A stretch of 64,000 bases of DNA from a virus: the UHGV virus genome UHGV-0332176. One strand, given 5' to 3'. This document shows, piece after piece, positions 1-64,000 of the stretch. The notes under the pieces were generated by a model. The model did not search any database. It saw nothing but the letters and a program-made list of their open reading frames with translations, and had not been told where the DNA came from. Position numbers and translations under genes: made by a program. The number at the start of each line of letters is the position of its first letter. Position 1 is the first letter of the stretch.

Positions 1-201
1 GCTGGATACGTAAATATACTCCAAAACGTTATATTTCAGAAGATGAATTAAATAGAATCATTGAAAGCTCTAAAACTTTTAATGATAGAGATGATGGTGA
101 AATTTATTTGTTAGAAAATGCGTTTCCAGGTTATGAAATTATTACAACTGATAAAAATGTTTTCTTAATTAAAAATAATAAAATTTTAATGATGGTTTAA
201 A

Positions 202-963
202 ATGAAATTATATAGAGGTTATAATAAAGATTATTCAAATTGGGGAATTAGACCAAATCAAAATTATATTTGGACGACTGATGATATTGATTATGCATTA
301 GAATATGCTAAATTATTTAATAATGGCGGTTTAGTTGAATTTGATGTAGATGACAATCAATTAAATTTAGCAAATGATTATGATGGTGAAGAATTATTTG
401 GCGATGAATGGTATGATTTTGGTGGTTTGATTGATGCTGATAATGATATGATTCAAGTTTTTATAGATAATGGTTTTAATTCAGCATTATTAGATAATAG
501 TGGGATTGATTGTTATTTATTATTTGATAAAAAATTAATTAAATCCGCAAAAGAATTACCAATAGAATATGATGAAAATGCTATTAATGAAGTTTTAAAA
601 ATTGCTGGTGTTCAAATAAATGAAAGCAAATATACTGTTAAAGGCGTTACATTTTATGAAGACCCATCAATAAATTGGATTAAATCACAATTAAATAATG
701 GTAAAGAACTAAGAATTGCTATTGATGGTGATTTAAATGAGCCTTATTTTGGACAATGGTTGGTATGGGACGCAATGTCTGCTAATCATCAAAAAGCATT
801 TCAAATACTTGGTATGGATGAAGAAGATAATATCTGTTTAAGATTATCAAAAGATGCTATAACCTATTGGGGATATTATAATCATCAAATAAATAAATTA
901 TCTCAAGATGAAAAAATACAAAAAATATATCCAAATGGATACAAACTTATTAAGGAATGGTAA
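202..963 (+). CDS. hypothetical protein; paralog of the N-terminal regions of 2540..3946 and 23930..26890, possible ADP-ribosyltransferase-like fold
   Basis: 253-aa ORF. Shares a C-terminal motif (EVLKIAGVQINE) with ORF 2540..3946 (EVLKRAGIQINE). The N-terminal segment YRGY..IWTTDD is reminiscent of the R-S-E class of ADP-ribosyltransferases. This is weak, motif-level evidence only. Confidence 0.55.
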   Translation: MKLYRGYNKDYSNWGIRPNQNYIWTTDDIDYALEYAKLFNNGGLVEFDVDDNQLNLANDYDGEELFGDEWYDFGGLIDADNDMIQVFIDNGFNSALLDNSGIDCYLLFDKKLIKSAKELPIEYDENAINEVLKIAGVQINESKYTVKGVTFYEDPSINWIKSQLNNGKELRIAIDGDLNEPYFGQWLVWDAMSANHQKAFQILGMDEEDNICLRLSKDAITYWGYYNHQINKLSQDEKIQKIYPNGYKLIKEW

Positions 964-1344
964 ATGAACATATTTTTAAAATTTCTACCATATTTGTTAA
1001 TAATTGCATTAGGTGCTGGTATCTATGGTGGTTTTAGATATATGTCAAATGAATTATCTATTACTAAAGAACAAAATCAAACTCTTATTATTAAAAATAA
1101 TGAATTACAAAATCAAATTAAAACAATTTCAACAACAGCTAATGTAACTGTTGAACAATTGGAACAGATTAGAAAAAATGAAAAAGAATCATTAAAATAT
1201 ATTTCTGAAACTAATTTAAAAATAGATGCGTTGGAATTAAATGAAGATTCAAACATTATACTTATGAAAATTAATAACTATGAAGTATGTATGGCAAAAA
1301 ATTCATTAAATCCTGAAATTAAATGTGAATTAAATATAAAATAG
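964..1344 (+). CDS. membrane-anchored coiled-coil protein
   Basis: Start is abutted to the previous stop. N-terminal hydrophobic helix (LPYLLIIALGAGIYGGF) followed by a coiled-coil-like segment. Confidence 0.55.
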   Translation: MNIFLKFLPYLLIIALGAGIYGGFRYMSNELSITKEQNQTLIIKNNELQNQIKTISTTANVTVEQLEQIRKNEKESLKYISETNLKIDALELNEDSNIILMKINNYEVCMAKNSLNPEIKCELNIK

Positions 1345-1355
1345 TTTATTTTCTC

Positions 1356-1383
1356 TTGACAAGTAATTTTTATATGTTATATT
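1356..1383 (+). promoter_or_regulatory. sigma70-type early promoter (TTGACA, 16-nt spacer, TATATT)
   Basis: ctcTTGACAagtaatttttatatgtTATATT. The promoter and downstream leader are near-identical to the element at 53321. Confidence 0.6.
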
Positions 1384-1419
1384 AACCTTATCAACAACAA
1401 ATAATGAAAGGTTAAACAA

Positions 1420-1788
1420 ATGATTACTTCAACTGAATTAGAAAATTTGATGGCTTATGCAACAGGTACAGAAAATTATTACAGATATAACTGTGGTAAT
1501 GAAATTCTTATTACTGATGGAGTAAAAATTTTTGCAGAAAATGCAGAAGCATTTTGGTTCTTAAATGATTTTTGTATTTTTATGCCTAAATGGATTAAAA
1601 AAACCGAAGAAGAATTCTTTTCTATTAAACTTATTGTTAAAAATGGTAAAGGTGATATGATTATTTCTGATGGTAATGATAAACCTCTTTATAAAAAACA
1701 TTATTCATATACCGATTGCCCAAATGGAGAATGGCTATTCTTTTATGATAATTATTCAAAAGTTCTTATGTGGCACAATGAATATTAA
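1420..1788 (+). CDS. hypothetical early protein
   Basis: 122-aa ORF preceded by the conserved promoter/leader. No recognisable motifs. Confidence 0.55.
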   Translation: MITSTELENLMAYATGTENYYRYNCGNEILITDGVKIFAENAEAFWFLNDFCIFMPKWIKKTEEEFFSIKLIVKNGKGDMIISDGNDKPLYKKHYSYTDCPNGEWLFFYDNYSKVLMWHNEY

Positions 1789-1793
1789 GATTA

Positions 1794-1828
1794 AAAACCT
1801 CTCTAATAAATATTTAGAGAGGTTTTTT
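1794..1828 (+). terminator. rho-independent terminator
   Basis: aaacctctctaa..ttagagaggtttttt: a hairpin followed by a T-run. Confidence 0.7.
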
Positions 1829-1841
1829 ACTTGGAGATATA

Positions 1842-2539
1842 ATGAAAATTTCAGAACATATGCGAAAAATATTAGAAATGGCTGGTATTGAAGAACCATT
1901 AGAAGAAATGGCATATCCAACAAATTTTAATTTAAATGAATTTTCTCAAATTCCAACATTTATTGGAAGAAAAAATATTGTGATGAACGTTTACAAAAAA
2001 TAGGTGCTGGTTCTTCAAGAATTGTTTATAGGGTTGATGATGAAAAAGTTTTAAAAATTGCAAAAAATAAAAAAGGATTAGCTCAAAATGAACACGAAGC
2101 TGATTGGGGAAGAAATAATTATGAAATTTTTGCAAAAATTTATGAAGCGGATACTAATAACTATACTTGGATTGAAATGGAATTAGCTACAAAAGCTAAA
2201 CCAACAGATTTTAAAAGATTAGTTGGTATTTCGTGGCAAGAATTATGTTTGACAATAGAATATATTTATGATATATATAAACCTAATAAAAATCCTTATT
2301 ACGTTAAAAGATATGATAGTAGATTAATGGATGAATTTATGGAAAAAGAAGTTTATTCAGAAAAGAATGATTTTCTTTATAATTTATATACTTATATGAC
2401 GGATTATCAACCAATGATTATTGGTGATTGGACGAGAATTACAAACTGGGGGATAGTTGAACGTAATGGAAAAGAATTGCCCGTTATTATTGATGATGGA
2501 TTAGATGAATTAATTTATAAAACATATTATGGATGGTAA
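1842..2539 (+). pseudogene. protein-kinase-like (PKL fold, RIO/Kdo-kinase-like) gene split by a -1 frameshift at A_AAA_AAT (1970-1976)
   Basis: Frame 0 (1842-2003): MKISEHMRKILEMAGIEEPLEEMAYPTNFNLNEFSQIPTFIGRKNIV.. then a stop. Frame -1 is open from 1940 and reads ..KKYCDERLQKIGAGSSRIVYRVDDEKVLKIAKN (glycine-rich loop plus the VAIK-like lysine), ..WIEMELA (hinge), IIGDWTRITNWGI (catalytic loop) and PVIIDDGL (DFG-like). The table ORF 2177..2539 is the C-terminal part of this frame. Either a pseudogene or sequencing error, or programmed/transcriptional slippage. Confidence 0.45.
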
Positions 2540-3946
2540 TTGAAAATGGTAGAATTTATTGCATATCACGGAAGTCAAACAAGTAAATTAAAAATGTATG
2601 AAAATTCAGCATTATATTTTACAACTAATTATAATCAAGCAAAATCTTATGCTAAAAGAGAATGGGATGAAGGACTAATTGAAGGACAAATTCCTGTTGT
2701 ATATAAAGCTAAATTAAATATTGAAAATCCTTATAAAATTAAAGATTATGATGAATTTATGATGGATTTTACTGATACAGGTATGTATGAATATTTTAGG
2801 GAAGAATTGATTGAAAAAGGATATGATTCAGCAATTTATGATGATAAAAAACATAAGTCACAATTAATAGTTATTTTTTATCCATCTCAATATAAAATTT
2901 TAGAAATGGAAAAATTACCACCATCTTTAGAATATTATTATAATGGTGAATTAGAAGACGATGAAGATATAAATGATTACTATTATGAAGATGATTATGA
3001 TGATGAGATTGATGAAGTTTTAAAAAGAGCTGGTATTCAAATTAATGAAGAAAAGATAGATGCTCCATTTCAAATTCCAGAAGTTATTAAAGACAATTTT
3101 AAAATTACTAATTCATTAAAAGATGCAAGTAAATGGAAAGCCAAAATTATTGAAAACAATAGTAATGGTGATGAATCAATTGGTATTGGTGATTGGAATA
3201 ATATTGGTTATGTAATGATTTCATTAAAAGATAATACAATTATTCCTATTGCTCGTGCAGATGAGCATAAACAAGGTTATGAACTTTTATATGAATTACA
3301 AGAGAAATATGGAATAAATGCATCAGATTATTATAGTGTTTGGTGCTTAAAAAATTCAGCAAATTATCCTTATAATAAAGAAGAAGGAGATTTATTGAAA
3401 AAAGCATTAATTAAATGTAAAAGTTATGGTATGGATTTATCAAAATCTTTGGTTTATATGAAATATATAGACCCACTTTATAGAGATAAATCTTATGATG
3501 ATTCTATGATTACAGCTGAAGATTTTATAAATGATAATTATCAAACAGTTGAAAAATTAAATACCTCAATTACAAATACTGGAAATAAATTAATTGATGC
3601 TTTTAAATTGTTAAGTGAAAGTTTTTCTAAAACAAATATTCGTGGCAAGTATTCAATTGTTAATATTAATAAAGCAATAAAGAATTTATATAATGTTGGA
3701 AGTAAAATAATTTTAAAAGATAATTTTAAACTGGTTAGTGATATGGATTTAGAACAAATGCAAGAATTTGTGCAACAGTATAAAGAAGGATATTATAATA
3801 ACAATCAATTGTCAAAAGTATTTTTTGGATTTATGGGATTTAGAAATAATTTTCATCAACGTTTAAGAAAAAACATTGATAATAAAATGCTTGAAAAACA
3901 ATTAGGGTCAGTTGAAAAAATTATAGAAATAATAGGAAGTATATAA
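2540..3946 (+). CDS. hypothetical 468-aa protein with an ART-fold-like N-terminal region (YHGS .. LYFTT)
   Basis: The N-terminal AYHGSQ..ALYFTTNYNQAKSYAK resembles the H-Y-[E] clade of ADP-ribosyltransferases (PARP/Arr-like HGS and YF[ST] motifs). It is paralogous to the N-terminal region of 23930..26890(-) and shares a C-terminal motif with 202..963. Confidence 0.6.
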   Translation: MKMVEFIAYHGSQTSKLKMYENSALYFTTNYNQAKSYAKREWDEGLIEGQIPVVYKAKLNIENPYKIKDYDEFMMDFTDTGMYEYFREELIEKGYDSAIYDDKKHKSQLIVIFYPSQYKILEMEKLPPSLEYYYNGELEDDEDINDYYYEDDYDDEIDEVLKRAGIQINEEKIDAPFQIPEVIKDNFKITNSLKDASKWKAKIIENNSNGDESIGIGDWNNIGYVMISLKDNTIIPIARADEHKQGYELLYELQEKYGINASDYYSVWCLKNSANYPYNKEEGDLLKKALIKCKSYGMDLSKSLVYMKYIDPLYRDKSYDDSMITAEDFINDNYQTVEKLNTSITNTGNKLIDAFKLLSESFSKTNIRGKYSIVNINKAIKNLYNVGSKIILKDNFKLVSDMDLEQMQEFVQQYKEGYYNNNQLSKVFFGFMGFRNNFHQRLRKNIDNKMLEKQLGSVEKIIEIIGSI

Positions 3947-4275
3947 TGATGAAAAAAATATTTTTATTATTAATAGCATTAATGTTATGTGCTTGTGCAA
4001 CTAAAACAGAAGTAATTTATCAACCTGTTTATCCAAATTTGCCACAACTTGAATCACCATTAATTTTGTCAAATATTCCTTGTAAATTTTCAATGCCAGA
4101 AAATCAGACTGAACAAATTTTTATTGGTTTTAATAAAGAAAATTTTAAATGTTATTTAAAAAATCAAGAAATAAACCGTGAACAAAAATTATTATTTGAA
4201 AAATTTGTCAATGAAGTTAATAAAGAACGAAAAATTTGGAATAATGCAAATAAAAAGGTTGACAATAAAAAATAA
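3946..4275 (+). CDS. lipoprotein
   Basis: The signal peptide MMKKIFLLLIALMLCACATK contains a lipobox-like LMLC sequence. Confidence 0.6.
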   Translation: MMKKIFLLLIALMLCACATKTEVIYQPVYPNLPQLESPLILSNIPCKFSMPENQTEQIFIGFNKENFKCYLKNQEINREQKLLFEKFVNEVNKERKIWNNANKKVDNKK

Positions 4276-4312
4276 ATGATATAGTATAACCTTAATTTAA
4301 GAGGTATTATTT

Positions 4313-4984
4313 ATGTCATTTTTTAATTTAACTAAAATAAAATCAATAACAAAATTAAATAAAATATATAGATTACTTAGTAAAACATATCATCCTGACA
4401 ATAAAGAAACAGGTGATAAAGATAAATTTATTGAGTTAAAAGAAGAATATGATAATGCAAAAAAAGTAATTTCTTCTTCACCAACACCAATTTTAATCAA
4501 TATTTCAACTTCAAAAGCATTCACAGGCTGTGAAGTTAATTATAATAATTGTGGCGATTCTGCCATAATTAAAATTCCTGCTAAATTTTATGATACTATG
4601 GATAGTGCCCTTATTTGTGATAATAATGGAAAATCATATATTGTATCCGTTAAGATAAAACCAGAAAAAGATGAAGCAATTACTTATTCACGAAATGGTG
4701 ATATAATTATTACCAAATATATTGAAATTACACCATTTGATTTAATTGGAAATAATGTTATATCATTTAATTTATTTAATGAAGAAAAACAAATTTTATT
4801 AACAAATAAATTAATAAAAAATATTCAACAACCACTAACATTATTAAATATCGGATACCCTTTGAAAAAAAATAGAAAAAAACGTGGAATTGTTAGAATA
4901 AGATTTAAAATTAAACCTTTATCTATTAAAGATGAAGATAAAAAATTATTAAAAGTTATTGAGGAAAAATATAAATGCCAGTAG
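4313..4984 (+). CDS. J-domain (DnaJ-like) co-chaperone
   Basis: YRLLSKTYHPDNKETGDKDKFIELKEEYDN matches the J-domain helix II/III with its invariant HPD tripeptide. Confidence 0.65.
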   Translation: MSFFNLTKIKSITKLNKIYRLLSKTYHPDNKETGDKDKFIELKEEYDNAKKVISSSPTPILINISTSKAFTGCEVNYNNCGDSAIIKIPAKFYDTMDSALICDNNGKSYIVSVKIKPEKDEAITYSRNGDIIITKYIEITPFDLIGNNVISFNLFNEEKQILLTNKLIKNIQQPLTLLNIGYPLKKNRKKRGIVRIRFKIKPLSIKDEDKKLLKVIEEKYKCQ

Positions 4985-7263
4985 ATGTATATGAAGAAAA
5001 ACTTTTAACCGAAATTGCTATTAAAGCATCGGATATTGCTAAAGAAACAAAATCAAAAATTTTATTACCAGAACATTTTTTATCAGTTATTTTACAAGAT
5101 AAATTTATAGTAAATCTTCTTACAAAAAAAGATACTGAAAAATATGAAAATGTTGTTAAAATGTTAAATGATTTTTGTATGAATTCAAATGATATTGACC
5201 GTATAACGGATGAAGATTCTTCTGATGAATTAATAATTAGTCCATTAATTAGTATATATATTTCATATGTAACTGTATGTAATAAAAGTTGTTTAGATAT
5301 TTTATCAAAAAATAAAGATTTTTATAAAATTAATTTATTGGGAGCTTTTTTATTTATGCATTCAACTTATGCTAATAAAGTTTTAAGAGATAATGGTTTT
5401 GATGTTAATTATATAGATGAAACAGTTGAAAATTTGGCATCAAATATTATTTTTGATGACCGTATTAAACCATTATTAGAAGAAAAAACTTCAAATACTA
5501 AAAATGATAATAATTTTGAAGAAGAATATTTAAATGCATTTACAATTAATTTAACAAATAAAGTTAAACAAAAAGATTGGATTCATATTGTTGGAAGAAA
5601 TGAAGAAATTGATTTAATTAAACAAATTTTATTAAGAAAAGATAAACCAAATGTTATTTTAGTTGGATATTCTGGTGTAGGTAAAACTAAAATTGTTGAA
5701 GGAATTGCGTTTGATTATATTAAAAAACATCCTGAAATTACATTTTTACAATTAGATACTCTTTCATTATTTTCTAATATCGGTATTAAAGGTGAATTAG
5801 AAAATAGAATAAAAAATATATATAATATTATTTCAAAAAAAGGTAATATTATTCTTTTTATTGATGAAATTCATTCTATTTGTAATTCATCTAACAATGC
5901 AAGTCAACCAGATGTTGCTAATTTATTAAAACCATTATTAACAGATGGTAAATTAAAAATTATTGGAGCAACAACTTTTGAAGAATATAGAAAATATATG
6001 GAAAATGATGAAGCATTTACAAGAAGATTTTATAAAATGATAATAAATGAACCTTCTATTGATGAAACGAGAAAGATTATTGCCCAAATTTCAACTAAAT
6101 ATGAAGAATTTTATCATATTAAATATTTACGGAGAGCAAGAGAAACTATTCTTGATTTAACAAAGAAATATATTTTTGATAAACATTTTCCAGAAAAAGC
6201 GATTGATGTATTAGATATGGCTGGTGCATATTGTAAATATATTGATAATTCTGTTTGCGATGTTTTAGAAATTCAGAAAACAATTTCAAGAATGTTAAAT
6301 ATTCCGTTATCTAATATTTCACAATCTGAAGAAGACATTTATCAACACCTTGAAGATAATCTTAAAAAAGAAATTATTGGTCAAGATGAAGCTGTTAACC
6401 AAGTAAGTGATGCCGTTATTATTGCAAGGTCTGGCTTACGAGAAGCAAATAAAACAGCAACTTCGCTAATGTTTAAAGGTTCTTCTGGTGTTGGTAAAAC
6501 AGAAATTTGTAAAGTGTTATCAAAAATTATGAATATTCCATTAGTTAGATTTGATATGTCGGAGTTTATGGAAGAACATAGTGTACCAAAATTAATTGGT
6601 GCTCCTCCTGGATATAAAGATGCGGGTGATGGAAAAGCAGGAAATGGTTTACTAATTAATGCAATTGATGAAAATCCATATTGTATTTTATTATTAGATG
6701 AAATAGAAAAAGCTCATCCAAAAATTCATAATTTATTATTACAAGTAATGGATAATGGTAAATTAACATCTTCAATGGGTAAAAGTGTTTCTTTTGAAAA
6801 TGTATTTTTAATAATGACTTCAAATGTTGGTTCATATAATAGTCATAAAATTGGAATAGGTTTTGGAAATTCAGAAACATCACCATCTGATAAAGATTTT
6901 GAAGATAGCTTTTTACCAGAATTTAGAAATCGTATAGATTCAGTCATTACATTTAACACATTGCCTGAAAGTGTAATGAAGAAAATCTGTAAAAAATTTC
7001 TTAATGAATTAAAAGATATGTTAAGAAATAAAAAGATTGATTTTAAATATAATGATGATATAATAAATTATATAGTTTCAAAAGTTGGTTCTTCTGAAAA
7101 TGGAGCAAGACCAATGAAACATATCATTACTAATGAAATCAAAAATAAAATAGCTAAAAATCTTGTATTTGGAAAATACAAAGAAAACAGTATTATTAAT
7201 TTAACAATGAATGAAAATATTATTAATTTTGAGGTTGAAGAAAAATGTTTGAAAGAAGATTAA
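4975..7263 (+). CDS. ClpA/ClpC-like Hsp100 AAA+ chaperone with two nucleotide-binding domains
   Basis: NBD1 shows GRNEEIDLIKQILLRKDKPNVILVGYSGVGKTKIVEGIAF and IGATTFEEYRKY..AFTRRF. NBD2 shows IIGQDEAVNQVSDAV, GSSGVGKTEICKVLS, RFDMSEFMEEHSV.KLIGAPPGY and LLLDEIEKAHP. At 762 aa it is about the length of ClpA. Confidence 0.8.
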   Translation: MPVDVYEEKLLTEIAIKASDIAKETKSKILLPEHFLSVILQDKFIVNLLTKKDTEKYENVVKMLNDFCMNSNDIDRITDEDSSDELIISPLISIYISYVTVCNKSCLDILSKNKDFYKINLLGAFLFMHSTYANKVLRDNGFDVNYIDETVENLASNIIFDDRIKPLLEEKTSNTKNDNNFEEEYLNAFTINLTNKVKQKDWIHIVGRNEEIDLIKQILLRKDKPNVILVGYSGVGKTKIVEGIAFDYIKKHPEITFLQLDTLSLFSNIGIKGELENRIKNIYNIISKKGNIILFIDEIHSICNSSNNASQPDVANLLKPLLTDGKLKIIGATTFEEYRKYMENDEAFTRRFYKMIINEPSIDETRKIIAQISTKYEEFYHIKYLRRARETILDLTKKYIFDKHFPEKAIDVLDMAGAYCKYIDNSVCDVLEIQKTISRMLNIPLSNISQSEEDIYQHLEDNLKKEIIGQDEAVNQVSDAVIIARSGLREANKTATSLMFKGSSGVGKTEICKVLSKIMNIPLVRFDMSEFMEEHSVPKLIGAPPGYKDAGDGKAGNGLLINAIDENPYCILLLDEIEKAHPKIHNLLLQVMDNGKLTSSMGKSVSFENVFLIMTSNVGSYNSHKIGIGFGNSETSPSDKDFEDSFLPEFRNRIDSVITFNTLPESVMKKICKKFLNELKDMLRNKKIDFKYNDDIINYIVSKVGSSENGARPMKHIITNEIKNKIAKNLVFGKYKENSIINLTMNENIINFEVEEKCLKED

Positions 7264-7769
7264 GTTATGAGGAAACTTTAAAACTCATTGAAAGAGGGGT
7301 GTTATGTGAGAGTAATGTGCATATTTGCATTGATAAATTATCTAAACACTCAACAGATGAATATTATATCAATAAAATTGAAATTGAAGAAAGTGCGACT
7401 AAAAAAGAAATTTTGTTTGATGTGATTAAATGTGATGAAGCCGTAACGAATAATAGAGAACCAGTATGGATTCCATATAATTGGATTAAAGAAATTAGTA
7501 ATATGCCGATTGAATGTTTATTAGAAGCATATGATATGGCTGAAAGTAATAGAATTGTTGAAGTTTATTTAGAAACTGATATTGAAAAAGATATTATTGG
7601 GAAAGAGGAAGCAGAATTAGAAGGTTATGAATTATATGATGGTTTAAAGTTTATTTTTTATAAAGATAAAAATGAAAAATACTGTGGTAAAACATTAACT
7701 GTTAAAGGAGTTGGAGAATCAATTAGATTTGTTGCGAATAGGGGTCGTCCAAGAAAAAAGAGAAATTAA
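7245..7769 (+). CDS. hypothetical protein
   Basis: 174-aa ORF overlapping the end of the ClpA-like gene. Confidence 0.5.
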   Translation: MFERRLSYEETLKLIERGVLCESNVHICIDKLSKHSTDEYYINKIEIEESATKKEILFDVIKCDEAVTNNREPVWIPYNWIKEISNMPIECLLEAYDMAESNRIVEVYLETDIEKDIIGKEEAELEGYELYDGLKFIFYKDKNEKYCGKTLTVKGVGESIRFVANRGRPRKKRN

Positions 7770-7788
7770 ACCATTAAATTAGACCTTT

Positions 7789-7829
7789 AAAATCCTTATA
7801 AATATAATTATAGTTTATAAGGATTTTTT
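7789..7829 (+). terminator. hairpin terminator overlapping a T4-type late promoter TATAAATA (7797-7804)
   Basis: aaatccttataaatataattatagtttataaggatttttt. TATAAATA lies 26 nt upstream of the ATG at 7830. Confidence 0.6.
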
Positions 7830-9143
7830 ATGAGTAATATTGTTTATGAATATCGTACAGGTGTGTGTGCAATTGATTCTCCCTGCAAAGACCAAACTGT
7901 ATCTGTAAAAAAGCAGGCGATTGATGCATCAAATAAAAAACCTAAAACCAAGAATCCAACTCCATTAATACCTGTTCAGCCAACAAAACCAAGATATATG
8001 GGGGCAAATCATAGTCATTATGAAAGTTCAGTTACTGATAAAAGAGTTTATTTAAATGTTTCTCCATTAGCTAAAAATAATGAAGAATATTTAGATAGAA
8101 TACGTTATGTTTTAGGAAGTGAGAAAAGAGCATATAATGGTTCTAACATATATGGATTTTTATATAAATGTTTGAAACCTACCGTTGGTATTGTATTTCC
8201 ATATACACCAAGAATTTCAATAAATCATCAAGTTAATTATGAAAGAACTGAAATTATACATTCTAATTTAGCGGTTAGCCATTATAAAAATACTCCACCA
8301 CCAACATATAGTATAGATGCGGTATTTACTGCGGATTCAAAAGAAATGGCTCGTCATATGTTATCTGCAATATGGTTTATGAGAGCTGTTACAAAATGTG
8401 ATTTTGGTGAAGCTGCTAATAGTAGAAATGGAAAAGTTGATGGAATGAGTACAGCAGGTATGCCACCACCAATTTTATATTTGAATGGATGGAATAATTT
8501 ATTAGATAATATACCTGTTGTTGTAAAATCTTTTAGTTATACTTTACCAGATGACCAAGATTATGTTGGTTTAGGTTTAAATTTAAATCTTGCATCTTTT
8601 GAAAATATTAATCAATTATATTCAGATGCAATTACTGGTGATTTTTATGATACTGGATATGGGGATAAAATTAATATGAATAATACTTCAGAAACCAGAT
8701 ATATTAATGGTATTCCAGTAAATACATCAAATATTACAACAAATCCAACAACGATTGGTGTTAATAAAAATGATAGATTTTATTTAAAAAATTGGCTTCC
8801 AGTTGAATTACAAATGCATATAGAATTAGAAGTTCAACCAAATTTACAAAAATATAAAAAACGTTTTGATTTAGATTATTATAAAATGGGTGTTATGTAT
8901 TTAGATAGTTATAAAGGTGGTCAAACAATATTAGTTCCTGACCAGAATGGTTGTTTCCTAAGAGTTGCAAAGGATGCAACAACAGGAGAAATATTAAGTT
9001 CTGAAACACGTAGAACTTCTTTACAGGCAATTCAAAAAGAAATGAATGAAAATCCAAATGTAACCGCATCAGATGAAGTTAAATCAGGTTTTTCAATAAT
9101 GCCAACAAAATATACATTTGATAGAGCTGGTTGGACTTGGTAA
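7830..9143 (+). CDS. virion structural protein (late; putative baseplate module)
   Basis: 437-aa ORF downstream of the TATAAATA motif and the first gene of a block of large, contiguous, overlapping ORFs. No specific motif recognised. Confidence 0.55.
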   Translation: MSNIVYEYRTGVCAIDSPCKDQTVSVKKQAIDASNKKPKTKNPTPLIPVQPTKPRYMGANHSHYESSVTDKRVYLNVSPLAKNNEEYLDRIRYVLGSEKRAYNGSNIYGFLYKCLKPTVGIVFPYTPRISINHQVNYERTEIIHSNLAVSHYKNTPPPTYSIDAVFTADSKEMARHMLSAIWFMRAVTKCDFGEAANSRNGKVDGMSTAGMPPPILYLNGWNNLLDNIPVVVKSFSYTLPDDQDYVGLGLNLNLASFENINQLYSDAITGDFYDTGYGDKINMNNTSETRYINGIPVNTSNITTNPTTIGVNKNDRFYLKNWLPVELQMHIELEVQPNLQKYKKRFDLDYYKMGVMYLDSYKGGQTILVPDQNGCFLRVAKDATTGEILSSETRRTSLQAIQKEMNENPNVTASDEVKSGFSIMPTKYTFDRAGWTW

Positions 9144-9447
9144 GGAATTTAAAATGGTAGAATTTAGTGAATATAGTTTATATACAAATACTCCTGTTAA
9201 TCAATTTTATCGTGGATATTATCAACCGATTGATATTCCAAAAGATTCAAGTGATTTATTTATATTAATTCCATCTGAATATCATCATAAACCAGGTAAA
9301 ATGGCTTATACAATGTACGGAACAGCAAGATTAAGTTGGATTTTTTCATACTTTAATAGAGAAATTATATCTGACCCATTATTTGATTTTGAAGAAGGTT
9401 TAATTATTCGTTGCCCAACAAAAGAACGTGTTATGTCTTATTTTTAA
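9118..9447 (+). CDS. hypothetical structural-module protein
   Basis: 109-aa ORF translationally coupled within the late block. Confidence 0.5.
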   Translation: MIELVGLGKEFKMVEFSEYSLYTNTPVNQFYRGYYQPIDIPKDSSDLFILIPSEYHHKPGKMAYTMYGTARLSWIFSYFNREIISDPLFDFEEGLIIRCPTKERVMSYF

Positions 9448-9458
9448 AGGTTAATTAA

Positions 9459-11606
9459 ATGGCATTTTATGATGAACAAGTAGAAAAAGAATTAAAACAA
9501 TGGAATTATCAGCCTAATTTGTTACAATTTTATGATAATGTAACATATAATATTCGTTGGTATATGATTCCACAAGATATACACGATTATATTGTTGAAC
9601 AAAATAAAAAAGGATTAAATTCTGTTTATGTTCCAGATAGTTCAAAAATTATCATTATGGAAACAGGAGTTAGTTCAAATTATTCTTTAAATAGCTTAAC
9701 AATGCGAAATGCATTTGGAGTTATTGGGTCAGATAATTCAATTAATATTAATATGGATATGTCTTTAATTGAAGTAAATGGTTGTTCATTATTTAATAAA
9801 ATTACTGCTATTTCAAAGTTATTAGGTTATGAAAATCCAATGCAACAACCTTTCTTTGTAGATATTTGGTTTTCAGGGTATGAACCACCAAAAAATACAC
9901 CAATAAATCCTATTGGTGGAATAATTACTTATAGCACAATTATTACATCTTGTAATTCAGATACTGTTGATTCTGGTACAAGCTGGCAAATTAAAATGGT
10001 TGGTTCTTCAATGGGAATTGTAACTAAAGATATTAGTTTATTAAATAATATTGCTCCAATTAAAGCAATTACTGTTGAAGATTTTAGAAAGAGTTTAGAA
10101 GAACAAATTAATTTACAATATTTTAATTTACATCCTGAATTAAGAAAATATTTTCCATCGGAAGATTTTGTAACAATTAAATTGTATTCTTCAGAAGAAT
10201 TTTTAAATGATACAACACAATATCAAGATAATCAAACTCATATTAATAATGAAAAAGATTTTAATTCAGTATATGGTTATGATTGGACTTTAAAAAATAC
10301 AAAAAATGGAACATTAGTTAATAATGGAGTAATGTATTCTACAACAAATGATGGAAAATATATTCCAATTGGTTCTGCTATTCCTCAAACAACTCCTGAA
10401 AAAGAAAGACAATACACACCTTATAATAATTTTAAAGAATGTATTTTTGATAAAGTTGGTGAAAATATTGATACTGCTAATAAAGGTCAATTAGTAATGA
10501 AAATGGATAATAACCAATTATTAGAAAATATTTTTCAAGAAGTTTGTTCATTATCTCCACAATTAAGAGATAGGGTTGCAAAAGTTATTTTTAATTCTAA
10601 ACCAATTGCTAATCGTGAAGGTCGTGAAATTTATAAATTAACAATGAATGTATTTTTTAAAAAAAATTATTGGTTAAAATGGTTCATTGAAACAAGTAAA
10701 CAATTTTCATATCAAAATAGTAATAATGCTAATGCTATGGCAATTGATGCATATAATAAAACTATACAACAAATGCAATTAGATTCTTTATCTGATATGA
10801 AAATAACTAATGGTTTAAAGAAAAGATATAAATTTTTATTTAATGGAGAAGATACAAGTGTATTAGAATTAAATACAAAAATTGATAAATTATGGTATTT
10901 AAATTCTTCACAAAATTACTTGGCAGATACAATTATTAATACACCAATTACTAATATTGCGTTAGATAATGTTCAACGAATTCAAGATTTAATTGATATT
11001 AAAAAAAATGAAAATGAAAAATTATCTGACCAAGAATCTTTTAAAAAAGTATTAGAAGAACATACTGCATATAAAAATTTAAAAAATATTCGTCAATTAG
11101 CAACAGATAAAAGATTATATGTTGATGATATTTACCATTGTTTAAGTGGTAAAGAAAAAATGAAATTATTAGGTTCTCGTAATGTAACAGTTATGAATGA
11201 CCCATTTGGACAAGCAACAACTGCTTCAAAAACTGGTTCAATTGATTATAATTGTGCAAAAGCAGGATTTGCTAATCTTTATAATACTGGTAATTTAATT
11301 AAATTAAAAATTAAAATTTTAGGAGACCCTTATTGGTTAGATTTATTTTCTGAAAAAAATATTAATGGTGATATAAAAACTATGATGAATTTATCTAATG
11401 CAAAATATTTTGTGTTTGATATGAAAACAGCTGTTGAACAAGATATGAAGGGAAATGGTTTATATGATTTAGAATCAGCCGTTGATATTTCAGGTATATA
11501 TCAAGTTTTATATGTAACAAGTTATTTTGAAAATGGTAAATTTACTCAACATATTGAAGGTTCAATACACGCATCATTTATGCATAGTAATTTTATGAAG
11601 GTTTAA
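9459..11606 (+). CDS. large virion structural protein (putative baseplate)
   Basis: 715-aa ORF in the late block. Confidence 0.55.
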   Translation: MAFYDEQVEKELKQWNYQPNLLQFYDNVTYNIRWYMIPQDIHDYIVEQNKKGLNSVYVPDSSKIIIMETGVSSNYSLNSLTMRNAFGVIGSDNSININMDMSLIEVNGCSLFNKITAISKLLGYENPMQQPFFVDIWFSGYEPPKNTPINPIGGIITYSTIITSCNSDTVDSGTSWQIKMVGSSMGIVTKDISLLNNIAPIKAITVEDFRKSLEEQINLQYFNLHPELRKYFPSEDFVTIKLYSSEEFLNDTTQYQDNQTHINNEKDFNSVYGYDWTLKNTKNGTLVNNGVMYSTTNDGKYIPIGSAIPQTTPEKERQYTPYNNFKECIFDKVGENIDTANKGQLVMKMDNNQLLENIFQEVCSLSPQLRDRVAKVIFNSKPIANREGREIYKLTMNVFFKKNYWLKWFIETSKQFSYQNSNNANAMAIDAYNKTIQQMQLDSLSDMKITNGLKKRYKFLFNGEDTSVLELNTKIDKLWYLNSSQNYLADTIINTPITNIALDNVQRIQDLIDIKKNENEKLSDQESFKKVLEEHTAYKNLKNIRQLATDKRLYVDDIYHCLSGKEKMKLLGSRNVTVMNDPFGQATTASKTGSIDYNCAKAGFANLYNTGNLIKLKIKILGDPYWLDLFSEKNINGDIKTMMNLSNAKYFVFDMKTAVEQDMKGNGLYDLESAVDISGIYQVLYVTSYFENGKFTQHIEGSIHASFMHSNFMKV

Positions 11607-11608
11607 TT

Positions 11609-13579
11609 ATGGCACGTTTAGATACACGTTTAACACAATCTGAAAAACAATCACGTGATAGAACATTTGATAAAAGTCGTATTTATATGGCAGAAGTGAT
11701 GGATACACGTTCTATTTTACGTGGTGGAGAAATTAAAGTTTGGATTTTAAGTTCAAATAATGATAAAGAAAATCCTGTTAATTGGGTAACAGCATATTAT
11801 GCATCATCAATTTATGGAACAACACCTGTTACACCAAATCAAACAAGTAATTATAAATCTGCTCCTATAAGTTTTGGTTCTTGGTTTCCAATGCCTTATA
11901 TTGGTAATTATGTATTCATTTTTTATCCTTGTATTTCGGGAGAAAATTCAAATCCATATTGGTTTTCTTGTCCTGTTAACCCAAATATGAATTTTATGTT
12001 GCCAGGTATTCCTGGTGCATATACATCAAATGAACACGAAACTTTATGTGAATTGAATATGAAATCATCAAATCCTGAAATTAATTCTGATGCATTAGCA
12101 TATCGTAAAGAACAATATCAAGCACCTTATAAACCAATGATAGATGCATTACAACGTCAAGGATTAGATAAAGATAGATTAAGAGGTATTTCAACTGCTG
12201 GTTCAAAACGAGAATCACCAAGTATGTCTTGGGGATATGTTTCACCAACAGGTCATACTATGGTTATTGATGATGGTTGGGTTGAAGATGATAATAAATT
12301 AAATTGGTTAACAGAAACGACCGATAAAAATATTTTAGGTTTGAAAAATGAAAATGGATTAGACCCTTCTCATATTGAAAATTCTAATAGATATAATTCT
12401 GGATTTAGACTTAGAACACGAAATGGTACACAAATTTTAATTTTAGATACTGGTAATATCTATATGATTAATCGTGATGGTACTGCTTGGTTAGAATTAT
12501 CTGATGATGGTTATATTGATTGTTTTTCTGAAAAAGGTATATCTGCTAATACAAATGGGGATATAAATTTTCATTCCGATGGTAGAATTAAAATGGAAGC
12601 GAAACAAGGTTTTACTTTTAAAACTGATGGAGATATATCAATTGAATCAGCAGGAAATATGAATATTTCATCACCTCGTATTGATACTGATAGTATAATT
12701 TCAGCTCCTGAAATAAATGCTAATATTGGTAATATCAAATCATTTATTTCTGCATTAGCTCAAATAAATGGTGTATTTTCGGGAACTTTACAAGGTACAG
12801 CTTTTTATGCAACAAATGCTGGTATTACTCCTGCTCCACAGCCACAGCCATTAACTCCTGAACCAAATGTTCCATATCCTTTAATTGAAGAAGCACAAGA
12901 ACAGATTGGTAAAATTGGTGAAACAATAGAAACAATTGTTTCAAGAATTCCAACTGCTGAACCTTATGGTGGTCACGATAGAAATGATACTATACCAGTA
13001 TTAGATACTTCTTTTAAAGTTCAAACAACAGAATATTATAATTTGGACACACCATTAATTACAAATCAAATTGAAACAACACCATTACCAACTGCATCAA
13101 CAAATAATATACCAATTCCATCAATGCAGTTATCAGAACATTTTACTTTACAAGATTTATGTTCTTCACAAACTGCAACAAAATATGGAATTAATAATAC
13201 TCCATCAAGTGATATTATTGAAAAATTAAAATTATTAGCTAATAATGTTTTAGAACCTATTTATAAACATTATGGAAAAGTAACAGTTAATAGTGGTTAT
13301 AGAGGACCAGCATTGAATAGTGTTGTTGGTGGAGCTTTAACCTCTCAACATTGTAAAGGTGAAGCTGCTGATATTGAAATACTTGGTGTAAATAATTATG
13401 ATTTAGCAGTATGGATAAGAGATAATATTGATTTTGACCAATTAATTCTTGAATTTGCAACTAATTTATCAAGTGACCCGAATAGTGGTTGGGTACACGT
13501 TAGTTATAAATCATCAAATAATAGACATCAATTATTAACAATTAATAATTATGGTACAAAATCTGGATTAATTAAATAA
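11609..13579 (+). CDS. baseplate hub/spike-like protein with a C-terminal peptidase M15 (cell-wall hydrolase) domain
   Basis: The C-terminus NSGYRGPALNSVVGGALTSQHCKGEAADIEI..WVHVSY matches the zinc D-Ala-D-Ala carboxypeptidase/M15 signature (SxHxxGxAxD). The N-terminal part is OB-fold/gpV-like (weak). The position is consistent with a T4 gp5-like tail lysin. Confidence 0.6.
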   Translation: MARLDTRLTQSEKQSRDRTFDKSRIYMAEVMDTRSILRGGEIKVWILSSNNDKENPVNWVTAYYASSIYGTTPVTPNQTSNYKSAPISFGSWFPMPYIGNYVFIFYPCISGENSNPYWFSCPVNPNMNFMLPGIPGAYTSNEHETLCELNMKSSNPEINSDALAYRKEQYQAPYKPMIDALQRQGLDKDRLRGISTAGSKRESPSMSWGYVSPTGHTMVIDDGWVEDDNKLNWLTETTDKNILGLKNENGLDPSHIENSNRYNSGFRLRTRNGTQILILDTGNIYMINRDGTAWLELSDDGYIDCFSEKGISANTNGDINFHSDGRIKMEAKQGFTFKTDGDISIESAGNMNISSPRIDTDSIISAPEINANIGNIKSFISALAQINGVFSGTLQGTAFYATNAGITPAPQPQPLTPEPNVPYPLIEEAQEQIGKIGETIETIVSRIPTAEPYGGHDRNDTIPVLDTSFKVQTTEYYNLDTPLITNQIETTPLPTASTNNIPIPSMQLSEHFTLQDLCSSQTATKYGINNTPSSDIIEKLKLLANNVLEPIYKHYGKVTVNSGYRGPALNSVVGGALTSQHCKGEAADIEILGVNNYDLAVWIRDNIDFDQLILEFATNLSSDPNSGWVHVSYKSSNNRHQLLTINNYGTKSGLIK

Positions 13580-13588
13580 GGATAAAAT

Positions 13589-14737
13589 ATGGCAAATGGA
13601 AATGATTCTGCAATTGTTGAAAATGGTGGTGAATTAAATACAGATGATTATAGTGATATTAAATTAATTAATAAAATTGAATATGATTCTTTAGAAGATA
13701 CTGAAAAACCTTTATGGGTTAGATATTCTCCATCATTGCAAAGTCAAGCATATGCACAATGGATTGCTGCCCAAAATGAAATGGTAAAAATATTTGGAGA
13801 ATTAGGTCCAGTTTTTGATAAGTTAATGCCATTTACAAAAGGCGGAATGACATTACAACCAATTCCGTTAACAAATTTAATAAATGCTATTAAATCTGTT
13901 ACATCTATTGCTGAAACTATGGGAAGTGTTGTTGAATCAATTGCTTCTGCTCCAGTTATTAGTGTTGTAGCCGAACCTTTAAGAAATTTATTTGGATTAA
14001 TTGGTGCATTAGGTGGAATGATTTATGCCTTATATATGAATCCTTATCAATTTATTGAACCTTATGTGTCAGCTATTAAAGCAGTAGATTTATCAAATTT
14101 AAAAGAACAATTTAATGCAGAAACAACTCCTAATTTAGATTTATATACAACAAAAGTTGAAGAAATTCCAATTCCAGACCCTGATATTAAAGCAGAAATT
14201 GAAGCAGCTAAAAATCAAATTAAAAATTTAAAACCAACTGCTGAAGATATGCTTGCTACTGCTGAAGCATTAGATGAAGCAGCTAAGGCATTAGAAGGAA
14301 TTCCTGAAACATTACAAGCTGTGGCTACAATGGGATGTTCTTGGGCATTTAATGCTGCATTAGATGAATTTAATATTAAATTTGACCAAACAAAATTACC
14401 AAATGTTGACCCAAATAATCAAGCAATGCAATGGGCTAATAATGTTAATACTTTAGTTAATAAATTACCTGCAAAATATATTAAAGTATCTGATTTAGAA
14501 AAATTAAAATCGCAAGAAAAACCTCAACAAACTCCAATACCACCAACTCCAGATACAAATGAAGATTATTTAAATGGTATTAATGATGGATATATTATTG
14601 GTCGTGGGGGAAATGATGGAGCATTTTTAGAAAAAACTATTCAACAAATGTCATATAAAAGTGATGAATATATTAAAGGTATGCGAGAAGGTTGGAATGA
14701 AGGGTATGATGATTATTTAAAATATGGAAATAAATAA
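13589..14737 (+). CDS. hypothetical virion protein with central hydrophobic segments
   Basis: 382-aa ORF. Contains VISVVAEPLRNLFGLIGALGGMIYALY. Confidence 0.5.
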   Translation: MANGNDSAIVENGGELNTDDYSDIKLINKIEYDSLEDTEKPLWVRYSPSLQSQAYAQWIAAQNEMVKIFGELGPVFDKLMPFTKGGMTLQPIPLTNLINAIKSVTSIAETMGSVVESIASAPVISVVAEPLRNLFGLIGALGGMIYALYMNPYQFIEPYVSAIKAVDLSNLKEQFNAETTPNLDLYTTKVEEIPIPDPDIKAEIEAAKNQIKNLKPTAEDMLATAEALDEAAKALEGIPETLQAVATMGCSWAFNAALDEFNIKFDQTKLPNVDPNNQAMQWANNVNTLVNKLPAKYIKVSDLEKLKSQEKPQQTPIPPTPDTNEDYLNGINDGYIIGRGGNDGAFLEKTIQQMSYKSDEYIKGMREGWNEGYDDYLKYGNK

Positions 14738-14785
14738 TTGACTTTTTAATTAAATTATTTTAAATTTAATTAAAGGAGAATATTT

Positions 14786-15088
14786 ATGGTTGATATTGAA
14801 AAAATTAAAAAATTAAGTAAAGAATATAATTCATTAAAAGCAATGGAAGACCAACTTGAATGGGTAAAAAATCATCAAAAAGATGTTAAATTACAATTAG
14901 ATAATGATATGACATTTCCTGTATTTGTTGATGAATATAATAATACAATTTGGGCAATGGACTATGAAGATTCTGGTTTAACCGATGAAGATATAGAATT
15001 AAATGAATTCACTTGGTATTTAGGCTGGAATGATGGGGTAAAAATTTTATTAGAATGTTACGGAATTAAAAATTGGGAAGAAGTATAA
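14786..15088 (+). CDS. hypothetical protein
   Basis: 100-aa ORF with an RBS (aaaggag). Confidence 0.5.
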   Translation: MVDIEKIKKLSKEYNSLKAMEDQLEWVKNHQKDVKLQLDNDMTFPVFVDEYNNTIWAMDYEDSGLTDEDIELNEFTWYLGWNDGVKILLECYGIKNWEEV

Positions 15089-15550
15089 ATGTTAAAAATT
15101 ATTAATGGTAATATTTTTGATGGTAATGAAGATATAATATGTCATCAAACAAATTGTTTAGGAATAATGGGTGGTGGAATTGCATTACAAGTTAAAAAAT
15201 TATATCCTAATGTTTATAATGAATATAGTAATTTATGTAAAGATTATAAAGAAAATCCATCTCAATTATTAGGATATACACAATTTGTTAAAACACCTGA
15301 TGACAGAATAATTGCTAATTGTTTTGGTCAATTGGGAATTGGTGCAACAGTACAAACACATTATATGGCATTAGCTATGTCTTTAGCATCGGTCTATCGT
15401 AAAGCAATTCAAGAAAATTTATCAGTTGCTATTCCATATAATATTGGATGTGGTTTAGCAGGTGGTGATTGGAATATTGTTTATGAAATAATTTCTAAAT
15501 TATTTAAAAATACAGATATTAATTGTGTATTATATAAATTTCAGGGTTAA
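15089..15550 (+). CDS. macro domain protein (ADP-ribose binding or hydrolase)
   Basis: INGNIFDGNEDIICHQTNCLGIMGGGIALQVKK matches the macro-domain N-terminal signature (GDIT..D.IVNAAN..L.GGGGV..AI). Confidence 0.6.
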   Translation: MLKIINGNIFDGNEDIICHQTNCLGIMGGGIALQVKKLYPNVYNEYSNLCKDYKENPSQLLGYTQFVKTPDDRIIANCFGQLGIGATVQTHYMALAMSLASVYRKAIQENLSVAIPYNIGCGLAGGDWNIVYEIISKLFKNTDINCVLYKFQG

Positions 15551-15556
15551 TTAAAT

Positions 15557-15997
15557 ATGGCAAAAGAATATAAAAATGATATTTTTGAAGTAATTAAACA
15601 AATTGATAGAAAAAATTATAATTATTATGATTCTTTAACTGATGAACAAAAAAAAGAAATTCAACCTTATACTTTAATGCGTTGGATGTCAACTGTTTCA
15701 GATGAACAGTCACATCAAAAATATAATATAACTATTAATAATAATGTAAATAAGTATTTTTGGGAATTATCCAAATATAAAGATTTACAATTTAAATTAT
15801 TATGTACTTCTGGACAAAGTGGATTTAATAGACATCAATGGATTCCAATTTCTAAAACATTAAATGATAAAACTTTAAATTCTATTAAAGAATATTTTCA
15901 AGGATTAACTTCTCAAGAAATTCAAATGAAGTATCAAAAAATGTCTAAAGAAGAAATTAAAGATATTCAAAATTTTTTGGGTTCTAATATAAAATAA
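15557..15997 (+). CDS. hypothetical protein
   Basis: 146-aa ORF. Confidence 0.5.
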   Translation: MAKEYKNDIFEVIKQIDRKNYNYYDSLTDEQKKEIQPYTLMRWMSTVSDEQSHQKYNITINNNVNKYFWELSKYKDLQFKLLCTSGQSGFNRHQWIPISKTLNDKTLNSIKEYFQGLTSQEIQMKYQKMSKEEIKDIQNFLGSNIK

Positions 15998-16026
15998 ATA
16001 CTTATATATAAATAAAAGGACCTATT

Positions 16027-16527
16027 ATGGAAATATACACCGATGGTAGCCACTCTTTAAAACCAAGAATGAGTGGGGTCGGTGCGGTCATTTTAAATAA
16101 TGGAAAAGAACACCAAATAGGTGGTTATACAGATAGATGTGCTGATAATAATGTGGCAGAAGTTATTGCAATAGCTTATGCCATAAAATATATTAAAGAC
16201 CATAAAATTGTTGATAATACAAAAGATAAAAATATTATCATTTATTCAGATTCTGCTAATGCATTACGAAAAATACATCAATTATCACCTGGTAAAGATG
16301 AATTTGAACAACAAGCATTAGATTTTATTCAAGATTTCTTACAAACAACATCTAAAAAAGTTACTTTATTTCAAATTAAAGGACACGTTCACGATGGGAC
16401 AAAAATAGCCTATTATAATAATATTGCTGATGGTTTAGCATCTGATTATCGTTATATAGGTTTAGTAAAACTTCAAAATAAATTATTTAAACAATCTCTT
16501 AAAAATAAAAAATATAAAAATAGATAA
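16027..16527 (+). CDS. ribonuclease H (RNase HI family)
   Basis: YTDGS..GVGAV, NNVAEVIAIAYAI, IIIYSDSANAL and IKGHVHDGTKIAYYNNIADGLA match the catalytic motifs of RNase HI. Confidence 0.7.
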   Translation: MEIYTDGSHSLKPRMSGVGAVILNNGKEHQIGGYTDRCADNNVAEVIAIAYAIKYIKDHKIVDNTKDKNIIIYSDSANALRKIHQLSPGKDEFEQQALDFIQDFLQTTSKKVTLFQIKGHVHDGTKIAYYNNIADGLASDYRYIGLVKLQNKLFKQSLKNKKYKNR

Positions 16528-16535
16528 ATTATCTT

Positions 16536-16570
16536 GACAATATTAAAAATTATGATAATAATATATCATA
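16536..16570 (+). promoter_or_regulatory. sigma70-like promoter
   Basis: atcTTGACAatattaaaaattatgaTAATAAT upstream of 16598. Confidence 0.4.
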
Positions 16571-16597
16571 TTTTTAATTTGTAGAAGAAGAAATTAA

Positions 16598-16984
16598 ATG
16601 TTTGAAAAATTAATAACAAAATTGATTAATTTTCCTCATTGGTGTAAATTAACATTACGTTATTTTATTCAACGTAAAAAATGGGGATTTGATGATACGG
16701 AAACTTGGAATTTAGATTTATCTTTTTATGAATGGTTATTACCAAGATTAAAAAGATTTACTGAATTAACAAATTCATATGATGATTCAAAAAATTCTTT
16801 TGAAAATTGGAAAAAAGAATTAGAAGAAAATATTAAAAAATTAGAATTAATTATTAAATATCAATTTGATGAAGTTAATTTTCCTGTTAATTATCCAAAT
16901 AAATCTTCATTAAATGCATATATTGAAAACCGTCAAGAATTTATGGAATGGTTTGAAAAAAATATTAGTAATTTATGGTGGTAG
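16598..16984 (+). CDS. hypothetical protein
   Basis: 128-aa ORF. Confidence 0.5.
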   Translation: MFEKLITKLINFPHWCKLTLRYFIQRKKWGFDDTETWNLDLSFYEWLLPRLKRFTELTNSYDDSKNSFENWKKELEENIKKLELIIKYQFDEVNFPVNYPNKSSLNAYIENRQEFMEWFEKNISNLWW

Positions 16985-17472
16985 TAATGAAAAACATATT
17001 ATATATTTTTATGAGAAATGATTTGCCTTCAATGAATGTAGGTAAGGCAATGGCACAAGCATCTCACGCTTCAGCACAATTAGTAACAAATTATTCTTCA
17101 AAATTTGAAGATATTAAAAATTGGGCTGAAGAAGGAAAAGGATTTGGAACAACGATTGTTTTAGAGGGTTCTAAAAATTCTATTAGTCATTTATTATTAA
17201 ATGTAATTAATAAAAGATACTCAATAATTACTGGAAATATTATTGATGAAACATATCCATTTAAAGCTCAAAAAGAAATACTTGATTTATTAAATTTTAA
17301 AGATAATGAATATAATATTCAAATTGTAGATGACACAATGGATAAATTTGGTATGATACTTTGTACAAGAAAAGAACATACTTGTTCTTGGATGTTTTTC
17401 CGTGGTAATGAAGATGAACAAGAACATTTTAAAAAATTATGTGAAACATTTAATATTTCACTACATAAGTAA
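16975..17472 (+). CDS. peptidyl-tRNA hydrolase, PTH2 family
   Basis: MRNDLPSMNVGKAMAQASHAS matches the PTH2 motif (M..V.R.DL.M..GK.AAQ..HA). Confidence 0.55.
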   Translation: MVVVMKNILYIFMRNDLPSMNVGKAMAQASHASAQLVTNYSSKFEDIKNWAEEGKGFGTTIVLEGSKNSISHLLLNVINKRYSIITGNIIDETYPFKAQKEILDLLNFKDNEYNIQIVDDTMDKFGMILCTRKEHTCSWMFFRGNEDEQEHFKKLCETFNISLHK

Positions 17473-17481
17473 AGGAATTAT

Positions 17482-17664
17482 ATGAAAGATAAATTTGAAT
17501 ATGAAGAAGTTGAAAAATTTAATGAAGAATTATTAAAAAAACAAAAAGGTGAATATGATTTAAAGCAAGAACGATTGGATGCTATATATAAAAATAAAGA
17601 CAAGTATAGAAATGCAAAAATTGCTGAAAGATTATATCAACAAGCATTAAAAGAAAGAACATAA
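17482..17664 (+). CDS. hypothetical small protein
   Basis: 60-aa ORF with an RBS. Confidence 0.4.
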   Translation: MKDKFEYEEVEKFNEELLKKQKGEYDLKQERLDAIYKNKDKYRNAKIAERLYQQALKERT

Positions 17665-17666
17665 AA

Positions 17667-17855
17667 ATGAATCGTTATGAAAATAATAAAAAAATTCTTA
17701 CAAAAATTGCTGAATTTATTGAGAGATGTCCAGATATGAGATTTATTCAATTATTATGGGCGTTAGGAATTGTTAATTCTGAAGATAGATTTTATGAAGA
17801 ATCAGAAAAAACTGCTGAAATTGTTGAAGAATATTGTAATAAGGTAATGAATTAA
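17667..17855 (+). CDS. hypothetical small protein
   Basis: 62 aa. Confidence 0.4.
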   Translation: MNRYENNKKILTKIAEFIERCPDMRFIQLLWALGIVNSEDRFYEESEKTAEIVEEYCNKVMN

Positions 17856-18175
17856 TGCAGATTTATAAATGTATGATTAATAGATATATTGATAAACACG
17901 GTAGTATTAGAGAATATGTTGGATATATTCATCAAAAAAAGATGTCAACTCCTGAAAATGAAGATAATTTTTTTAATGTAGATGAATTAAATGGAGAAAC
18001 AAATGGTGGATTAGATATTACACTTCCAAAAAATCCTAAACCATATCAATATTATAAACTAGTGTATGATTTAAAAATAGATACAATTGAAGGTTTAGAT
18101 TATCATTCTTCTTTATCTGGACATACAACATATTATTATCCAACAAATTTTAGATTAGAGGAATATAATGAGTAA
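17855..18175 (+). CDS. hypothetical protein
   Basis: 106 aa. Confidence 0.45.
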   Translation: MQIYKCMINRYIDKHGSIREYVGYIHQKKMSTPENEDNFFNVDELNGETNGGLDITLPKNPKPYQYYKLVYDLKIDTIEGLDYHSSLSGHTTYYYPTNFRLEEYNE

Positions 18176-18614
18176 TAGATTTAAATATAGATTATGGAAT
18201 GAACTTGAACAAAACTTTAAATATTATAATTTATTAAATTCCGAAAGTGTATCTGATTTTGGATATGATGTGGAAGAAGATATGTATGATTATAATGAAA
18301 GAGTTACATATAATCATAATGATAAAACATTTGTTTGTTTAGAACAAGGTTGTAATATTATTGATGATGATAATAAAGATTTATATGAAGGTGATATTGT
18401 TAGTGTAACACGATATAATAGTGATTGGACAGATGAAACATCTGATTATATTGGTATTATTAAATACTTTTCAGAATTTAATTCATTAGGAATTAAAACA
18501 ATTGATAAAAGATATAATACCGCATTTGCTATTGATATGCTTATAAAAAATATTAAATTAATTGGAAATATCCATCAAAATAAAGATATTTTAAAGGAAT
18601 ATAATTATGAGTAA
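18168..18614 (+). CDS. hypothetical protein
   Basis: 148 aa. Confidence 0.45.
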   Translation: MSNRFKYRLWNELEQNFKYYNLLNSESVSDFGYDVEEDMYDYNERVTYNHNDKTFVCLEQGCNIIDDDNKDLYEGDIVSVTRYNSDWTDETSDYIGIIKYFSEFNSLGIKTIDKRYNTAFAIDMLIKNIKLIGNIHQNKDILKEYNYE

Positions 18615-19320
18615 TGAATATAAAGATATGCTTTATGATGATATGTATGATAATGCATTTGAATATGCTTATTTTAAGCATCTAAATCAAAGAAGAAAGT
18701 GGACAGATGAACGATACATTAATCACCCAATAAATGTTCAACAAATTATGTGTGAACATATGAATACAATTGATACTTATGGTTGGTTTGATAGATTGGA
18801 AGAAGTAAATATATTTTCTGCCTGCTTGTTGCACGATACTGTTGAAGATACAGATGCAACTTTTGTTGATATTGAAGAAAAATTTGGTATTTATGTTAGA
18901 AATTTAGTTTATTGGTTAACAAATGTTTCAACACCTGAAATGGGTAATAGAGCATATAGGAAGAAAGTTGATTTACAGCATATTCTTCAAGCACCTATTG
19001 AAGCAATTTGTATTAAGTTGGCAGATGTTATTGATAATTGTTCTAATATTGTTAAATCTGAAAAATTTTATAATGATAATTTAAGAAAAGTTACTGAATT
19101 ACCATCAACATTTTCTGAAAAATATCTTAAAGAAAAGAAAACATTTTTAAAAGCATTGTGGAAACTTAAAAAAGAAAAATTTGATGTGGATTATGAAAAA
19201 TTAGAAGATAATACACCATCTAAAATGTTTTTAAAAAAATGGTTAATTGTTTTTAATAAATTATATAATGATTGTCAAAAAATTGTTGATGAGCAAATGA
19301 AATTATTAAATAATTCTTAA
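18607..19320 (+). CDS. HD-domain phosphohydrolase, RelA/SpoT-type (small alarmone hydrolase-like)
   Basis: YINHPINVQQIM..ACLLHDTVEDTDATFVDIEEKFG matches the SpoT/Mesh1 HD hydrolase motifs (HP..VA, LLHDVVEDT, FG). Confidence 0.6.
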   Translation: MSNEYKDMLYDDMYDNAFEYAYFKHLNQRRKWTDERYINHPINVQQIMCEHMNTIDTYGWFDRLEEVNIFSACLLHDTVEDTDATFVDIEEKFGIYVRNLVYWLTNVSTPEMGNRAYRKKVDLQHILQAPIEAICIKLADVIDNCSNIVKSEKFYNDNLRKVTELPSTFSEKYLKEKKTFLKALWKLKKEKFDVDYEKLEDNTPSKMFLKKWLIVFNKLYNDCQKIVDEQMKLLNNS

Positions 19321-19623
19321 TCCATTTTTCCAATAAAATTCTAAATCATCATCTGAATCATAACGAATTTTGGCAAATTGTAAATGAGAAATAGCATCTT
19401 GCGGTGAAATATTAAACCATTCACCGCAAGATTTTTTATCTTTTAAATCTCTATGAATTAAATGTTCAATTATTCTAACTTTAGAATCTTGTACTTCTTC
19501 TTTATAATATAATTGAAGTTTATTCATATTTCCTGTTTGTAATTGTTTTAATCGTTTTTCAGGAGTTTTTGAAAAACCTATTTTTACTTGATTTTCTGTG
19601 CCTATGACATATATATAACTCAT
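19306..19623 (-). CDS. T5orf172 / GIY-YIG-like domain protein (homing-endonuclease-like)
   Basis: The N-terminal SYIYVIGTENQVKIGFSKTPEKRLKQLQTG matches the T5orf172 (GIY-YIG-related) motif. Confidence 0.5.
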   Translation of the reverse strand: MSYIYVIGTENQVKIGFSKTPEKRLKQLQTGNMNKLQLYYKEEVQDSKVRIIEHLIHRDLKDKKSCGEWFNISPQDAISHLQFAKIRYDSDDDLEFYWKNGLRII

Positions 19624-19659
19624 AAAAATATTTATTTTACATTTTTTTAAAAAAAGTTC

Positions 19660-19688
19660 TTGACAAATGATTTTTTATATATTATAAA
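19660..19688 (+). promoter_or_regulatory. early promoter, member of the aaaaaGTTCTTGACA family
   Basis: aaaaaaagttcTTGACAaatgattttttatatatTATAAA with a 17-nt spacer. Confidence 0.6.
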
Positions 19689-19694
19689 TATAAA

Positions 19695-19922
19695 TGTAAT
19701 CAGAAATGATTATAAATCGCAATAAACCGCTTGAGTTCACTTGACAGACGATTATTTGTATTTTTCAATTTTTAAGCAAATAATACAAGATGAGATTAAA
19801 ATTGACGTTCATAGAATGGGTGAGAAAGTATTGGTATCAACAATCTAATCCCAGAGTGCCGAAGGACGAAGCAGTCGGACAATTTAAATAGGTTGGATTT
19901 GAGTAATCCAACCTATTTTTTA
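19695..19922 (+). ncRNA. candidate small RNA or leadered microORF transcript (promoter 19660 to terminator 19887-19922)
   Basis: About 230 nt with no annotated ORF. It includes a locally GC-rich segment (cccagagtgccgaaggacgaagcagtcggac), a possible 33-codon ORF (19791..19892, MRLKLTFIEWVRKYWYQQSNPRVPKDEAVGQFK) and an intrinsic terminator (aggttggatttgagtaatccaacctattttt). Confidence 0.35.
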
Positions 19923-19933
19923 TAAATATTATT

Positions 19934-20437
19934 ATGAAAATAGATGAACTTTTACATAATACTTTATTAGATTTCTTATTAGAAGCTGAAAAAAATAATA
20001 AAACTTCTTTAGATACTTATAAGCAAATTAATGCATTGAAAAAATATGGTTTTAATGCAAACAAAACTATATGGGATAATGGTTTAACAGTTGCAGATAG
20101 ATATAAAAAGAAAGTTATTGAATTAGTTATTCAACACGCTAAAAATCTTAATAGAGAAATTTATCAATGGATTTCAAAAAATTATAATTTAGGAACAATT
20201 TATTGGAAAACATCAGATAGTTCTATATCTCAATATACATATTTTGTTTTAAAAAATGGTCAGCGTTTGAGCATAAGAATTTCTGACCATAGTAAACAAG
20301 AAAATCCTGATGCTAAAACACATTTATTAGATATTTTTTATAATACAAATTTTAATGATATTATAAAAAATAAAATAGATTATTTTATTAAAAAATATTC
20401 TGGCAATAAAAATTATAAGAAAATGCTTGACAAATAA
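19934..20437 (+). CDS. hypothetical protein
   Basis: 167 aa. Confidence 0.5.
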   Translation: MKIDELLHNTLLDFLLEAEKNNKTSLDTYKQINALKKYGFNANKTIWDNGLTVADRYKKKVIELVIQHAKNLNREIYQWISKNYNLGTIYWKTSDSSISQYTYFVLKNGQRLSIRISDHSKQENPDAKTHLLDIFYNTNFNDIIKNKIDYFIKKYSGNKNYKKMLDK

Positions 20438-20487
20438 ATTTATTGTTTTAATATACAAATAGTATTTAATTTTATGAAAGAAAAATT

Positions 20488-21177
20488 ATGTATATTAAAA
20501 CAATTTATGATTTAATAGAATTTGCTAAAACACATCCAAATTATACTTATACAAATTATGAAGGAGAGAGAATTGTCTATGATGAAAATTGTAGACGTAT
20601 TAGTGATATAAAAATTAATCATTTGATGATGCATTCATTAGAAACTATTGGAATTTTGGATTTTTGTGGTTGTGTAATATCCCATAGAGCTGTTAGAGAT
20701 TACAAAATTTCAAATATTGAAGATTTTGAAGCAAAGGTTAATAAAATTAAAAATGTTATGCAAAATCTTATTAAAAAAAGTAAAGATTTAAAAGTAAAAT
20801 CCATAAAACATTTAAGCGAATATTTTAAAAATGAATATGAAATAATATATGATAAAATGTATATATCATATTCTTATTGGGGTGGGGGAAATGATGAACA
20901 AACATTGTATATTAAGGAATTAAATGCTAATACACTTAATTCAACAATTTTTTATTTTCCTTATTACTATGCTGAAAATTTAAAAAATAAAGGTTTTTAT
21001 AAACATATAATGGATTTTTATATTAAAATATTCAATGGTTTTGATGAAGATTTTAGAGATTATAAAGAATATAAAACTAATAATTCTTTTATAATTAAGC
21101 CAGAATATTATGATTTAAAAAATAAAGCATATGAGTATGCATACAATGAAATTTTACAGGAGAGTAATAATGCCTAA
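20488..21177 (+). CDS. hypothetical protein
   Basis: 229 aa. Confidence 0.5.
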   Translation: MYIKTIYDLIEFAKTHPNYTYTNYEGERIVYDENCRRISDIKINHLMMHSLETIGILDFCGCVISHRAVRDYKISNIEDFEAKVNKIKNVMQNLIKKSKDLKVKSIKHLSEYFKNEYEIIYDKMYISYSYWGGGNDEQTLYIKELNANTLNSTIFYFPYYYAENLKNKGFYKHIMDFYIKIFNGFDEDFRDYKEYKTNNSFIIKPEYYDLKNKAYEYAYNEILQESNNA

Positions 21178-21361
21178 ATGTAATTGTGGTGGTAAATTAA
21201 AAAGTAGTTATTCTCAATATCCGTTAGGTGGTTGGAAATGTATATTATTTTGCTATAAAAGTAAATGGGAAGTTATTGGTGGTGGTTTTGGTTTTTCAAA
21301 ACGTGATGCATATAAAGCTGCATTTGATAAATTACAAAAATATGAAGAAAAATTTAAATAA
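21170..21361 (+). CDS. small zinc-ribbon protein
   Basis: ATG at 21170 with an RBS (ggagag). MPKCNCGG..CILFC contains Cys pairs. The table ORF 21131 is the same frame with a likely later start. Confidence 0.45.
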   Translation: MPKCNCGGKLKSSYSQYPLGGWKCILFCYKSKWEVIGGGFGFSKRDAYKAAFDKLQKYEEKFK

Positions 21362-21438
21362 TTAAATTTTCCTATTGACAAATTAAAAAACTATGATATT
21401 AATATATTATAGTTTTTAATTTTATTGGAGAAATAAAA

Positions 21439-21621
21439 ATGAATAATGAAAAAATTTTTGATTTGTTAATTTTAGAAGATGGTTGTAATTGGCAATTACC
21501 ATATTCAATTTTAATTCAAGAAAAATCTAAAAATTTTATTAAAAAATTAAATAAATTAGAAATTTTTGAAAAAATTATGGATGAATATAATCCATATTTG
21601 GAAATTAGACGTATTAAATAA
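21439..21621 (+). CDS. hypothetical small protein
   Basis: 60 aa with an RBS (ggagaaa). Confidence 0.4.
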   Translation: MNNEKIFDLLILEDGCNWQLPYSILIQEKSKNFIKKLNKLEIFEKIMDEYNPYLEIRRIK

Positions 21622-21648
21622 TATAATGGATTAAAAAGGAATAATATT

Positions 21649-22071
21649 ATGGCTTTGCAAAATGATTATATTCACATAGTTGTTAATCCTGATGAAACCA
21701 GAGATATATATTTTTTTGATGATAAATTAAAAGGTAAGCAAAAAAATGATTGGAAAACATATTTTGATAAAGATTTTTTAAAATCTAAAAATATTGCAAC
21801 TTTTAAAGTTGAAGATAAAAAAATATTTGCAAAATTTCATACTCTTGTTAAAATAGAAGAATGGCAGGAAATAAATGAAGCCAAAATGAAAGAAGATATT
21901 AAATTTGACGAATATGAACTATCAAAATTTAAAAAATTAACTGAAATAGAAATAGAATTTAAAAAACAAGAAAAAGTTGATATTTATAATGCATATGATG
22001 TTATTATGTATGCTTATTGGAGATTTTATGAACAATATCCTGAATTTATAAGAATTACTAAACAGGAGTAA
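21649..22071 (+). CDS. hypothetical protein
   Basis: 140 aa. Confidence 0.5.
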   Translation: MALQNDYIHIVVNPDETRDIYFFDDKLKGKQKNDWKTYFDKDFLKSKNIATFKVEDKKIFAKFHTLVKIEEWQEINEAKMKEDIKFDEYELSKFKKLTEIEIEFKKQEKVDIYNAYDVIMYAYWRFYEQYPEFIRITKQE

Positions 22072-22076
22072 TATTA

Positions 22077-23330
22077 ATGAAAACTTATTTAGTTGGTGGA
22101 GCAGTTAGAGATAAATTACTTGGAAAAGAACCACACGATAAAGATTATGTTGTAGTGGGTTCAACTATTGAAGAAATGCTATCACTTGGTTTTACACAAG
22201 TTGGTAAAGATTTTCCTGTATTCCTTCATCCTAAAACAGGGGAAGAATATGCTCTTGCTCGTACTGAACGTAAAACAGGTAGTAAACATACTGATTTTTC
22301 ATTTGAATTTTCTTCTAATATAACTCTTGAAGAAGATTTAATAAGACGTGATTTTACAATTAATGCAATGGCAATGAATATGGAAACAGGTGAAATCATT
22401 GATTATTTTAATGGAAAACAAGATTTAGAAAATAAAATCCTGCGTGCAGTAAGACCTGAAACTTTTATTGAAGACCCTCTTAGAGTATTGCGTGGATGTC
22501 GTTTTGCTGCTCAATTAGATTTTTCTATTGCTCCTGAAACAATGGAATTATTTAAACAAATGGTTTTAGATGGTATGCTAGAACATTTAACTGCAGAAAG
22601 AGTTTGGAAAGAAACTGAAAAAGCATTAGCAATAGTTTATCAATCTGAAAAATATTTTGAAAATTTAAGAAAATGTGGAGCATTAAAACTTTTAATGCCT
22701 GAAGTTAATAGATTATTTGATACTCCCGAACAACTTAAATATCATCCATCGGGAAATTCAGGTAAACATACAATGATTGCATTAACACGAGTTCAAAATG
22801 AAAATTCTTTAACAAAATTCATTGTATTATGTCACGATTTTGGTAAAGGTGTCACACCTGCTGATATTTTGCCAAAACATAGTGGACACGATGAAAGAGG
22901 GTTAGCTGAAATTGATGCTTTTTGTGATAGATTAAAAGTTCCTAATAATTATCGTGAAAATGCAAAAACATTTTGTAAAAATCATATGCGTATGGCTCGT
23001 TTTCCTGAAATGAATGTTAAAAAGCAATATGATATGATTAAAGAACTTTCTAATAATTTTAAAAATATTGAAACTTTACAAATGTTTATTGAAGGTTTTT
23101 ATGCTGATTGGACAGGTGAAAATGAACAAACAGCGTGGAATGATACAAAAGAAGCTGATGATATTACATATGTAATGAAAAAAATTTTTAATATTATGTA
23201 TGGTATTACTTTAAAAGATTTACCAGAAAAAACACAAGAAGATTTAAGTAAACAAAAAGGTGAAAAATTTGGTAAACTTTATCGTGATGCAATGATAAGT
23301 TATTTAAAATTTAATTTGAAAAATTCTTAA
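22077..23330 (+). CDS. cca: tRNA nucleotidyltransferase (CCA-adding enzyme) with an HD domain
   Basis: The N-terminal YLVGGAVRDKLLGKEPHDKDYVVVGS is the class II nucleotidyltransferase head motif. A downstream HD-like motif is present (LCHDFGKG). At 417 aa it is similar to bacterial CCA enzymes. Confidence 0.75.
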   Translation: MKTYLVGGAVRDKLLGKEPHDKDYVVVGSTIEEMLSLGFTQVGKDFPVFLHPKTGEEYALARTERKTGSKHTDFSFEFSSNITLEEDLIRRDFTINAMAMNMETGEIIDYFNGKQDLENKILRAVRPETFIEDPLRVLRGCRFAAQLDFSIAPETMELFKQMVLDGMLEHLTAERVWKETEKALAIVYQSEKYFENLRKCGALKLLMPEVNRLFDTPEQLKYHPSGNSGKHTMIALTRVQNENSLTKFIVLCHDFGKGVTPADILPKHSGHDERGLAEIDAFCDRLKVPNNYRENAKTFCKNHMRMARFPEMNVKKQYDMIKELSNNFKNIETLQMFIEGFYADWTGENEQTAWNDTKEADDITYVMKKIFNIMYGITLKDLPEKTQEDLSKQKGEKFGKLYRDAMISYLKFNLKNS

Positions 23331-23367
23331 AAATATGCAATAAATAATTCTTGTAAGAGATGCCTTA

Positions 23368-23904
23368 TTGGGTTTCTTACAAGAATTTAACTTGCTTTTT
23401 AAGGAGATAAAAATGACTAAAAATAATTTAGTATCATTATTTGATGATATTTTTGATAATAAAAATTCTTTTATTGGTTTTAACGAACTTTTTAACGATT
23501 TATCTAAATTTGATTTAAATCTTACAGAACGTGGTATTAAAGATTCTTTTCCACCATATAATGTTTATACAAAAGATGTTGATGTTTCTGGTAAAGATGA
23601 ACCAGAAATGTTATTAACTCATACTTTTATTGAAGTTGCTTGTGCAGGATTTAGAAAAGAAGAACTTTCAATAAAATTTGATGAAGACAGTTCAATTTTA
23701 ACTGTTGAAGGAAATGCTAAACATAAACCAGATATTGAAGATGTAAAATATTCTTATAAAGGTATTGCAACAAGATTATTTCAACGCCAATGGAAATTAT
23801 CTGGAAAATTAAAATTTGTTAAAGCATCTTATGAAGATGGAATTTTAAAAATGGAATTTGAACCACGAATGGAAGATAAAGTTACATCACTTCCGATTGA
23901 ATAA
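23368..23904 (+). CDS. small heat-shock protein (Hsp20/alpha-crystallin family)
   Basis: LTVEGNAKHK..YKGIATRLFQRQWKLSGKLKFVKASYEDGILKMEF matches the alpha-crystallin domain. Confidence 0.65.
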   Translation: MGFLQEFNLLFKEIKMTKNNLVSLFDDIFDNKNSFIGFNELFNDLSKFDLNLTERGIKDSFPPYNVYTKDVDVSGKDEPEMLLTHTFIEVACAGFRKEELSIKFDEDSSILTVEGNAKHKPDIEDVKYSYKGIATRLFQRQWKLSGKLKFVKASYEDGILKMEFEPRMEDKVTSLPIE

Positions 23905-23932
23905 AAAAGAGGAGCAAAAGCTCCTCTTTTTA
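23905..23932. terminator. bidirectional hairpin terminator between convergent genes
   Basis: aaagaggagcaaaagctcctcttttt. Confidence 0.7.
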
Positions 23933-26890
23933 ATCATTTATACCCCATTTGATATTATCAAGATTTCCATATAATTGTTTTAAGAACCATCCAAATTTTT
24001 CTTTTGTTATTCTAACAGCATCTTCAAAATCTTCATCAGGTGAAATATATATCCATATTAAAACTTCATTATTATCACATAGTGTCCCTGCTATATCACC
24101 ATCAACGTCAAAATCATTATTAATAACACCGTGGACAGCTTCATCAGCATCCCAAATAAATAATGTTTTATTAAATGAATTGTAAAAAAATCTAAATGCA
24201 CCATATGCTGTTTTTGAAAAAGAATTTTTTATCCATTCAGCAGAAGGATTTTTCCAAATAGTTAAATATTTATTTTCTTCTGTCCAATCATCATAAAAAT
24301 CACCTTTATAAAAAATTGATTCGTTAATTTGTTTATCTTTATATATGTTATAAAGTTTTAATCCTGATTCTTTTGGCAATTCATTATATAATGAAAATTG
24401 ACCAACTTTAAATTCTGTATTTCCATCTTGTGAAACAATAAACCATTCTTTTCTTAAAGTTTTAATATCTGGTAAAATATATCTATCTTTATTATAAAGA
24501 ATAGCAACAGGTATATCTACATTAGGTTCTTTCCTTTTAACAGAAGCAACTCTATGTCTTCCTTCGTGATTTGTTACAATAAGTTTTTTATTTTTTTCAT
24601 CAACATCAACTTTTAAAAATGGAATACCATATGGTTTTCTTTCATCAATTTGTTTATCAAACCATTCATCATCGCCATATGAATATTTCGGACAAAGTTT
24701 TAAAAATTGAAATGGATACATAGTAGCAAATAAATTATGACCAATTGTTGCAGGAACATTACCTAATGCATCCATATTATTTTGCCAATTAACATTTCCA
24801 TACCAAGATGATTCATTAATTGAATTGTCCCACATTTTATGTAAAGTTTTATAAATCAAATTTATTTGATGTTTATCAAATTTCCATAATTTATTAATGT
24901 TTTCATCTGCCCATTCAAATGGAGTATTACCATATTTTTTAGACATTGCACACCAATCAGCACACATTTCAATTATTGCATCGTCAGGCATTTTGCCACA
25001 AACATCAGGTATTTGACCATCGTGTGTCCAAGATTTATCCCAAAATTGAGAATGATGAGATGCTTGCTTATAATGTTTATCTTGTGTATTTTTAAATTCT
25101 TTCCATTCATTAGGATTTAATGATTGCTTACCTATCACAAATCCTTTAACATATGGAATAAACATATCAGGTTTTAATTTATCTAAATCGTGATTTGGAT
25201 AATTTTTTCCAACTTTAGATGCATAATAATTAACTAATTGACGATGTTTAGCTAATATTTGTAAAAATTCTTGTTTATCTTCTTCTGATACAATAGTTTG
25301 ATTATATTTTAAATTATTTGATTCATCTAGTAAACCTAAATCGTCATCGGCATATAATTCTTCCCATTTTTCTTTTGGAATAGTATTTGTAGAATTATCT
25401 TTTGAATTATATCCTAATTTATTAAACCAATCACTAAATGTAAAACCCCAAATATCATAATCATTTTTTCTAAACATTACATTAGCAAAACCATCTCTGA
25501 ATTTTTTATCAACTGGATAAATGTATCTTCTAAAAATATCATCGTGAGTTCCGTAATATGCATCCCAAACATAAATATCATCATTAAAATGAGGACCAAC
25601 AATTGCTCTTAATTGTTTATTCTTGGAATTTTTTAATAAATCATTAAATTCTTTTTTAGTAGGATTTTTTAAAATAGTGAAAAAAACGTCATCACCTTGT
25701 ACATCTTTCCATTGAGTAGCATAAAAAAGACTTTCTTCTAAAAATCCATTATTTTTTAAATATTGAGGAATTAAAGTATTATAATAATTAAAAGTTTTTT
25801 TAAAATCTGATATTGCATCAAATTTATTACATTCATAAATTTTACGATAAATTTTATTTTGTGTATATATGACTATTTCAGATGATTCATTGATATTATT
25901 TTGTTGATTTGTATGAGCAATATCTTCTTTTTTGAAAAAACGCTCATCATAAATAGGATGTTTTATATCTAAATCAAAAATATCAATATTTAATATTAAT
26001 GATGAAATAATATCAGTATCACCAGTTTCGCTTTCCACTCTACAATATTGGTCTCCATCTTTATCTACATTGACAGCTTTAACAATCCATTTAATATTAT
26101 TTTCATCTATATATGCCATACCTGGTTCAAATTCAATATAATCATTATCAAACATTACACCAGTATTACCAAATTCAGATTTTCTTTTAACATATCCTTC
26201 ATCTAAATTTCTTGGTTGTTTTTTTATTAAATGAATAAGTTTATTATCTAAAATTGCAACATTATTTGTTCCGCCTTCAGTTAATAAAACTGAATTAAAA
26301 CTTTTTTTAATAATATCTAAATATTGTTCTGTAATTTCCCAATTATCAAGAAAATTAATATCATCATTTTTAAAATCCATCCAAGAATTATAATAATGAA
26401 TATTATACATATCATCATAATATTTAATTTTACCAACTTTTGATTCAAGCCATTCATAATGTGACTTGCTTGATAAATCAAAACAGTTGGATAAATCTAA
26501 TTGGGCAATATAAACCCATTTTCCATATTGTTCAGCAAAATTAATATCTGAAGACCAAAAACTTGGTGTTTTAAATTTATTAATATTATTGACGGGTGAA
26601 CCGTGATAATATACGTTAGAATATGCTGTTTCAAATATTGGTCTGGCAATTATTTTTACATAATCATTTTCAAATACTAATGAATTTTTAACATTTTCAT
26701 TAAGATTTTTAAAAGATTCTGATAAATTTTGAGGTTTATTAAATTGAATTTTTTGACAATTTTTTTTAATATCATCAAAAGAAAACCAATTTAATATGTT
26801 ATTATTATTTAATAATATATTATTATTTTTAATACATTCTACAATAAAAATTTGATGACCAAAACGTATTTTGTTTCCGACTTTTAACAT
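23930..26890 (-). CDS. 986-aa late protein with an ART-fold-like N-terminal region (candidate Alt-like packaged ADP-ribosyltransferase)
   Basis: The N-terminal ..SNVYYHGSPVNNINKFKTPSFWSSDINFAEQYGKW is paralogous to the N-terminus of 2540..3946. A TATAAATA late-promoter motif lies upstream on the minus strand (26926-26933). This is the only long minus-strand gene in the region. Confidence 0.6.
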   Translation of the reverse strand: MLKVGNKIRFGHQIFIVECIKNNNILLNNNNILNWFSFDDIKKNCQKIQFNKPQNLSESFKNLNENVKNSLVFENDYVKIIARPIFETAYSNVYYHGSPVNNINKFKTPSFWSSDINFAEQYGKWVYIAQLDLSNCFDLSSKSHYEWLESKVGKIKYYDDMYNIHYYNSWMDFKNDDINFLDNWEITEQYLDIIKKSFNSVLLTEGGTNNVAILDNKLIHLIKKQPRNLDEGYVKRKSEFGNTGVMFDNDYIEFEPGMAYIDENNIKWIVKAVNVDKDGDQYCRVESETGDTDIISSLILNIDIFDLDIKHPIYDERFFKKEDIAHTNQQNNINESSEIVIYTQNKIYRKIYECNKFDAISDFKKTFNYYNTLIPQYLKNNGFLEESLFYATQWKDVQGDDVFFTILKNPTKKEFNDLLKNSKNKQLRAIVGPHFNDDIYVWDAYYGTHDDIFRRYIYPVDKKFRDGFANVMFRKNDYDIWGFTFSDWFNKLGYNSKDNSTNTIPKEKWEELYADDDLGLLDESNNLKYNQTIVSEEDKQEFLQILAKHRQLVNYYASKVGKNYPNHDLDKLKPDMFIPYVKGFVIGKQSLNPNEWKEFKNTQDKHYKQASHHSQFWDKSWTHDGQIPDVCGKMPDDAIIEMCADWCAMSKKYGNTPFEWADENINKLWKFDKHQINLIYKTLHKMWDNSINESSWYGNVNWQNNMDALGNVPATIGHNLFATMYPFQFLKLCPKYSYGDDEWFDKQIDERKPYGIPFLKVDVDEKNKKLIVTNHEGRHRVASVKRKEPNVDIPVAILYNKDRYILPDIKTLRKEWFIVSQDGNTEFKVGQFSLYNELPKESGLKLYNIYKDKQINESIFYKGDFYDDWTEENKYLTIWKNPSAEWIKNSFSKTAYGAFRFFYNSFNKTLFIWDADEAVHGVINNDFDVDGDIAGTLCDNNEVLIWIYISPDEDFEDAVRITKEKFGWFLKQLYGNLDNIKWGIND

Positions 26891-26895
26891 ATTTC

Positions 26896-26924
26896 TTGAC
26901 TTTTCCTAAAAATTATTATATAAA
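26896..26924 (+). promoter_or_regulatory. sigma70-like promoter for 26954, divergent from the late promoter of 23930..26890
   Basis: TTGACTtttcctaaaaattattaTATAAA. Confidence 0.4.
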
Positions 26925-26953
26925 GTATTTATAGATTAAATTTAGGAGAAATA

Positions 26954-27160
26954 ATGACATTAAAAGAAATTATGGAAAAATCAAAACAAGATAATCGTGG
27001 TTATATAAAGAGAAAATCTTCTTTGGAAAAAAATGATTATTTTTGTTTAGATAGTCATTTATCGGCAGTTGATAATAATGGATATTTAAAAGTATTTACA
27101 AATGAAGAATTGATAGCAACAGATTGGGAAATACTTGATTGGGAAACTTTAAATGCTTAA
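26954..27160 (+). CDS. hypothetical small protein
   Basis: 68 aa with an RBS (aggagaa). Confidence 0.45.
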   Translation: MTLKEIMEKSKQDNRGYIKRKSSLEKNDYFCLDSHLSAVDNNGYLKVFTNEELIATDWEILDWETLNA

Positions 27161-27731
27161 ATGTAAATTTTGTAATAAAGAATTTAAAACAACTTCTGGT
27201 TATGAACGACATATGTGTGAAAAGAAAAATAGATATGTAAATTTTAATCATACAGCATTTTCGTATTATAATGATTTTTTAATATGGTCACATACTAAAA
27301 AAAGTAAAAATCCTGAAGAACAAAAAATGGGGTTTATTAAATCTTCTTTTTATAAAGATTTCGTGAATTTATCTGATTGGTTATCAGAAATAAATGCTTT
27401 TTCTCCTCATTTATATATTCAATGGGTAGTAAAAAATAATGTTTCAATTAAAGATTGGATAAAAAGTCGGACTTATCATAGTTTTTTATTTGAATATTTA
27501 AAGTTAGAAAATGATGATGAAGCTATTTTTCGTAGTCAACAATTTTTAGATAATAAAAATGAAACTCTTGAAACTATTGCACCATATGATTTATATATGG
27601 CATTATATTATGGACATATTAGTTTTAAATATATTAAAAAAAAGAATTTTGATTATAAAAATAAAATTGATATTGTTGTAACAAAAGAAGAATTAAATCA
27701 GCTTGAATTTTTTTTGGAGAGTTTATTATAA
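27153..27731 (+). CDS. hypothetical protein with an N-terminal C2H2-like zinc finger
   Basis: CKFCNKEFKTTSGYERHMC. Confidence 0.5.
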   Translation: MLKCKFCNKEFKTTSGYERHMCEKKNRYVNFNHTAFSYYNDFLIWSHTKKSKNPEEQKMGFIKSSFYKDFVNLSDWLSEINAFSPHLYIQWVVKNNVSIKDWIKSRTYHSFLFEYLKLENDDEAIFRSQQFLDNKNETLETIAPYDLYMALYYGHISFKYIKKKNFDYKNKIDIVVTKEELNQLEFFLESLL

Positions 27732-27961
27732 TGTATGCTTTATTAAGTTTTATAATTTCAATGACATTATATGTATTAATATCTTATCCAGTAATGGCAT
27801 TTTTAATATTAGATATAAGTCCAGAAGATTTTTGTGCTTGGTTTGCATTTAATAATGAAAATCTAGCAAAAATATATTTTTATTTTTCTCCAATTACTTT
27901 ACCAATTTTATTTTTATATTTAGTTTATAAAGGAATATTAGATATAAAATGGAAGAAATAA
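27731..27961 (+). CDS. small membrane protein
   Basis: Two hydrophobic helices. Confidence 0.45.
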   Translation: MYALLSFIISMTLYVLISYPVMAFLILDISPEDFCAWFAFNNENLAKIYFYFSPITLPILFLYLVYKGILDIKWKK

Positions 27962-28548
27962 AAAAATATAATCTCCCTGACCTTGATATTGATATGGGTC
28001 AAACAACACGTGATGCAATTTTAAATAAATTGCATCACATTCCTGCATCTAAAATAAATGATAAAGGAATTAATCCGCACGGAGTGGGAATTTATTTTTG
28101 TAATATACCATATGATAGATTAACAGGTTTAGCTTCAATAGATTATAAGCACGCTGAAGAAGATTTAGGATATATTAAATTAGATTTTCTTCATAATACT
28201 GTTTATGATAAATTTACTTCTCGTCAACAAATTTTAAATATTATTAATAATGAACCAAATTGGAATTTATTATATAAAAAAGAAATTGTTGAACAATTAC
28301 CGCATATTAATAATTATTTTACTTTATTAAATCAATTACCGAAAATTAATTCTATTGAAAAATTAGCAATGTTTATTGCTATCATTAGACCTGCAAAAAA
28401 ATATTTAATTGATGAAGTTATTAAAAATGATTGGGAATCTATTAATGATAGAATATGGTTAAAAGAAGATTCAGGATATATGTATAAAAAATCACACGCT
28501 ATTGCATATGCGTTATCAATTATTGTTGCTCTTGGTCAAATTAATTAA
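27949..28548 (+). CDS. hypothetical protein
   Basis: 199 aa. The stop overlaps the stop of the convergent gene 28545..28973 at TTAA. Confidence 0.5.
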   Translation: MEEIKKYNLPDLDIDMGQTTRDAILNKLHHIPASKINDKGINPHGVGIYFCNIPYDRLTGLASIDYKHAEEDLGYIKLDFLHNTVYDKFTSRQQILNIINNEPNWNLLYKKEIVEQLPHINNYFTLLNQLPKINSIEKLAMFIAIIRPAKKYLIDEVIKNDWESINDRIWLKEDSGYMYKKSHAIAYALSIIVALGQIN

Positions 28549-28973
28549 TATCCGCTTGCATACCAAAATGAACCATTTGAAGTATCACCTGCTTTACTTC
28601 CTGATGAAAAATAAGTAAAATTATTTTTAGTTCTTGAATCCCATTTAATCCATCCATATATCCAACTACCAGAAGAATTATAAACTGTTATAACTGGAAT
28701 ATAACTTGTAGTGTTAAATGGAGTTAAAAAATTAATTGTTCCTTCACCAGCATTATTTAAATTAATAATAATATTTCCACCTTGTTCAATAAATCCATCA
28801 TTCCATTTACGATACCATCTATTGCCATCGGTTGAAGCATCAACAACATATTTCATTGAATTAATTTTTGAATCAATATTATTTAATAAATTTGTAAAAT
28901 TTAATGTTATTTCATTAAATTTATCAATTAATCCATTGATTCTTTCCATATCTATTTTACTTATATCAGCCAT
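28545..28973 (-). CDS. small late protein, paralog family A (coiled-coil N-terminus, beta-rich C-terminus; candidate fibre/adhesin or decoration protein)
   Basis: Paralogous to 32053..32532(-) and 47601..48050(-). It shares NxxWYRKWNDGxIEQGG with the 47601 paralog. Confidence 0.6.
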   Translation of the reverse strand: MADISKIDMERINGLIDKFNEITLNFTNLLNNIDSKINSMKYVVDASTDGNRWYRKWNDGFIEQGGNIIINLNNAGEGTINFLTPFNTTSYIPVITVYNSSGSWIYGWIKWDSRTKNNFTYFSSGSKAGDTSNGSFWYASGY

Positions 28974-28983
28974 CTATATATCC

Positions 28984-29014
28984 TTTGTAAGATATTTAAT
29001 AAATATCTTACAAA
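28984..29014. promoter_or_regulatory. 31-bp perfect palindrome directly upstream of minus-strand gene 28545..28973
   Basis: tttgtaagatatttaataaatatcttacaaa. This is a variant of the palindromes at 32541 and 48059 and contains AATAAATA (late-promoter-like). Confidence 0.5.
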
Positions 29015-29032
29015 ATAATGTTTTATGCTGAA

Positions 29033-29341
29033 TTATTTTATTTTTGATAAATCAATAAGATTCATAAATTTATTTTTATATTTCCTATCACCATCAGTTA
29101 ATTCTTCATCTGTTTTTGATAAAAATTCATCAAAAACATAAGTTAAATAATTTTTAATTTCTTTTTCGTGGTCAACAATTGGTTTGCTGGAATATCCATC
29201 ATTAATAGATGGAATGCTAAATTCTGAAAATTTGGTTTTTAAATCATTGGCTAAAAAATCATTAATGTAAATTTTTAAAGGTTCTTTAAATTTATAAGTT
29301 TTTCTTTTATAAACAAATTTTTTAATTGGATATACAGCCAT
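29033..29341 (-). CDS. hypothetical protein
   Basis: 102 aa on the minus strand, operonic with 29350..29694. Confidence 0.45.
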   Translation of the reverse strand: MAVYPIKKFVYKRKTYKFKEPLKIYINDFLANDLKTKFSEFSIPSINDGYSSKPIVDHEKEIKNYLTYVFDEFLSKTDEELTDGDRKYKNKFMNLIDLSKIK

Positions 29342-29349
29342 TATTCACC

Positions 29350-29694
29350 TCAATCTAAATGTATTATCTTTCTTTTTATACGCTTTTCTGAAAGATTTTT
29401 CAATTTGATTCCTTCAAATCCAGATGTTATAATATAATCATTATTAGAGAGGTGTTGTTTGCAATATTCAAATTGTTCAAAAATATTTTGATAATAAAGA
29501 GAAATAGGAATGTTAGAAGAATTTTTCCACCAGTTATCAGCTAATCTAAAAAATTTTTCAATGTCCATTGGTTTAAGTTCTTGAAGATTATAAAAAGAAA
29601 TATAGTTTTTAGAAACAGATTGAATTAAACATATTGTTTTTGTTTCAAATTTTTTATTATATATTTCAGTTAAATATGGATATTTTTCTAACAT
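29350..29694 (-). CDS. hypothetical protein (late; TATAAATA upstream on the minus strand at 29716-29723)
   Basis: 114 aa. RBS (aggag) and a late-promoter motif. Confidence 0.5.
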   Translation of the reverse strand: MLEKYPYLTEIYNKKFETKTICLIQSVSKNYISFYNLQELKPMDIEKFFRLADNWWKNSSNIPISLYYQNIFEQFEYCKQHLSNNDYIITSGFEGIKLKNLSEKRIKRKIIHLD

Positions 29695-29772
29695 TTTTTC
29701 TCCTTAATATGAAAATATTTATAACCCAAAATCAAGGATTTCGTAATAGAAAAGTTTTTATAAAGGAATTTT

Positions 29773-30399
29773 ATGAATTGGAATATAGACAGAAATAAAA
29801 ATAAAATAATGATAGATTATTCATTATATTTAAAAAATATTAATAAACAAATAATTAGAAGAATTATAATTAAATCTATTAAAAGAATTTGTAATATTTT
29901 TCAAGTATCTATTAATCAAATAATATTTGACAATAATTTTATTATAGTTATAATAAATGAAGATAATGTTCCTGCGTTATTTGAATTTTTATATTCAATT
30001 AAAACAGCTTTAGAATTATATATTATTGAAAAGGAAAATAATATGAAAGATTTATATCAATTTAAATCTATGTCAGATTTAGAAAATGTAATTAATAAAA
30101 TGCGACTTAATTATGGAGATGAAGAAAATTCTTCGTTAACTGATACCTTTATTATTGAAGGAAATTCTGGATTAACTTATGGTTGGTTAAAAAATGTTGC
30201 TAAATATGTTGGTCCAACAAATGTATATATTGTAGAAAGTGATTATAACAATATTATGGAAGGTGATTTAGATTTCATTGATGAATTATATATTGATATA
30301 AAAAATATTGATTGGTTATCTCCGAAAAATTATGTTGATATTACTGCAAGTGAAATATCATTTGATAATAATGGTTTAATGAGATTATGGTGGGATTAA
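29773..30399 (+). CDS. hypothetical protein
   Basis: 208 aa. Confidence 0.5.
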   Translation: MNWNIDRNKNKIMIDYSLYLKNINKQIIRRIIIKSIKRICNIFQVSINQIIFDNNFIIVIINEDNVPALFEFLYSIKTALELYIIEKENNMKDLYQFKSMSDLENVINKMRLNYGDEENSSLTDTFIIEGNSGLTYGWLKNVAKYVGPTNVYIVESDYNNIMEGDLDFIDELYIDIKNIDWLSPKNYVDITASEISFDNNGLMRLWWD

Positions 30400-30779
30400 T
30401 GTGGTGGCAAATTTTTAAACGGTTTTGGCATTGTGATAAAACTAAATTAAGTATTCAAACTCAATTTAAAGCTGATATGCCTGATACAAAATATACTGCT
30501 GAAATATGTAACACAATAAAATTAGATGATTTATATTTTTCTGTTTATATATCTAAATGTTGGTATACTGATGGATATAGTGTTTATGGATATTCAATTA
30601 AATTTAATGATGAAGAAATTTGTATTTATGGAATAAAATATTTAATTTTATTTTCTTTAATAGAAATAGTTATTAATTATTATAATTGGAAAAAAGAAAT
30701 TATAAAAAAAATTAATCAAAAAAAAGAATATAAAAAAAGATTAAAAGAAATTACAAATAAAATTAAGGAAGGGGAATAA
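30387..30779 (+). CDS. hypothetical protein
   Basis: 130 aa. Confidence 0.45.
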   Translation: MVGLMWWQIFKRFWHCDKTKLSIQTQFKADMPDTKYTAEICNTIKLDDLYFSVYISKCWYTDGYSVYGYSIKFNDEEICIYGIKYLILFSLIEIVINYYNWKKEIIKKINQKKEYKKRLKEITNKIKEGE

Positions 30780-30781
30780 TT

Positions 30782-31174
30782 ATGGTATATTTAGAGGAAT
30801 TGTTGCCCGAGTTCAAAAAAGGGATAAAGATTAGACGGAAACCTTGGCGTGAGGGTAGATATATTAAATTAAAAGGATTGTACGCCAGAGATGAGTACGG
30901 CAACTGCTACTTTTTAGAACCTGATGAGATAGCAGCCGATGATTGGGAATTTTACCAAGAACCTATTGACTGGGACTACATCATCAAGAACAAGTGCTTA
31001 TGCTGGTTTTGGAATAATGATAATGAAGGTATTGGAAACGTTGGAATATTATCAGATGTTTGTCAAGAAATGGAGTATCCTTTTACCAGTTTTTATCAAG
31101 GAAATAAATTTATTTGGAAATTTTGTCGTCCTGTCTACCGAAACGAGGTAATTTTTTATAATAATAAACAATAA
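30782..31174 (+). CDS. DUF2829-like protein (Thoeris anti-defence Tad2-like)
   Basis: The N-terminal LEELLPEFKKGIKIRRKPWREGRYIKL and C-terminal EPDEIAADDWEF match the DUF2829 pattern (gKkvrR.gW..g.yi ... DllAeDWe). The first ~220 nt are visibly GC-richer than the flanks. Confidence 0.55.
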   Translation: MVYLEELLPEFKKGIKIRRKPWREGRYIKLKGLYARDEYGNCYFLEPDEIAADDWEFYQEPIDWDYIIKNKCLCWFWNNDNEGIGNVGILSDVCQEMEYPFTSFYQGNKFIWKFCRPVYRNEVIFYNNKQ

Positions 31175-31202
31175 AGCAATAAAAAGCTATCATTCTTTTT
31201 TA

Positions 31203-31210
31203 TATAAATA
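31203..31210 (+). promoter_or_regulatory. T4-type late promoter motif TATAAATA
   Basis: 27 nt upstream of the ATG at 31238. Confidence 0.5.
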
Positions 31211-31237
31211 TTATTATTAAATAAGGATGGTAAACGT

Positions 31238-32056
31238 ATGCAAAAAATATATTTGTTTGTAAAAAAAGGATATTATTATAATTTATCATCTGGTCAAACA
31301 GGAGAAACACGTATGTTTAATGTTCCAATGTATAATACAGATTTTAAATTATGGAAAGGTATTGATAATAAAATACAATTTTCTATTCGTGACCACGACC
31401 GTAAAGCATATCCTTTAAGAGATAGAGAAATCTTTTTAAATATTATAAATCCAAAATTAAACACTAAATTAGTTAAAAAATTATGGTGTTTAGATGCATA
31501 TAAAGGTTTATATGAAACGACAATAACGGAAGTTGAATTAAGAGATTTTGAACCAACTGCATATCAAGCATCAGTAATTACTAAAGACCCAGAAGGGTGT
31601 GAAGATATGTTATATACTGGTGTTGATTGGAATCCAATATTTAATATTATTGTTGAAGAAGGATTTAGAGATGTTTTTAAACCATCTATTGAATTAGACC
31701 CTTCAAAATTTTTACATAATTTTTATATCAATAGAGAAGACGGACAACGTTATGACTATTATGTTTCTTCAAGAATTAAAGCTGATGAAACAAATTCTCA
31801 TACAGCATCTATAACTGTTAAGGATTATTTTTTAGGAACAATAACTATGGAAGGTTCAGCTGAAGTTAATCCACAAGAAAATAGTGATATAGATTGGTTT
31901 CCAATAGAAACAAAAGAATATACTGATGAAACAAAAGTTGAAGCTGAAACATTTCAATTTAATAAACAATTAAATTGTATGTGGGTACGTTTTAAATATA
32001 CTATTAAATCAGCAAATTATAAGGGTATAGTTTCTGAAATTTTTTATAGAAATTAG
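31238..32056 (+). CDS. hypothetical late protein
   Basis: 272 aa. The stop overlaps the convergent gene 32053..32532. Confidence 0.5.
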   Translation: MQKIYLFVKKGYYYNLSSGQTGETRMFNVPMYNTDFKLWKGIDNKIQFSIRDHDRKAYPLRDREIFLNIINPKLNTKLVKKLWCLDAYKGLYETTITEVELRDFEPTAYQASVITKDPEGCEDMLYTGVDWNPIFNIIVEEGFRDVFKPSIELDPSKFLHNFYINREDGQRYDYYVSSRIKADETNSHTASITVKDYFLGTITMEGSAEVNPQENSDIDWFPIETKEYTDETKVEAETFQFNKQLNCMWVRFKYTIKSANYKGIVSEIFYRN

Positions 32057-32532
32057 ATTTCATAAACAATAAATTGTGGAGATTGTGCATATATATTCTC
32101 TTCAGTAAATTGAATAATTCCATCACCTAAAACATATTTAACTTTAAAGGTATAAGTTCCACTTGGAATTATATCTAAATATTGTAATGAAAATGGATTA
32201 TTTGAAGAAGCTGATGGAGAAACACAAGTTTGCTGACATAATAATGAATCATCTCTATAAAAATATATTTTAAACCAAGATGTACTATTGTTATTAGAAT
32301 TGGCATCTCCACAAGTTGATAAAAAAATTGGTCTTCCTTTTGATGTTATAACAATTTCTTTGATAATTTCTGGATTTGAACTTGATAATGTTGAACCATT
32401 TTCTAATTTAATCATATTATAATTGCGATTAAATTTATCATTTACATTAATTATATTACTTGTTAAATTATTTAATGTTTCTGTTAATTCATTAATACGT
32501 GAAATAGGTAATTTACTTGTATCATTCATCAT
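32053..32532 (-). CDS. small late protein, paralog family A
   Basis: The N-terminal MMNDTSKLPISRINELTETLNNL is paralogous to 47601 and 28545. Confidence 0.6.
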   Translation of the reverse strand: MMNDTSKLPISRINELTETLNNLTSNIINVNDKFNRNYNMIKLENGSTLSSSNPEIIKEIVITSKGRPIFLSTCGDANSNNNSTSWFKIYFYRDDSLLCQQTCVSPSASSNNPFSLQYLDIIPSGTYTFKVKYVLGDGIIQFTEENIYAQSPQFIVYEI

Positions 32533-32540
32533 TTAACCCC

Positions 32541-32569
32541 TTTGTTTGTATTTAATAAATACAAACAAA
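32541..32569. promoter_or_regulatory. 29-bp perfect palindrome upstream of minus-strand gene 32053..32532
   Basis: tttgtttgtatttaataaatacaaacaaa, identical to 48059-48087. Confidence 0.55.
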
Positions 32570-32599
32570 TATTTTAGTTAAAAAATAATGGTATAAATA

Positions 32600-33811
32600 C
32601 TAATAATCCCTTCTAAATTCATTTCCCCAAAAGTTATAATTACCACCAGTATTATAACCTTTAAAATATGATGCTCTGCCATATTTGTCATAAGTTTGAT
32701 AAGTTTTTTGTGATAAACTTATTGCCATTGAAACATCGTGTGTTTTATTTTTTGGATATTTATATACTAAATAATAATTTCCTCTATTTGTATGAACATA
32801 AATTCTATCATTTTTAGCATCATAAAATAAAGTTCCATTTAATTTTTGAGAATCTTTAACATTTTTACTATTTCCAACTCTAAATGTTGGAGCAACAGTT
32901 AATATTGCATCACGAACAGCAATATCTCCAACTGAACCCATACCATTTTTAGGAGCTTCATCAAAATAATAGATAACATTTGATGTTGATTTCCATTCAT
33001 CATCTATTTTTTTATATAATGTTTGTAAAATAGCAACACTTGAATACATACCATTAGTAAAGGTATATTGGGATAAATTATCAGATTTTGTTAATTGGGC
33101 AGCATTTATAAAAATACCATATGAATCATTAATAGTTGAAAATATAGGGTTATTATTTTTATCTAACAATTTAATAATACATTTTAAAATTAATGATGTT
33201 TTAAATTTTGCTGTAACATAGACCCTATAAATATCATCGCTAATTTTGGAAATTCCGCCATTATGTATTTGAATTTCTCCAAAATCAGTATCAATTTTTT
33301 GAACTGTAGCATTATTTTTTGAAATATCACATAAAACATTTACACCAAAAATTTCTTTATTATCCATTAAACATACAGCAATATTTGTTAATTCAACTGT
33401 TTTAACATATAAACTAAATGTAAAAGTTGATGTTAAATCATTATAAAAAATATATTCTGCTCTATGTTCTGCATTAACTGTTGATGATGTCATTTTTGAA
33501 CATTGATTATATGGAAATAAAACTAATGGTTCTTTGGTTATTTTTGTATTTGTTTTAATCCAATTAGGAGCATTAAAATTTTCTGAATATTTAATATAAT
33601 TGTATAATCTTATATATTTTGCATAATAATCACCATTAATACCAATATCATTTGTTGGTAATTTTTTTTCATTTTTATATAAATGTTGATTAATTGATTC
33701 CCATTTTGTTGTATTTTTTACCCATAATGAACCATCAAATGAAGGGAAAATTAAATCTTTTTTATGGTCAATATTAATTGAATTTTGCATATTAATCCTA
33801 TATTTTAACAA
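32600..33811 (-). CDS. hypothetical virion protein
   Basis: 403 aa on the minus strand with an RBS. Confidence 0.5.
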   Translation of the reverse strand: MLKYRINMQNSINIDHKKDLIFPSFDGSLWVKNTTKWESINQHLYKNEKKLPTNDIGINGDYYAKYIRLYNYIKYSENFNAPNWIKTNTKITKEPLVLFPYNQCSKMTSSTVNAEHRAEYIFYNDLTSTFTFSLYVKTVELTNIAVCLMDNKEIFGVNVLCDISKNNATVQKIDTDFGEIQIHNGGISKISDDIYRVYVTAKFKTSLILKCIIKLLDKNNNPIFSTINDSYGIFINAAQLTKSDNLSQYTFTNGMYSSVAILQTLYKKIDDEWKSTSNVIYYFDEAPKNGMGSVGDIAVRDAILTVAPTFRVGNSKNVKDSQKLNGTLFYDAKNDRIYVHTNRGNYYLVYKYPKNKTHDVSMAISLSQKTYQTYDKYGRASYFKGYNTGGNYNFWGNEFRRDY

Positions 33812-33917
33812 ATTTATAATAATATTTACCCACTTATTAAAACAAAATAGTTATTGACTTTTTCATTTTGATAATATAAATTAAGTAAATAAATTTACAA
33901 CAACTTAAAAAGGTTAA

Positions 33918-34622
33918 ATGAGAATATTAAAAAAACTTGGGTTTGTTGTTTTGTTTTTATGTATCTTTTCAACTCCATTGTTGTATTCATCATCGTATGC
34001 ACATACTTTTAATGGGTTACAGATGGAAAGTAATATTCAAACAAGTGACCTTCAAACTCAAAAGAAAAAAGAAATATTAGATATTCTTGAAAAAGAAAAT
34101 TTAATATTAACCGAAATAAAGGCGTTGAGGAAAGATAAGCAGGAAGATGTGGTGTGTCTTGCTTTGAATATGTACCACGAAAATAGGGGTTCCTCACTTG
34201 AAGACCGAATAGCATCAACATATGTTGTTTATAATAGGCAATATGATAAACCTTCTAAATCGTTATGTGATGTTATTTTTGAGAAATGGCAATTTTGTTG
34301 GACAAATAATACAAAAATTCCTGTTCCTAAAGAATTACAAGTATGGAATAAAATACAACAAGATGCTTATAAAATGTATTTAAATCCTAAGTTTAAAAAT
34401 TTGGCAAAAGAATTTCGTTTAAAACATTATGTTGCATCATATATGATACCAATGAAAAATAAGCCAAAATGGATTGATAAAAGATTATTTAAAATAGACA
34501 TTGGTAAACATTCTTATATATCATTGAATAAAGAAGATATGAAATATAAAGGTTCAATGATAAAAATTGTTCAACAAGGTAAACATTTATTAGAAAACAA
34601 AATATATATTAAAAAGAGATAA
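33918..34622 (+). CDS. secreted cell-wall hydrolase (SleB/Hydrolase_2 family)
   Basis: Signal peptide MRILKKLGFVVLFLCIFS. VVCLALNMYHENRGSSLEDRIASTYVVYNR matches the SleB-family motif (A..iY.EArgE....q.AVa.VvlNR). Confidence 0.55.
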   Translation: MRILKKLGFVVLFLCIFSTPLLYSSSYAHTFNGLQMESNIQTSDLQTQKKKEILDILEKENLILTEIKALRKDKQEDVVCLALNMYHENRGSSLEDRIASTYVVYNRQYDKPSKSLCDVIFEKWQFCWTNNTKIPVPKELQVWNKIQQDAYKMYLNPKFKNLAKEFRLKHYVASYMIPMKNKPKWIDKRLFKIDIGKHSYISLNKEDMKYKGSMIKIVQQGKHLLENKIYIKKR

Positions 34623-34642
34623 AGAAATTTATCTCTTTTTTG
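34611..34642 (+). terminator. rho-independent terminator
   Basis: aaagagataaagaaatttatctctttttt. Confidence 0.7.
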
Positions 34643-34723
34643 TTAATATAATACTTTATGCTTATACCTTTATAACACTTTATTTTTAAGTAAATATTTA
34701 AAGATATACTTAAAGGATAAAGA

Positions 34724-35038
34724 ATGAGTTTACAACAATATCAATGGAGAATTAAACCAAATAGATTATATGTTGTACGAAAATTAAATAGTTTAGTTTC
34801 TAACCAGCAAATAGAGCCAAATATAATGGTTAATGGTAAAGTAAATATTTACGGTTTGAATTCTGATGAAAAACCAACATTAATTGATGAAATGTGTTTA
34901 CCAATTGTTAATCATAATGTTTCTGGTTTTGCATCATTTGAAATTATACCAACATATTTATATTGTCGTGGAAATGCTGAAGATATTATTCTTACAGGTA
35001 TTGAAGTATTAGAAGATTTAGGTGAATTACAAGGATAA
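34724..35038 (+). CDS. hypothetical tail-fibre-module protein
   Basis: 104 aa preceding the fibre genes. Confidence 0.45.
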   Translation: MSLQQYQWRIKPNRLYVVRKLNSLVSNQQIEPNIMVNGKVNIYGLNSDEKPTLIDEMCLPIVNHNVSGFASFEIIPTYLYCRGNAEDIILTGIEVLEDLGELQG

Positions 35039-35040
35039 AA

Positions 35041-36219
35041 ATGGTAAAGTTATTCCAATACACAAATTATATAGATTATAATGAATTAATCAATAAACCA
35101 TTAATTAATAAAGTTGTTGTTGAAGGTGATAAATCATTAGCTGATTATGGTATTCAACCTGCTGGTAATTATGCTCATTTAAATGATAATGGAAAAGTAC
35201 CATTAGAAGAATTAGATGATTCTATTTTAGGTAATTTACAATTTCAAGATGTCTGGGATGCTAAAAATAATAATCCTCAATTACCATTAGTACCAACAAA
35301 AAAAGGTCAATATTGGATTGTTTCAACAGCAGGAGAACAATTTGGATTATCTTTTAATACGGGCGATTGGTTAGTTGCTGGTGATAGTGTATGGCAAAAA
35401 GTTGATAATTCAGATGCTGTTACTTCAGTTAATGGTAAAATTGGAAATGTTATTCTAACAGCTAATGATATTAATTATAATAATGAAACTGTTAGTGACG
35501 CTCTTGATTCTAAACAAAATCAATTAACAGCTGGTAAAAATATTAAAATTGAAAATAATATTATTTCTGCTGAATTTAATACAGCTATTATTGATTATAA
35601 TTTAACTTATAATAAACCATCAATTAATGGTGTTGAATTAATTAATAATAAAGCATTAGAAGATTTTGATATTCAAAGAACTATTAAAGCTGGAAATAAT
35701 GTTTATCTAACAAAATCTGAAACAGATAAAATGTTAGATACTATTAATGTATATGATGCAACTGAAACAAGAAAAGGTGTTTCTGAAATTGCAACTCAAG
35801 CAGAAGTAACAGCAGGAACAGATGATTTTAGATATATTACACCAAAAAAATTAAAAATTGTAACTGATGAAATTGATACAACTATACAAAATCAATATGA
35901 TACATTACATAGCGAAATAATTGAAGAATCACAAAGAGCAATTAGAGCAGAAAATTCTCTTTTATCTGAAATTCAATCAGAAGAACTAAGAGCATCAACA
36001 GCAGAAACTAATATTAATAATGATTTAACATCTCATAAAAATAATACAAATAACCCACATAATGTAACTGCTGAACAATTAAGTGTATATACAAAAACAG
36101 AAATTGATAATTTATTATCAACTATTAATACAAATTATCAAGAAATATTAAAAACAATTTCAGATTTAGATGCCCGTCTTACTAAAATGGAAACTAATAT
36201 TGATGGGGGCGGAGCTTAA
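35041..36219 (+). CDS. tail fibre protein with Phage_fiber_2-type repeats
   Basis: DYNELINKPLINKV.. is an N-terminal motif shared with 36866 and 38170. There is a coiled-coil-like C-terminus. Confidence 0.55.
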   Translation: MVKLFQYTNYIDYNELINKPLINKVVVEGDKSLADYGIQPAGNYAHLNDNGKVPLEELDDSILGNLQFQDVWDAKNNNPQLPLVPTKKGQYWIVSTAGEQFGLSFNTGDWLVAGDSVWQKVDNSDAVTSVNGKIGNVILTANDINYNNETVSDALDSKQNQLTAGKNIKIENNIISAEFNTAIIDYNLTYNKPSINGVELINNKALEDFDIQRTIKAGNNVYLTKSETDKMLDTINVYDATETRKGVSEIATQAEVTAGTDDFRYITPKKLKIVTDEIDTTIQNQYDTLHSEIIEESQRAIRAENSLLSEIQSEELRASTAETNINNDLTSHKNNTNNPHNVTAEQLSVYTKTEIDNLLSTINTNYQEILKTISDLDARLTKMETNIDGGGA

Positions 36220-36267
36220 CATTTAATAAATATTTTTATAAAATATATTTTATAAGGAAAAAGTAAA

Positions 36268-36855
36268 ATGATTCAAGGAACAAAAATTTATAGTGTATCT
36301 GTAGCTAATGCTGCTGGTTCTACAAATGAAGAAAAAGGATTTTTAGATAATAAAAAAGTATCTGATTATTCTGATTTTGATATTTCTACACAACCAGTTG
36401 AAGGTGAAACATTAGAACAATATAAAATTAAAGCTCGTGGATTGGTTAGATATAATCAAATGTGCTTAAATTTACAAAGAGGATTAGATTATTTAGGTGA
36501 AGTTGAAACAACTGGTGCAAATCATATTACTCCACCAACAAAATTAGAATTTAAAGTTGCTTATAGTCAACCAGATGGTTTATGTGTTCAAGTTGCTGAT
36601 TCTGATTATGAAGAAGATGAGGAAATTTTTAAAACACGAGATGGCAGAGTATTCTTTAAAGGAACAAAAGCAATTAAACGTTTAATTGCTATGGTATTAG
36701 TTGATGATTATACTGTTATTGCTAATTATTTTGATAATACTAAAACTCCATCAGGAAATCCATTAGGTTGGCAATTAAAAGAATTAGTAGTTAAAGGTCC
36801 AATTGCTGATTTAGAAACTGCTGAAGCATTAGTAACAGTAACTGAACTTTTATAA
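36268..36855 (+). CDS. hypothetical virion protein
   Basis: 195 aa. Confidence 0.5.
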   Translation: MIQGTKIYSVSVANAAGSTNEEKGFLDNKKVSDYSDFDISTQPVEGETLEQYKIKARGLVRYNQMCLNLQRGLDYLGEVETTGANHITPPTKLEFKVAYSQPDGLCVQVADSDYEEDEEIFKTRDGRVFFKGTKAIKRLIAMVLVDDYTVIANYFDNTKTPSGNPLGWQLKELVVKGPIADLETAEALVTVTELL

Positions 36856-36865
36856 GGAGTAAATA

Positions 36866-38152
36866 ATGGCTAATGAAAATGCAACTAAAATTCAATTAAG
36901 ACACGATTCATCTGCAAATTGGTTTGCTAATAATCCAATTTTAGCTGAAGGTGAAGTTGGTATTGAAATTGATAAAAATAGAATGAAAGTTGGTAATGGT
37001 GTAAGTCATTACAATGATTTAGAATATTTTTCTGATACTGTTGATTATAATGAATTAATTAATAAACCACAAATTAATAGTATCGGTTTGATGGGTAACT
37101 TATCTTTACACGAATTAGGTATTCAAGCAGAAGGCGATTATGCAACTGTATTAACTTTAACAGAAGGTTTATCAGAAAAAGCTGATAAAGCTGATACTTA
37201 TACTAAAACTGAAATTGATACTGAATTTTCTTCACTTATTAAAGTTCCAGCTATTGATGGACACGATGGAGAATGGTTAACTAATAAAGATGGAGTAGTT
37301 AAATGGGAAAATCTTGGTGATTCAGTTGTTACTAATGAAGAATTAACAACTGCATTAGAACCATATGCTTTAAAAACTAATATACCTACAAAAAATTCTC
37401 AATTAGAAAATGATTCTGACTTTGTAACTTTAACTGAATTAGCAGAATCTGATTATGTAACAAATACAAATTTAACAACTAAATTAGGTGAATATGTTAC
37501 TAATACTGCATTAGCTGAAGAAGGATATGCAAAAAATAGTGAATTAGCTCAAGTTGCAAAATCAGGTTCATATAATGATTTAACAAATAAACCAACTATT
37601 CCAACTGTTCCTGAAAATATTACAACTCAAGGAAATACTTTTAACGGAGCTAATCAATTAGTAAAATTAGAAGCTGATGGTAAATTACCAGCATTAGATG
37701 GAAGTAAATTAACTGGAATAAGTTCTGGAACATCTGATTATTCTGTATTATCTAATAAGCCACAAATTAATTCAGTTGAATTATCAGGTAATAAAACATT
37801 AGACCAATTAGGAATTCAAGCTAAAGGAGATTTTGCAGTTAAATCAACTACATTATCTGGATATGGTATTACAGATGCATATACAAAGACTGAATCTGAT
37901 AATAAATATGCAACTCAAACTTCTTTGAATTCTTATTTAACAACTGCATCAGCTTCTACAACTTATGCTACTAAAACAGAATTAGTAGATAAAGCTGATG
38001 TTGAAGATATTCCACAAGGAAATCAATTAATGGCTGGACAAGCTCCTACTGTTGCCGATATTAGTGCAGAAACAGTTACAGATATTCCAGGTTTAATTAG
38101 TGCAATTAATGCAATTTTAGCTCAATTAAGAACACGTAATGTTATTGAATAA
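36866..38152 (+). CDS. tail fibre protein (repeat-containing; paralog of 38170..38925)
   Basis: Repeats YTKTEIDTEF, LSEKADKADTYTKTE and SNKPQINSVELSGNKTLDQLGIQAKG. The C-terminus LAQLRTRNVIE is shared with 38170. Confidence 0.6.
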   Translation: MANENATKIQLRHDSSANWFANNPILAEGEVGIEIDKNRMKVGNGVSHYNDLEYFSDTVDYNELINKPQINSIGLMGNLSLHELGIQAEGDYATVLTLTEGLSEKADKADTYTKTEIDTEFSSLIKVPAIDGHDGEWLTNKDGVVKWENLGDSVVTNEELTTALEPYALKTNIPTKNSQLENDSDFVTLTELAESDYVTNTNLTTKLGEYVTNTALAEEGYAKNSELAQVAKSGSYNDLTNKPTIPTVPENITTQGNTFNGANQLVKLEADGKLPALDGSKLTGISSGTSDYSVLSNKPQINSVELSGNKTLDQLGIQAKGDFAVKSTTLSGYGITDAYTKTESDNKYATQTSLNSYLTTASASTTYATKTELVDKADVEDIPQGNQLMAGQAPTVADISAETVTDIPGLISAINAILAQLRTRNVIE

Positions 38153-38169
38153 ATTAAAGGAATAATTAT

Positions 38170-38925
38170 ATGACAGAAAGAATTGATATTAAATATGTAT
38201 TAAAAGATACAAAAGCAAATTGGACAAGTTTTAATCCAATTTTATCAAAAGGTATTATGGCTTATGAAACTGATACAAATTTAATTAAATTATTTGATGG
38301 TGTTTCTGATTATAATTCATTAGCATATATTGGTGGAACAGGTGGTTCATCTACACCAACTGATTATGCATCTTTATCTAATAAACCACAAATTAATTCA
38401 GTTGAATTATCAGGTAATAAAACATTAGACCAATTAGGAATTCAAGCTAAAGGTAATTATTTGGTTTCATCTGATTTAAATAATTATGCTTTGAAATCTG
38501 AATTACCTACAAATACAAGTGATTTAACAAATGATTCTGGATTTTTAACATCTATTCCTTCAGAATATGTTACTGAAACAGAATTAAATAGCAGTTTAGA
38601 AGATAAAGCTGATACTGCAACAACTTTATCTGGATATGGTATTACAGATGCATATACAAAAACTGAAGCTGATGGTAAATATGCAACAAAAACTGAATTA
38701 TCTAATAAAGCTGATACAAGTGCATTATCTAATTATGCAACTACATCTGCTTTAACAGAAGGATTAGCAGAAAAAGCCGATACAAGTGCATTACCTGCTT
38801 CAACTTCTTTAATGAATGGAACTGCTCCTTCTGTTGCTGATTTTGCAGGAGCTGATGCAGAAGGATTAAAAACAGAATTAAATGCATTTTTAGCCCAACT
38901 TAAAACTCGTGGTGTAATTGCATAA
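38170..38925 (+). CDS. tail fibre protein (paralog of 36866..38152)
   Basis: Shares a 77-bp near-identical DNA block (38377-38453 versus 37751-37827) and the C-terminus LAQLKTRGVIA. Confidence 0.6.
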   Translation: MTERIDIKYVLKDTKANWTSFNPILSKGIMAYETDTNLIKLFDGVSDYNSLAYIGGTGGSSTPTDYASLSNKPQINSVELSGNKTLDQLGIQAKGNYLVSSDLNNYALKSELPTNTSDLTNDSGFLTSIPSEYVTETELNSSLEDKADTATTLSGYGITDAYTKTEADGKYATKTELSNKADTSALSNYATTSALTEGLAEKADTSALPASTSLMNGTAPSVADFAGADAEGLKTELNAFLAQLKTRGVIA

Positions 38926-38946
38926 TAAAAATTTAAATTGTATAAA

Positions 38947-38984
38947 TAAAAACACTTATGTTATATTTCATAAGTGTTTTTTAT
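38947..38984 (+). terminator. rho-independent terminator
   Basis: aaaacacttatgttatatttcataagtgtttttt. Confidence 0.7.
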
Positions 38985-38997
38985 TGGAGAAAAATAA

Positions 38998-40257
38998 ATG
39001 AAAAAAATTAAATGGTCAGCTTTAATAACAATGATTGTTTCATTGTTAATTTCAATAGTTTCTGGATATTGTACAGTTGTAGGTATGGGAAATGTTTTTA
39101 TTTCAGCTGCATCAGTAACAATGTTTATTGCATCAGTTATTGAATTGGGTCGTGTTGTTTTAATTTATGATTTACACCATTATTGGGATAAAATGAAATT
39201 ATATCAAAAAATTCCTGGTGTCTGTATGTTATTAGTTGCCATTACTTTATCTGCAATGGGTATTTTTGGTTTTATGTCTAATGCTCATTCTCAACGAACC
39301 CAAGAAATTATTCCTATTGAAATGGAAATAAAACAAAAACAAACTGAAATTAAAATTTTAAATGATGCTATTTTAATTAATAATCAACAATTAAATCAAT
39401 TTAATAACAAAGCATTAGACAAATATACAGAAATGGGTTATGTAACAAAAGCTGTTAATTTACAAAAAGAACAGCAAAAAATTACAGATAAATTATATGA
39501 TGATAATAGACAAAAACAAAATGAAATTACAAAATTAAATCAAGAAATATTAAATTTACAATTAACGGCTGAACAAAAAGCTCCAACATTAGCCCATTTA
39601 AAATATTATGCAAAATTATTTAATGTTGATAATGATACAGCCATAATAATTTTTATTGTAATGATAATGACGGTATTTGATACATTAGCAATGTATTTAA
39701 TGATTACTTCTGATTGGATTTCAAAATTAGATGATGAAATTAAAATTATAAATAATAATCAAATAAATTATGATACAAATGAATTAAATAAAATTGAAAC
39801 AAAACTTAATCAACTCTTGGATATGAAGCCAATAGAAAAAATTAATAATAATCAAGATATTGATTTTTCACCTGTTTTTAATGCAATAAAGCAAGATTCA
39901 GATTATCAAATTGATTCATTAAAAAAGGTTGTAAATGAAAATAGTAAAATAACTATTAATAAATTAAATGAAGAATTTATTAAATTACAAAATAATTTAA
40001 AAGATAATACACTTATTGATAAATTGACAACAATTGAAGAAAATTTAAAAGAAGTTCAAAATAAATCTAATAAAATTGAAGTTAATAATATTGACGAACA
40101 ACTTGATAATTTGATAAACTCCATTAATGATAATGATAGTATCATTGGAACAAACTCATTTAAAAAATATATTTTAGATAATCCGTTAGTATTAGATTAT
40201 TTAAAAGATTATTTTAAAAATGATAAAAAAGTATTAACAAAATTAAATAAATTATAA
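38998..40257 (+). CDS. membrane protein with a long coiled-coil region
   Basis: Multiple N-terminal TM helices, then a Q/N/K-rich coiled coil. Confidence 0.5.
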   Translation: MKKIKWSALITMIVSLLISIVSGYCTVVGMGNVFISAASVTMFIASVIELGRVVLIYDLHHYWDKMKLYQKIPGVCMLLVAITLSAMGIFGFMSNAHSQRTQEIIPIEMEIKQKQTEIKILNDAILINNQQLNQFNNKALDKYTEMGYVTKAVNLQKEQQKITDKLYDDNRQKQNEITKLNQEILNLQLTAEQKAPTLAHLKYYAKLFNVDNDTAIIIFIVMIMTVFDTLAMYLMITSDWISKLDDEIKIINNNQINYDTNELNKIETKLNQLLDMKPIEKINNNQDIDFSPVFNAIKQDSDYQIDSLKKVVNENSKITINKLNEEFIKLQNNLKDNTLIDKLTTIEENLKEVQNKSNKIEVNNIDEQLDNLINSINDNDSIIGTNSFKKYILDNPLVLDYLKDYFKNDKKVLTKLNKL

Positions 40258-40270
40258 TTAGTGAGGGAAA

Positions 40271-40492
40271 ATGAAAACATATAATCCAAAAAAATCTGGA
40301 AATGTCATTTATGTTATAGATAATGATATTACAAAAGCATTAAATAGATTACGTCACGAAACTGCACCTTTATTAAAAGAATTAAAGATGAAAAGATTTT
40401 TTGAATCAAATTCTGAAAAGAAAAGACGTAAAAAGAAAGAAGCAATTGCTCGTGAAAAAATGAGACAACGAAAAGCTGAAATGTTTTTTTAA
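40271..40492 (+). CDS. rpsU: ribosomal protein bS21 homolog (phage-encoded)
   Basis: VIYVIDNDITKALNRLRHETAPLLKELKMKRFFESNSEKKRRKKKEAIAREKMRQRK follows the S21 pattern (V.V..NE....ALRRFKR.....G.L.E.RRR.YEKPS..RKRK...A). Confidence 0.6.
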   Translation: MKTYNPKKSGNVIYVIDNDITKALNRLRHETAPLLKELKMKRFFESNSEKKRRKKKEAIAREKMRQRKAEMFF

Positions 40493-40494
40493 TA

Positions 40495-40536
40495 TGAAAA
40501 AATGATTCTTTTAAAAAGAATCATTTTTTATTTTTG
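40495..40536 (+). terminator. rho-independent terminator
   Basis: gaaaaaatgattctttttaaaaagaatcatttttt. Confidence 0.7.
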
Positions 40537-40714
40537 CATACCTCTTAATGTTTGTGATATTATTCAAATATCAAGAAAATCCTTGATAAATACGTATTGT
40601 GGGGATTTAGAAAAGCTAATAGAATTTTTACAGACAAGCATTTAGAAAAGCTAATAGAATTTTTTTAGAAACGCACAATAGACAAGCAAATAGACAAGCA
40701 TTTAGGAGAGAAAA

Positions 40715-41845
40715 ATGAATACAATTGAAGAATTAAGAAAAAAAATTAACGCTAAAGTTGCAAAAGCAGAATCTAATACATCAACTCTTGGTGGTACAAT
40801 TTTCCCATTTAATACATTAAAAGCAGGTGATACCGTAACCATTCGTTTTATTAATGATGGTGAAGATAATGATGTGTTTTGGCGTGAACGTAGAACAAGA
40901 ACATTTGAATTTCCATCAGTAAAGCAAGCTAATGGTCAAGTAATATATAATAGATGTTTCGTAGATGTTCCAGCATTTAATTTAAAATATGATGAAGTAA
41001 TTTATAGTGATTTACCAGAAGATTATCTATATAAATCTGAAGATGATGTTATTCAAAAAAGAATTAAAGGATTTTGGGGTGAAACTGATGAAGAAAAAGC
41101 ATTATATTATAAATTTGCTAGAAGAAAATCTTATGTATTTCAAGGTTTTATAAGAAGTGGATATGAAAATAATAAAGCATTAGAACCAAATAAACTTTAT
41201 CGTTTTTATATTGGCGAAGATTTATTTAATGCTATTAAGACTTTCTTAAATCCACAAATGGGTATTAATTGTATGCCAACTGACCCTGAAAACGGTTTAG
41301 ATTTTATTTTATCAGTTACAAGTAAAAAATCTGGTAATAAAGAGTTTAAAGATTATTCAATTTCTCAATGGGCAAGAGCAAATTCTTCATTAACTAATGA
41401 TGAAAAAACTGCATTAGAAATTAATAAACCATTTGTATTAAAGAATTTTATTTTTAAAAGACCAACTGCTGAAGAAGAAAATGTTATGATGGAAATGTTT
41501 GAAGCATCATATAATTCTGAACCTTATGATGTTGTAAAATGGAGTAAATTTTTTAAACCAAATAATGTATTTTTTGATGCAGATGGTAATATTAAAGATT
41601 TAAAATCAAATACTAATGCTACTACTCAAGCAAGAGAAATACCTACAAGTCAAGTACAACAATTTGTTCAAGAAACTGTTAGTACAACAGTTCAACAACC
41701 TATTGTTCAACAAACTGTTGTTCAGCAACCAACTATGACTGCTCCACAAATTATTTCTCAACATACTGAAGCAGTAAGTGGTGAAAATCCAAAAGATGTT
41801 ATTAATAGTATTTTAGGAAAATATAATATTCAAACAAATAACTAA
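40715..41845 (+). CDS. gp32: single-stranded DNA-binding protein, T4 gp32-like
   Basis: TIFPFNTLKAGDTVTIRFIN, YRFYIGEDLFNAIKTFL and GINCMPTDPENGLDFILSVTSKKSGNKEFKDYSISQW align with the T4 gp32 core ([43 protein letters not shown]). Confidence 0.6.
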   Translation: MNTIEELRKKINAKVAKAESNTSTLGGTIFPFNTLKAGDTVTIRFINDGEDNDVFWRERRTRTFEFPSVKQANGQVIYNRCFVDVPAFNLKYDEVIYSDLPEDYLYKSEDDVIQKRIKGFWGETDEEKALYYKFARRKSYVFQGFIRSGYENNKALEPNKLYRFYIGEDLFNAIKTFLNPQMGINCMPTDPENGLDFILSVTSKKSGNKEFKDYSISQWARANSSLTNDEKTALEINKPFVLKNFIFKRPTAEEENVMMEMFEASYNSEPYDVVKWSKFFKPNNVFFDADGNIKDLKSNTNATTQAREIPTSQVQQFVQETVSTTVQQPIVQQTVVQQPTMTAPQIISQHTEAVSGENPKDVINSILGKYNIQTNN

Positions 41846-41931
41846 TCAAAATTAATAAGTCGGGGAAAATAATATTGTTTTATTTTCCCGAAATAAATTA
41901 TAATTTAATTATTAACTAAGGAGAATATTAT

Positions 41932-43017
41932 ATGAGACCAATTGATATTAGTAAATTTCAAAAAAGTGCATTAAAAAATGTTGATGGTATTTCAGCAGGT
42001 TTTAGTAATCCAGATACTTGGATACATACAGGAAACTATGCTTTAAATTTTAGAGTTTCTGGTGATTTTTATAAAGGATTTCCGCTTGAAGGTAAAATGA
42101 CATTATTAGCTGGTGATTCTGGAACAGGTAAATCATATATTGCTATTGGTAATATTGCTAAATGGTGTCAAGATAATAATGTATTACCTTTAATTATAGA
42201 TACAGAAAATGCTTTAGATAGAGATTGGGTTGAAGCATTTAATTTTGACCCAGATGGATATTGTTTATATTATCGTGCATCTATTTTAGATAAAATTGCA
42301 GGTATTATGTCTGATTTTATTGAAGGATATAAAAAAGAATATTCAGATATGCCATATAATGAAAGACCTAAAGTTCTAATTATTATTGATTCATTAGGTA
42401 TGGCAATTACACCAACTGAACAAAAGCAATTTGAAGATGGAGATATGAAAGGCGATTTAGGTCGTAAACAAAAACAAATCTATTCAATTTGTCGTAATTT
42501 TATGGCTTCTTGTGGAGCAGAACCAATTGGTATGTTATGTACTCAACATACTTATGCATCACAAGATTTATTTAATCCTGATGCTGTTATTGCAGGTGGT
42601 AAAGGTCTTGAGTTCACACCATCTATTGTTATAGCAATGTCAAAAAATAAATTAAAAGAAGATGAAGATGGTAAAAAAACTACTGATGTTAAAGGTATTA
42701 AAGTAAGAGCGACTGTTAGAAAAACAAGATATACACAACCATTTCAAGATGTAAAATTTAATATCCCTTGGGATAGTGGTATGGACCCATATTCAGGATT
42801 ATTTGAATTATTTGCTGAACAATTAATGTTTAAAGGAAAATATATTCTTTCAAAAGAAGGTTCTTGGGTTGCATATTATTCACTACATACAGGTGAACAA
42901 ATTTTCAAAAAATATCGTAAAGATATTACCAATGAAGATTATGATATGATTATGAAAGATTATGTAAATGCCACTTCTTCAACTTTATTAGTTACAGAAG
43001 AAGGTAATAAAGAATAA
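41932..43017 (+). CDS. uvsX: RecA-like recombinase UvsX
   Basis: Walker A GDSGTGKSY. IIDSLGMAITP, CTQHTYASQ, AGGKGLEFTPSIV and GMDPYSGLFEL match T4 UvsX (IDSLGNLAS, INHTYET, GGGTGPMYSADTV, GIDPYSGLLD). Confidence 0.8.
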   Translation: MRPIDISKFQKSALKNVDGISAGFSNPDTWIHTGNYALNFRVSGDFYKGFPLEGKMTLLAGDSGTGKSYIAIGNIAKWCQDNNVLPLIIDTENALDRDWVEAFNFDPDGYCLYYRASILDKIAGIMSDFIEGYKKEYSDMPYNERPKVLIIIDSLGMAITPTEQKQFEDGDMKGDLGRKQKQIYSICRNFMASCGAEPIGMLCTQHTYASQDLFNPDAVIAGGKGLEFTPSIVIAMSKNKLKEDEDGKKTTDVKGIKVRATVRKTRYTQPFQDVKFNIPWDSGMDPYSGLFELFAEQLMFKGKYILSKEGSWVAYYSLHTGEQIFKKYRKDITNEDYDMIMKDYVNATSSTLLVTEEGNKE

Positions 43018-43025
43018 AAAAGTTC

Positions 43026-43060
43026 TTGACAAATATTTTTTTCTAATATATCTTATACTC
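43026..43060 (+). promoter_or_regulatory. early promoter (aaaaaGTTCTTGACA family)
   Basis: aaaaagttcTTGACAaatattttttctaatatatcttatact upstream of 43103. Confidence 0.5.
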
Positions 43061-43102
43061 ATCAAAGCAATTTGATGAGTTTATTTTTAAAGGAAATTAA
43101 TA

Positions 43103-43324
43103 ATGCCATTTAGTATTTTTTGTGTTCTTTTGACAATAGGTATCGTTAGTTTTGGTATCTGTCGTTATAAAAATTGGGTAACTAAAGAAAATTTTAATCA
43201 GAAGTTACTTGAAAATAAAAAATTTATGGATATGTATAAAGAATATGAAGATTTTGTATCAAAATATCCAGAATTTGAAAAAGAAAAAAATGTTATTGAA
43301 AAATTTATGAAAGGGAAAAAATAA
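43103..43324 (+). CDS. small membrane protein
   Basis: N-terminal TM helix, 73 aa. Confidence 0.45.
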   Translation: MPFSIFCVLLTIGIVSFGICRYKNWVTKENFNQKLLENKKFMDMYKEYEDFVSKYPEFEKEKNVIEKFMKGKK

Positions 43325-44478
43325 TGATTAAACAATTTGTGGGAATTTTTGGAATTATTGGAGCAGTAGTTGCAATTTTTTGTTCTGCTTCTTTATTTGA
43401 AACAAACACTTTTGGTAATTATCAAATTAAACAAGCAGCAATGTCTGGAACAATTTCAGTAAGAAATGATGCTGGTTTATATTGGCAAGGTTTTGGTTCA
43501 ATTACCACTTATCCAGTATCTGAAGATATTGATTTTGAAAAACAGAAATTAGAAGTTCGTTTTAATGATGGTTCAGTTGCACAAGTTATTGGTACTGTTA
43601 AATTTAAGATGCCTTCAAATCCTGAAAAACAAAAAGAATTACATAGAGATTATGGAAATTATGCGAATGTTGAAAGAGATTTAATTGTTCGTAATGTAAG
43701 TGAAGCTCTATCTAATACTGCAACATATATGGTAGCTGAAGATTCTTATGCTTCTGGTCGTGCTGTCTTTTCAGATTTAGCTATGCAACAATTAAAAGAA
43801 GGTATTTTTAAAACATCTACAAAAACTGTTGAAGTTGTTGATACTGATGGAACAAAATTTAAGAAAAAGGAAATTCGTGTAGTTTATGATGAAAATGGTA
43901 ATCCTGTTATCCAAAAACCTTCTTTACTTAAACATTACGGCATTGAAATTCTTCAATTTGTTGTTAATGACTTCAAATATGACGCAAAAATTGATGATTT
44001 GATTGCCCGTAAGAAAGACGCTGAACAAAATAAAGTTGTAGCTATGGCAAATGCCGAAAAAGCAAAGCAGGATGCTATTACAGCTGAAGAACAAGGTAAA
44101 GCAAAAATTGCTGAAGCTAAAGCCCAAGCAGAAGTTGCAAAAATTACCGCTGTTGTTGAAGCTCAAAAGAAAGCAGAAGTTGCAAAATTAGAAGCTGAAC
44201 AAGCAAAATATGAAGCTCAAAAGATTGCTGAAAAAGGTAAAGCAGAAGCAGAAGTTGCAAAACAAAAAGTTGCTGCTGGTTTAACTCCACTTGAAAAAGC
44301 AACTATTGAAAAAGAAACTGCCATCGGTGTTGCTCAACAGTTAGCAAATGTTAAATTCCCTGATACAATGGTTATTAGTGGTGGTTCAGATGGAAAAGCT
44401 AATCCTTGGGATGCGGTTGGTTTGAATCAAATGATGGAAATTACTTCTAAAATTAAAAATGCTAAAATGATTCAGTAA
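43324..44478 (+). CDS. SPFH/band-7 (prohibitin/flotillin-like) membrane protein with an Ala/Lys-rich coiled-coil tail
   Basis: N-terminal TM helix, a band-7 core, and a C-terminal AKIAEAKAQAEVAKITAVVEAQKKAEVAKLEAEQAKYEAQKIAEKGKAEAEVAK. Confidence 0.6.
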   Translation: MIKQFVGIFGIIGAVVAIFCSASLFETNTFGNYQIKQAAMSGTISVRNDAGLYWQGFGSITTYPVSEDIDFEKQKLEVRFNDGSVAQVIGTVKFKMPSNPEKQKELHRDYGNYANVERDLIVRNVSEALSNTATYMVAEDSYASGRAVFSDLAMQQLKEGIFKTSTKTVEVVDTDGTKFKKKEIRVVYDENGNPVIQKPSLLKHYGIEILQFVVNDFKYDAKIDDLIARKKDAEQNKVVAMANAEKAKQDAITAEEQGKAKIAEAKAQAEVAKITAVVEAQKKAEVAKLEAEQAKYEAQKIAEKGKAEAEVAKQKVAAGLTPLEKATIEKETAIGVAQQLANVKFPDTMVISGGSDGKANPWDAVGLNQMMEITSKIKNAKMIQ

Positions 44479-44482
44479 AATA

Positions 44483-44510
44483 AAGGTGGGTTATAACCCA
44501 CCTTTTTTGT
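44483..44510 (+). terminator. rho-independent terminator
   Basis: aggtgggttataacccaccttttttg. Confidence 0.75.
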
Positions 44511-44538
44511 TGACAATATATTTTTTCTGATATATTAT
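44510..44538 (+). promoter_or_regulatory. sigma70-like promoter
   Basis: TTGACAatatattttttctgataTATTAT. Confidence 0.5.
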
Positions 44539-44566
44539 CATTTAACATTAAATAAAGGAGAAATTA

Positions 44567-44746
44567 ATGGGAATTAATGCTATAAAATTTATTTTAGAAA
44601 AATGTGAAAGAATGATTAGAGAAGCTGATTATGAATATGATTGTGAAAATGAATTAAAATCTTGGTGGGATGAATATACTAAAAAACCAAGCGTATATGA
44701 ACAATGGAAAGAACGGGCTTCAAAAATTCGGAAATATCAAAGATAA
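44567..44746 (+). CDS. unlisted small ORF (59 aa) with a strong RBS
   Basis: aaaggag, 7 nt spacer, then ATG. Translation: MGINAIKFILEKCERMIREADYEYDCENELKSWWDEYTKKPSVYEQWKERASKIRKYQR. It is absent from the supplied ORF track (below its size cutoff) but fills an otherwise empty gap downstream of a promoter. Confidence 0.5.
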   Translation: MGINAIKFILEKCERMIREADYEYDCENELKSWWDEYTKKPSVYEQWKERASKIRKYQR

Positions 44747-44809
44747 TTATTTTTGATTTTTATTTAAAGTGATGATAAATTATTATGTGTTTATTATAGG
44801 AGATTTTTT

Positions 44810-45043
44810 ATGAGAGACGAAGATATATATTATATTTGGAATATTTTAAAAGAATTCATTCAAATTAAAGATAGAGAAGAAGCAGCATTAGCTATGCTTG
44901 AATATGTTTATAATAATGATGGAGATGTTGGATTAATTAAAGATACAGCTCAAGAAGAAGACGATGAATTTTTATCAAAATTAATTGAAAAACATCGTGA
45001 AGATTTATTAGATGAATATGATGAACCAGAGGAAGATTGGTAA
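44810..45043 (+). CDS. small acidic protein
   Basis: 77 aa, D/E-rich. Confidence 0.45.
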   Translation: MRDEDIYYIWNILKEFIQIKDREEAALAMLEYVYNNDGDVGLIKDTAQEEDDEFLSKLIEKHREDLLDEYDEPEEDW

Positions 45044-45501
45044 AAATGGAATATTTTAAATTAATTAAAAAAGATGAAACTAAATTAGAAGATGTATTAA
45101 ATCATTTTAATGAAGAATATGAAATTGCTCGTGAAGAAATTAAAATTAAAGGAAAATTAAATAGATGTATTGCAGAATTGCCATCATTATTTGAAATTAG
45201 ATTTTCTCAATTACAAGAATTAGAAGCAATTTTAGCTTATTTTACAAATAAATTAAATGGTTTAAGAGGTTCTATTTACAGACAACTTCAGGAACATTCA
45301 AAAAGACAATTAACATCAACTGATATAAAACAGTATGTTGATAGTGATGATAAAGTATTAGCAATGCAAACAATTATTAATGAAATTGCATTGGTTAGAA
45401 ATAAATTTATTTCTTTATCTAAAGGATTTGAAACAAAAAATTGGCAATTAAGTAATTTAACAAAATTACAATGTGCAGGTTTAGATGATATTCAAATTTA
45501 A
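45037..45501 (+). CDS. uvsY: possible UvsY-like recombination mediator
   Basis: It sits near uvsX and gp32. DKVLAMQTIINEIAL..LSKGFETKNWQLSNL is loosely similar to T4 UvsY (DKDVLKVDTSLQYWGILL..IKSRGFAIKHIQDM). Weak evidence. Confidence 0.35.
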   Translation: MVKMEYFKLIKKDETKLEDVLNHFNEEYEIAREEIKIKGKLNRCIAELPSLFEIRFSQLQELEAILAYFTNKLNGLRGSIYRQLQEHSKRQLTSTDIKQYVDSDDKVLAMQTIINEIALVRNKFISLSKGFETKNWQLSNLTKLQCAGLDDIQI

Positions 45502-45513
45502 TTGTGAGGAATT

Positions 45514-45921
45514 ATGAAAGTTTATACAAAAGTTAAAACACATTATAATCATAGTGATGTTGGTATTGTTTTATTAAGTGATAAAAATGATATTTATTTA
45601 CAAGAAGGATTTAAAATACAAAATACTGATAATATTGAAGCACATACATATGGAATTAAACGAGCTTTAAGTTTTGTTAAAAATATGAAACCTTTATATG
45701 CAAAAAATGATTTAGAAGTATTAATACCTGAAGATGTAAATGAAAAATTATTTCAATCAAGATTAAAAACAGATTCTTATATTTCTTATATTCAAGAAAA
45801 TTTGAATATTAAAATTATCCCTCAACAAACCATATTAGAGAATGATGAATATTTCAAAATGATTGCAGGGCATCAATTATTAAATATGAATATTCCTTTA
45901 TTATCAACAAAAGAAAGATAG
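45514..45921 (+). CDS. hypothetical protein
   Basis: 135 aa. Confidence 0.45.
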   Translation: MKVYTKVKTHYNHSDVGIVLLSDKNDIYLQEGFKIQNTDNIEAHTYGIKRALSFVKNMKPLYAKNDLEVLIPEDVNEKLFQSRLKTDSYISYIQENLNIKIIPQQTILENDEYFKMIAGHQLLNMNIPLLSTKER

Positions 45922-45945
45922 TAAATAACTAAAAAGGATATTTTA

Positions 45946-46182
45946 ATGAATAAAGAACAAGCATATTTAAGCATTATTAATGCAACAATAAAAACATTAA
46001 ATGAATGTATTCAACGTATGGATTCTCATATTAGAAATTATTCTCAAACCCATCAAGTTTCTTCTAAAGAAAGCGATGAACATATGACTTATGTTGAAAA
46101 TGTTGTAAAAGTATTAACACGAATTGCAAAAGTAATAAGTTCCAGAGCAGATACTGTTTACAAAGCTGGAAAATATGATTAA
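45946..46182 (+). CDS. hypothetical small protein
   Basis: 78 aa. Confidence 0.45.
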   Translation: MNKEQAYLSIINATIKTLNECIQRMDSHIRNYSQTHQVSSKESDEHMTYVENVVKVLTRIAKVISSRADTVYKAGKYD

Positions 46183-46248
46183 GTTAAATAAATATTTAAA
46201 GATAATAAAATAAATTGTTATCTGTATAATTTATTTAAGGAGAATTTT

Positions 46249-47010
46249 ATGGGAAGACCTCTTGCTGGTTTTGGATTTTTTAATGCCGAAAAAAGATTCG
46301 ATGCTGAAACAGAAAACTTTGAAAAAGTTAAAATTCACGCATTTTTAGAACAAGATGCTGAACCATCTGCTTGGGTTGCTAATACTCAATATAATGTTGG
46401 TGATAAAGTTAAAAATGGTTCAAAATATTATGTTTGTAAAACAGCAAATTCACAATCATCATTTTTAGCTGTTGAAGCTACTCCTGCTGCTTGGAAAGCA
46501 TCAACATTATATCACGTTGGTGATAAAGTTTCTAATGCTGGTTCAAATTATATTTGTAAAACTGAACATACATCAACTGATGATTTTTCTGCTGATTCTG
46601 CTAATTGGGATGCTTATACATTAATTACTTATTGGACAGAATATACATTAGGTGGTGGAGCAATTGAAGATTGTAAAATTATTAAACAAACAGGTTTTAA
46701 TAAATATTTAGTTTCTGCTTCTGCTGATGAAAATCGTCAAGGTATTGTTATGTTAGTTGACAAAACTGATGCAACAGTAGCTGGAACTGCTTATATTACA
46801 ATTACTAAGTTAGCAGATTCATCAACAAAATATGCAAGAAAAATTGTTAGAAATATTATTGAAACATTTGATGGTGAAGCATTAGCATATCAATATGATT
46901 TAACAGAAACAGATGGCGTTTTTGCAGGTGCATTTAATAAAGATAAAACTGTTACTGAATGTTATCCTGAAGTTTTTGCATCAGCTAAATCTAAATCAAG
47001 AAAAAAATAA
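46249..47010 (+). CDS. protein with two tandem CBM5/12-like carbohydrate-binding repeats
   Basis: AWVANTQYNVGDKVKNGSKYYVCKTANSQSS and AWKASTLYHVGDKVSNAGSNYICKTEHTSTDDFSADSANW match CBM5/12 (AW.a.T.Y..GD.V.y.G..Y.C...HTS....P...W). The codon usage is GC-richer, suggesting high expression. Confidence 0.55.
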   Translation: MGRPLAGFGFFNAEKRFDAETENFEKVKIHAFLEQDAEPSAWVANTQYNVGDKVKNGSKYYVCKTANSQSSFLAVEATPAAWKASTLYHVGDKVSNAGSNYICKTEHTSTDDFSADSANWDAYTLITYWTEYTLGGGAIEDCKIIKQTGFNKYLVSASADENRQGIVMLVDKTDATVAGTAYITITKLADSSTKYARKIVRNIIETFDGEALAYQYDLTETDGVFAGAFNKDKTVTECYPEVFASAKSKSRKK

Positions 47011-47083
47011 AAAATATTGAAATTATATAAAAATAAACCTATTATTAATTTAATAGGTTTATTTTTTATAAGGAGAAATATAT

Positions 47084-47575
47084 ATGACAATTAGAGTTGG
47101 TAAATTTGAAAAAATTAGTTTAAAACAATGGCATAAAGATTATCTTTCATTAGATGATAAAATGCTTAATGAAATCATTAAAATTCCAACAAGAGCAACA
47201 AAAGGTTCAGCAGGTTACGATATTGTAACTCCATTTGATATTGATTTAAAAGTTGGTGAATCTATGAAAGTTCCAACAGGATTAAAATGTAAAGTTGATA
47301 ATGGTTGGTTTCTTGGTATTTTTCCAAAATCAGGGCTTGGTTTTAAATATTCATTAAGATTGGGTAATTCTATTGGAGTTATTGATGAAGATTATTATAA
47401 TAATGAAAATAATGAAGGTCATATTTGGGTAAAAATTCAAAATGATGGTGATAAAGATTTTCATTTAGATGCAGGAAAAGCATTTTGTCAAGGTATTTTT
47501 TTGCCATATGGAATTACTTATGATGATGAATCAGAAGGCGTAAGAATTGGTGGGTTAGGCTCAACTAATGCTTAA
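47084..47575 (+). CDS. dut: dUTPase
   Basis: ATKGSAGYDI (motif 1/2), PKSGLGFK (motif 3), GVIDEDY (motif 4) and RIGGLGSTNA (motif 5). Confidence 0.7.
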   Translation: MTIRVGKFEKISLKQWHKDYLSLDDKMLNEIIKIPTRATKGSAGYDIVTPFDIDLKVGESMKVPTGLKCKVDNGWFLGIFPKSGLGFKYSLRLGNSIGVIDEDYYNNENNEGHIWVKIQNDGDKDFHLDAGKAFCQGIFLPYGITYDDESEGVRIGGLGSTNA

Positions 47576-47604
47576 AAAAGAGAGGATTAATCCTCTCTTT
47601 TTAA
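47574..47604. terminator. bidirectional hairpin terminator
   Basis: aaaaagagaggattaatcctctcttttt, between convergent genes. Confidence 0.75.
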
Positions 47605-48050
47605 TATCCACAAGCATACCAGTTAGCCATTTGGATTGATTCATTATAAGTGCTATTAATATACCAACGAATTTTAACACTATCATTTTTAAATGAATAA
47701 AATCCCATCATTGCTGTACATAAACCATTACCTTCATTATCTCTATCTGTTCTAAAAGGTGTAGCAAATATTTGATAATTGACATTTGAAAAATTAATTA
47801 AAAAATTAATATTAGCTCCACCTAAATCTTTAATAAATGAACCATAATTATATACTCCGCCTTGTTCAATCCATCCATCATTCCATTTACGATACCATTG
47901 AGTATTATTTTCATTAGAACCAGATTCAATAACATATTTCATTGAATCTAATTTATTATTAATAATATTAAAATTGTTATTAATTTCATTTAATTTATCA
48001 ATTAATTTATCAACACGTGAAATAGGTAATTTACTTGTATCTGCCATCAT
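47601..48050 (-). CDS. small late protein, paralog family A
   Basis: MMADTSKLPISRVDKLIDKLNEI...WYRKWNDGWIEQGG. Paralogous to 28545 and 32053. Confidence 0.6.
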   Translation of the reverse strand: MMADTSKLPISRVDKLIDKLNEINNNFNIINNKLDSMKYVIESGSNENNTQWYRKWNDGWIEQGGVYNYGSFIKDLGGANINFLINFSNVNYQIFATPFRTDRDNEGNGLCTAMMGFYSFKNDSVKIRWYINSTYNESIQMANWYACGY

Positions 48051-48058
48051 TTATCCCC

Positions 48059-48087
48059 TTTGTTTGTATTTAATAAATACAAACAAA
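48059..48087. promoter_or_regulatory. 29-bp perfect palindrome in the divergent intergenic region upstream of 47601..48050
   Basis: tttgtttgtatttaataaatacaaacaaa, identical to 32541-32569. Confidence 0.55.
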
Positions 48088-48144
48088 CTTTATAAAGCAA
48101 ATCCAAAGGAATAAATATTATTATATTAATAGGAGAATATAATA

Positions 48145-48669
48145 ATGTTTGAAGAAATTGTTACTCAATATGGGTCATCAGAACCAATACAATCATCAAA
48201 TAATTTAATTATGTCAGATAAATCTGATAAAAAAATAGTTATCTCTTTCCCTCTTTTAATGAGAATAATGGAATGGTGTCACGAAGATGCTAAAGATGAT
48301 GTTGAATTACATAAAGTTATGGAAAAATTAATTGCATTTAATGATGGAATCAATCCGCTAACAATTGATGTTTATGATTGTTTAATTGATGGTGTTGAAT
48401 TATCAAATACATCTGAATTAAATGATTTAGTAGAACCAATGAAAGCAGGTTGTTTTTCAGAATATGATATGTCAGATGCTGTTAATACAGTAAAAAAATC
48501 ATATGATGAAATGAAACCTTTAGTTCCAACATTTTCTTGGGAACAAGGTTTAGATGATAATTCAACGATTATTAATTTAAATAATGAAGATTGTTCAAAC
48601 CAAGCACAAGAAATTGATTCAGATATGGAAAAAGAAATTCAAAATTTAATTAATTTAAGTAAATTATAA
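48145..48669 (+). CDS. acidic hypothetical protein
   Basis: 174 aa. Confidence 0.5.
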   Translation: MFEEIVTQYGSSEPIQSSNNLIMSDKSDKKIVISFPLLMRIMEWCHEDAKDDVELHKVMEKLIAFNDGINPLTIDVYDCLIDGVELSNTSELNDLVEPMKAGCFSEYDMSDAVNTVKKSYDEMKPLVPTFSWEQGLDDNSTIINLNNEDCSNQAQEIDSDMEKEIQNLINLSKL

Positions 48670-48681
48670 TTAGGATATTAA

Positions 48682-51420
48682 ATGGCAATTAATTGGATAA
48701 CTGCACAAGGAATTTTATTAAAAGATTATGAAGAAGCACCTGCTAATAATATTTTTATACAGGTTGAACCAACAACTTCAATAATCAAAAAAATAGCAGG
48801 AGAATATCCATTAAATATGGATTTAGTTTATGTTGAACCAGGAAAGTATCAATTAATAAGTACAACTGGTAAATTGCCAATTGTTAATGAAGAAACAACT
48901 TATTATTTTACATTAAGAGCTGAAAATGAAGATGAATATTCAGACAGATGGTTTGGAATAACTATTTTAAATAAACAAACTGATTGGGATATGCCAGAAA
49001 CATATTTTGAATATTCAGAAACATCTTATGTTTCATTACAAATGAAATTATTAAATGCTCAAGGAAATGAAGAATTTTTTAAAATATCTGGTGAAATGCC
49101 ACCAAGTTTATTAATTAATAAATCTGGATTAATTTATGGAATAGTTGATGAACAAGATAAAGAAAAAACATTTTATTTTACAATTGGTGTTCGCCGTGAT
49201 GATAACATTATCTTAACAAAAGATTTTAGTATAAAAGTTGTTAAATTATCATCATTAAATGAACCGATTTGGATTACTGAAGCAGGTTTTTTAGGTGTTT
49301 TAGAATATGATGAATCTTCTAATTTATTTGTTAAAGCGTATGACCCGAATGGTTTACCAATAACGTATACTTTATCAACATCAGGTAATGATAATTTACC
49401 ACCTGGTTTATATTTAGATGAAAATACAGGTAAAATTAAGGGTCGCTTATCAACTCGTTATACTGATACTTGGAATTTTACTATTAATGTAACTAATGGA
49501 GATTATACAGTTTCTCGTGATTTTTATATTAATACGAATGTAATTTCAGAAAATAATAAAATTGAATGGGTTTCTGAATCTTTATTAGGGAATATTGCTA
49601 TTGGAAATAATGTATATATTCAATTAGAAACTAATTCTAAAAAAACAGTAAATTATACTATTGTTAGTGGAAATTTACCAGCGGGTTTATCATTTTCATC
49701 AACTGGTTCAATAAATGGTGTTCTGGAATATCAAGAAATTAAACCTTACTCTTTTATTGTTGAAGCATCTAATGGTTCAAATGTTATTCAAAAAGAATTT
49801 ACAATTAATGTTATTAAAGGGTTAGGTCAAAATGCATTAAAATGTTTTTATTATATTAATAATGAATATATGGTTGAATATAATGAAATGAAAAACTCTT
49901 TTGATACAGAAACTGCTTATCAACCATTAAATAGCAAATATGATATTAATACAAAACCTCGTTTAGATATTTGTACATTAAATTGCTTTGATAAAATTTT
50001 ATTAAAACATATATTAAATTTTAATTCAACAGATTCTTATCATTGGAAACGAACTGTTAAACAAGATTTTAATAATATATATTCAGTTTATTATAAAGAA
50101 TTACAAGAAGTTAATAGTGATTCAAACACTTATCATATAAATGGAAATAAAACTTTTATTAAACAATCAGAAACTTCACCAACTGGTTGGGTTACTGAAT
50201 ATGGAAATACTCCAATTCAACCTAATTCAACATTAGGTAATGATTGGATAGATGGTAAAAAATATTATATTAATTCTTTTAATGAAAAAATTTATATAGA
50301 ATTTTTAAATGATTCAATGTATTATGAAATAGAAACTTTAAAAATTGTACCTTTTGGAACACCTATTTTTAAAGAACAAAAAACTTTTCAAAATGAATTA
50401 ATTGAATATCTTTATATTTTAAATAATGAAAATAAAATTTATGTAACACAAGCTGCTGATAATCAATTATTAAATATTGAAACACAAACAGTTTTATCAG
50501 ATACAAAAGAAAATATTGAAGTATTACAAGATGAAAGAACAAGAAGATGGTATTTTATTCCTGATAGTTCTTTAAATATTGTACCTGCATCAGTAACAGG
50601 TATTAGAGATGCTTTAAATACTCAAATTTTTGTTGAAAAGAATAATAATTTAAATGTTGTTTATGATGTAGCAACACAAGTTATTATAAATGGAATTGAT
50701 ACATCTAAAAAATTTATAATTAAATGGGATAATGAACGAAAAACTTATTATACAGAATTTAATGGGGAAGAAGTTTATTTAGATGTATATGCTGTATTAG
50801 AAACTGACCCAACAAAAACACCAATTCAAGTTGAAGGATTTATTAATGGTACAAATTATCAATTAGTTAGAGTATGGCAACAATTTAATAACACAGATGT
50901 TGATTATTTAAATTATTTGGTTTATGAAAAAGGTACTAATAAATTAGAAGAAAATATTATTTTTGAATTAGATTGGAATAAAGGAAGTGAATTCATTATT
51001 CAAAATGGTGTTGTTCATTTTATTAGTTATATTGATACTCCTTGGATGTATAAACCAGAATTAAATGAATCAGTTGGTTATGGTGAAGAAATAGTTTTAC
51101 CTTATATTTTAGATTATGATGTTAGAGATATAAATTCAAAGCCATATATCTATTTTTTTGATAAAGAAAATGAATCTTTAATTGAATGGAAAAATAGATA
51201 TTATCCAACACTTGATTTATTTTATTCAATACCAAATACAAATGTTGTATCATTATCTAATTTAAATCAACAAGAACGTGATGGAAAATATTGGACTGGT
51301 AAAAAATTTGTATTTTTTGAAGTAACATTTGAACCTATTTATAATAAAAATATTGACATTTTCTCAATACAATTTTACAATCATAATCAAGAATATTCAC
51401 CAGAATTTCAATTAATTTAG
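48682..51420 (+). CDS. large virion structural protein (912 aa)
   Basis: Long ORF with repeated Ig-like segments (..LPPGLYLDENTGKIKG.., ..LPAGLSFSSTGSINGV..). Confidence 0.55.
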   Translation: MAINWITAQGILLKDYEEAPANNIFIQVEPTTSIIKKIAGEYPLNMDLVYVEPGKYQLISTTGKLPIVNEETTYYFTLRAENEDEYSDRWFGITILNKQTDWDMPETYFEYSETSYVSLQMKLLNAQGNEEFFKISGEMPPSLLINKSGLIYGIVDEQDKEKTFYFTIGVRRDDNIILTKDFSIKVVKLSSLNEPIWITEAGFLGVLEYDESSNLFVKAYDPNGLPITYTLSTSGNDNLPPGLYLDENTGKIKGRLSTRYTDTWNFTINVTNGDYTVSRDFYINTNVISENNKIEWVSESLLGNIAIGNNVYIQLETNSKKTVNYTIVSGNLPAGLSFSSTGSINGVLEYQEIKPYSFIVEASNGSNVIQKEFTINVIKGLGQNALKCFYYINNEYMVEYNEMKNSFDTETAYQPLNSKYDINTKPRLDICTLNCFDKILLKHILNFNSTDSYHWKRTVKQDFNNIYSVYYKELQEVNSDSNTYHINGNKTFIKQSETSPTGWVTEYGNTPIQPNSTLGNDWIDGKKYYINSFNEKIYIEFLNDSMYYEIETLKIVPFGTPIFKEQKTFQNELIEYLYILNNENKIYVTQAADNQLLNIETQTVLSDTKENIEVLQDERTRRWYFIPDSSLNIVPASVTGIRDALNTQIFVEKNNNLNVVYDVATQVIINGIDTSKKFIIKWDNERKTYYTEFNGEEVYLDVYAVLETDPTKTPIQVEGFINGTNYQLVRVWQQFNNTDVDYLNYLVYEKGTNKLEENIIFELDWNKGSEFIIQNGVVHFISYIDTPWMYKPELNESVGYGEEIVLPYILDYDVRDINSKPYIYFFDKENESLIEWKNRYYPTLDLFYSIPNTNVVSLSNLNQQERDGKYWTGKKFVFFEVTFEPIYNKNIDIFSIQFYNHNQEYSPEFQLI

Positions 51421-51429
51421 GAGAATAAA

Positions 51430-51693
51430 ATGACAATGATTTTCTTTGAAGCAGATAAATTGAAAAATTTATCTAATATAGAGCTTATTAATAAAAGACA
51501 AGAATTAGAAGAACAATTATCTTCTGTTAAAAAAAATATAGTTTCATCTGATATTTTAAATTCAATGAATATGATACTTGAATATTATACTAATGAAATT
51601 GATGTAAGAATTGCATCGGGAACATTAGATATGGATGAAATTGAAGAATTAGAAGAAGAAAACTTTTTTAAGAAAATGAATGACAGAAAATAA
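51430..51693 (+). CDS. hypothetical small protein
   Basis: 87 aa. Confidence 0.45.
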   Translation: MTMIFFEADKLKNLSNIELINKRQELEEQLSSVKKNIVSSDILNSMNMILEYYTNEIDVRIASGTLDMDEIEELEEENFFKKMNDRK

Positions 51694-52213
51694 AGTAATT
51701 AATTTAGGAAATAGAGTTATTGATAATGATGGTAATGTTGTCTATTGTGTAGATGCATTAATAGAATTATTATATAATGGAGAAATACCATCTGAAATCT
51801 TATTTCCATATAATAATGAAGATGTTTTATTATTTAATAAATTTTCTTATGAAAATTTTGATGATATACAATATACATTACCAAAAAAATTATTAAGTGT
51901 GGAAGAAAGAAAAAATTTTTGGTTTTATCCCGATAGATATGATAATATTAATTTAGAAGAATATTTTTTAAATCTTTGTCAAACAGATATTGAACGACAA
52001 CGAGTTAAAGAAGAATTAGAACTTTATAAAGAAAAAGGATTTGAAAAATTTTTAAGATTTTGTATCTTTTTTTCCGATAAAATTATAGAAAATGATTGGG
52101 TAATTGGAGTTGGGCGTGGCTCATCTTGTGCTTCATACTTATTATATCTATTAAAAATACATTTAGTTGATTCAATAAAATATAATTTAGATATAAAGGA
52201 ATTTTTAAAATAA
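51680..52213 (+). CDS. hypothetical protein
   Basis: 177 aa. Confidence 0.45.
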   Translation: MTENKVINLGNRVIDNDGNVVYCVDALIELLYNGEIPSEILFPYNNEDVLLFNKFSYENFDDIQYTLPKKLLSVEERKNFWFYPDRYDNINLEEYFLNLCQTDIERQRVKEELELYKEKGFEKFLRFCIFFSDKIIENDWVIGVGRGSSCASYLLYLLKIHLVDSIKYNLDIKEFLK

Positions 52214-52941
52214 TGATTTTATATAATGATGATTGTTTAAAAATATTACCAATAATTGAAAGTAAATCAATTGATATGATTTGTTCTGATTTACCTTATG
52301 AAGTTACACAAAATAAATCAGATATTAAAATTCCTTTTGAACCATTGTGGAAAGAATATGAAAGAATAATTAAAGATAATGGATGTATTGCATTATTTGG
52401 TCAAGGAATTTTTTATGTTGATTTAGTAAATTCAAATCGTAAATTATTTAGATATGATTTAATTTGGAATAAAGTTTTAACAAGTGGTTTTTTAAATGCT
52501 AAAAGAATGCCTTTAAGACAACACGAACAAATTGCAATTTTTTATAAAAAATTGCCAACATATAACCCTCAATTTATTCAAGGAAAACCATCTCACGATA
52601 AAGGAACTGCTTATAAAACAAAAGAAACAGTAAATCAAAATTATGGTTATTATAAAGCAGTTGACGATGAACGCAAAGGTTCAACAGAAAAATATCCAAC
52701 AAGTATTTTAAAATTTATTAAACCTCATCCAAGTATTGCTAAACATAGAACAGAAAAATCTATTGAATGCTTAGAATGGCTTATTAAAACTTATACAAAT
52801 GAAGGTGAAACAGTTTTAGATAATTGTATGGGAGCAGGTTCGTGTGGTATTGCTTGTAAAAATACTAATAGAAATTTTATAGGTATTGAGTTAGATAAAC
52901 ATTATTTTGATATTGCAAAGGAAAGAATAACTAATGGATAA
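52213..52941 (+). CDS. DNA methyltransferase, beta-class (N6-adenine or N4-cytosine)
   Basis: The N-terminal DLPYEV (DPPY-like motif IV) is followed by a C-terminal LDNCMGAGSCGIA (motif I, FxGxG). This permuted order is typical of the beta group. Confidence 0.65.
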   Translation: MILYNDDCLKILPIIESKSIDMICSDLPYEVTQNKSDIKIPFEPLWKEYERIIKDNGCIALFGQGIFYVDLVNSNRKLFRYDLIWNKVLTSGFLNAKRMPLRQHEQIAIFYKKLPTYNPQFIQGKPSHDKGTAYKTKETVNQNYGYYKAVDDERKGSTEKYPTSILKFIKPHPSIAKHRTEKSIECLEWLIKTYTNEGETVLDNCMGAGSCGIACKNTNRNFIGIELDKHYFDIAKERITNG

Positions 52942-53311
52942 AGAATTTTTAAATAACTTATTTTTATGGTTAGCTGAACAACATATGAAAGATGTTGGTG
53001 GACAATTTGGACATTGGAATGAACGAGAAATTTTTAGTGATACAGAAAAAGATGAATATGGTTGTCCAAAATTTTTGGGAGTTGAAGAACTTCCAATAGA
53101 AGAATTATATGAAATTGTTGATAACCCAGTAGGTGATAAACAAGAATATAATGATTTATTTTTAGAAGAAACACCTGATGAATATAAATTTATCACATAT
53201 GAATATGTTGACCAGCAGGTTAATGGTGGTTATTCTGGTGATGATTATGCTGGCTATATATATTATCCATTACCAAATGGTAAATTTATGAAAGTTTATT
53301 ATAATTGTTAA
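52934..53311 (+). CDS. hypothetical acidic protein
   Basis: 125 aa. Confidence 0.45.
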   Translation: MDKEFLNNLFLWLAEQHMKDVGGQFGHWNEREIFSDTEKDEYGCPKFLGVEELPIEELYEIVDNPVGDKQEYNDLFLEETPDEYKFITYEYVDQQVNGGYSGDDYAGYIYYPLPNGKFMKVYYNC

Positions 53312-53320
53312 ATTTTTCTC

Positions 53321-53348
53321 TTGACAAGTAATTTTTCTATGTTATATT
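53321..53348 (+). promoter_or_regulatory. sigma70-type early promoter duplicated with its leader (compare 1356)
   Basis: ctcTTGACAagtaatttttctatgtTATATT, then a leader with the taacctt..aaggtta hairpin. Confidence 0.6.
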
Positions 53349-53384
53349 AACCTTATTAGAAACAAACAATGAAAGGTTAAAACA

Positions 53385-53843
53385 ATGGAAAAATATTTTA
53401 ATAAAAAACTTTATACAGATGTTCAATCTTGGAAAGTAATTGAACTTGATGAAGTTAAAGGTGAAGCAACAGTAATAGCTGTTGAAAAAGAACCTCAAAA
53501 TTTAGAATTTGTTGAAGGTGGATTTGCTGCTCATTGTGTAAACAATTATGAAGCATTTCAAAATGCTCCTATTGTTGAAGTTAAAGGTGCACAACCTTTC
53601 AAAGTTTACCGTAAAAAAGATGGTGTTTGGTATAAAAAGAACAAGGTTGGTTATTCTCTTGATAAAAGATTTGTTGATTTGGATGATTTAAAATCTAAAA
53701 TTGAAGATAATGAAGTAATTGAAGTTGATGAGTTCAGCGTTTACGTTTTAAAAGTTAAGAAAAATGGTCAATTACGAACAACTTTCACAAAATTTGGTGA
53801 AATGGAAGATGTTTGCCGTTATTTTTATGATTACAACTTTTAA
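53385..53843 (+). CDS. hypothetical early protein
   Basis: 152 aa. Confidence 0.5.
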   Translation: MEKYFNKKLYTDVQSWKVIELDEVKGEATVIAVEKEPQNLEFVEGGFAAHCVNNYEAFQNAPIVEVKGAQPFKVYRKKDGVWYKKNKVGYSLDKRFVDLDDLKSKIEDNEVIEVDEFSVYVLKVKKNGQLRTTFTKFGEMEDVCRYFYDYNF

Positions 53844-53857
53844 GAAGGAGAATAAAA

Positions 53858-54253
53858 ATGACTTCTAAAATTGATGAATTAAAAAGGCAATATGATGAAA
53901 TTGGTTTACAAATTGAATCATTGTATACTCAACGAATGAATATTGTAAATGAAATACATAATATTATTTTAAAAAATCATTTATATGAAACTGATTCAAT
54001 AAAATATGCTGAAAAGCATTTAGAAGAAATATCATTAATAATTGATAATGGCACAAGTATTGAAGTTGAGCATTTTAGAAATGTTAGTGTTGATGATGAT
54101 GGACATTTTAGTGCATATGATTGGGGAGAAATGAGTCATTCTGGTTATCGTTGGAGTGATTTAAAAAATTCTTATGTTACTGATAATTGTTTTGGTGATG
54201 ATAATGTACCTGTAAAAATTATTGGATTTTTTGATGTAAAAGTTGAAGAATAA
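53858..54253 (+). CDS. hypothetical protein
   Basis: 131 aa. Confidence 0.5.
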   Translation: MTSKIDELKRQYDEIGLQIESLYTQRMNIVNEIHNIILKNHLYETDSIKYAEKHLEEISLIIDNGTSIEVEHFRNVSVDDDGHFSAYDWGEMSHSGYRWSDLKNSYVTDNCFGDDNVPVKIIGFFDVKVEE

Positions 54254-54280
54254 AAAAATAAAAAAAATTAAAAAAAGTTC

Positions 54281-54309
54281 TTGACAAGTAAAATTATTTA
54301 TATTATATA
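54281..54309 (+). promoter_or_regulatory. early promoter (aaaaaGTTCTTGACA family)
   Basis: aaaaaagttcTTGACAagtaaaattatttatatTATATA. Confidence 0.55.
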
Positions 54310-54533
54310 TGTAAAAACAGAGAGGAAATGAGGTGAGATACCTTATTGAAAAAATTGAGTAAGAAGTACAATGAAAGATTTTTGATGGTGTATAAAAGCA
54401 ACACTCTGACAGTTATAAAAGTATTTTACAATATTTTTAATAGAGATATTATAAAATATTTTTAAAATTTTTAATTTATTATTATAAATATCTTATGAAT
54501 GAATAAATATTTTTGAAAAGAATAAAAAAAATC

Positions 54534-54562
54534 TTGACAATTAAAATAAATAAGTTTATAAG
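54534..54562 (+). promoter_or_regulatory. early promoter
   Basis: aaaaatcTTGACAattaaaataaataagttTATAAG with a 17-nt spacer. Confidence 0.55.
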
Positions 54563-54589
54563 AAAGTTATTAAAGGAAAAAAGTTTAAA

Positions 54590-54670
54590 ATGATACACAG
54601 TAATGTGGAAAATAATAGAGATTATCAAATGTTTGCGATTAAACCTGCAAGCAAAAGGGCTTATATGTAA
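54590..54670 (+). CDS. possible 26-aa microprotein between promoter 54534 and terminator 54701
   Basis: MIHSNVENNRDYQMFAIKPASKRAYM. Weak RBS (aaagga). Confidence 0.25.
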   Translation: MIHSNVENNRDYQMFAIKPASKRAYM

Positions 54671-54700
54671 CTATACATAGATATAAAAATAGATACAAAA

Positions 54701-54740
54701 TAAGCTCTAAAAAGAAAATCTTTAGAGCTTTTTCTTTTTA
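54701..54740 (+). terminator. rho-independent terminator
   Basis: aagctctaaaaagaaaatctttagagctttttcttttt. Confidence 0.7.
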
Positions 54741-54763
54741 ATAAAAATAAATTAAAAAAGTTC

Positions 54764-54792
54764 TTGACATTAAAAAATAAATGATGTATAAG
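54764..54792 (+). promoter_or_regulatory. early promoter
   Basis: aaaaaagttcTTGACAttaaaaaataaatgatgTATAAG. Confidence 0.55.
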
Positions 54793-54860
54793 AACAAATA
54801 TTGAAAGAAATTGAAAACATAAGTTGAAAAAAATCTTTCAAAAATATTTAAAAAAAGTTC

Positions 54861-54889
54861 TTGACAAACAAAATTAAATAGTTTATAAA
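54861..54889 (+). promoter_or_regulatory. early promoter
   Basis: aaaaaagttcTTGACAaacaaaattaaatagttTATAAA. Confidence 0.55.
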
Positions 54890-54896
54890 GAACACA

Positions 54897-55380
54897 TAAG
54901 AACGAAAGTTCTTGTTATAAAAGAAAAAATGGAGACCTTGCTCCTTGATAAACTTTAAATAATCTAAATCACCAAGGGATAACCTGACGACCATATAGTG
55001 TAACAGCGGATATGGAGAACGGTTTGAGAGAGATAGCAAAAACCTCTCAATTTATATAAATTGTTAATATCTGAAAAGATGAGAACTTTGTTGTATAACG
55101 ATGGCAGTATCGGAGACTGGAAAAATGCTTCGGATTAACAATTTATATAAATTATTCAATTAAAAGAAAAATATTAAATATATCCGTGAAATACCTCCTT
55201 TTTATGTTTCCGAAAATTAAAAACATTGATTGAATAATTTAAATTATGTCTCGACTCTTGAAAGATAGAATATCGGGGCGACAATTTGAAATATAATTGT
55301 CCGTTATGGGTGATGTTGGAAAGGTTAGCGAATCCCGAATCATACGAAAATGATAAAATAAGAAAACCTTTCAATATTTA
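54897..55380 (+). ncRNA. candidate non-coding transcript(s) downstream of promoter 54861, leading into the tRNA cluster
   Basis: No plausible ORF. It contains hairpins and two copies of the 16-bp palindrome caatttatataaattg (55048-55063 and 55139-55153). Confidence 0.25.
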
Positions 55381-55382
55381 AT

Positions 55383-55469
55383 GGGCAGGCTGCGAAGTTG
55401 GAGAGTCGCCTTTGACTGTAAATCAAATCCCTTCGGGGTGAGTGTGTTCGAATCACACCCTGCCCACCA
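55383..55469 (+). tRNA. tRNA-Tyr (anticodon GTA), type II with a long variable arm
   Basis: Acceptor gggcagg/cctgccc, D arm gcga..tcgc, anticodon stem tttga/tcaaa with loop ctGTAaa, variable hairpin, T arm gtgtg ttcgaat cacac, ends ACCA. Confidence 0.8.
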
Positions 55470-55602
55470 TTTAAAATATATTATTTAATTAGTTAATTTG
55501 ATGAAATATATATTTAGTTAATATATAAAATAATCTATGAAAGAAGTGAAAATTCTTTCATATTATTTAACTAATAAACTTTAACTAATTAAATAATATA
55601 TT

Positions 55603-55679
55603 GGACATATAGCTCAGTCCAGTAGAGCACCAGACTGAAAATCTGGGTGTCGGTGGAGCGAAGCCACCTGTGTCCACCA
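55603..55679 (+). tRNA. tRNA-Phe (GAA)
   Basis: Acceptor ggacata/tgtgtcc (one G-U pair), anticodon stem ccaga/tctgg with loop ctGAAaa. The T loop is unusual (agcgaag). Ends CCA. Confidence 0.65.
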
Positions 55680-55820
55680 ATTTTAAAAATATGGAACTCA
55701 TAAAAGTAATATTATTAGTATGCTATTAGCGATATAGACGAAAGTGAAAATAATATGAAATGAACGGAGTTTAAATTCCATAGACTATATTCGAAAAGAT
55801 AGGTATAGTCATTTATAAAT

Positions 55821-55897
55821 GGGCCAGTAGTTCAGCTGGGAGAACGCCTGCTTTGCACGCAGGATGTCGTGGGTTCAAGCCCCACCTGTGTCCACCA
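55821..55897 (+). tRNA. tRNA-Ala (TGC), possibly defective (acceptor stem mismatched)
   Basis: The body matches tRNA-Ala (gttcagctgggagaac, cctgc tttgcac gcagg, gtggg ttcaagc cccac). The 3' strand ctgtgtcc does not pair with the 5' strand gggccag (ctggccc would be expected). The last 21 nt are identical to the 3' end of the tRNA-Phe gene. Confidence 0.45.
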
Positions 55898-55904
55898 ATT
55901 TTAT

Positions 55905-55980
55905 TCCTCGTTAGCTCAATGGTTAGAGCAATCGGCTGTTAACCGATAGGTTTGGGGTTCGAGTCCCTAACGGGGAGCCA
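55905..55980 (+). tRNA. tRNA-Asn (GTT)
   Basis: Acceptor tcctcgt/acgggga, D arm gctc aatggtta gagc, anticodon stem atcgg/ccgat with loop ctGTTaa, T arm tgggg ttcgagt cccta, ends GCCA. Confidence 0.8.
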
Positions 55981-56301
55981 CTTTTTAATAAAAGTTTTGT
56001 ATGAAAACTAGTGAGTAATACAAAAAGTTTAACCCAACTGTACTTCAACAGGGTTCTTACAGAAGAAATAATCTGTCGTAGGATAGAAAATGTCTATGTT
56101 ATGGAAGTGTACACCAAAGTTTTGGCGTTTGAGTGGTAGTTACCAAATAAAACTATAAACTACCATATTTACAGTTTTTAGCTTAACATTATGTTAAGTA
56201 TTACAGAAAAAGTCTTTTGGGTCTCTACCAAAAGCGTTGAACTGGACGGCTATGGGCAGATGGTTCTTATGTAGAATACGATAAATTCTACAATTTTATA
56301 T

Positions 56302-56380
56302 CGGGTAGTCGCCTAATCTGGTATGGCACTTGCTTTGGGAGCAAGAAAAATTGGCGGTTCAAATCCGTCCTACCCGACCA
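56302..56380 (+). tRNA. tRNA-Pro (TGG)
   Basis: Acceptor cgggtag/ctacccg, anticodon stem cttgc/gcaag with loop ttTGGga, T arm ggcgg ttcaaat ccgtc, ends ACCA. Confidence 0.75.
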
Positions 56381-56429
56381 TATATTTAATAAATACTTGT
56401 ATAAATAACAAGTTAAGGATTATTAAGTC

Positions 56430-57011
56430 GTGATTAATAGATTTGAAAAGATAGAAAATGAAAAATTTATAGAAATATTTAATACTTCTGAAAGTAAAGG
56501 TGAAATTTGTCGTAAATTAAATATGCATAATAATGGTAAATCTATGAAATATATTAATGCAATGATTAAAGAACTTGGTTTGAATATAAATATTTTTAAA
56601 GAAAATCATTTCAATAAATATCATATAAAAAAGATTTGCCCTGTATGTGGTAAAGAATTTATTACAACAACAACGGAAAAAGGTAAGAATAAGGTATGTT
56701 GCTCATATTCGTGTGCTAATACTTATTTTCGTAGTGGTGAAAATAATGGAATGTATAAAAATTCTAATCTTTCAGGAAGAAATTCTTATTCAACTATTTG
56801 TTTTAGACATCATCCTCATAAGTGTTGTATATGTGGCGAAGAAAATATAGTTGCTGTTCATCATTATGATGGTAATCATAATAATAATGATATAAGTAAT
56901 TTAATTCCTTTATGTCCAACACATCATTGTTATATACATTCACGATTCAAAAATAAAATACAAGATAAAGTTGATGAATATAGAAATAATTTTATAAAAT
57001 CAAATAGTTAA
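56430..57011 (+). CDS. HNH homing endonuclease with an N-terminal zinc-finger DNA-binding module (GTG start)
   Basis: CPVCGKEF..CCSYSCANTY (zinc finger, homologous to the N-terminus of 59708) and CCICGEENIVAVHHYDGNHNNNDISNLIPLCPTHHCYIH (HNH motif). It lies inside the tRNA cluster. Confidence 0.65.
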   Translation: MINRFEKIENEKFIEIFNTSESKGEICRKLNMHNNGKSMKYINAMIKELGLNINIFKENHFNKYHIKKICPVCGKEFITTTTEKGKNKVCCSYSCANTYFRSGENNGMYKNSNLSGRNSYSTICFRHHPHKCCICGEENIVAVHHYDGNHNNNDISNLIPLCPTHHCYIHSRFKNKIQDKVDEYRNNFIKSNS

Positions 57012-57285
57012 TAATTTTTCTAAATGGTGCTGAATTACCACAAGTACTTATTTCAGTTAAATGTAGTTGCAAAAAATATGGTCGCTCCATAAGAACTCAA
57101 GCCATTTAAACTTTGGGTTAATGCATACCAATAGTCCAAAGCATTCGAAGTCAGCCGCTTCGTAAAATAGGAGTATAGTTTTTTGAATATTTTGACTAGA
57201 CTATAAATATTCTCCATCTATGGAAGAAATAGTCGTGGATATTGACTAACCCGAAGTATTACGAGAAGATACTTCAAATTTTAAT

Positions 57286-57361
57286 GGTTCGGTGACAGAA
57301 CGATTAATGTACTCGCCTGCAAAGCGATGTTTAGTGGGTTTGACTCCCACCCGAATCTCCA
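57286..57361 (+). tRNA. possible tRNA-Cys (GCA) with a non-canonical D and T loop
   Basis: Acceptor ggttcgg/ccgaatc, anticodon loop ctGCAaa, T arm gtggg tttgact cccac, ends TCCA. It lacks the G18G19 and T54-psi55-C56 consensus, so it may be a pseudo-tRNA. Confidence 0.3.
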
Positions 57362-57531
57362 ATTTATTTTTTAAGAATGGTGAGAAATTGATTTACATAG
57401 ACTGGAAATCCGTGTGTAGAAAGTTCGATTCTTTCCCCATCGACCATTTAACGGTGGGTAGCTCATTGGTAGAGCAACGTTAAATGATAATCAATTGTTA
57501 TGTTCCTTCTTAATTTTTTATAAAAAAGTTC

Positions 57532-57560
57532 TTGACATTAAAAAATTATGTGTTATATTA
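57532..57560 (+). promoter_or_regulatory. early promoter (aaaaaGTTCTTGACA family) driving 57606..57839
   Basis: aaaaagttcTTGACAttaaaaaattatgtgtTATATT. Confidence 0.55.
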
Positions 57561-57605
57561 CCATTATCAAATGATGATAACATTTTTTAATGAAAGAAAA
57601 ATAAA

Positions 57606-57839
57606 ATGGCAAATACAAATTCAAATTTAGAATTAGGTAAAATTGAAAACAAATGTGGATTTCATATTCATATGGTTCTTTTTGGTGTTAAAAGTGATAT
57701 TATTCGTTATGATATTACTCTTGAAGAAGCTAAAGATTTAATTAATAAAGCTAAAAAAGAATGCGAAAGAGCAGGAATGGAATTCCAATTAATTGAATTT
57801 GAGGAAGTCAAAGTTTCCGTAAAGAAACTTAAATTTTAA
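57606..57839 (+). CDS. hypothetical small protein (promoter-ORF-terminator cassette inside the tRNA cluster)
   Basis: 77 aa with its own promoter and a downstream hairpin (57854-57892). Confidence 0.5.
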   Translation: MANTNSNLELGKIENKCGFHIHMVLFGVKSDIIRYDITLEEAKDLINKAKKECERAGMEFQLIEFEEVKVSVKKLKF

Positions 57840-57853
57840 AAGTTTTGGTAGTT

Positions 57854-57892
57854 GGAAGTTAAGCTATTAGGGCAGGAGCAACTTAACTTCCA
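57854..57892 (+). terminator. hairpin (putative terminator)
   Basis: ggaagttaagc..gcaacttaacttcc. Confidence 0.45.
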
Positions 57893-58432
57893 TCTATTGA
57901 TACGAATCCTGATTTATTAATTACCTTCACGTGGTTCAGGATGTAAGTAAGAATTGCAGTTTATAACATAAGACAATTTCTGAAACTAAAAATTAATTTT
58001 TAAAATGATTTAATTGAATTATAGTAAATTAAATAAGTTGATTAAATACGTGAGCAATATAGAATCAACAATTGGTATAAAAGCAGATTATAACCGAACT
58101 ACTTAGGCTTACGGTAGACGTAGGGTATAACCACGATTAGGGCAATTTATTTTGAATCTTCATTATGAGTCCTCAACAAATATAATCGTTTTTAAAAAAT
58201 TCTGCATATTTAAATTTTTAAAATTATCTTTATGATGTCTTTCGTTCCTTTCATTGTTGTTACATAAAGATAATTTTGGAGAGATTAATCTCTCCACTTA
58301 TAGAAACATTAAAGATGTCAGTTCGAATCTGACCTGCCTGAATAAAAACTTTTAATATTAAATTGATATTAAAAGTCGGGTGGTAGTAATAACGGTAGAA
58401 TAGTAATGTTGCTATAAATGGAGAATTTTTAT

Positions 58433-58507
58433 GGGTGTATAAGTCAACGGTTAGACTAACAGCCTTTTAAGCTGTAGATGAGGGTTCGATTCCCTCTGCA
58501 CCTACCA
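58433..58507 (+). tRNA. tRNA-Lys (TTT)
   Basis: Acceptor gggtgta/tgcacct, D arm agtc aacggtta gact, anticodon stem acagc/gctgt with loop ctTTTaa, T arm gaggg ttcgatt ccctc, ends ACCA. Confidence 0.8.
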
Positions 58508-58535
58508 ATTTATATTATTGTAGTTAAATACTTTA

Positions 58536-58607
58536 ATGTATCGTCTAATGGCAAGACACCCTCTGTTCGTGTTGAGGGAAATATAGGTTCGAATCCTAAT
58601 AATCATT
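58536..58607 (+). ncRNA. tRNA-like element with a canonical T arm (ggttcgaatcc) but a 10-nt loop on the ccctc/gaggg stem and no CCA
   Basis: gtctaatggcaagac (D-arm-like), then ccctc tgttcgtgtt gaggg, then aataggttcgaatcctaat. It cannot be folded as a standard tRNA by eye. Confidence 0.2.
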
Positions 58608-58873
58608 AAAAATATATAAGAAAAATAACAAGTTTCTTTTTTGATAATTTGGTATTGGAAATTAATGCCCAATTATGACAAGTATTTAACAAAATTTCCT
58701 GACTCTAATCAAAGAATTAGTGATTGATAATTTAATAATTATCTGTGTGCGTGATATGACACCCTTTATCAACGCTTGCATACAAGACTGCATAAATCAA
58801 GATGGGTAGGTGGCTGTTTATCCGTTTCACCTTTCAAATGATAAACAAAACGTTAAAACGGATTGCATTTTAT

Positions 58874-58948
58874 TCTGGTGTAGCTCAATGGTGGAGCAAT
58901 CGGCTGTTAACCGAAAGGTTGTAGGTTCAAGTCCTATCGCCAGAGCCA
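58874..58948 (+). tRNA. tRNA-Asn (GTT), second copy
   Basis: Acceptor tctggtg/cgccaga, anticodon loop ctGTTaa, T arm gtagg ttcaagt cctat, ends GCCA. Confidence 0.8.
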
Positions 58949-59179
58949 ATTATAATAGTAATCATAATATTTAATTTAATAGGATTTTGGTAGCTAGATA
59001 ACCCAAGATATGAAAATTAATATTGATGATATGGTTTAAGATTTTGACCATTAACCGTAATGAAAATCCAGTTTATTTATTGTACTCGGTTAACAATAAC
59101 GTAGAATTGGTAATTCTTAGAAAGGTACGTTAAGCCTTTTATTAAATAAATATCTTATATAATTTATGAGGTATTAAAG

Positions 59180-59602
59180 ATGAGATTAATAGACATATTA
59201 GCATTATTTAAAGCTATTAAAAATACTGCTAAAAAATATCATTGGAAAACAACAGGTTCAACTTTTATGTCAGACCATTTATTATTTGATAGAATTTATG
59301 ATGATATTGATGATGACCAAGTTGATACAATTGTTGAACAATATTATATGGGTGTTGGAAGAAAAGATATTAATGATTTAGATAATTTAATTACATTATC
59401 TGCACAATATGAAGGTAAATCATTTTCTGCAACTTCTGAAAGTATAATTTTAATGTATCAAGAATTAGCAAGAATGATGAATACATTTTTAATTAATATT
59501 GAAAAATTAAATTTATTAAGAGGTATTAATTCTGAATTAGATAATCTTTCTTCAACTATTACACAATTATATGGTTTAGTAACTGCAAGATTATGTCAAT
59601 AA
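59180..59602 (+). CDS. Dps/ferritin-like protein
   Basis: ALFKAIKNTAKKYHWKTTGSTFMSDHLLFDRIYDDIDDDQVDTIVEQY matches the Dps signature (L..L....Y.KTHN.HWNV.G..F..LH..FEE.Y......D.iAERi). Confidence 0.4.
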   Translation: MRLIDILALFKAIKNTAKKYHWKTTGSTFMSDHLLFDRIYDDIDDDQVDTIVEQYYMGVGRKDINDLDNLITLSAQYEGKSFSATSESIILMYQELARMMNTFLINIEKLNLLRGINSELDNLSSTITQLYGLVTARLCQ

Positions 59603-59604
59603 TT

Positions 59605-59682
59605 GGGGCTGTGGGCGAATTGGTAGAGCCACCACCCTTTCAAGGTGGATTCTTGCCCGTTCAAGTCGGGTCAGTCCTACCA
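59605..59682 (+). tRNA. tRNA-Glu (TTC)
   Basis: Acceptor ggggctg/cagtcct (two G-U pairs), anticodon stem ccacc/ggtgg with loop ctTTCaa, T arm gcccg ttcaagt cgggt, ends ACCA. Confidence 0.65.
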
Positions 59683-59707
59683 TTTTTTATTAAGAAAGAA
59701 ATAAAAA

Positions 59708-60423
59708 ATGTATATATGTAAGAATTGTGGTAAAGAATTTTTAGAAAAATATAGCAAATGGTCAAATGGAGATTTTTGTTGTAAAGAATGTGCTAGAAGT
59801 TATTCAACAAAAAATAAAAGACAAGAAATTAATGAAAAAGTTTCTAAAACATTAAAAGGAAGAATTATTGGAAAAAATTCTTTATTAAAAAATATTAATA
59901 TTAAGCAACAATATGAAAAAGCTCCTTTATTATGTCCAATATGTAACAATATAATTTTATATGAAAGATATATTAAACATAGAAAAACTTGTAGTACAGA
60001 ATGTGGTAAAGAATTAGCAAAAAGAAATCATTCTCATCAAGGTGGTGGTTATAGAAAAAGAGCAGGAAGAAGTAAGCACGGATATTACAAAGGAATTTAT
60101 TGTGATTCAACTTATGAGTTAGCTTATTTAATTTATTGTTTAGACCATAATATTAATATTAAAAGATGTGAAGAAACATTTGAATATGAATATAATGGAA
60201 AAAACATAAATATCATCCTGATTTTATTGTTAATGATGAAATTATAGAGATAAAAGGTTATCATAATAATTTGGTCGATATTAAAATGAAATCTATTATA
60301 AATAGAAAATATAAAATATTATATATTAATGATTTATTTAAATCATTTGAATATGTTAGTAAAGCATATAATAAAAAATTTCATAATAAATGGAATAATT
60401 TTTATGAATTATATGATGAATAA
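59708..60423 (+). pseudogene. PD-(D/E)xK-type homing endonuclease with an N-terminal zinc-finger module, interrupted by a -1 frameshift at A_AAA_AAC (60199-60205)
   Basis: Frame 0 (59708..60247) carries CKNCGKEF..CCKECARSY and CPICNN..CSTECGKEL zinc ribbons plus GIYCDSTYELAYL. The -1 frame is open from 60196 and reads KKHKYHPDFIVNDEIIEIKGYHNN.. (PD...EIK nuclease motif) through to 60423. Confidence 0.45.
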
Positions 60424-60424
60424 T

Positions 60425-60504
60425 GGTGTGTGGGAGAGCTGGGTGTTCTCGCCTGCCTGTCACGCAGGAGATTCAGAAGGGTTCGAACCCCTTACACACC
60501 GCCA
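60425..60504 (+). tRNA. tRNA-Asp (GTC)
   Basis: Acceptor ggtgtgt/acacacc, D arm gaga gctgggtgt tctc, anticodon stem cctgc/gcagg with loop ctGTCac, T arm aaggg ttcgaac ccctt, ends GCCA. The variable region is slightly long. Confidence 0.6.
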
Positions 60505-60709
60505 ATTTTTTGAGATATATGCCTAGCAGTTTTCGGTAAAAAATCAAGAAAACAAATGCCTGTATGGTTAAGACATATATCTATCGTCTGTGGAAAATAA
60601 TAGTCCGTAAGGTTCTGTAATACAAGATATTATAGGTTAAATGTTCAGCTATCGAACGGAGAATAGCCAAACCAGCAAATAAGGTGGAAAGCCTTATATT
60701 AATTGTTAT

Positions 60710-60785
60710 GGGTGTGTAGCTTAAATGGTAGAGAAACTGACTCTTAATCAGTATGATGAGGGTTCGAAGCCCTCTGCACCCACCA
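60710..60785 (+). tRNA. tRNA-Lys (CTT)
   Basis: Acceptor gggtgtg/tgcaccc, anticodon stem actga/tcagt with loop ctCTTaa, T arm gaggg ttcgaag ccctc, ends ACCA. Confidence 0.75.
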
Positions 60786-60798
60786 AAAAAATAATTAT

Positions 60799-60874
60799 GC
60801 ACCCATAGGCTAATTGGACAAACCCAAAGTCTTCTAAACTTTTATTACAGGTTCGAGTCCTGTTGGGTGTGCCA
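60799..60874 (+). tRNA. tRNA-Arg (TCT)
   Basis: Acceptor gcaccca/tgggtgt, anticodon stem aaagt/acttt with loop ctTCTaa, T arm cagg ttcgagt cctg, ends GCCA. Confidence 0.8.
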
Positions 60875-61115
60875 GTTATAATTTTATTAAATAATTTGCC
60901 AGCAGGGAAAAGTGAAATGACGCTTCCACCCACTTATTAGGGTTAGATATAGCATCCTTTGCCGTGATGTTTAGTCAGCATCCTTGAAGTTTCATATTGA
61001 GGAAACTTGACATCGTGAAGGAAAGGTTAAACGTCAGACCATAAATAATGGAACAGTTTGTAAAAGAGCCTTTTAAACTGTGGAATAAGTGGCAAATTAT
61101 TTAATAAAATTTTTA

Positions 61116-61247
61116 TGATGAAACGGTGTGGCGGTGTACATATCTGAAAGTAATAGACCTGGTCTTTTAATTTGAAAGTGAAAATTAAACAAAGGTATTA
61201 CCGTTAGAGGAAGTAAGAAGTCAATGGTTCAACTCCATTTTTCATCA
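61116..61247 (+). ncRNA. 132-nt tRNA-like RNA (candidate stable RNA analogous to T4 RNA C/D species)
   Basis: Perfect 8-bp closing stem tgatgaaa/tttcatca and a canonical T arm atgg ttcaact ccat immediately before the 3' strand. The body (~100 nt) is far too long for a tRNA and there is no ORF. Confidence 0.35.
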
Positions 61248-61252
61248 TTTAT

Positions 61253-61328
61253 GCTCGGTTAGTTCAGCTGGAAGAACATCGCTTTTACACAGCGAGGGTC
61301 GGGAGTTCAAACCTCTCACCGAGTACCA
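61253..61328 (+). tRNA. tRNA-Val (TAC)
   Basis: Acceptor gctcggt/accgagt, D arm gttc agctggaa gaac, anticodon stem tcgct/agcga with loop ttTACac, T arm gggag ttcaaac ctctc, ends ACCA. Confidence 0.8.
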
Positions 61329-61330
61329 AT

Positions 61331-61404
61331 TTCGGGGTCGTCTAGTGGTAGGACATTGCACTTTGACTGCAATAACGTTGGTTCGAATCCAGCTCCCGAA
61401 GCCA
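61331..61404 (+). tRNA. tRNA-Gln (TTG)
   Basis: Acceptor ttcgggg/tcccgaa, anticodon stem ttgca/tgcaa with loop ctTTGac, T arm gttgg ttcgaat ccagc, ends GCCA. Confidence 0.8.
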
Positions 61405-61683
61405 ATTTTTAACTTGGGTTTTAACATTTTTATCCCTTTTCCGAAAAAGAAAATGTTAATAGTTGTAATTACAACTCGTTGAGGAATACTATCGTGAAAA
61501 AGTATTGGTTTATTGATTGTTTTTTATATGCTTTGGAACTCCCAGAGACCTGAAATCAATAAGGTATAATAAAGCATCTTAATTTAATAATGGGTAAGAT
61601 TGTAGAATCTCTGATATTAAATTTTAAAGTTTTATTCGTGAATACGGAAACAATGTTAAGTACGTTAATCTTAACAATTTTAT

Positions 61684-61775
61684 GGTGAGTTGGTAGAGTC
61701 AGGTTTAATACAGCAGTTTGCTAAACTGTCGCTTCCGAAAGGTTGCCAGAGGTTCAAATCCTCTACTCACCGCCA
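61684..61775 (+). tRNA. tRNA-Ser (GCT), type II
   Basis: Acceptor ggtgagt/actcacc, anticodon stem gcagt/actgt with loop ttGCTaa, a ~17-nt variable arm, T arm agagg ttcaaat cctct, ends GCCA. Confidence 0.75.
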
Positions 61776-61814
61776 TTAAAAATTAAAAAAATAAAAAAAG
61801 TTCTTGACAATTAA

Positions 61815-61843
61815 GAATTTAAAGAATATATTCTTTATATAAG
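61815..61843 (+). promoter_or_regulatory. early promoter (aaaaaGTTCTTGACA family)
   Basis: aaaaaaagttcTTGACAattaagaatttaaagaaTATATT. Confidence 0.55.
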
Positions 61844-61849
61844 GTGCTG

Positions 61850-62005
61850 ATATGCCTTAAATCAAAATTATCAGTCCGAGTTTAAAGTTTGGGGTGAGAT
61901 AAACTTTGGTTTAAAGTAATCCAGAAACTTTGGTTTCAATATTTCGCATTAAAATATTGCGTTGGACTGATTATCCCAAAACCATTACGATAAGATGGTT
62001 TATTT
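61850..62005 (+). ncRNA. candidate small RNA or leader with triple aaactttgg(t) repeats, upstream of tRNA-Ile
   Basis: gtttaaagtttggggtgagataaactttggtttaaagtaatccagaaactttggtttcaa. No ORF. Confidence 0.25.
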
Positions 62006-62008
62006 AAT

Positions 62009-62085
62009 AGGCTCGTGGTGGAAGTGGTTAACACGTTGCTCTGATAAAGCAAAGATTCCCAGTTCGATTCTGGGCGAGCCTACCA
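62009..62085 (+). tRNA. tRNA-Ile (GAT)
   Basis: Acceptor aggctcg/cgagcct, anticodon stem ttgct/agcaa with loop ctGATaa, T arm cccag ttcgatt ctggg, ends ACCA. Confidence 0.75.
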
Positions 62086-62119
62086 AATTTAAAATAATTT
62101 ATTTGTGGGAGTATTATAA

Positions 62120-62332
62120 ATGCCAATGGAAAAGAAAGTTTTAACTGATGCAGAAAAAGAATTAAAAAAGAAAGAACACGAATTTAATAAGAAAATTAAT
62201 CAAGTTTGGAAGTTAAGACCATATAAAATTAATGGAATTTCTAAAAATGTTGGTAAAGCTCCAAAATGCAATACAAAAGTTAAAACTGAAAAACCAGTAG
62301 AAATGGTAAATCAGAAAAAGAAAAAGAGATAA
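62120..62332 (+). CDS. small lysine-rich basic protein
   Basis: 70 aa with an RBS (gggag). Confidence 0.45.
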   Translation: MPMEKKVLTDAEKELKKKEHEFNKKINQVWKLRPYKINGISKNVGKAPKCNTKVKTEKPVEMVNQKKKKR

Positions 62333-62340
62333 AAATAAAT

Positions 62341-62416
62341 GCTCCGATAGGCTATGTGGTTAAACCAGGGAGCTTATATCTCTCAATGCACGGTTCGAGT
62401 CCGTGTCGGAGTACCA
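62341..62416 (+). tRNA. tRNA with anticodon TAT (AUA-decoding Ile-like)
   Basis: Acceptor gctccga/tcggagt, anticodon stem gggag/ctctc with loop ctTATat, T arm cacgg ttcgagt ccgtg, ends ACCA. The D-arm pairing is ambiguous by eye. Confidence 0.55.
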
Positions 62417-62422
62417 TATTTT

Positions 62423-62498
62423 TCTCCGATAGCTAAACGGTTAAAGCTGTCCGCTCATAACGGAAAGATTGGGGGTTCGATTCCCTCTCGGAGAACCA
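62423..62498 (+). tRNA. tRNA-Met (CAT) or tRNA-Ile2 (CAT modified to LAU)
   Basis: Acceptor tctccga/tcggaga, anticodon loop ctCATaa, T arm ggggg ttcgatt ccctc, ends ACCA. Confidence 0.7.
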
Positions 62499-62808
62499 TT
62501 TTTATAAAAGTTTTGGTTCAGACAATACGCACAAGGTGAAGATAGCACAACGGTGATGAACCATTGATATAAAAAGAATGATTTAGCGGTCATAAACTAT
62601 TATATTATAAAAGTGTCTGATGACTTTAGTTCTTTTCAATAAGGAAAAGAGTTGCAACAACCATTAATTTAAATGTTTGCTAACAAGTTCATTTAAATTA
62701 AGTATGGTAATAATGTTAGAGGAAAAATTTATTGATTTGACTATGTTAAAATCAATCGGTGAATTTTAATAATTCTCATAAATCATCTGTTAAGTGATTA
62801 TTATATAT

Positions 62809-62883
62809 AGCGGGATAGAGCAGGGGTAGCTCACTTGGCTCATAACCAAGAGGTCGGGTGTTCGAGTCACTCTCCCGCAACCA
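62809..62883 (+). tRNA. initiator-like tRNA-fMet (CAT)
   Basis: Strong similarity to bacterial initiator tRNA: 1-72 mismatch (A1/A72), agcggga..tcccgca acceptor, gagc aggggta gctc, anticodon stem cttgg/ccaag with loop ctCATaa, ends AACCA. Confidence 0.7.
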
Positions 62884-62993
62884 TTTAATAGGTAGGTACG
62901 AAGATAGCTCAAATACCTCGTAAAACTAAATAGTCGTGCTATCCGCAAACTTTTGTAGAGTAAATGGCGATATAAGTAACTCTACATTTTAAT

Positions 62994-63069
62994 GGCAGAT
63001 TAGTGAAATGGTTTATCACGGCTGACTCATATTCAGCAATTACAAGTTCAATTCTTGTATCTGCTACCA
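62994..63069 (+). tRNA. tRNA (CAT): Met elongator or Ile2
   Basis: Acceptor ggcagat/atctgct, D arm gtga aatggttta tcac, anticodon stem gctga/tcagc with loop ctCATat, T arm acaag ttcaatt cttgt, ends ACCA. Confidence 0.75.
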
Positions 63070-63094
63070 ATAATTTTTTTGTGGGAAATAATCA

Positions 63095-64000
63095 ATGACA
63101 AATTATATTGTAAATAATAATAATGTTAGAATATTTGGTGATGAAGAAGTTAATATTCAACCAAATTTGCCATTAGGTACATATTTAGTAAAAGAAAATC
63201 CTATGTCTGGTGAATTATATTTAGAAAAAACAGTCAATTTTACAAAGCCAACAAAAATTTATGGAGATTGTGAATTTCAATCTGAAAGAATTATTACAAC
63301 ATTTAAAGATAGACCAAAGAATACAGGTGTATTATTAAATGGTGCAAAAGGGTCAGGAAAAACATTTTTAGCAAAATATATTTCTTATAAGTTGTTAAAT
63401 GAAAATTATTCAACAATTGTTATTAATGAAATTTTTAATCCAACAAAATTGTCATTATTATTACAAACAATTTCTGAACCTTGTGTAATTATTTTTGATG
63501 AATTTGAAAAAATTTATCAACCAAGTAAAAATGATAATAATAATCCTCAAAATGGTTTATTATCATTATTAGATGGTTTATTTCAAACAAAAAAATTATT
63601 TATTTTTACTTGTAATGATGATAATAATATTTCTGATTTAATGAAAAATAGACCAGGTCGTGTTTATTATAAATTAGAATTTAAAGGTATTAACGATAAA
63701 GCTATTGAAGAATACTGTGAAGAAAAATTAATTAATAAAAAATATCTTTCACAAATTTTTAGTATCAAAAAAATGATTAAAGATTTTACATTTGATATTC
63801 TTCAAACAATCGTAGAAGAAGTTAACAGATATAATGAAACTCCATTGGATGCTGTTAAAATGTTAAATGTTACTCCACAATCATTATATACAAGATATAG
63901 TATTTCTGTTAAACCTTTACAAGGTCAAAAAATTATTAATTATGAAAAAACAATATGGATGAATCCTTTATCTTCAGATGAAGAATCAGTTTGGATTAAA
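63095..64000 (+). CDS. AAA+ ATPase (partial; continues past the window end)
   Basis: ATG at 63095 with an RBS (gggaaa). Walker A GAKGSGKTFLAKY and Walker B VIIFDEFEK. There is no stop within the window. Confidence 0.65.
   Translation, partial: MTNYIVNNNNVRIFGDEEVNIQPNLPLGTYLVKENPMSGELYLEKTVNFTKPTKIYGDCEFQSERIITTFKDRPKNTGVLLNGAKGSGKTFLAKYISYKLLNENYSTIVINEIFNPTKLSLLLQTISEPCVIIFDEFEKIYQPSKNDNNNPQNGLLSLLDGLFQTKKLFIFTCNDDNNISDLMKNRPGRVYYKLEFKGINDKAIEEYCEEKLINKKYLSQIFSIKKMIKDFTFDILQTIVEEVNRYNETPLDAVKMLNVTPQSLYTRYSISVKPLQGQKIINYEKTIWMNPLSSDEESVWIK

Follow-up and report, generated by a model that had tools for sequence, protein, structure and literature searches.

Repeated, putatively housekeeping-type promoters and small promoter-bounded units in the tRNA region of a human-gut jumbo phage

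Introduction

The promoter-early stem-loops (PeSLs) of T4-like phages are repeated promoters of sigma-70 consensus type whose −35 is preceded by an AT-rich stretch; they cluster in hyperplastic regions, border small units that are not essential, and are sites of deletion, insertion and replacement crossovers (Arbiol et al. 2010, PMC2839356; Comeau et al. 2014, PMC4122927). The locus analysed here shares with PeSLs (i) a sigma-70-like promoter with an AT-rich upstream region and (ii) indels and replacements among close relatives, including a natural variant that has lost 580 bp between two copies. Its setting may be similar too, as the tRNA region is mosaic among relatives and the phage has UvsX-like and gp32-like genes; the cargo is partly RNA. 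By contrast, an upstream stem-loop is part of the PeSL definition and occurs here at some copies only, the cargo is not confined to ORFans but takes in predicted structured small RNAs, a micro-ORF and tRNAs, and the probable host is a gut bacterium of low GC instead of a proteobacterium. The gain and loss of promoter-bounded units via promoter recombination is a pattern already known from T4-like phages.

Morons, described by Hendrix and colleagues, are units of promoter, ORF and terminator inserted between phage genes; their definition stems from temperate phages, whose prophages express them. Similar units are found here (e.g. promoter P2 with a micro-ORF and a terminator, a promoter at 19660 with a 33-aa ORF and a terminator, and an insert at 57519–57836 that is present or absent among relatives), but here the promoter is shared and repeated and some of the cargo is non-coding. 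T4 also carries small stable RNAs (species 1 and 2, rnaC/rnaD) in its tRNA region, which are processed from the tRNA precursor and have no promoters of their own. As in T4, small RNAs with predicted structure stand beside a phage tRNA cluster at the present locus.

Phage and comparison set

The window analysed is a stretch of 64,000 nucleotides of UHGV virus genome UHGV-0332176. The phage is a jumbo phage of ~285 kb with 25% GC, known from human gut metagenomes, and carries T4-like UvsX and gp32 genes. A search of GenBank phages gave no close relative, and two neighbour proteins (131 and 167 aa) had no relatives in viral contigs; relatives were obtained in three ways, by looking up exact proteins, by an alignment-based scan and by one metagenome scan. 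Among these relatives the tRNA region is mosaic. One of them co-bins with a Bacilli MAG, which is a weak and the sole hint at a host. All promoter copies and units of the window located below lie on the + strand.

A repeated promoter motif

The original prediction listed at least ten copies of an early-promoter motif. TTGACA is present at nine of the ten positions, but the extended motif is confined to eight sites. Seven exact copies of the 15-mer AAAAAGTTCTTGACA start at 19651, 43017, 54272, 54755, 54852, 57523 and 61795, and an eighth copy at 54525 (AAAAAAATCTTGACA) has two mismatches to it. The motif search over the window upheld the repeat itself: eight copies with at most two mismatches were observed versus 0.88 ± 0.99 expected from 100 dinucleotide shuffles, none of which reached eight. 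Two sites that had been counted in, 1356 and 53321, lack both the A-tract and GTTC and are members of another promoter family, conserved in its own right (ttttctcTTGACAagtaattttt.tatgTTATATTAACCTTAT), and the site placed at 61815 lies at 61804.

All eight copies are on the + strand, in the same direction as the genes, and all eight TTGACA hexamers fall outside ORFs; the 15-mer at 43017 overlaps the last stop-codon base of the UvsX-like gene and nothing more. Among all TTGACA hexamers, 15 of 26 on the + strand and none of 13 on the − strand are intergenic, the non-coding share of the window being ~18%. A generic sigma-70 scan of 50000–64000 gave 100 sites versus 98.6 in shuffles, i.e. no excess, which places the signal in the extended motif and not in loose −35/−10 matches.

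The motif consists of a proximal-UP-like A-tract, TCTTGACA, 16–17 nt and a TATAWN −10. The −35 TTGACA is perfect in every copy. The predicted spacer of 16–17 nt holds in all copies; the predicted TATAAt-like −10 is found as TATAWN in seven of the eight and fails at 43026, where the hexamer is TATCTT. The A-tract had been likened to an UP element, and its sequence agrees with this: the proximal UP subsite has the consensus AAAAAARNR (PMC4132738), and the positions taken as −46 to −38 match it at 7–9 of nine positions in all eight copies. At P1, the first of four tandem copies treated below, the A-tract adjoins (GTTC/GTC/ATAC)TTGACA in four lineages despite unrelated upstream sequence. Promoters of rrnB P1 type are alike in having an A-tract at about −46 to −40 abutting the −35 and stable-RNA genes downstream; at P4, the last of the four, an A-tract and then a T-tract also lie farther 5′, and the upstream AAAAATATTTAAAAAAA looks like a full UP element. 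The family differs from these promoters in that the −38 position is T, not the consensus R, and in that five of the eight −10 hexamers (TATAAG, TATAAA, TATATA) have no T at −7, which is found only at 57532, 61804 and, weakly, 43026.

These features support the family as a housekeeping-sigma type promoter with an UP-like A-tract. Contact of the A-tract with the alpha-CTD, transcription start at the family copies, and early and strong activity are proposed from the sequence. 'Strong' is an insecure label, because a −7 T, which is normally critical, is missing from five of the eight −10 hexamers and the −10 at 43026 is poor; the promoters may depend on an activator or on a different sigma factor.

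The same motif is found in other phages. In a Felix O1-like Salmonella phage (OL800606, 8994–9038), an identical AAAAAAGTTCTTGACA stands ~50 nt before the first tRNA of an array; it differs from the present case in being a single copy with no small-RNA units between and with another −10 and spacer, and the phage is unrelated and infects an enterobacterium. The motif also occurs six times in an unrelated viral contig of 41% GC. This suggests that the motif is determined by the polymerase. A search of viral contigs for the 15-mer gave mostly single chance matches, with multiple copies in contig L074 only, and a literature search for GTTCTTGACA returned primers only.

A different reading is that GTTCTT beside the −35 is a half-site for a regulator, of the phage or of the host, and that together with AAGAAC downstream of the −10 it forms operators switching the promoter class on or off. 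Palindromes of the form AAGAAY-N(0-8)-RTTCTT number four versus 0.6 expected, and three of the four lie at family promoters (43010, 54898 and 61822). The one at 54898 is AAGAACGAAAGTTCTT, at about +2 to +18 of P4; AAGAAC follows the −10 directly in both P3 and P4, and GTTCTTacaAAGAAC occurs upstream of P4 in relative L218. Yet orthologous promoters swap GTTC for GTC, ACTC or ATAC while the A-tract and −35 are kept, and unrelated phages that infect other hosts carry the 15-mer as well. TCTTGACA is the extended sigma-70 −35 consensus, the palindrome at 54898 also fits a 5′ hairpin of the RNA downstream of P4, and no candidate regulator was identified. We consider operators of this kind quite unlikely. 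The promoter family itself is ordinary.

Copies elsewhere in the window

According to the original prediction, the tandem copies drive only short non-coding transcripts. Some family copies elsewhere head small ORFs. The copy at 19651–19688 heads a leader, a 33-aa ORF (19790–19891) and a strong terminator (19886–19923). The copy at 43017–43054, with its poor −10, heads a 73-aa ORF (43103) and an SPFH/Band-7 gene; relative L131 has aaaaaactcTTGACA at the matching position, and more distant relatives (UvsX 59–64% identical) have no promoter after UvsX. A cassette at 57519–57836 contains the 15-mer at 57523, a TATATT −10 with TG and a 77-aa ORF (57606–57839), and is missing as a unit in L211 and L212. 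The copy at 61795–61832 lies between tRNA-Ser and tRNA-Ile and has a palindrome, AAAGAATATATTCTTT, over its −10.

The four-promoter block

Four family copies lie in tandem inside 54272–54889, as predicted, with spacings of 253, 230 and 97 bp. The expectation of no ORF above ~60 aa was borne out, the longest + strand ORF in this interval being 39 aa with a TTG start. Next to the block stand the tRNA array and two genes, one Y-RNA-like and one for Ro60. Covariance models of Rfam 15 gave no match at E ≤ 1 in 54200–55382, and an antisense-target scan of the window with all units returned only unconvincing AT-rich coding matches of 12–14 nt (common Asp-Leu-Asp-Tyr codons).

P1 (54265–54309) comprises the A-tract and GTTC (54265–54280), the −35 TTGACA (54281–54286), a 17-nt spacer and the −10 TATATA (54304–54309). 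It is followed by a predicted structured non-coding RNA of ~150 nt, sRNA1 (54316–54478), with a 5′ hairpin (54327–54347), further helices and an AU-rich terminal hairpin of 18–22 bp (54416–54465) followed by a U run. Its fold has z = −3.34. Across only four to six distinct sequences, 99.7% of the pair cells of its 49 pairs are kept, four pairs show compensatory changes, and the covariation score was reached by none of 500 shuffles (slid controls, 0–1). We rejected the 39-aa TTG ORF over sRNA1 as coding: it has many non-synonymous changes, it is truncated in L219, and the substitutions fit base pairs.

P2 (54518–54562) is the variant copy, with its −35 at 54534–54539 and a TATAAG −10 at 54557–54562; both hexamers are invariant in nine sequences. 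Its unit contains the predicted micro-ORF, an ATG ORF of 26 codons (54590–54670; MIHSNVENNRDYQMFAIKPASKRAYM), which in relatives has 27 codons and a GTG start. It shows an in-frame 3-nt TCA indel and one non-synonymous change, and a start codon is kept (ATG/GTG). No part of the block varies less than the micro-ORF, with 2 of 81 columns variable versus 12 of 27 in its leader, and the constrained product may be either a peptide or an RNA. The unit is closed by an intrinsic terminator (54702–54741) with a 12-bp stem (AAGCTCTAAAGA/TCTTTAGAGCTT) followed by TTTTTCTTTTT, and the fold of 54600–54745 has z = −4.13. Hairpins and terminators between the copies had been foreseen, and this one is strong; the claim of exclusively non-coding transcripts suits the predicted sRNA1 and sRNA2, which fold or covary, but not P2, which heads the conserved micro-ORF.

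The P2-unit terminator lies directly 5′ of P3, a stem-loop-plus-promoter layout like that of PeSLs. Stem-loops also precede P2 (the AU hairpin at 54416–54465), P4 (54801–54841) and P4 in L218, in addition to that before P3 (54702–54730); they are absent at P1, 43026 and 61804, and those that exist share no repeated sequence.

P3 (54748–54792) has the exact 15-mer, its −35 at 54764–54769 and a TATAAG −10 at 54787–54792. The predicted initial transcribed region (54798–54851) contains a hairpin, TTGAAAG...CTTTCAA (54801–54841), and runs into P4; its fold has z = −2.1, and most of its 15 variable columns, out of 54, fall in the loop. Together P3 and P4 form a diverged tandem duplication of 97 bp, with GAACA.ATA after the −10 in common.

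P4 (54845–54889) also carries the exact 15-mer, with its −35 at 54861–54866 and a TATAAA −10 at 54884–54889. Downstream lies sRNA2 (54896–55062), a predicted conserved RNA of ~167 nt with a 5′ hairpin AAGAAC-GAAA-GTTCTT (54896–54918), internal hairpins and, at its end, a hairpin TTGAGAG...CTCTCAA (55024–55050; 7 bp, 13-nt loop) followed by TTTATAT. Among nine sequences, 14 of 167 columns vary. Two pairs are compensatory, again over only four to six distinct sequences, in CCAUAU/AUAUGG and GAGAG/CUCUC; the fold, with z = −1.7, is no better than shuffles. An sRNA2 covariance model run over 0.73 Mb of sequence found orthologues only, with no paralogues or distant homologues. We also considered sRNA2 as a CRISPR-like or solitary repeat on account of a 13-nt resemblance to a Cas12a repeat; this was rejected, as no repeat array is present and the resemblance is taken as chance.

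Conservation of the block is uneven. Among nine related sequences, one of 48 columns varies in the P1–P4 hexamers (one of 24 in the −35 hexamers, the four −10 hexamers being invariant), compared with five of 68 columns in the spacers and 36–44% of columns in leaders and gaps. The block (54251–55069) is 92% identical in L211 and L212, while the flanking genes have ~69% DNA identity and the two nearest ORFs 62–65% protein identity, a contrast that may owe something to phages having exchanged the block recently, and not to constraint alone. Four near-consensus −35/UP copies within 600 bp and the little coding capacity between them could also be read as a titrating sink for host RNA polymerase, or as a source of functionless decoy transcripts, an idea of the original prediction that none of the results back. 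We find this scarcely credible: the transcribed parts are conserved (e.g. the micro-ORF and sRNA2) and show compensatory pairing, which is more than a pure sink would need, and four sites presumably cannot titrate thousands of polymerase molecules.

From 54861 to 57532 no other good promoter was found, and P4, with read-through from other promoters, most likely feeds the tRNA genes; the sRNA2 terminal hairpin probably leaks into the tRNA array. The same facts fit a further explanation, in which the structured stretches are the leader and spacer of one long tRNA precursor, with folds that guide processing or stability and promoters that add up like tandem rRNA promoters. The weak terminal hairpin of sRNA2, the Felix O1-like phage with the same promoter directly before its tRNAs, and the processing of small stable RNAs from tRNA transcripts in T4 are all in its favour. 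It is nevertheless unlikely, given the strong 12-bp terminator and T run that end the P2 unit and the terminal hairpin and U run of sRNA1, which are kept through compensating changes. Furthermore, L126 keeps the tRNAs without three of the four units, so these units are dispensable for tRNA expression.

Recombination between promoter copies

The copies share 15–18 identical bases and therefore also act as homologous recombination sites. L126 lacks the 580 bp that hold the three missing units, and the crossover lies inside AAAAAAAGTTCTTGACAA, an 18-mer common to P1 and P4. In L218, P4 and sRNA2 are placed behind different upstream sequence, and homology breaks exactly at a promoter in L127, L129, L130, L211, L218 and L219. 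That the repeats mark both the places where units recombine and the borders of cassettes was missed in the original prediction.

In another reading the repeats serve chiefly as ends for recombination or mobile elements, or else as origin-type promoters with short transcripts that prime replication via R-loops, like oriF and oriG of T4, and not for gene expression. Crossovers and cassette borders do map to the repeats, the region is AT-rich and non-coding, and the phage has T4-like recombination genes. However, the −35/spacer/−10 geometry is kept with almost invariant hexamers, all copies point with the downstream genes, the cumulative GC skew has no inflection at 54–55 kb, and the spacing of the copies lacks iteron-like regularity. 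T4 origins, moreover, use MotA-type middle promoters, which differ from TTGACA promoters. We regard this reading as very improbable.

Discussion

The best explanation, which we hold to be probable, is that a repeated housekeeping-type promoter heads small self-contained units and that its copies double as recombination sites, in a manner like that of PeSLs and morons. The repeat would form the 5′ half of a promoter that is close to consensus and is read by the host housekeeping RNA polymerase; the phage would place this promoter at the head of small units, both in its plastic tRNA region and between genes at several further sites. In the block, (i) P1 would give a structured small RNA of ~150 nt ending in a long AU hairpin; (ii) P2 would give the 26/27-codon micro-ORF, ending in a strong terminator; (iii) P3 would be a short, hairpin-only duplicate; and (iv) P4 would give the ~167-nt RNA, the weak terminal hairpin of which would let transcription continue to tRNA-Tyr, Phe, Ala, Asn and Pro. 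Recombination between copies would delete, insert and re-flank units, as in PeSL cassettes.

More tentatively, and with odds that we would put well short of even, the battery may be a small-RNA island. Two undescribed structured phage RNAs, one of ~150 and one of ~167 nt, would here join an ultra-conserved RNA of 26/27 codons; with a separate near-consensus promoter for each, they would act as early takeover or counter-defence effectors and travel as mobile promoter-bounded cassettes.

These results provide a usable promoter model for an uncultivated and very AT-rich clade of human-gut jumbo phages. They also extend to small-RNA cassettes the PeSL idea that promoters serve both as expression signals and as recombination joints. 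Conservation is higher in the two predicted RNAs and the micro-ORF than in the proteins encoded nearby, and this marks all three as concrete candidates for RNAs with a regulatory or anti-defence role in the phage.

Genomic setting

GC content ranges from 21 to 33% across the window (∼25% overall), and nearly all of its genes lie on the + strand. The encoded products include a ClpB-like ATPase, a CCA-adding-type nucleotidyltransferase (22077–23330, with PolyA_pol domains), virion and tail-fibre proteins, a UvsX-like recombinase and a gp32-like single-strand-binding protein. There are 19–22 tRNA genes from 55383 onward, including tRNA-Ile with anticodon UAU and three tRNA-Met genes (62341–62416 and 62423–63069). 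Exact-protein look-ups place window proteins on 284–286 kb scaffolds, a DNA-pattern scan finds the four-promoter block upstream of the tRNAs (P1–P4, hereafter the battery) in human gut metagenome assemblies, and none of the GenBank phages searched is closely related. The window therefore belongs to a gut jumbo phage that is uncultivated. Only one observation hints at the host: a relative's UvsX gene sits on a contig assigned to a 'Bacilli bacterium' bin. At 23354–23418 (+ strand), immediately 5' of an ORF at 23413, a weak match to the ROSE_3 thermoregulator (32.5 bits versus a gathering score of 43, E = 0.007) is probably due to chance.

An extended −35 motif

Exact copies of the 15-mer AAAAAGTTCTTGACA start at 19651, 43017, 54272, 54755, 54852, 57523 and 61795, with a two-mismatch copy at 54525; every copy is on the + strand. 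Allowing up to two mismatches, the motif search recovers 8 sites, a count attained in none of the shuffles, versus 0.88 expected. The TTGACA of all eight copies lies outside protein-coding ORFs and is co-directional with downstream genes; at 43017 the 15-mer shares only the final stop-codon base with the UvsX-like gene. TTGACA is intergenic in 15 of 26 cases on the + strand versus 0 of 13 on the − strand, in a window whose non-coding share is only ∼18%. Seven of the eight copies have a TATAWN hexamer 16–17 nt downstream, while the copy with its −35 at 43026 has TATCTT alone at the −10 position. A loose sigma-70 scan turns up no surplus of sites; it is the extended motif that carries the signal. 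The original prediction of a ten-site promoter family is largely correct as an observation: most of the listed sites are family copies, although the one placed at 61815 is actually at 61804, and those at 1356 and 53321 lack the A-tract and GTTC. These two make up a second family, whose −10 and leader are distinct and conserved (1340–1420 and 53305–53385; L131:20390–20470), of the form ttttctcTTGACAagtaattttt.tatgTTATATTAACCTTAT...GAAAGGTTAA..ATG. It is kept in a relative whose UvsX is 76% identical, and a possible TAACCTT/AAGGTTA pairing in its leader would cover the ribosome-binding site.

When TTGACA is numbered −35 to −30, conservation continues upstream through C (−36), T (−37, −38) and G (−39) to a run of A that spans −40 to −44 or −46; TCTTGACA is the extended form of the −35 consensus in E. 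coli-type promoters. Positions −46 to −38 agree with the proximal UP subsite consensus AAAAAARNR (PMC4132738) at 7–9 of nine positions, which bears out the proposed UP-like A-tract and the reading of the repeats as promoters. In P4 the A-tract is followed by a T-tract, the pattern of a full UP element.

Among nine related sequences of the battery, variable columns amount to 1 of 48 in the hexamers, 5 of 68 in the spacers and 36–44% in leaders and gaps. The upstream flank of P1 is unrelated across four lineages, and in each an A-tract stands directly before (GTTC/GTC/ATAC)TTGACA. The same 16-mer occurs ∼50 nt upstream of the tRNA array of a Felix O1-like Salmonella phage, and an unrelated viral contig of 41% GC (L074) has six copies of the 15-mer. 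These comparisons indicate that the motif is under selection beyond mere copying, because the hexamers are nearly invariant, the A-tract persists on unrelated flanks and the motif recurs in unrelated phages; the same observations suggest an RNA polymerase preference rather than a private signal of this phage. In L074 (IMGVR_UViG_3300007538_000076, 542–8793), each of the six exact copies is followed by a GGTTAYATT −10, and ∼ten more TTGACA promoters are of like build. Alternatively, GTTCTT could be a regulator half-site, given that AAGAAY-N-RTTCTT palindromes number four versus an expected 0.6 and that three of the four lie at family promoters. Orthologous promoters, however, can have other bases in place of GTTC, and AAAAAGTTCTTGACA is also found in unrelated phages. 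Because five of the eight −10 hexamers lack the −7 T (TATAAG, TATAAA, TATATA), the strength or activator independence of the predicted promoters is not assured. The labels 'early', 'strong' and 'decoy' are unproven.

Units headed by the promoters

P1 (−35 at 54281, + strand) heads a ∼150-nt stretch whose predicted transcript folds better than shuffles (z = −3.34). Among six distinct sequences, 99.7% of the pair cells of its consensus structure are retained and four pairs show compensatory changes; the covariation score was reached by 0 of 500 shuffles (slid controls, 0–1). The 3' end is an 18–22 bp AU hairpin plus U run, strengthened by the changes in the related contig L219. We read this unit as a putative small RNA (sRNA1). 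An overlapping 39-aa TTG ORF was rejected as coding: non-synonymous changes accumulate in it and it is truncated in L219.

P2 (−35 at 54534, + strand) precedes a variable leader and a 26-codon ORF, downstream of which lies a 12-bp terminator with a T run. Relatives show a GTG start, an in-frame 3-nt insertion and one non-synonymous change, and only 2 of 81 columns vary. Because synonymous changes are entirely absent, the constrained product may be either a peptide or an RNA. The claim that the battery makes only short non-coding RNAs fits P1, with its covarying fold, but not P2.

P3 and P4 (−35 at 54764 and 54861, both + strand) are diverged 97-bp tandem duplicates. The predicted P3 transcript is a hairpin continuing into P4, which heads a 167-nt stretch (sRNA2) with 14 variable columns among nine sequences; AAGAAC-GAAA-GTTCTT forms a hairpin at its 5' end. 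Two of its helices carry compensatory changes, among them the terminal hairpin, where GAGAG/CUCUC is replaced by GAGGG/CCCUC; the whole fold is unexceptional (z = −1.7). Rfam gave no match at E ≤ 1 for the P1–P4 transcripts. The non-coding stretches 55063–55152 and 55153–55382 are also conserved (fold z −1.4 to −1.7). The 15-mer CAATTTATATAAATT, including the palindrome AATTTATATAAATT, ends two consecutive RNA units (55048–55062 and 55139–55153) and is the exact switch point to unrelated sequence in contigs L127 and L211; it appears to be a further type of border between modules, or a processing site. Since 54861–57532 contains no promoter of comparable quality, read-through from the battery would be the likeliest source of transcription of the first tRNAs.

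Elsewhere on the + strand, the 19660 copy heads a 33-aa ORF and a strong terminator (19790–19923), the 43026 copy a 73-aa ORF and an SPFH-family gene (43103 onward), the 57532 copy a 77-aa ORF (57606) and the 61804 copy a tRNA-Ile leader. The 33-aa ORF, MRLKLTFIEWVRKYWYQQSNPRVPKDEAVGQFK, has no clear ribosome-binding site and a 14-bp terminator downstream; its unit looks like a moron.

Rearrangement among relatives

Compared with the IMG/VR contigs L211 and L212 (286 and 217 kb), flanking coding DNA is 69% identical versus 92% for block 54251–55069; at the protein level the two nearest ORFs are 62–65% and UvsX 76% identical. Homology begins exactly at the P1 promoter and stops at CAATTTATATAA past sRNA2. 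L126 lacks 54307–54826, and its P1 upstream flank is joined to the P4 spacer via a shared AAAAAAAGTTCTTGACAA, a 580-bp deletion through crossover between promoter copies. L218 has different sequence in front of P4 and sRNA2, unit 57519–57836 (promoter plus 77-aa ORF) is missing in L211 and L212, and an extra 114-aa gene lies immediately upstream of P1 in L127, L129, L130 and L220. This gene (L127:6900–7244, L129:6190–6534, L130:1985–2329), absent from the window, follows a 131-aa gene and weakly matches the tyrosyl-tRNA synthetase C-terminal (S4-like) domain.

The folded stretches could instead be processing leaders of a single tRNA precursor. Strong terminators and the viability of the L126 variant speak against that reading for P1–P3 and, with less force, for P4. 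Origin priming and a polymerase sink have little support.

In T4-like phages, PeSLs occupy hyperplastic regions, where they combine repeated sigma-70-like promoters with AT-rich upstream sequence and stem-loops and bring about modular shuffling (PMC2839356, PMC4122927). Natural variants here likewise lose, gain and re-flank promoter-headed units, suggesting that the repeats work like PeSLs; they are not classed as PeSLs proper because a stem-loop is present at only some copies. This recombination role was missed by the original prediction, whose interpretation is partly right, i.e. promoters with an UP-like tract, some of which would head small non-coding RNAs.

Three ORFs lie among the tRNAs (56430–57011, 59180–59602 and 59708–60247), the first and third with a common repeated TGTGGTAAAGAATT (Cys-Gly-Lys-Glu-Phe) motif. 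Over ∼146 nt, the DNA of the 193-aa ORF is 79% identical to genes in Serratia phage BF and Xanthomonas phage XbC2; the XbC2 gene is annotated as an HNH endonuclease. These ORFs are probably homing endonucleases contributing to mosaicism; their segment is absent or replaced in L127. One contig opens with leftover Nextera adapter sequence (L222:1–21), AGATGTGTATAAGAGACAG, so the public record contains an assembly artefact here.

A YrlA-like (RF02553) match lies at 57394–57507 (+ strand; 40.7 bits, below the gathering score of 69), 3' of a tRNA-Cys-like gene called by Rfam only (region 57286–57507). Its tRNA-like arms and closing stem align, and the Ro-binding stem does not. Related contigs have a TROVE/Ro60 protein gene a few kb downstream (L124:15751–16190, L126:12543–13132), so the phage may encode Ro60 together with a Y RNA.

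In brief, the promoter family itself belongs to an already known kind, and the value for follow-up lies in the two structured RNAs and the ultra-conserved micro-ORF.

Follow-up and report, generated by a model that had tools for sequence, protein, structure and literature searches.

Positions 55383–63069 of the 64,000-nucleotide stretch of DNA analysed here (the window) hold a genuine but ordinary set of 20 tRNA genes from an AT-rich gut phage of ~284–289 kb (roughly 288 kb). What is unusual about the cluster is limited to two features: the AUA codon is covered twice, and a tRNA-mimicking Y-like RNA is embedded among the tRNA genes. We consider it highly probable that this jumbo phage, AT-rich at 25.8% GC, carries two RNA-gene clusters and that the present region is the first of them, with tRNA genes predicted to be functional and tRNAs that supplement decoding.

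A cluster of 20 tRNA genes

ARAGORN alone finds 19 tRNA genes between 55383 and 63069, all on the plus strand (as are all features described below), and Rfam RF00005 supplies a twentieth at 57286–57358 (47.5 bits; gathering score 29). Together these give 20 bacterial-type genes, in line with the original prediction of about 20, and every anticodon in its list, including the duplicated Asn and Lys, was reproduced by ARAGORN and Rfam. Nineteen of the 20 are scored by Rfam at 37.9–70.6 bits (E-values 3e-5 to 3e-14); the type-II tRNA-Tyr is the sole tRNA called by ARAGORN only. All 20 have intact cloverleaves and correct discriminators and template CCA after the discriminator, which had been expected for nearly all. 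The discriminators match bacterial identity rules: U73 in tRNA-Cys; G73 in tRNA-Asn, Asp, Gln and Ser; C1-G72 with A73 in tRNA-Pro; and U1-A72 in tRNA-Gln. Anticodon loops are canonical, with no unusual substitutions seen in the real tRNAs of the cluster. GC content is 38–62% in the tRNAs versus 25.8% in the whole window, the latter agreeing with the AT-rich phage setting proposed earlier. Chance is excluded for twenty such genes on one strand within 7.7 kb. They serve 15 amino acids, together with an initiator-like tRNA, and their order is kept in relatives with an 80% identical ATPase.

The cluster opens with tRNA-Tyr(GUA) (55383–55469), which has A73-CCA and an acceptor stem paired at 7/7 positions. 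It is followed by tRNA-Phe(GAA) (55603–55679; 59.2 bits in Rfam, as for the scores below) and tRNA-Ala(UGC) (55821–55897; 53.4 bits). The ARAGORN fold of tRNA-Ala is out of register; letting a single U bulge out of the 3' side of the acceptor stem restores the register, with G3-U70, A73 and CCA at 55895–55897, and this odd bulged acceptor is also kept in relatives L001 and L002. Next come the first copy of tRNA-Asn(GUU) (55905–55980; 67.6 bits) and tRNA-Pro(UGG) (56302–56380; 56.5 bits). The gene at 57286–57361 is tRNA-Cys(GCA), with atypical D- and T-loops, called by Rfam and, at a relaxed threshold, by ARAGORN; because of its anticodon GCA and discriminator U73, we equate it with the gene previously listed as a doubtful Cys. 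It differs from L001 by two compensatory pair changes. The series continues with tRNA-Lys(UUU) (58433–58507; 70.6 bits), a second tRNA-Asn(GUU) (58874–58948; 65.8 bits) without counterpart at the same place in L001, tRNA-Glu(UUC) (59605–59682; 50.9 bits), tRNA-Asp(GUC) with a long variable region (60425–60504; 37.9 bits), tRNA-Lys(CUU) (60710–60785; 58.8 bits), tRNA-Arg(UCU) (60799–60874; 55.2 bits), tRNA-Val(UAC) (61253–61328; 60.9 bits), tRNA-Gln(UUG) (61331–61404; 60.3 bits), whose acceptor was checked as was that of tRNA-Pro, and type-II tRNA-Ser(GCU) (61684–61775; 54.8 bits). An AAA ATPase gene (63095–64000, cut at the window end; phrog_2376, E = 1e-84), syntenic in L001 and L237–L251, stands between this cluster and the second RNA-gene cluster, where the series resumes with Ser(UGA), Thr(UGU), His and Leu(UAG). 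Elsewhere in the window, 22077–23330 encodes a CCA-adding-enzyme-like nucleotidyltransferase (in Pfam, the PolyA_pol head domain at E = 8e-26, together with the associated RNA-binding domain).

Other genes, promoters and RNAs within the cluster

An HNH homing-endonuclease gene of 193 aa (56430–57011; PHROG phrog_1271, E = 3e-11) and a small ORF of 77 aa (57606–57839) are both absent from L001. A homing-endonuclease-like gene at 59708–60424, 238 aa in relatives, is frameshifted here by one A missing from an A-run near 60198; endonuclease genes are gained and lost from strain to strain. The ORF at 59180–59602 encodes a 140-aa Dps-like or DNA-binding-like protein (phrog_3636, E = 2e-10), an identical copy of which is indexed in 973 assembly blocks, and a small ORF at 62120–62332 encodes a 70-aa protein indexed identically in 773. 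Two strong sigma-70-like promoters are predicted within the cluster, each matching 11 of 12 consensus positions: one at 57532–57559 (TTGACA, 16-nt spacer, TATATT, TG extension), whose AAAAAGTTCTTGACA element occurs repeatedly, and one at 61804–61832 (TTGACA, 17-nt spacer, TATATT). At least two tRNA-derived remnants are present, at 58534–58609 and about 58313–58336. The former is a degenerate tRNA-like element (26.5 bits in Rfam, under the gathering threshold) with a broken acceptor stem, a 10-nt loop and no CCA; its L001 orthologue (4268–4333) reaches 54.7 bits, without anticodon loop or CCA. A conserved structured RNA of ~135 nt at 61116–61249 is 95% identical to L001, compared with 72% for the surrounding DNA. 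Its 9-bp terminal stem stacks on a T arm, it has no CCA, and compensatory changes are seen in the T stem and in an inner helix.

The element at 57370–57520 is a Y-RNA-like (YrlA-like) tRNA mimic, other members of whose family adjoin the Ro60 gene of the phage outside the window. It matches Rfam YrlA at 40.7 bits (E = 2e-6). From the outside inward, it comprises a helix UUAAGAA/UUCUUAA, an internal loop UGGUGAG/GUUAUGUUCC, helix A (AAUUGAUU/AAUCAAUU), UACAUAG, and a tRNA-like head in which the arms are circularly permuted. This head consists, 5' to 3', of a small hairpin (loop CUGGAAA), a T arm, an acceptor-like hairpin and a D arm; the acceptor-like hairpin has 7 bp (CCCAUCG-A-CCA-UUUAA-CGGUGGG), with CCA templated in its loop. 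Copies were found in relatives with our own covariance model, and paralogues show compensatory changes in 10 of 27 pairs. Contigs 99% identical to the window carry six more Y-like RNAs and a Ro60 (TROVE) gene ~2 kb past the window end, which brings the family to at least seven copies per genome. Their heads differ: some are permuted and tRNA-like, others form a cloverleaf in normal order that includes an anticodon loop, and others are no more than a hairpin. Paralogues of the Y-like RNA sit immediately upstream of the TROVE gene, on the same strand; the copy at 57370–57520 lies ~8.7 kb from that gene. Among solved structures, the best relative of the phage TROVE protein is phiLo Ro60. The original prediction had overlooked the Y-like RNA.

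AUA decoding, proposed role and alternatives

The three CAU genes, called by ARAGORN and compared in the Rfam alignment, appear from their identity elements to be of three types. Two had been described as elongator-type; both genes are there, but they are not equivalent. TilS determinants, raised earlier as a point to check in the CAU tRNAs, were found in the gene at 62423–62498, which has the E. coli tRNA-Ile2/TilS set (C4-G69, C5-G68, A73, U12-A23, C29-G41, A37 and A38) and is probably Ile2-like (lysidine type). The gene at 62994–63069 resembles elongator Met (G2-C71, C3-G70, A4-U69) and is 89% identical to its L001 orthologue. The third, at 62809–62883, is initiator-like, with the anticipated 1-72 mismatch (A1xA72), G2-C71, C3-G70, G4-C69 and A11-U24, although of the three G-C pairs canonical for the anticodon stem it has only two; it is 73.7% identical to E. 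coli metZWV-type genes (4 places per genome). The view that a phage-encoded initiator tRNA is uncommon did not hold up: this gene has homologues in 213 phage records, and phage T5 has an annotated initiator tRNA fMet.

Alongside tRNA-Ile(GAU) (62009–62085; 64.9 bits), the cluster encodes a tRNA(UAU) at 62341–62416 (ARAGORN; 44.4 bits and alignment in Rfam), an AUA reader presumed to be Ile, with A73, C4-G69 and C5-G68. A different folding of its loop had been named as a reason for doubt; two tools alike place UAU at positions 34–36 of a normal 7-nt loop, CUUAUAU. The Ile2-like CAU gene begins 6 nt downstream and is identical to it at acceptor positions 2–7. Because both tRNAs are present, AUA, which accounts for 23% of Ile codons, is covered twice. 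The CAU tRNA would require host TilS to decode AUA, and the UAU tRNA would need no lysidine but a permissive host IleRS. UAU-anticodon tRNAs are indeed rare in bacteria (PMC3575796), but this one is not unique to the phage, as the Lak-B2 megaphage has tRNA-Ile(UAU). E. coli IleRS charges a UAU tRNA inefficiently, and on E. coli ribosomes a UAU anticodon that lacks modification misreads AUG (PMC3575796); use of the UAU tRNA therefore depends on host properties.

Codon usage across 62 ORFs is strongly A/U-ending (AAA 85, AAT 81, GAA 69, ATT 66 and ATA 21 per 1000), and the 20 tRNAs can account for 66% of codons if standard wobble is assumed, rising to 73% if U34 wobbles four ways. Lys, Asn and Ile, the three most used amino acids, are those with duplicated or triplicated isoacceptors. 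The original prediction of a set favouring A/U-ending codons is only partly right: the set has one tRNA per box (U34 or G34). It includes Lys(CUU) for AAG, rare at 6 per 1000 codons, and the window holds no tRNA reading UUA, the fifth commonest codon (64 per 1000); frequency matching is therefore imperfect. We propose that the cluster would be transcribed rightward from the repeated sigma-70-like promoters, its tRNAs being cut out by host RNase P and exonucleases and charged by host synthetases. The phage tRNAs may then supplement the decoders for an extreme A/U-ending codon usage, and late translation would thereby rely less on the host tRNA pool.

Counter-defence as the main driver, in which phage tRNAs stand in for host tRNAs that are cleaved by anticodon nucleases or by other immunity directed at tRNAs, is a possible but less probable reading, and one compatible with supplemented decoding. 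Lys, Asn (duplicated), Tyr, Asp, Glu, Gln, Arg and the initiator fall in nuclease-target classes. The retention of Lys(CUU) despite rare AAG would fit, as would the CCA-adding-enzyme-like gene and the Ro60 gene with its tRNA-mimic Y-like RNAs, and phage tRNAs are able to evade tRNA-targeting defences (PMC10264068, PMC11555353). The canonical anticodon loops argue against it, however, as does the coverage of almost every codon box rather than just a few targeted species. A reading of the cluster as largely inert cargo, in which tRNA pseudogenes travel with homing endonucleases, is very improbable: the variable endonuclease genes and the remnants would suit this idea, but the integrity of all 20 genes, the compensatory substitutions and the order kept across relatives do not.

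For the gene at 62341, it is unlikely that the tRNA is something other than an Ile AUA decoder, whether because it stays uncharged, because it receives a different amino acid or because the gene is a duplicate of its CAU neighbour that is decaying. Its Rfam score is the lowest of its tRNA subgroup, its D-stem has a C12xA23 mismatch, E. coli IleRS handles such tRNAs poorly, and the adjacent Ile2-like gene could suffice. Yet its stems are intact, with CCA present, and it is exact in 14/14 near-identical strain loci (13/14 for the CAU tRNA at 62423). Moreover, a UAU tRNA is retained at this position in L001 and L002, which lack the Ile2-like CAU gene, and the presence of a UAU tRNA in Lak-B2 likewise favours an AUA decoder.

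Likeness to known systems

The layout matches that of the tRNA region in Escherichia phage T5 (NC_005859, about 28–41 kb), in which about 25 tRNA genes are interspersed with promoters, small ORFs, genes for HNH homing endonucleases and RNAs annotated as "tRNA-like stable RNAs with unknown functions". The CAU species of T5 are likewise three in number, an initiator fMet, an elongator Met and Ile2(CAU), and Ile(GAU) is present too. In contrast to the present cluster, it has no UAU tRNA, and our covariance model found no Y-like scaffold RNA in it; T5 is also a 122-kb phage, whereas the present one has about 288 kb at 25.8% GC, with AUA covered by UAU as well as CAU and with a linked Ro60 gene. 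The AT-rich gut phage Prevotella phage Lak-B2 (MK250021) has a long array of tRNA genes, among them Ile(UAU), Ile(GAU), Lys(UUU), Lys(CUU), Arg(UCU) and two with CAU. In GenBank phages, these tRNAs match the cluster best at the DNA level (72–80% identity), a similarity confined to tRNA genes (4% of the query), and the covariance model gave no strong Y-like scaffold matches in Lak-B2. Stop-codon recoding left no sign in the window, where ORFs are contiguous under code 11 and end in TAA (54), TAG (7) or TGA (1). Among bacteria, Mycoplasma mobile has tRNA-Ile(UAU) (PMC3575796), and Lactobacillus plantarum, going by the citation of Tomikawa 2018 in PMC10688831, pairs a UAU tRNA-Ile with a lysidine-type CAU tRNA, as here. 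The difference from both is that the UAU and CAU genes are phage-encoded and adjacent.

The Y-like RNA shares with YrlA of M. smegmatis and mycobacteriophage (PMC4201824) the 5'/3' stem with internal loop, small hairpin, T arm, acceptor-like hairpin and D arm, and its 7-bp acceptor-like stem matches that of M. smegmatis YrlA, an RNase P substrate (PMC4201824). Thermus phage phiLo provides a phage precedent, with Ro60 and Yrl1/Yrl2 (PMC12135203). The present RNA differs from YrlA in scoring below the Rfam threshold (gathering score 69), in replacing the GNCGAA(N)G / CGAA motif with UAGUGAG (UGGUGAG in this copy), and in templating CCA within the loop instead of having it added. It departs from YrlA systems also in its copy number, in the differing kinds of head, and in the placement of one copy within a tRNA cluster at a distance from Ro60.

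The tRNA cluster and its genome

Between 55383 and 63069, ARAGORN called 19 tRNA genes, all on the + strand, and a 20th at 57286–57358 scored 47.5 bits with the Rfam tRNA model and was recovered by ARAGORN too at a relaxed threshold. Scores with RF00005 ranged from 37.9 to 70.6 bits for 19 of the 20 genes, above its gathering score of 29 bits; the type II tRNA-Tyr was matched by ARAGORN only, with none from Rfam. The anticodons are Tyr GUA, Phe GAA, Ala UGC, Asn GUU (two genes), Pro UGG, Cys GCA, Lys UUU, Lys CUU, Glu UUC, Asp GUC, Arg UCU, Val UAC, Gln UUG, Ser GCU, Ile GAU, a single UAU and three CAU. All anticodons of the original prediction were thus reproduced (by ARAGORN, and by Rfam for Cys), including that of the gene at 57286, earlier listed with a query as Cys and now identified as such because it combines anticodon GCA with discriminator U73. 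CCA, earlier claimed for nearly all genes, follows the discriminator in all 20.

The tRNAs of the cluster have a 7-bp acceptor stem and isotype-appropriate discriminators ahead of the 3' CCA, and the discriminators match bacterial identity rules: U73 in Cys; G73 in Asn, Asp, Gln and Ser; C1-G72 with A73 in Pro; and U1-A72 in Gln. In tRNA-Ala (55821–55897), a single bulged U in the 3' acceptor strand gives seven pairs, with G3-U70, A73 and the CCA in register, and the bulge sequence is kept in two relatives (contigs L001 and L002). The last 16 nt of this gene, flank included (TGTGTCCACCAATTTT), are the same as in tRNA-Phe. A reading as a Phe/Ala chimera whose acceptor stem is broken was ruled out, as one bulged U restores the stem and the relatives share the sequence. 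The cluster therefore comprises real tRNA genes. The original prediction had read its essentials correctly, and for a large phage such a cluster is nothing out of the ordinary.

The window is 25.8% GC and coding dense under code 11. Codon usage across 62 ORFs is dominated by AAA, AAT, GAA, ATT, TTA and GAT (85, 81, 69, 66, 64 and 63 per 1000, respectively), with ATA at 21. Under standard wobble, 66% of codons are within reach of the 20 tRNAs, rising to 73% with four-way U34 wobble. The earlier view that the set favours A/U-ending codons holds insofar as usage is extremely A/U-ending and the multiplied isoacceptors, Lys, Ile and Asn, serve the three commonest amino acids, but codons and tRNAs are imperfectly matched: Lys(CUU) serves AAG, a rare codon, and a UUA reader is absent from the window. 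A second part of the cluster, beyond the ATPase gene at 63095–64000, supplies Ser(UGA), Thr(UGU), His and Leu(UAG). The cluster also contains two strong sigma-70-like promoters. We infer that the genes work and that their tRNAs supplement translation in an A/U-rich phage. A promoter-like repeat, AAAAAGTTCTTGACA with TATATT downstream, occurs at 57521–57546, 61781–61818 and 54257–54307, and also in L001.

Several other elements are interspersed among the tRNA genes. A conserved structured RNA of ~135 nt (61116–61249), just 5' of tRNA-Val, has a terminal stem of 9 bp, stacked on its T arm, and lacks CCA; its identity to L001 is 95%, against 72% for the surrounding DNA, with compensatory changes in two helices. 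A degenerate tRNA-like element at 58534–58609, 3' of tRNA-Lys(UUU), has lost 2 nt from the acceptor strand and carries a loop of 10 nt; its counterpart at L001 4268–4333 is a good cloverleaf (54.7 bits) in which a short closed hairpin replaces the anticodon arm, again with no CCA. At 58313–58336, a T arm with CCTGCCT (58328) resembles the 3' end of tRNA-Tyr, and GGGCAGG at 57873–57879, ~450 nt upstream, is complementary to CCTGCCT. No interrupted tRNA was found around this pair by ARAGORN with introns of up to 900 nt, and the T-arm fragment is probably a remnant. Homing-endonuclease genes between the tRNA genes (56430–57011 and 59708–60424) vary by strain among the near-identical contigs L237–L251, and some strains carry extra ORFs of 316, 140 (PDDEXK_5) and 54 aa. 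The second endonuclease gene in the window is frameshifted, with one A missing at an A6/A7 run, and the copy in L248 likewise.

Beyond the cluster, window genes encode phage structural proteins, SSB, a RecA-like protein, a DNA methylase, a chaperone set at 4313–7263 and 23368–23904 (DnaJ-like, ClpB-like of 762 aa, and HSP20-like) and a CCA-adding-enzyme-like nucleotidyltransferase (22077–23330; PolyA_pol head plus RNA-binding domain). The last is encoded alongside tRNA genes that, in this genome, all template CCA. Two adjacent ORFs (36866–38152 and 38170–38925) carry an Mtd_N (major tropism determinant) domain at the N-terminus, and are possibly the target of a diversity-generating retroelement. 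Stop-codon recoding of the kind seen in Lak phages was rejected, as ORFs are contiguous under code 11 and TGA is merely rare as a stop. No close relative was found among GenBank phages, with a best protein identity of 44%, and the ClpB-like gene did not point to a host, its matches being 30–42% identical and from unrelated phyla. Relatives are represented by IMG/VR contigs of 217–287 kb, of which L001 and L002 carry a syntenic cluster with an ATPase 80% identical; ENA contigs of 204–289 kb, L239 among them, encode proteins identical to window ORFs. One small window protein is indexed in 973 assembly blocks, and the form of the record names suggests human-gut cohorts; some 770–970 assemblies contain the phage. 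From the relatives' contigs and identical proteins, we conclude that the phage genome is ~284–289 kb and that the phage is common.

CAU and UAU tRNAs and the reading of AUA

The three CAU tRNAs are of three kinds. As originally predicted, the gene at 62809–62883 is initiator-like with a 1-72 mismatch: ARAGORN and the Rfam alignment give A1xA72, hence no Watson-Crick 1:72 pair, followed by G2-C71, C3-G70 and G4-C69, with A11-U24. Its anticodon stem has two of an initiator's three G-C pairs at 29–31:39–41 (U29-A41, G30-C40, G31-C39), and the L001 orthologue likewise has two of three. The gene shares 73.7% identity with the tandem tRNA-Met genes that adjoin amiC in E. coli (metZWV locus), and the matched E. 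coli tRNA-Met genes occupy a median of four places per genome, the expected number for initiator genes. The L001 orthologue (8921–8995) has a U1-A72 pair and ends in AACA with no templated CCA, whereas the window copy has A1xA72 and CCA.

The other two CAU tRNAs had been described together as elongator-type; neither is initiator-like, but they are not alike. In E. coli, the TilS determinants of CAU tRNA-Ile2 are reportedly C4-G69 and C5-G68, and the IleRS identity set is said to comprise A73, U12-A23, C29-G41, A37 and A38. The elongator-type gene at 62423–62498 has both TilS pairs and, in the alignments, every member of the IleRS set. The gene at 62994–63069 lacks the TilS determinants; it is an elongator Met-like tRNA with G2-C71, C3-G70, A4-U69 and G5-C68; its identity to the L001 orthologue is 89%. 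Homology searches for the isotype of 62423 matched nothing more specific than the D arms and T arms of tRNAs of many different isotypes. On its sequence features the gene is Ile2-like, and its product is predicted to be of the lysidine type.

Acceptor positions 2–7 are the same in this gene and in the UAU tRNA (62341), six bases upstream. An alternative fold of the UAU loop had been a concern; ARAGORN and the Rfam alignment agree on a 7-nt loop, CUUAUAU, with UAU at 34–36. At the Ile identity positions, A73 and C4-G69 are present, with C12xA23 and U at position 38. The gene is exact in all 14 strain loci. In L001 and L002, a UAU tRNA stands alone at the place of the AUA reader, with an acceptor stem and D arm like those of the window's Ile2-like gene. 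With both the UAU gene and the Ile2-like CAU gene, AUA is therefore probably covered twice. This phage would thus use both known routes to an awkward codon, which makes it a natural system in which to ask whether phage UAU tRNAs work without lysidine.

A Y-RNA-like element and its Ro60-linked relatives

Missing from an inventory that was otherwise sound for its 20 tRNAs was a Y-RNA-like element on the + strand at 57370–57520. Rfam YrlA (RF02553) matches 57394–57507 over its full length at 40.7 bits (E = 2e-6), below the family's gathering score of 69 bits. In order, the element comprises an outer helix (UUAAGAA/UUCUUAA), an internal loop (UGGUGAG / GUUAUGUUCC), an 8-bp helix, UACAUAG and a circularly permuted tRNA-like head. 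The head is made up of a small hairpin, then a T arm, then a 7-bp acceptor-like hairpin whose loop templates A-CCA (CCCAUCG-A-CCA-UUUAA-CGGUGGG), and finally U8-A9 and a D arm. This is the order of YrlA, in which a T arm is followed by an acceptor-like hairpin and then a D arm, and a 5'/3' stem that contains an internal loop closes the whole. In an L001 paralogue, both sides are changed in 10 of 27 pairs, and 99% of cells are still paired. A GNCGAAN0-1G motif near the 5' end, a feature of YrlA (PMC4201824), is absent, the 5' loop being UGGUGAG in the window copy, UAGUGAN in paralogues, and AAGCGGUA, UAGCGGUA and AUGCGGUA in the copies of the relative L003.

The T arm and acceptor 3' strand precede the acceptor 5' strand and D arm, and we considered whether this might be a circularly permuted tRNA gene of the red-alga type. 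Such genes yield a mature, contiguous tRNA with an anticodon arm by way of a bulge-helix-bulge motif and a circular intermediate. The leader–trailer helix of 57370–57520 is a plain 8–9 bp with no bulge-helix-bulge geometry, and no continuous anticodon arm is joined to the D arm; this reading was rejected. We found no phage precedent for circularly permuted tRNA genes in the literature. The element instead fits a YrlA-like RNA, judged on sequence and predicted fold, although its Rfam score is sub-threshold and the GNCGAA motif is missing.

A covariance model built from the Y-like copies detected further copies in L001, L002, L003 and L237–L240. The scaffold occurs in 11 distinct copies, each with its own outer helix, and at least seven paralogues are present per genome. 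The Y-like RNAs share a new scaffold with a UAGUGAG loop, on which the heads differ: some are permuted and tRNA-like, some are normal-order cloverleaves with no CCA (miscalled as tRNA by ARAGORN) and some are bare hairpins. In one L003 copy, a 7-bp stem is again followed by G-CCA. When IMG/VR was scanned with DNA patterns of the scaffold motif, all matches were due to chance or were ordinary tRNAs, and the covariance model found no convincing copies in Escherichia phage T5 or the Prevotella megaphage Lak-B2.

In L003, L001 and L237–L251, the scaffold arrays have as their same-strand neighbour a TROVE (Ro60) gene (11123–12799 in L003, 13684–14970 in L001 and 16909–18198 in L239). The closest solved structure to the phage TROVE protein is Ro60 of Thermus phage phiLo (9KOP/9L5Y; PMC12135203). 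A Pfam scan of 38 window ORFs gave no TROVE domain; by the proxy of L239, which is 99.3% identical to window 54587–64000, the Ro60 gene lies ~2 kb past the window end and ~8.7 kb downstream of the window copy. For YrlA, the yardstick is a same-strand Ro60/TROVE gene at most about 4 kb away; against it stand these ~8.7 kb for the window copy, and 0.1–1.3 kb for six paralogues in L239, upstream of the TROVE gene and on its strand.

Possible roles and known systems

Among these paralogues, a 112-nt copy with a normal-order cloverleaf head and no CCA (L239 15745–15856, ~1.8 kb past the window end, and at the same place in L237–L251) varies among 12 strains at three sites only. These are positions 32, 34 and 36, all in the 7-nt anticodon-like loop, and the background divergence among the strains compared is 0.1–4.8 per 100 nt. 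The anticodon-like triplet is GUU in eight strains, GUA in three and UUU in one, and the ARAGORN call shifts by strain between tRNA-Asn and tRNA-Lys. As two or three mutational events only, this variation is suggestive, not proof, of selection on the loop. GUU, UUU and GUA are anticodons of tRNA classes cut by known anticodon nucleases. The tRNA-copying heads include one that is permuted, with a templated CCA, inside the cluster, and others that are complete cloverleaves with anticodon loops. It is conceivable, if rather unlikely, that the tRNA cluster is one half of a phage RNA-conflict module, the other being Ro60 with at least seven Y-like RNAs, whose heads would serve as decoys, sensors or Ro60 adaptors against host enzymes that attack anticodon loops. 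The tRNAs themselves may act in counter-defence, replacing host tRNAs destroyed by immunity, a role documented for phage tRNAs (PMC10264068, PMC11555353) that may coexist with decoding.

The cluster is one more well-resolved case of a known class, in an abundant AT-rich gut jumbo phage with a near-complete decoder set. What merits further work is the family of tRNA-mimic RNAs linked to Ro60. Only recently has phage Ro60 biology become open to experiment (PMC12135203), and this lineage offers many natural RNA candidates with distinct tRNA-like heads for probing Ro60 in infection.

Turning to known tRNA arrays, the annotated region of T5 has the same architecture as the window cluster: 25 tRNAs, including fMet, Met, Ile(GAU) and Ile2(CAU), together with HNH genes, promoters and "tRNA-like stable RNAs with unknown functions", which the RNA at 61116–61249 resembles. 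The array of Lak-B2 includes tRNA-Ile(UAU), as the window cluster does a UAU tRNA. Because T5 has fMet and Lak-B2 has Ile(UAU), the earlier claim that an initiator tRNA is uncommon in a phage does not stand, nor would a claim of rarity for a phage UAU tRNA; the initiator-like gene at 62809 also has homologues in 213 phage records. In bacteria, the UAU anticodon is indeed rare and requires a permissive IleRS, with Arg at the position of E. coli W905 predicting acceptance of UAU (PMC3575796). Redundancy of CAU and UAU for AUA, as predicted for the window cluster, is already known from Lactobacillus plantarum, as cited in PMC10688831. Finally, the architecture of 57370–57520 and the Ro60 linkage of its family fit Y RNAs of the M. 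smegmatis YrlA type, which are cut by RNase P within a 7-bp acceptor-like stem (PMC4201824).
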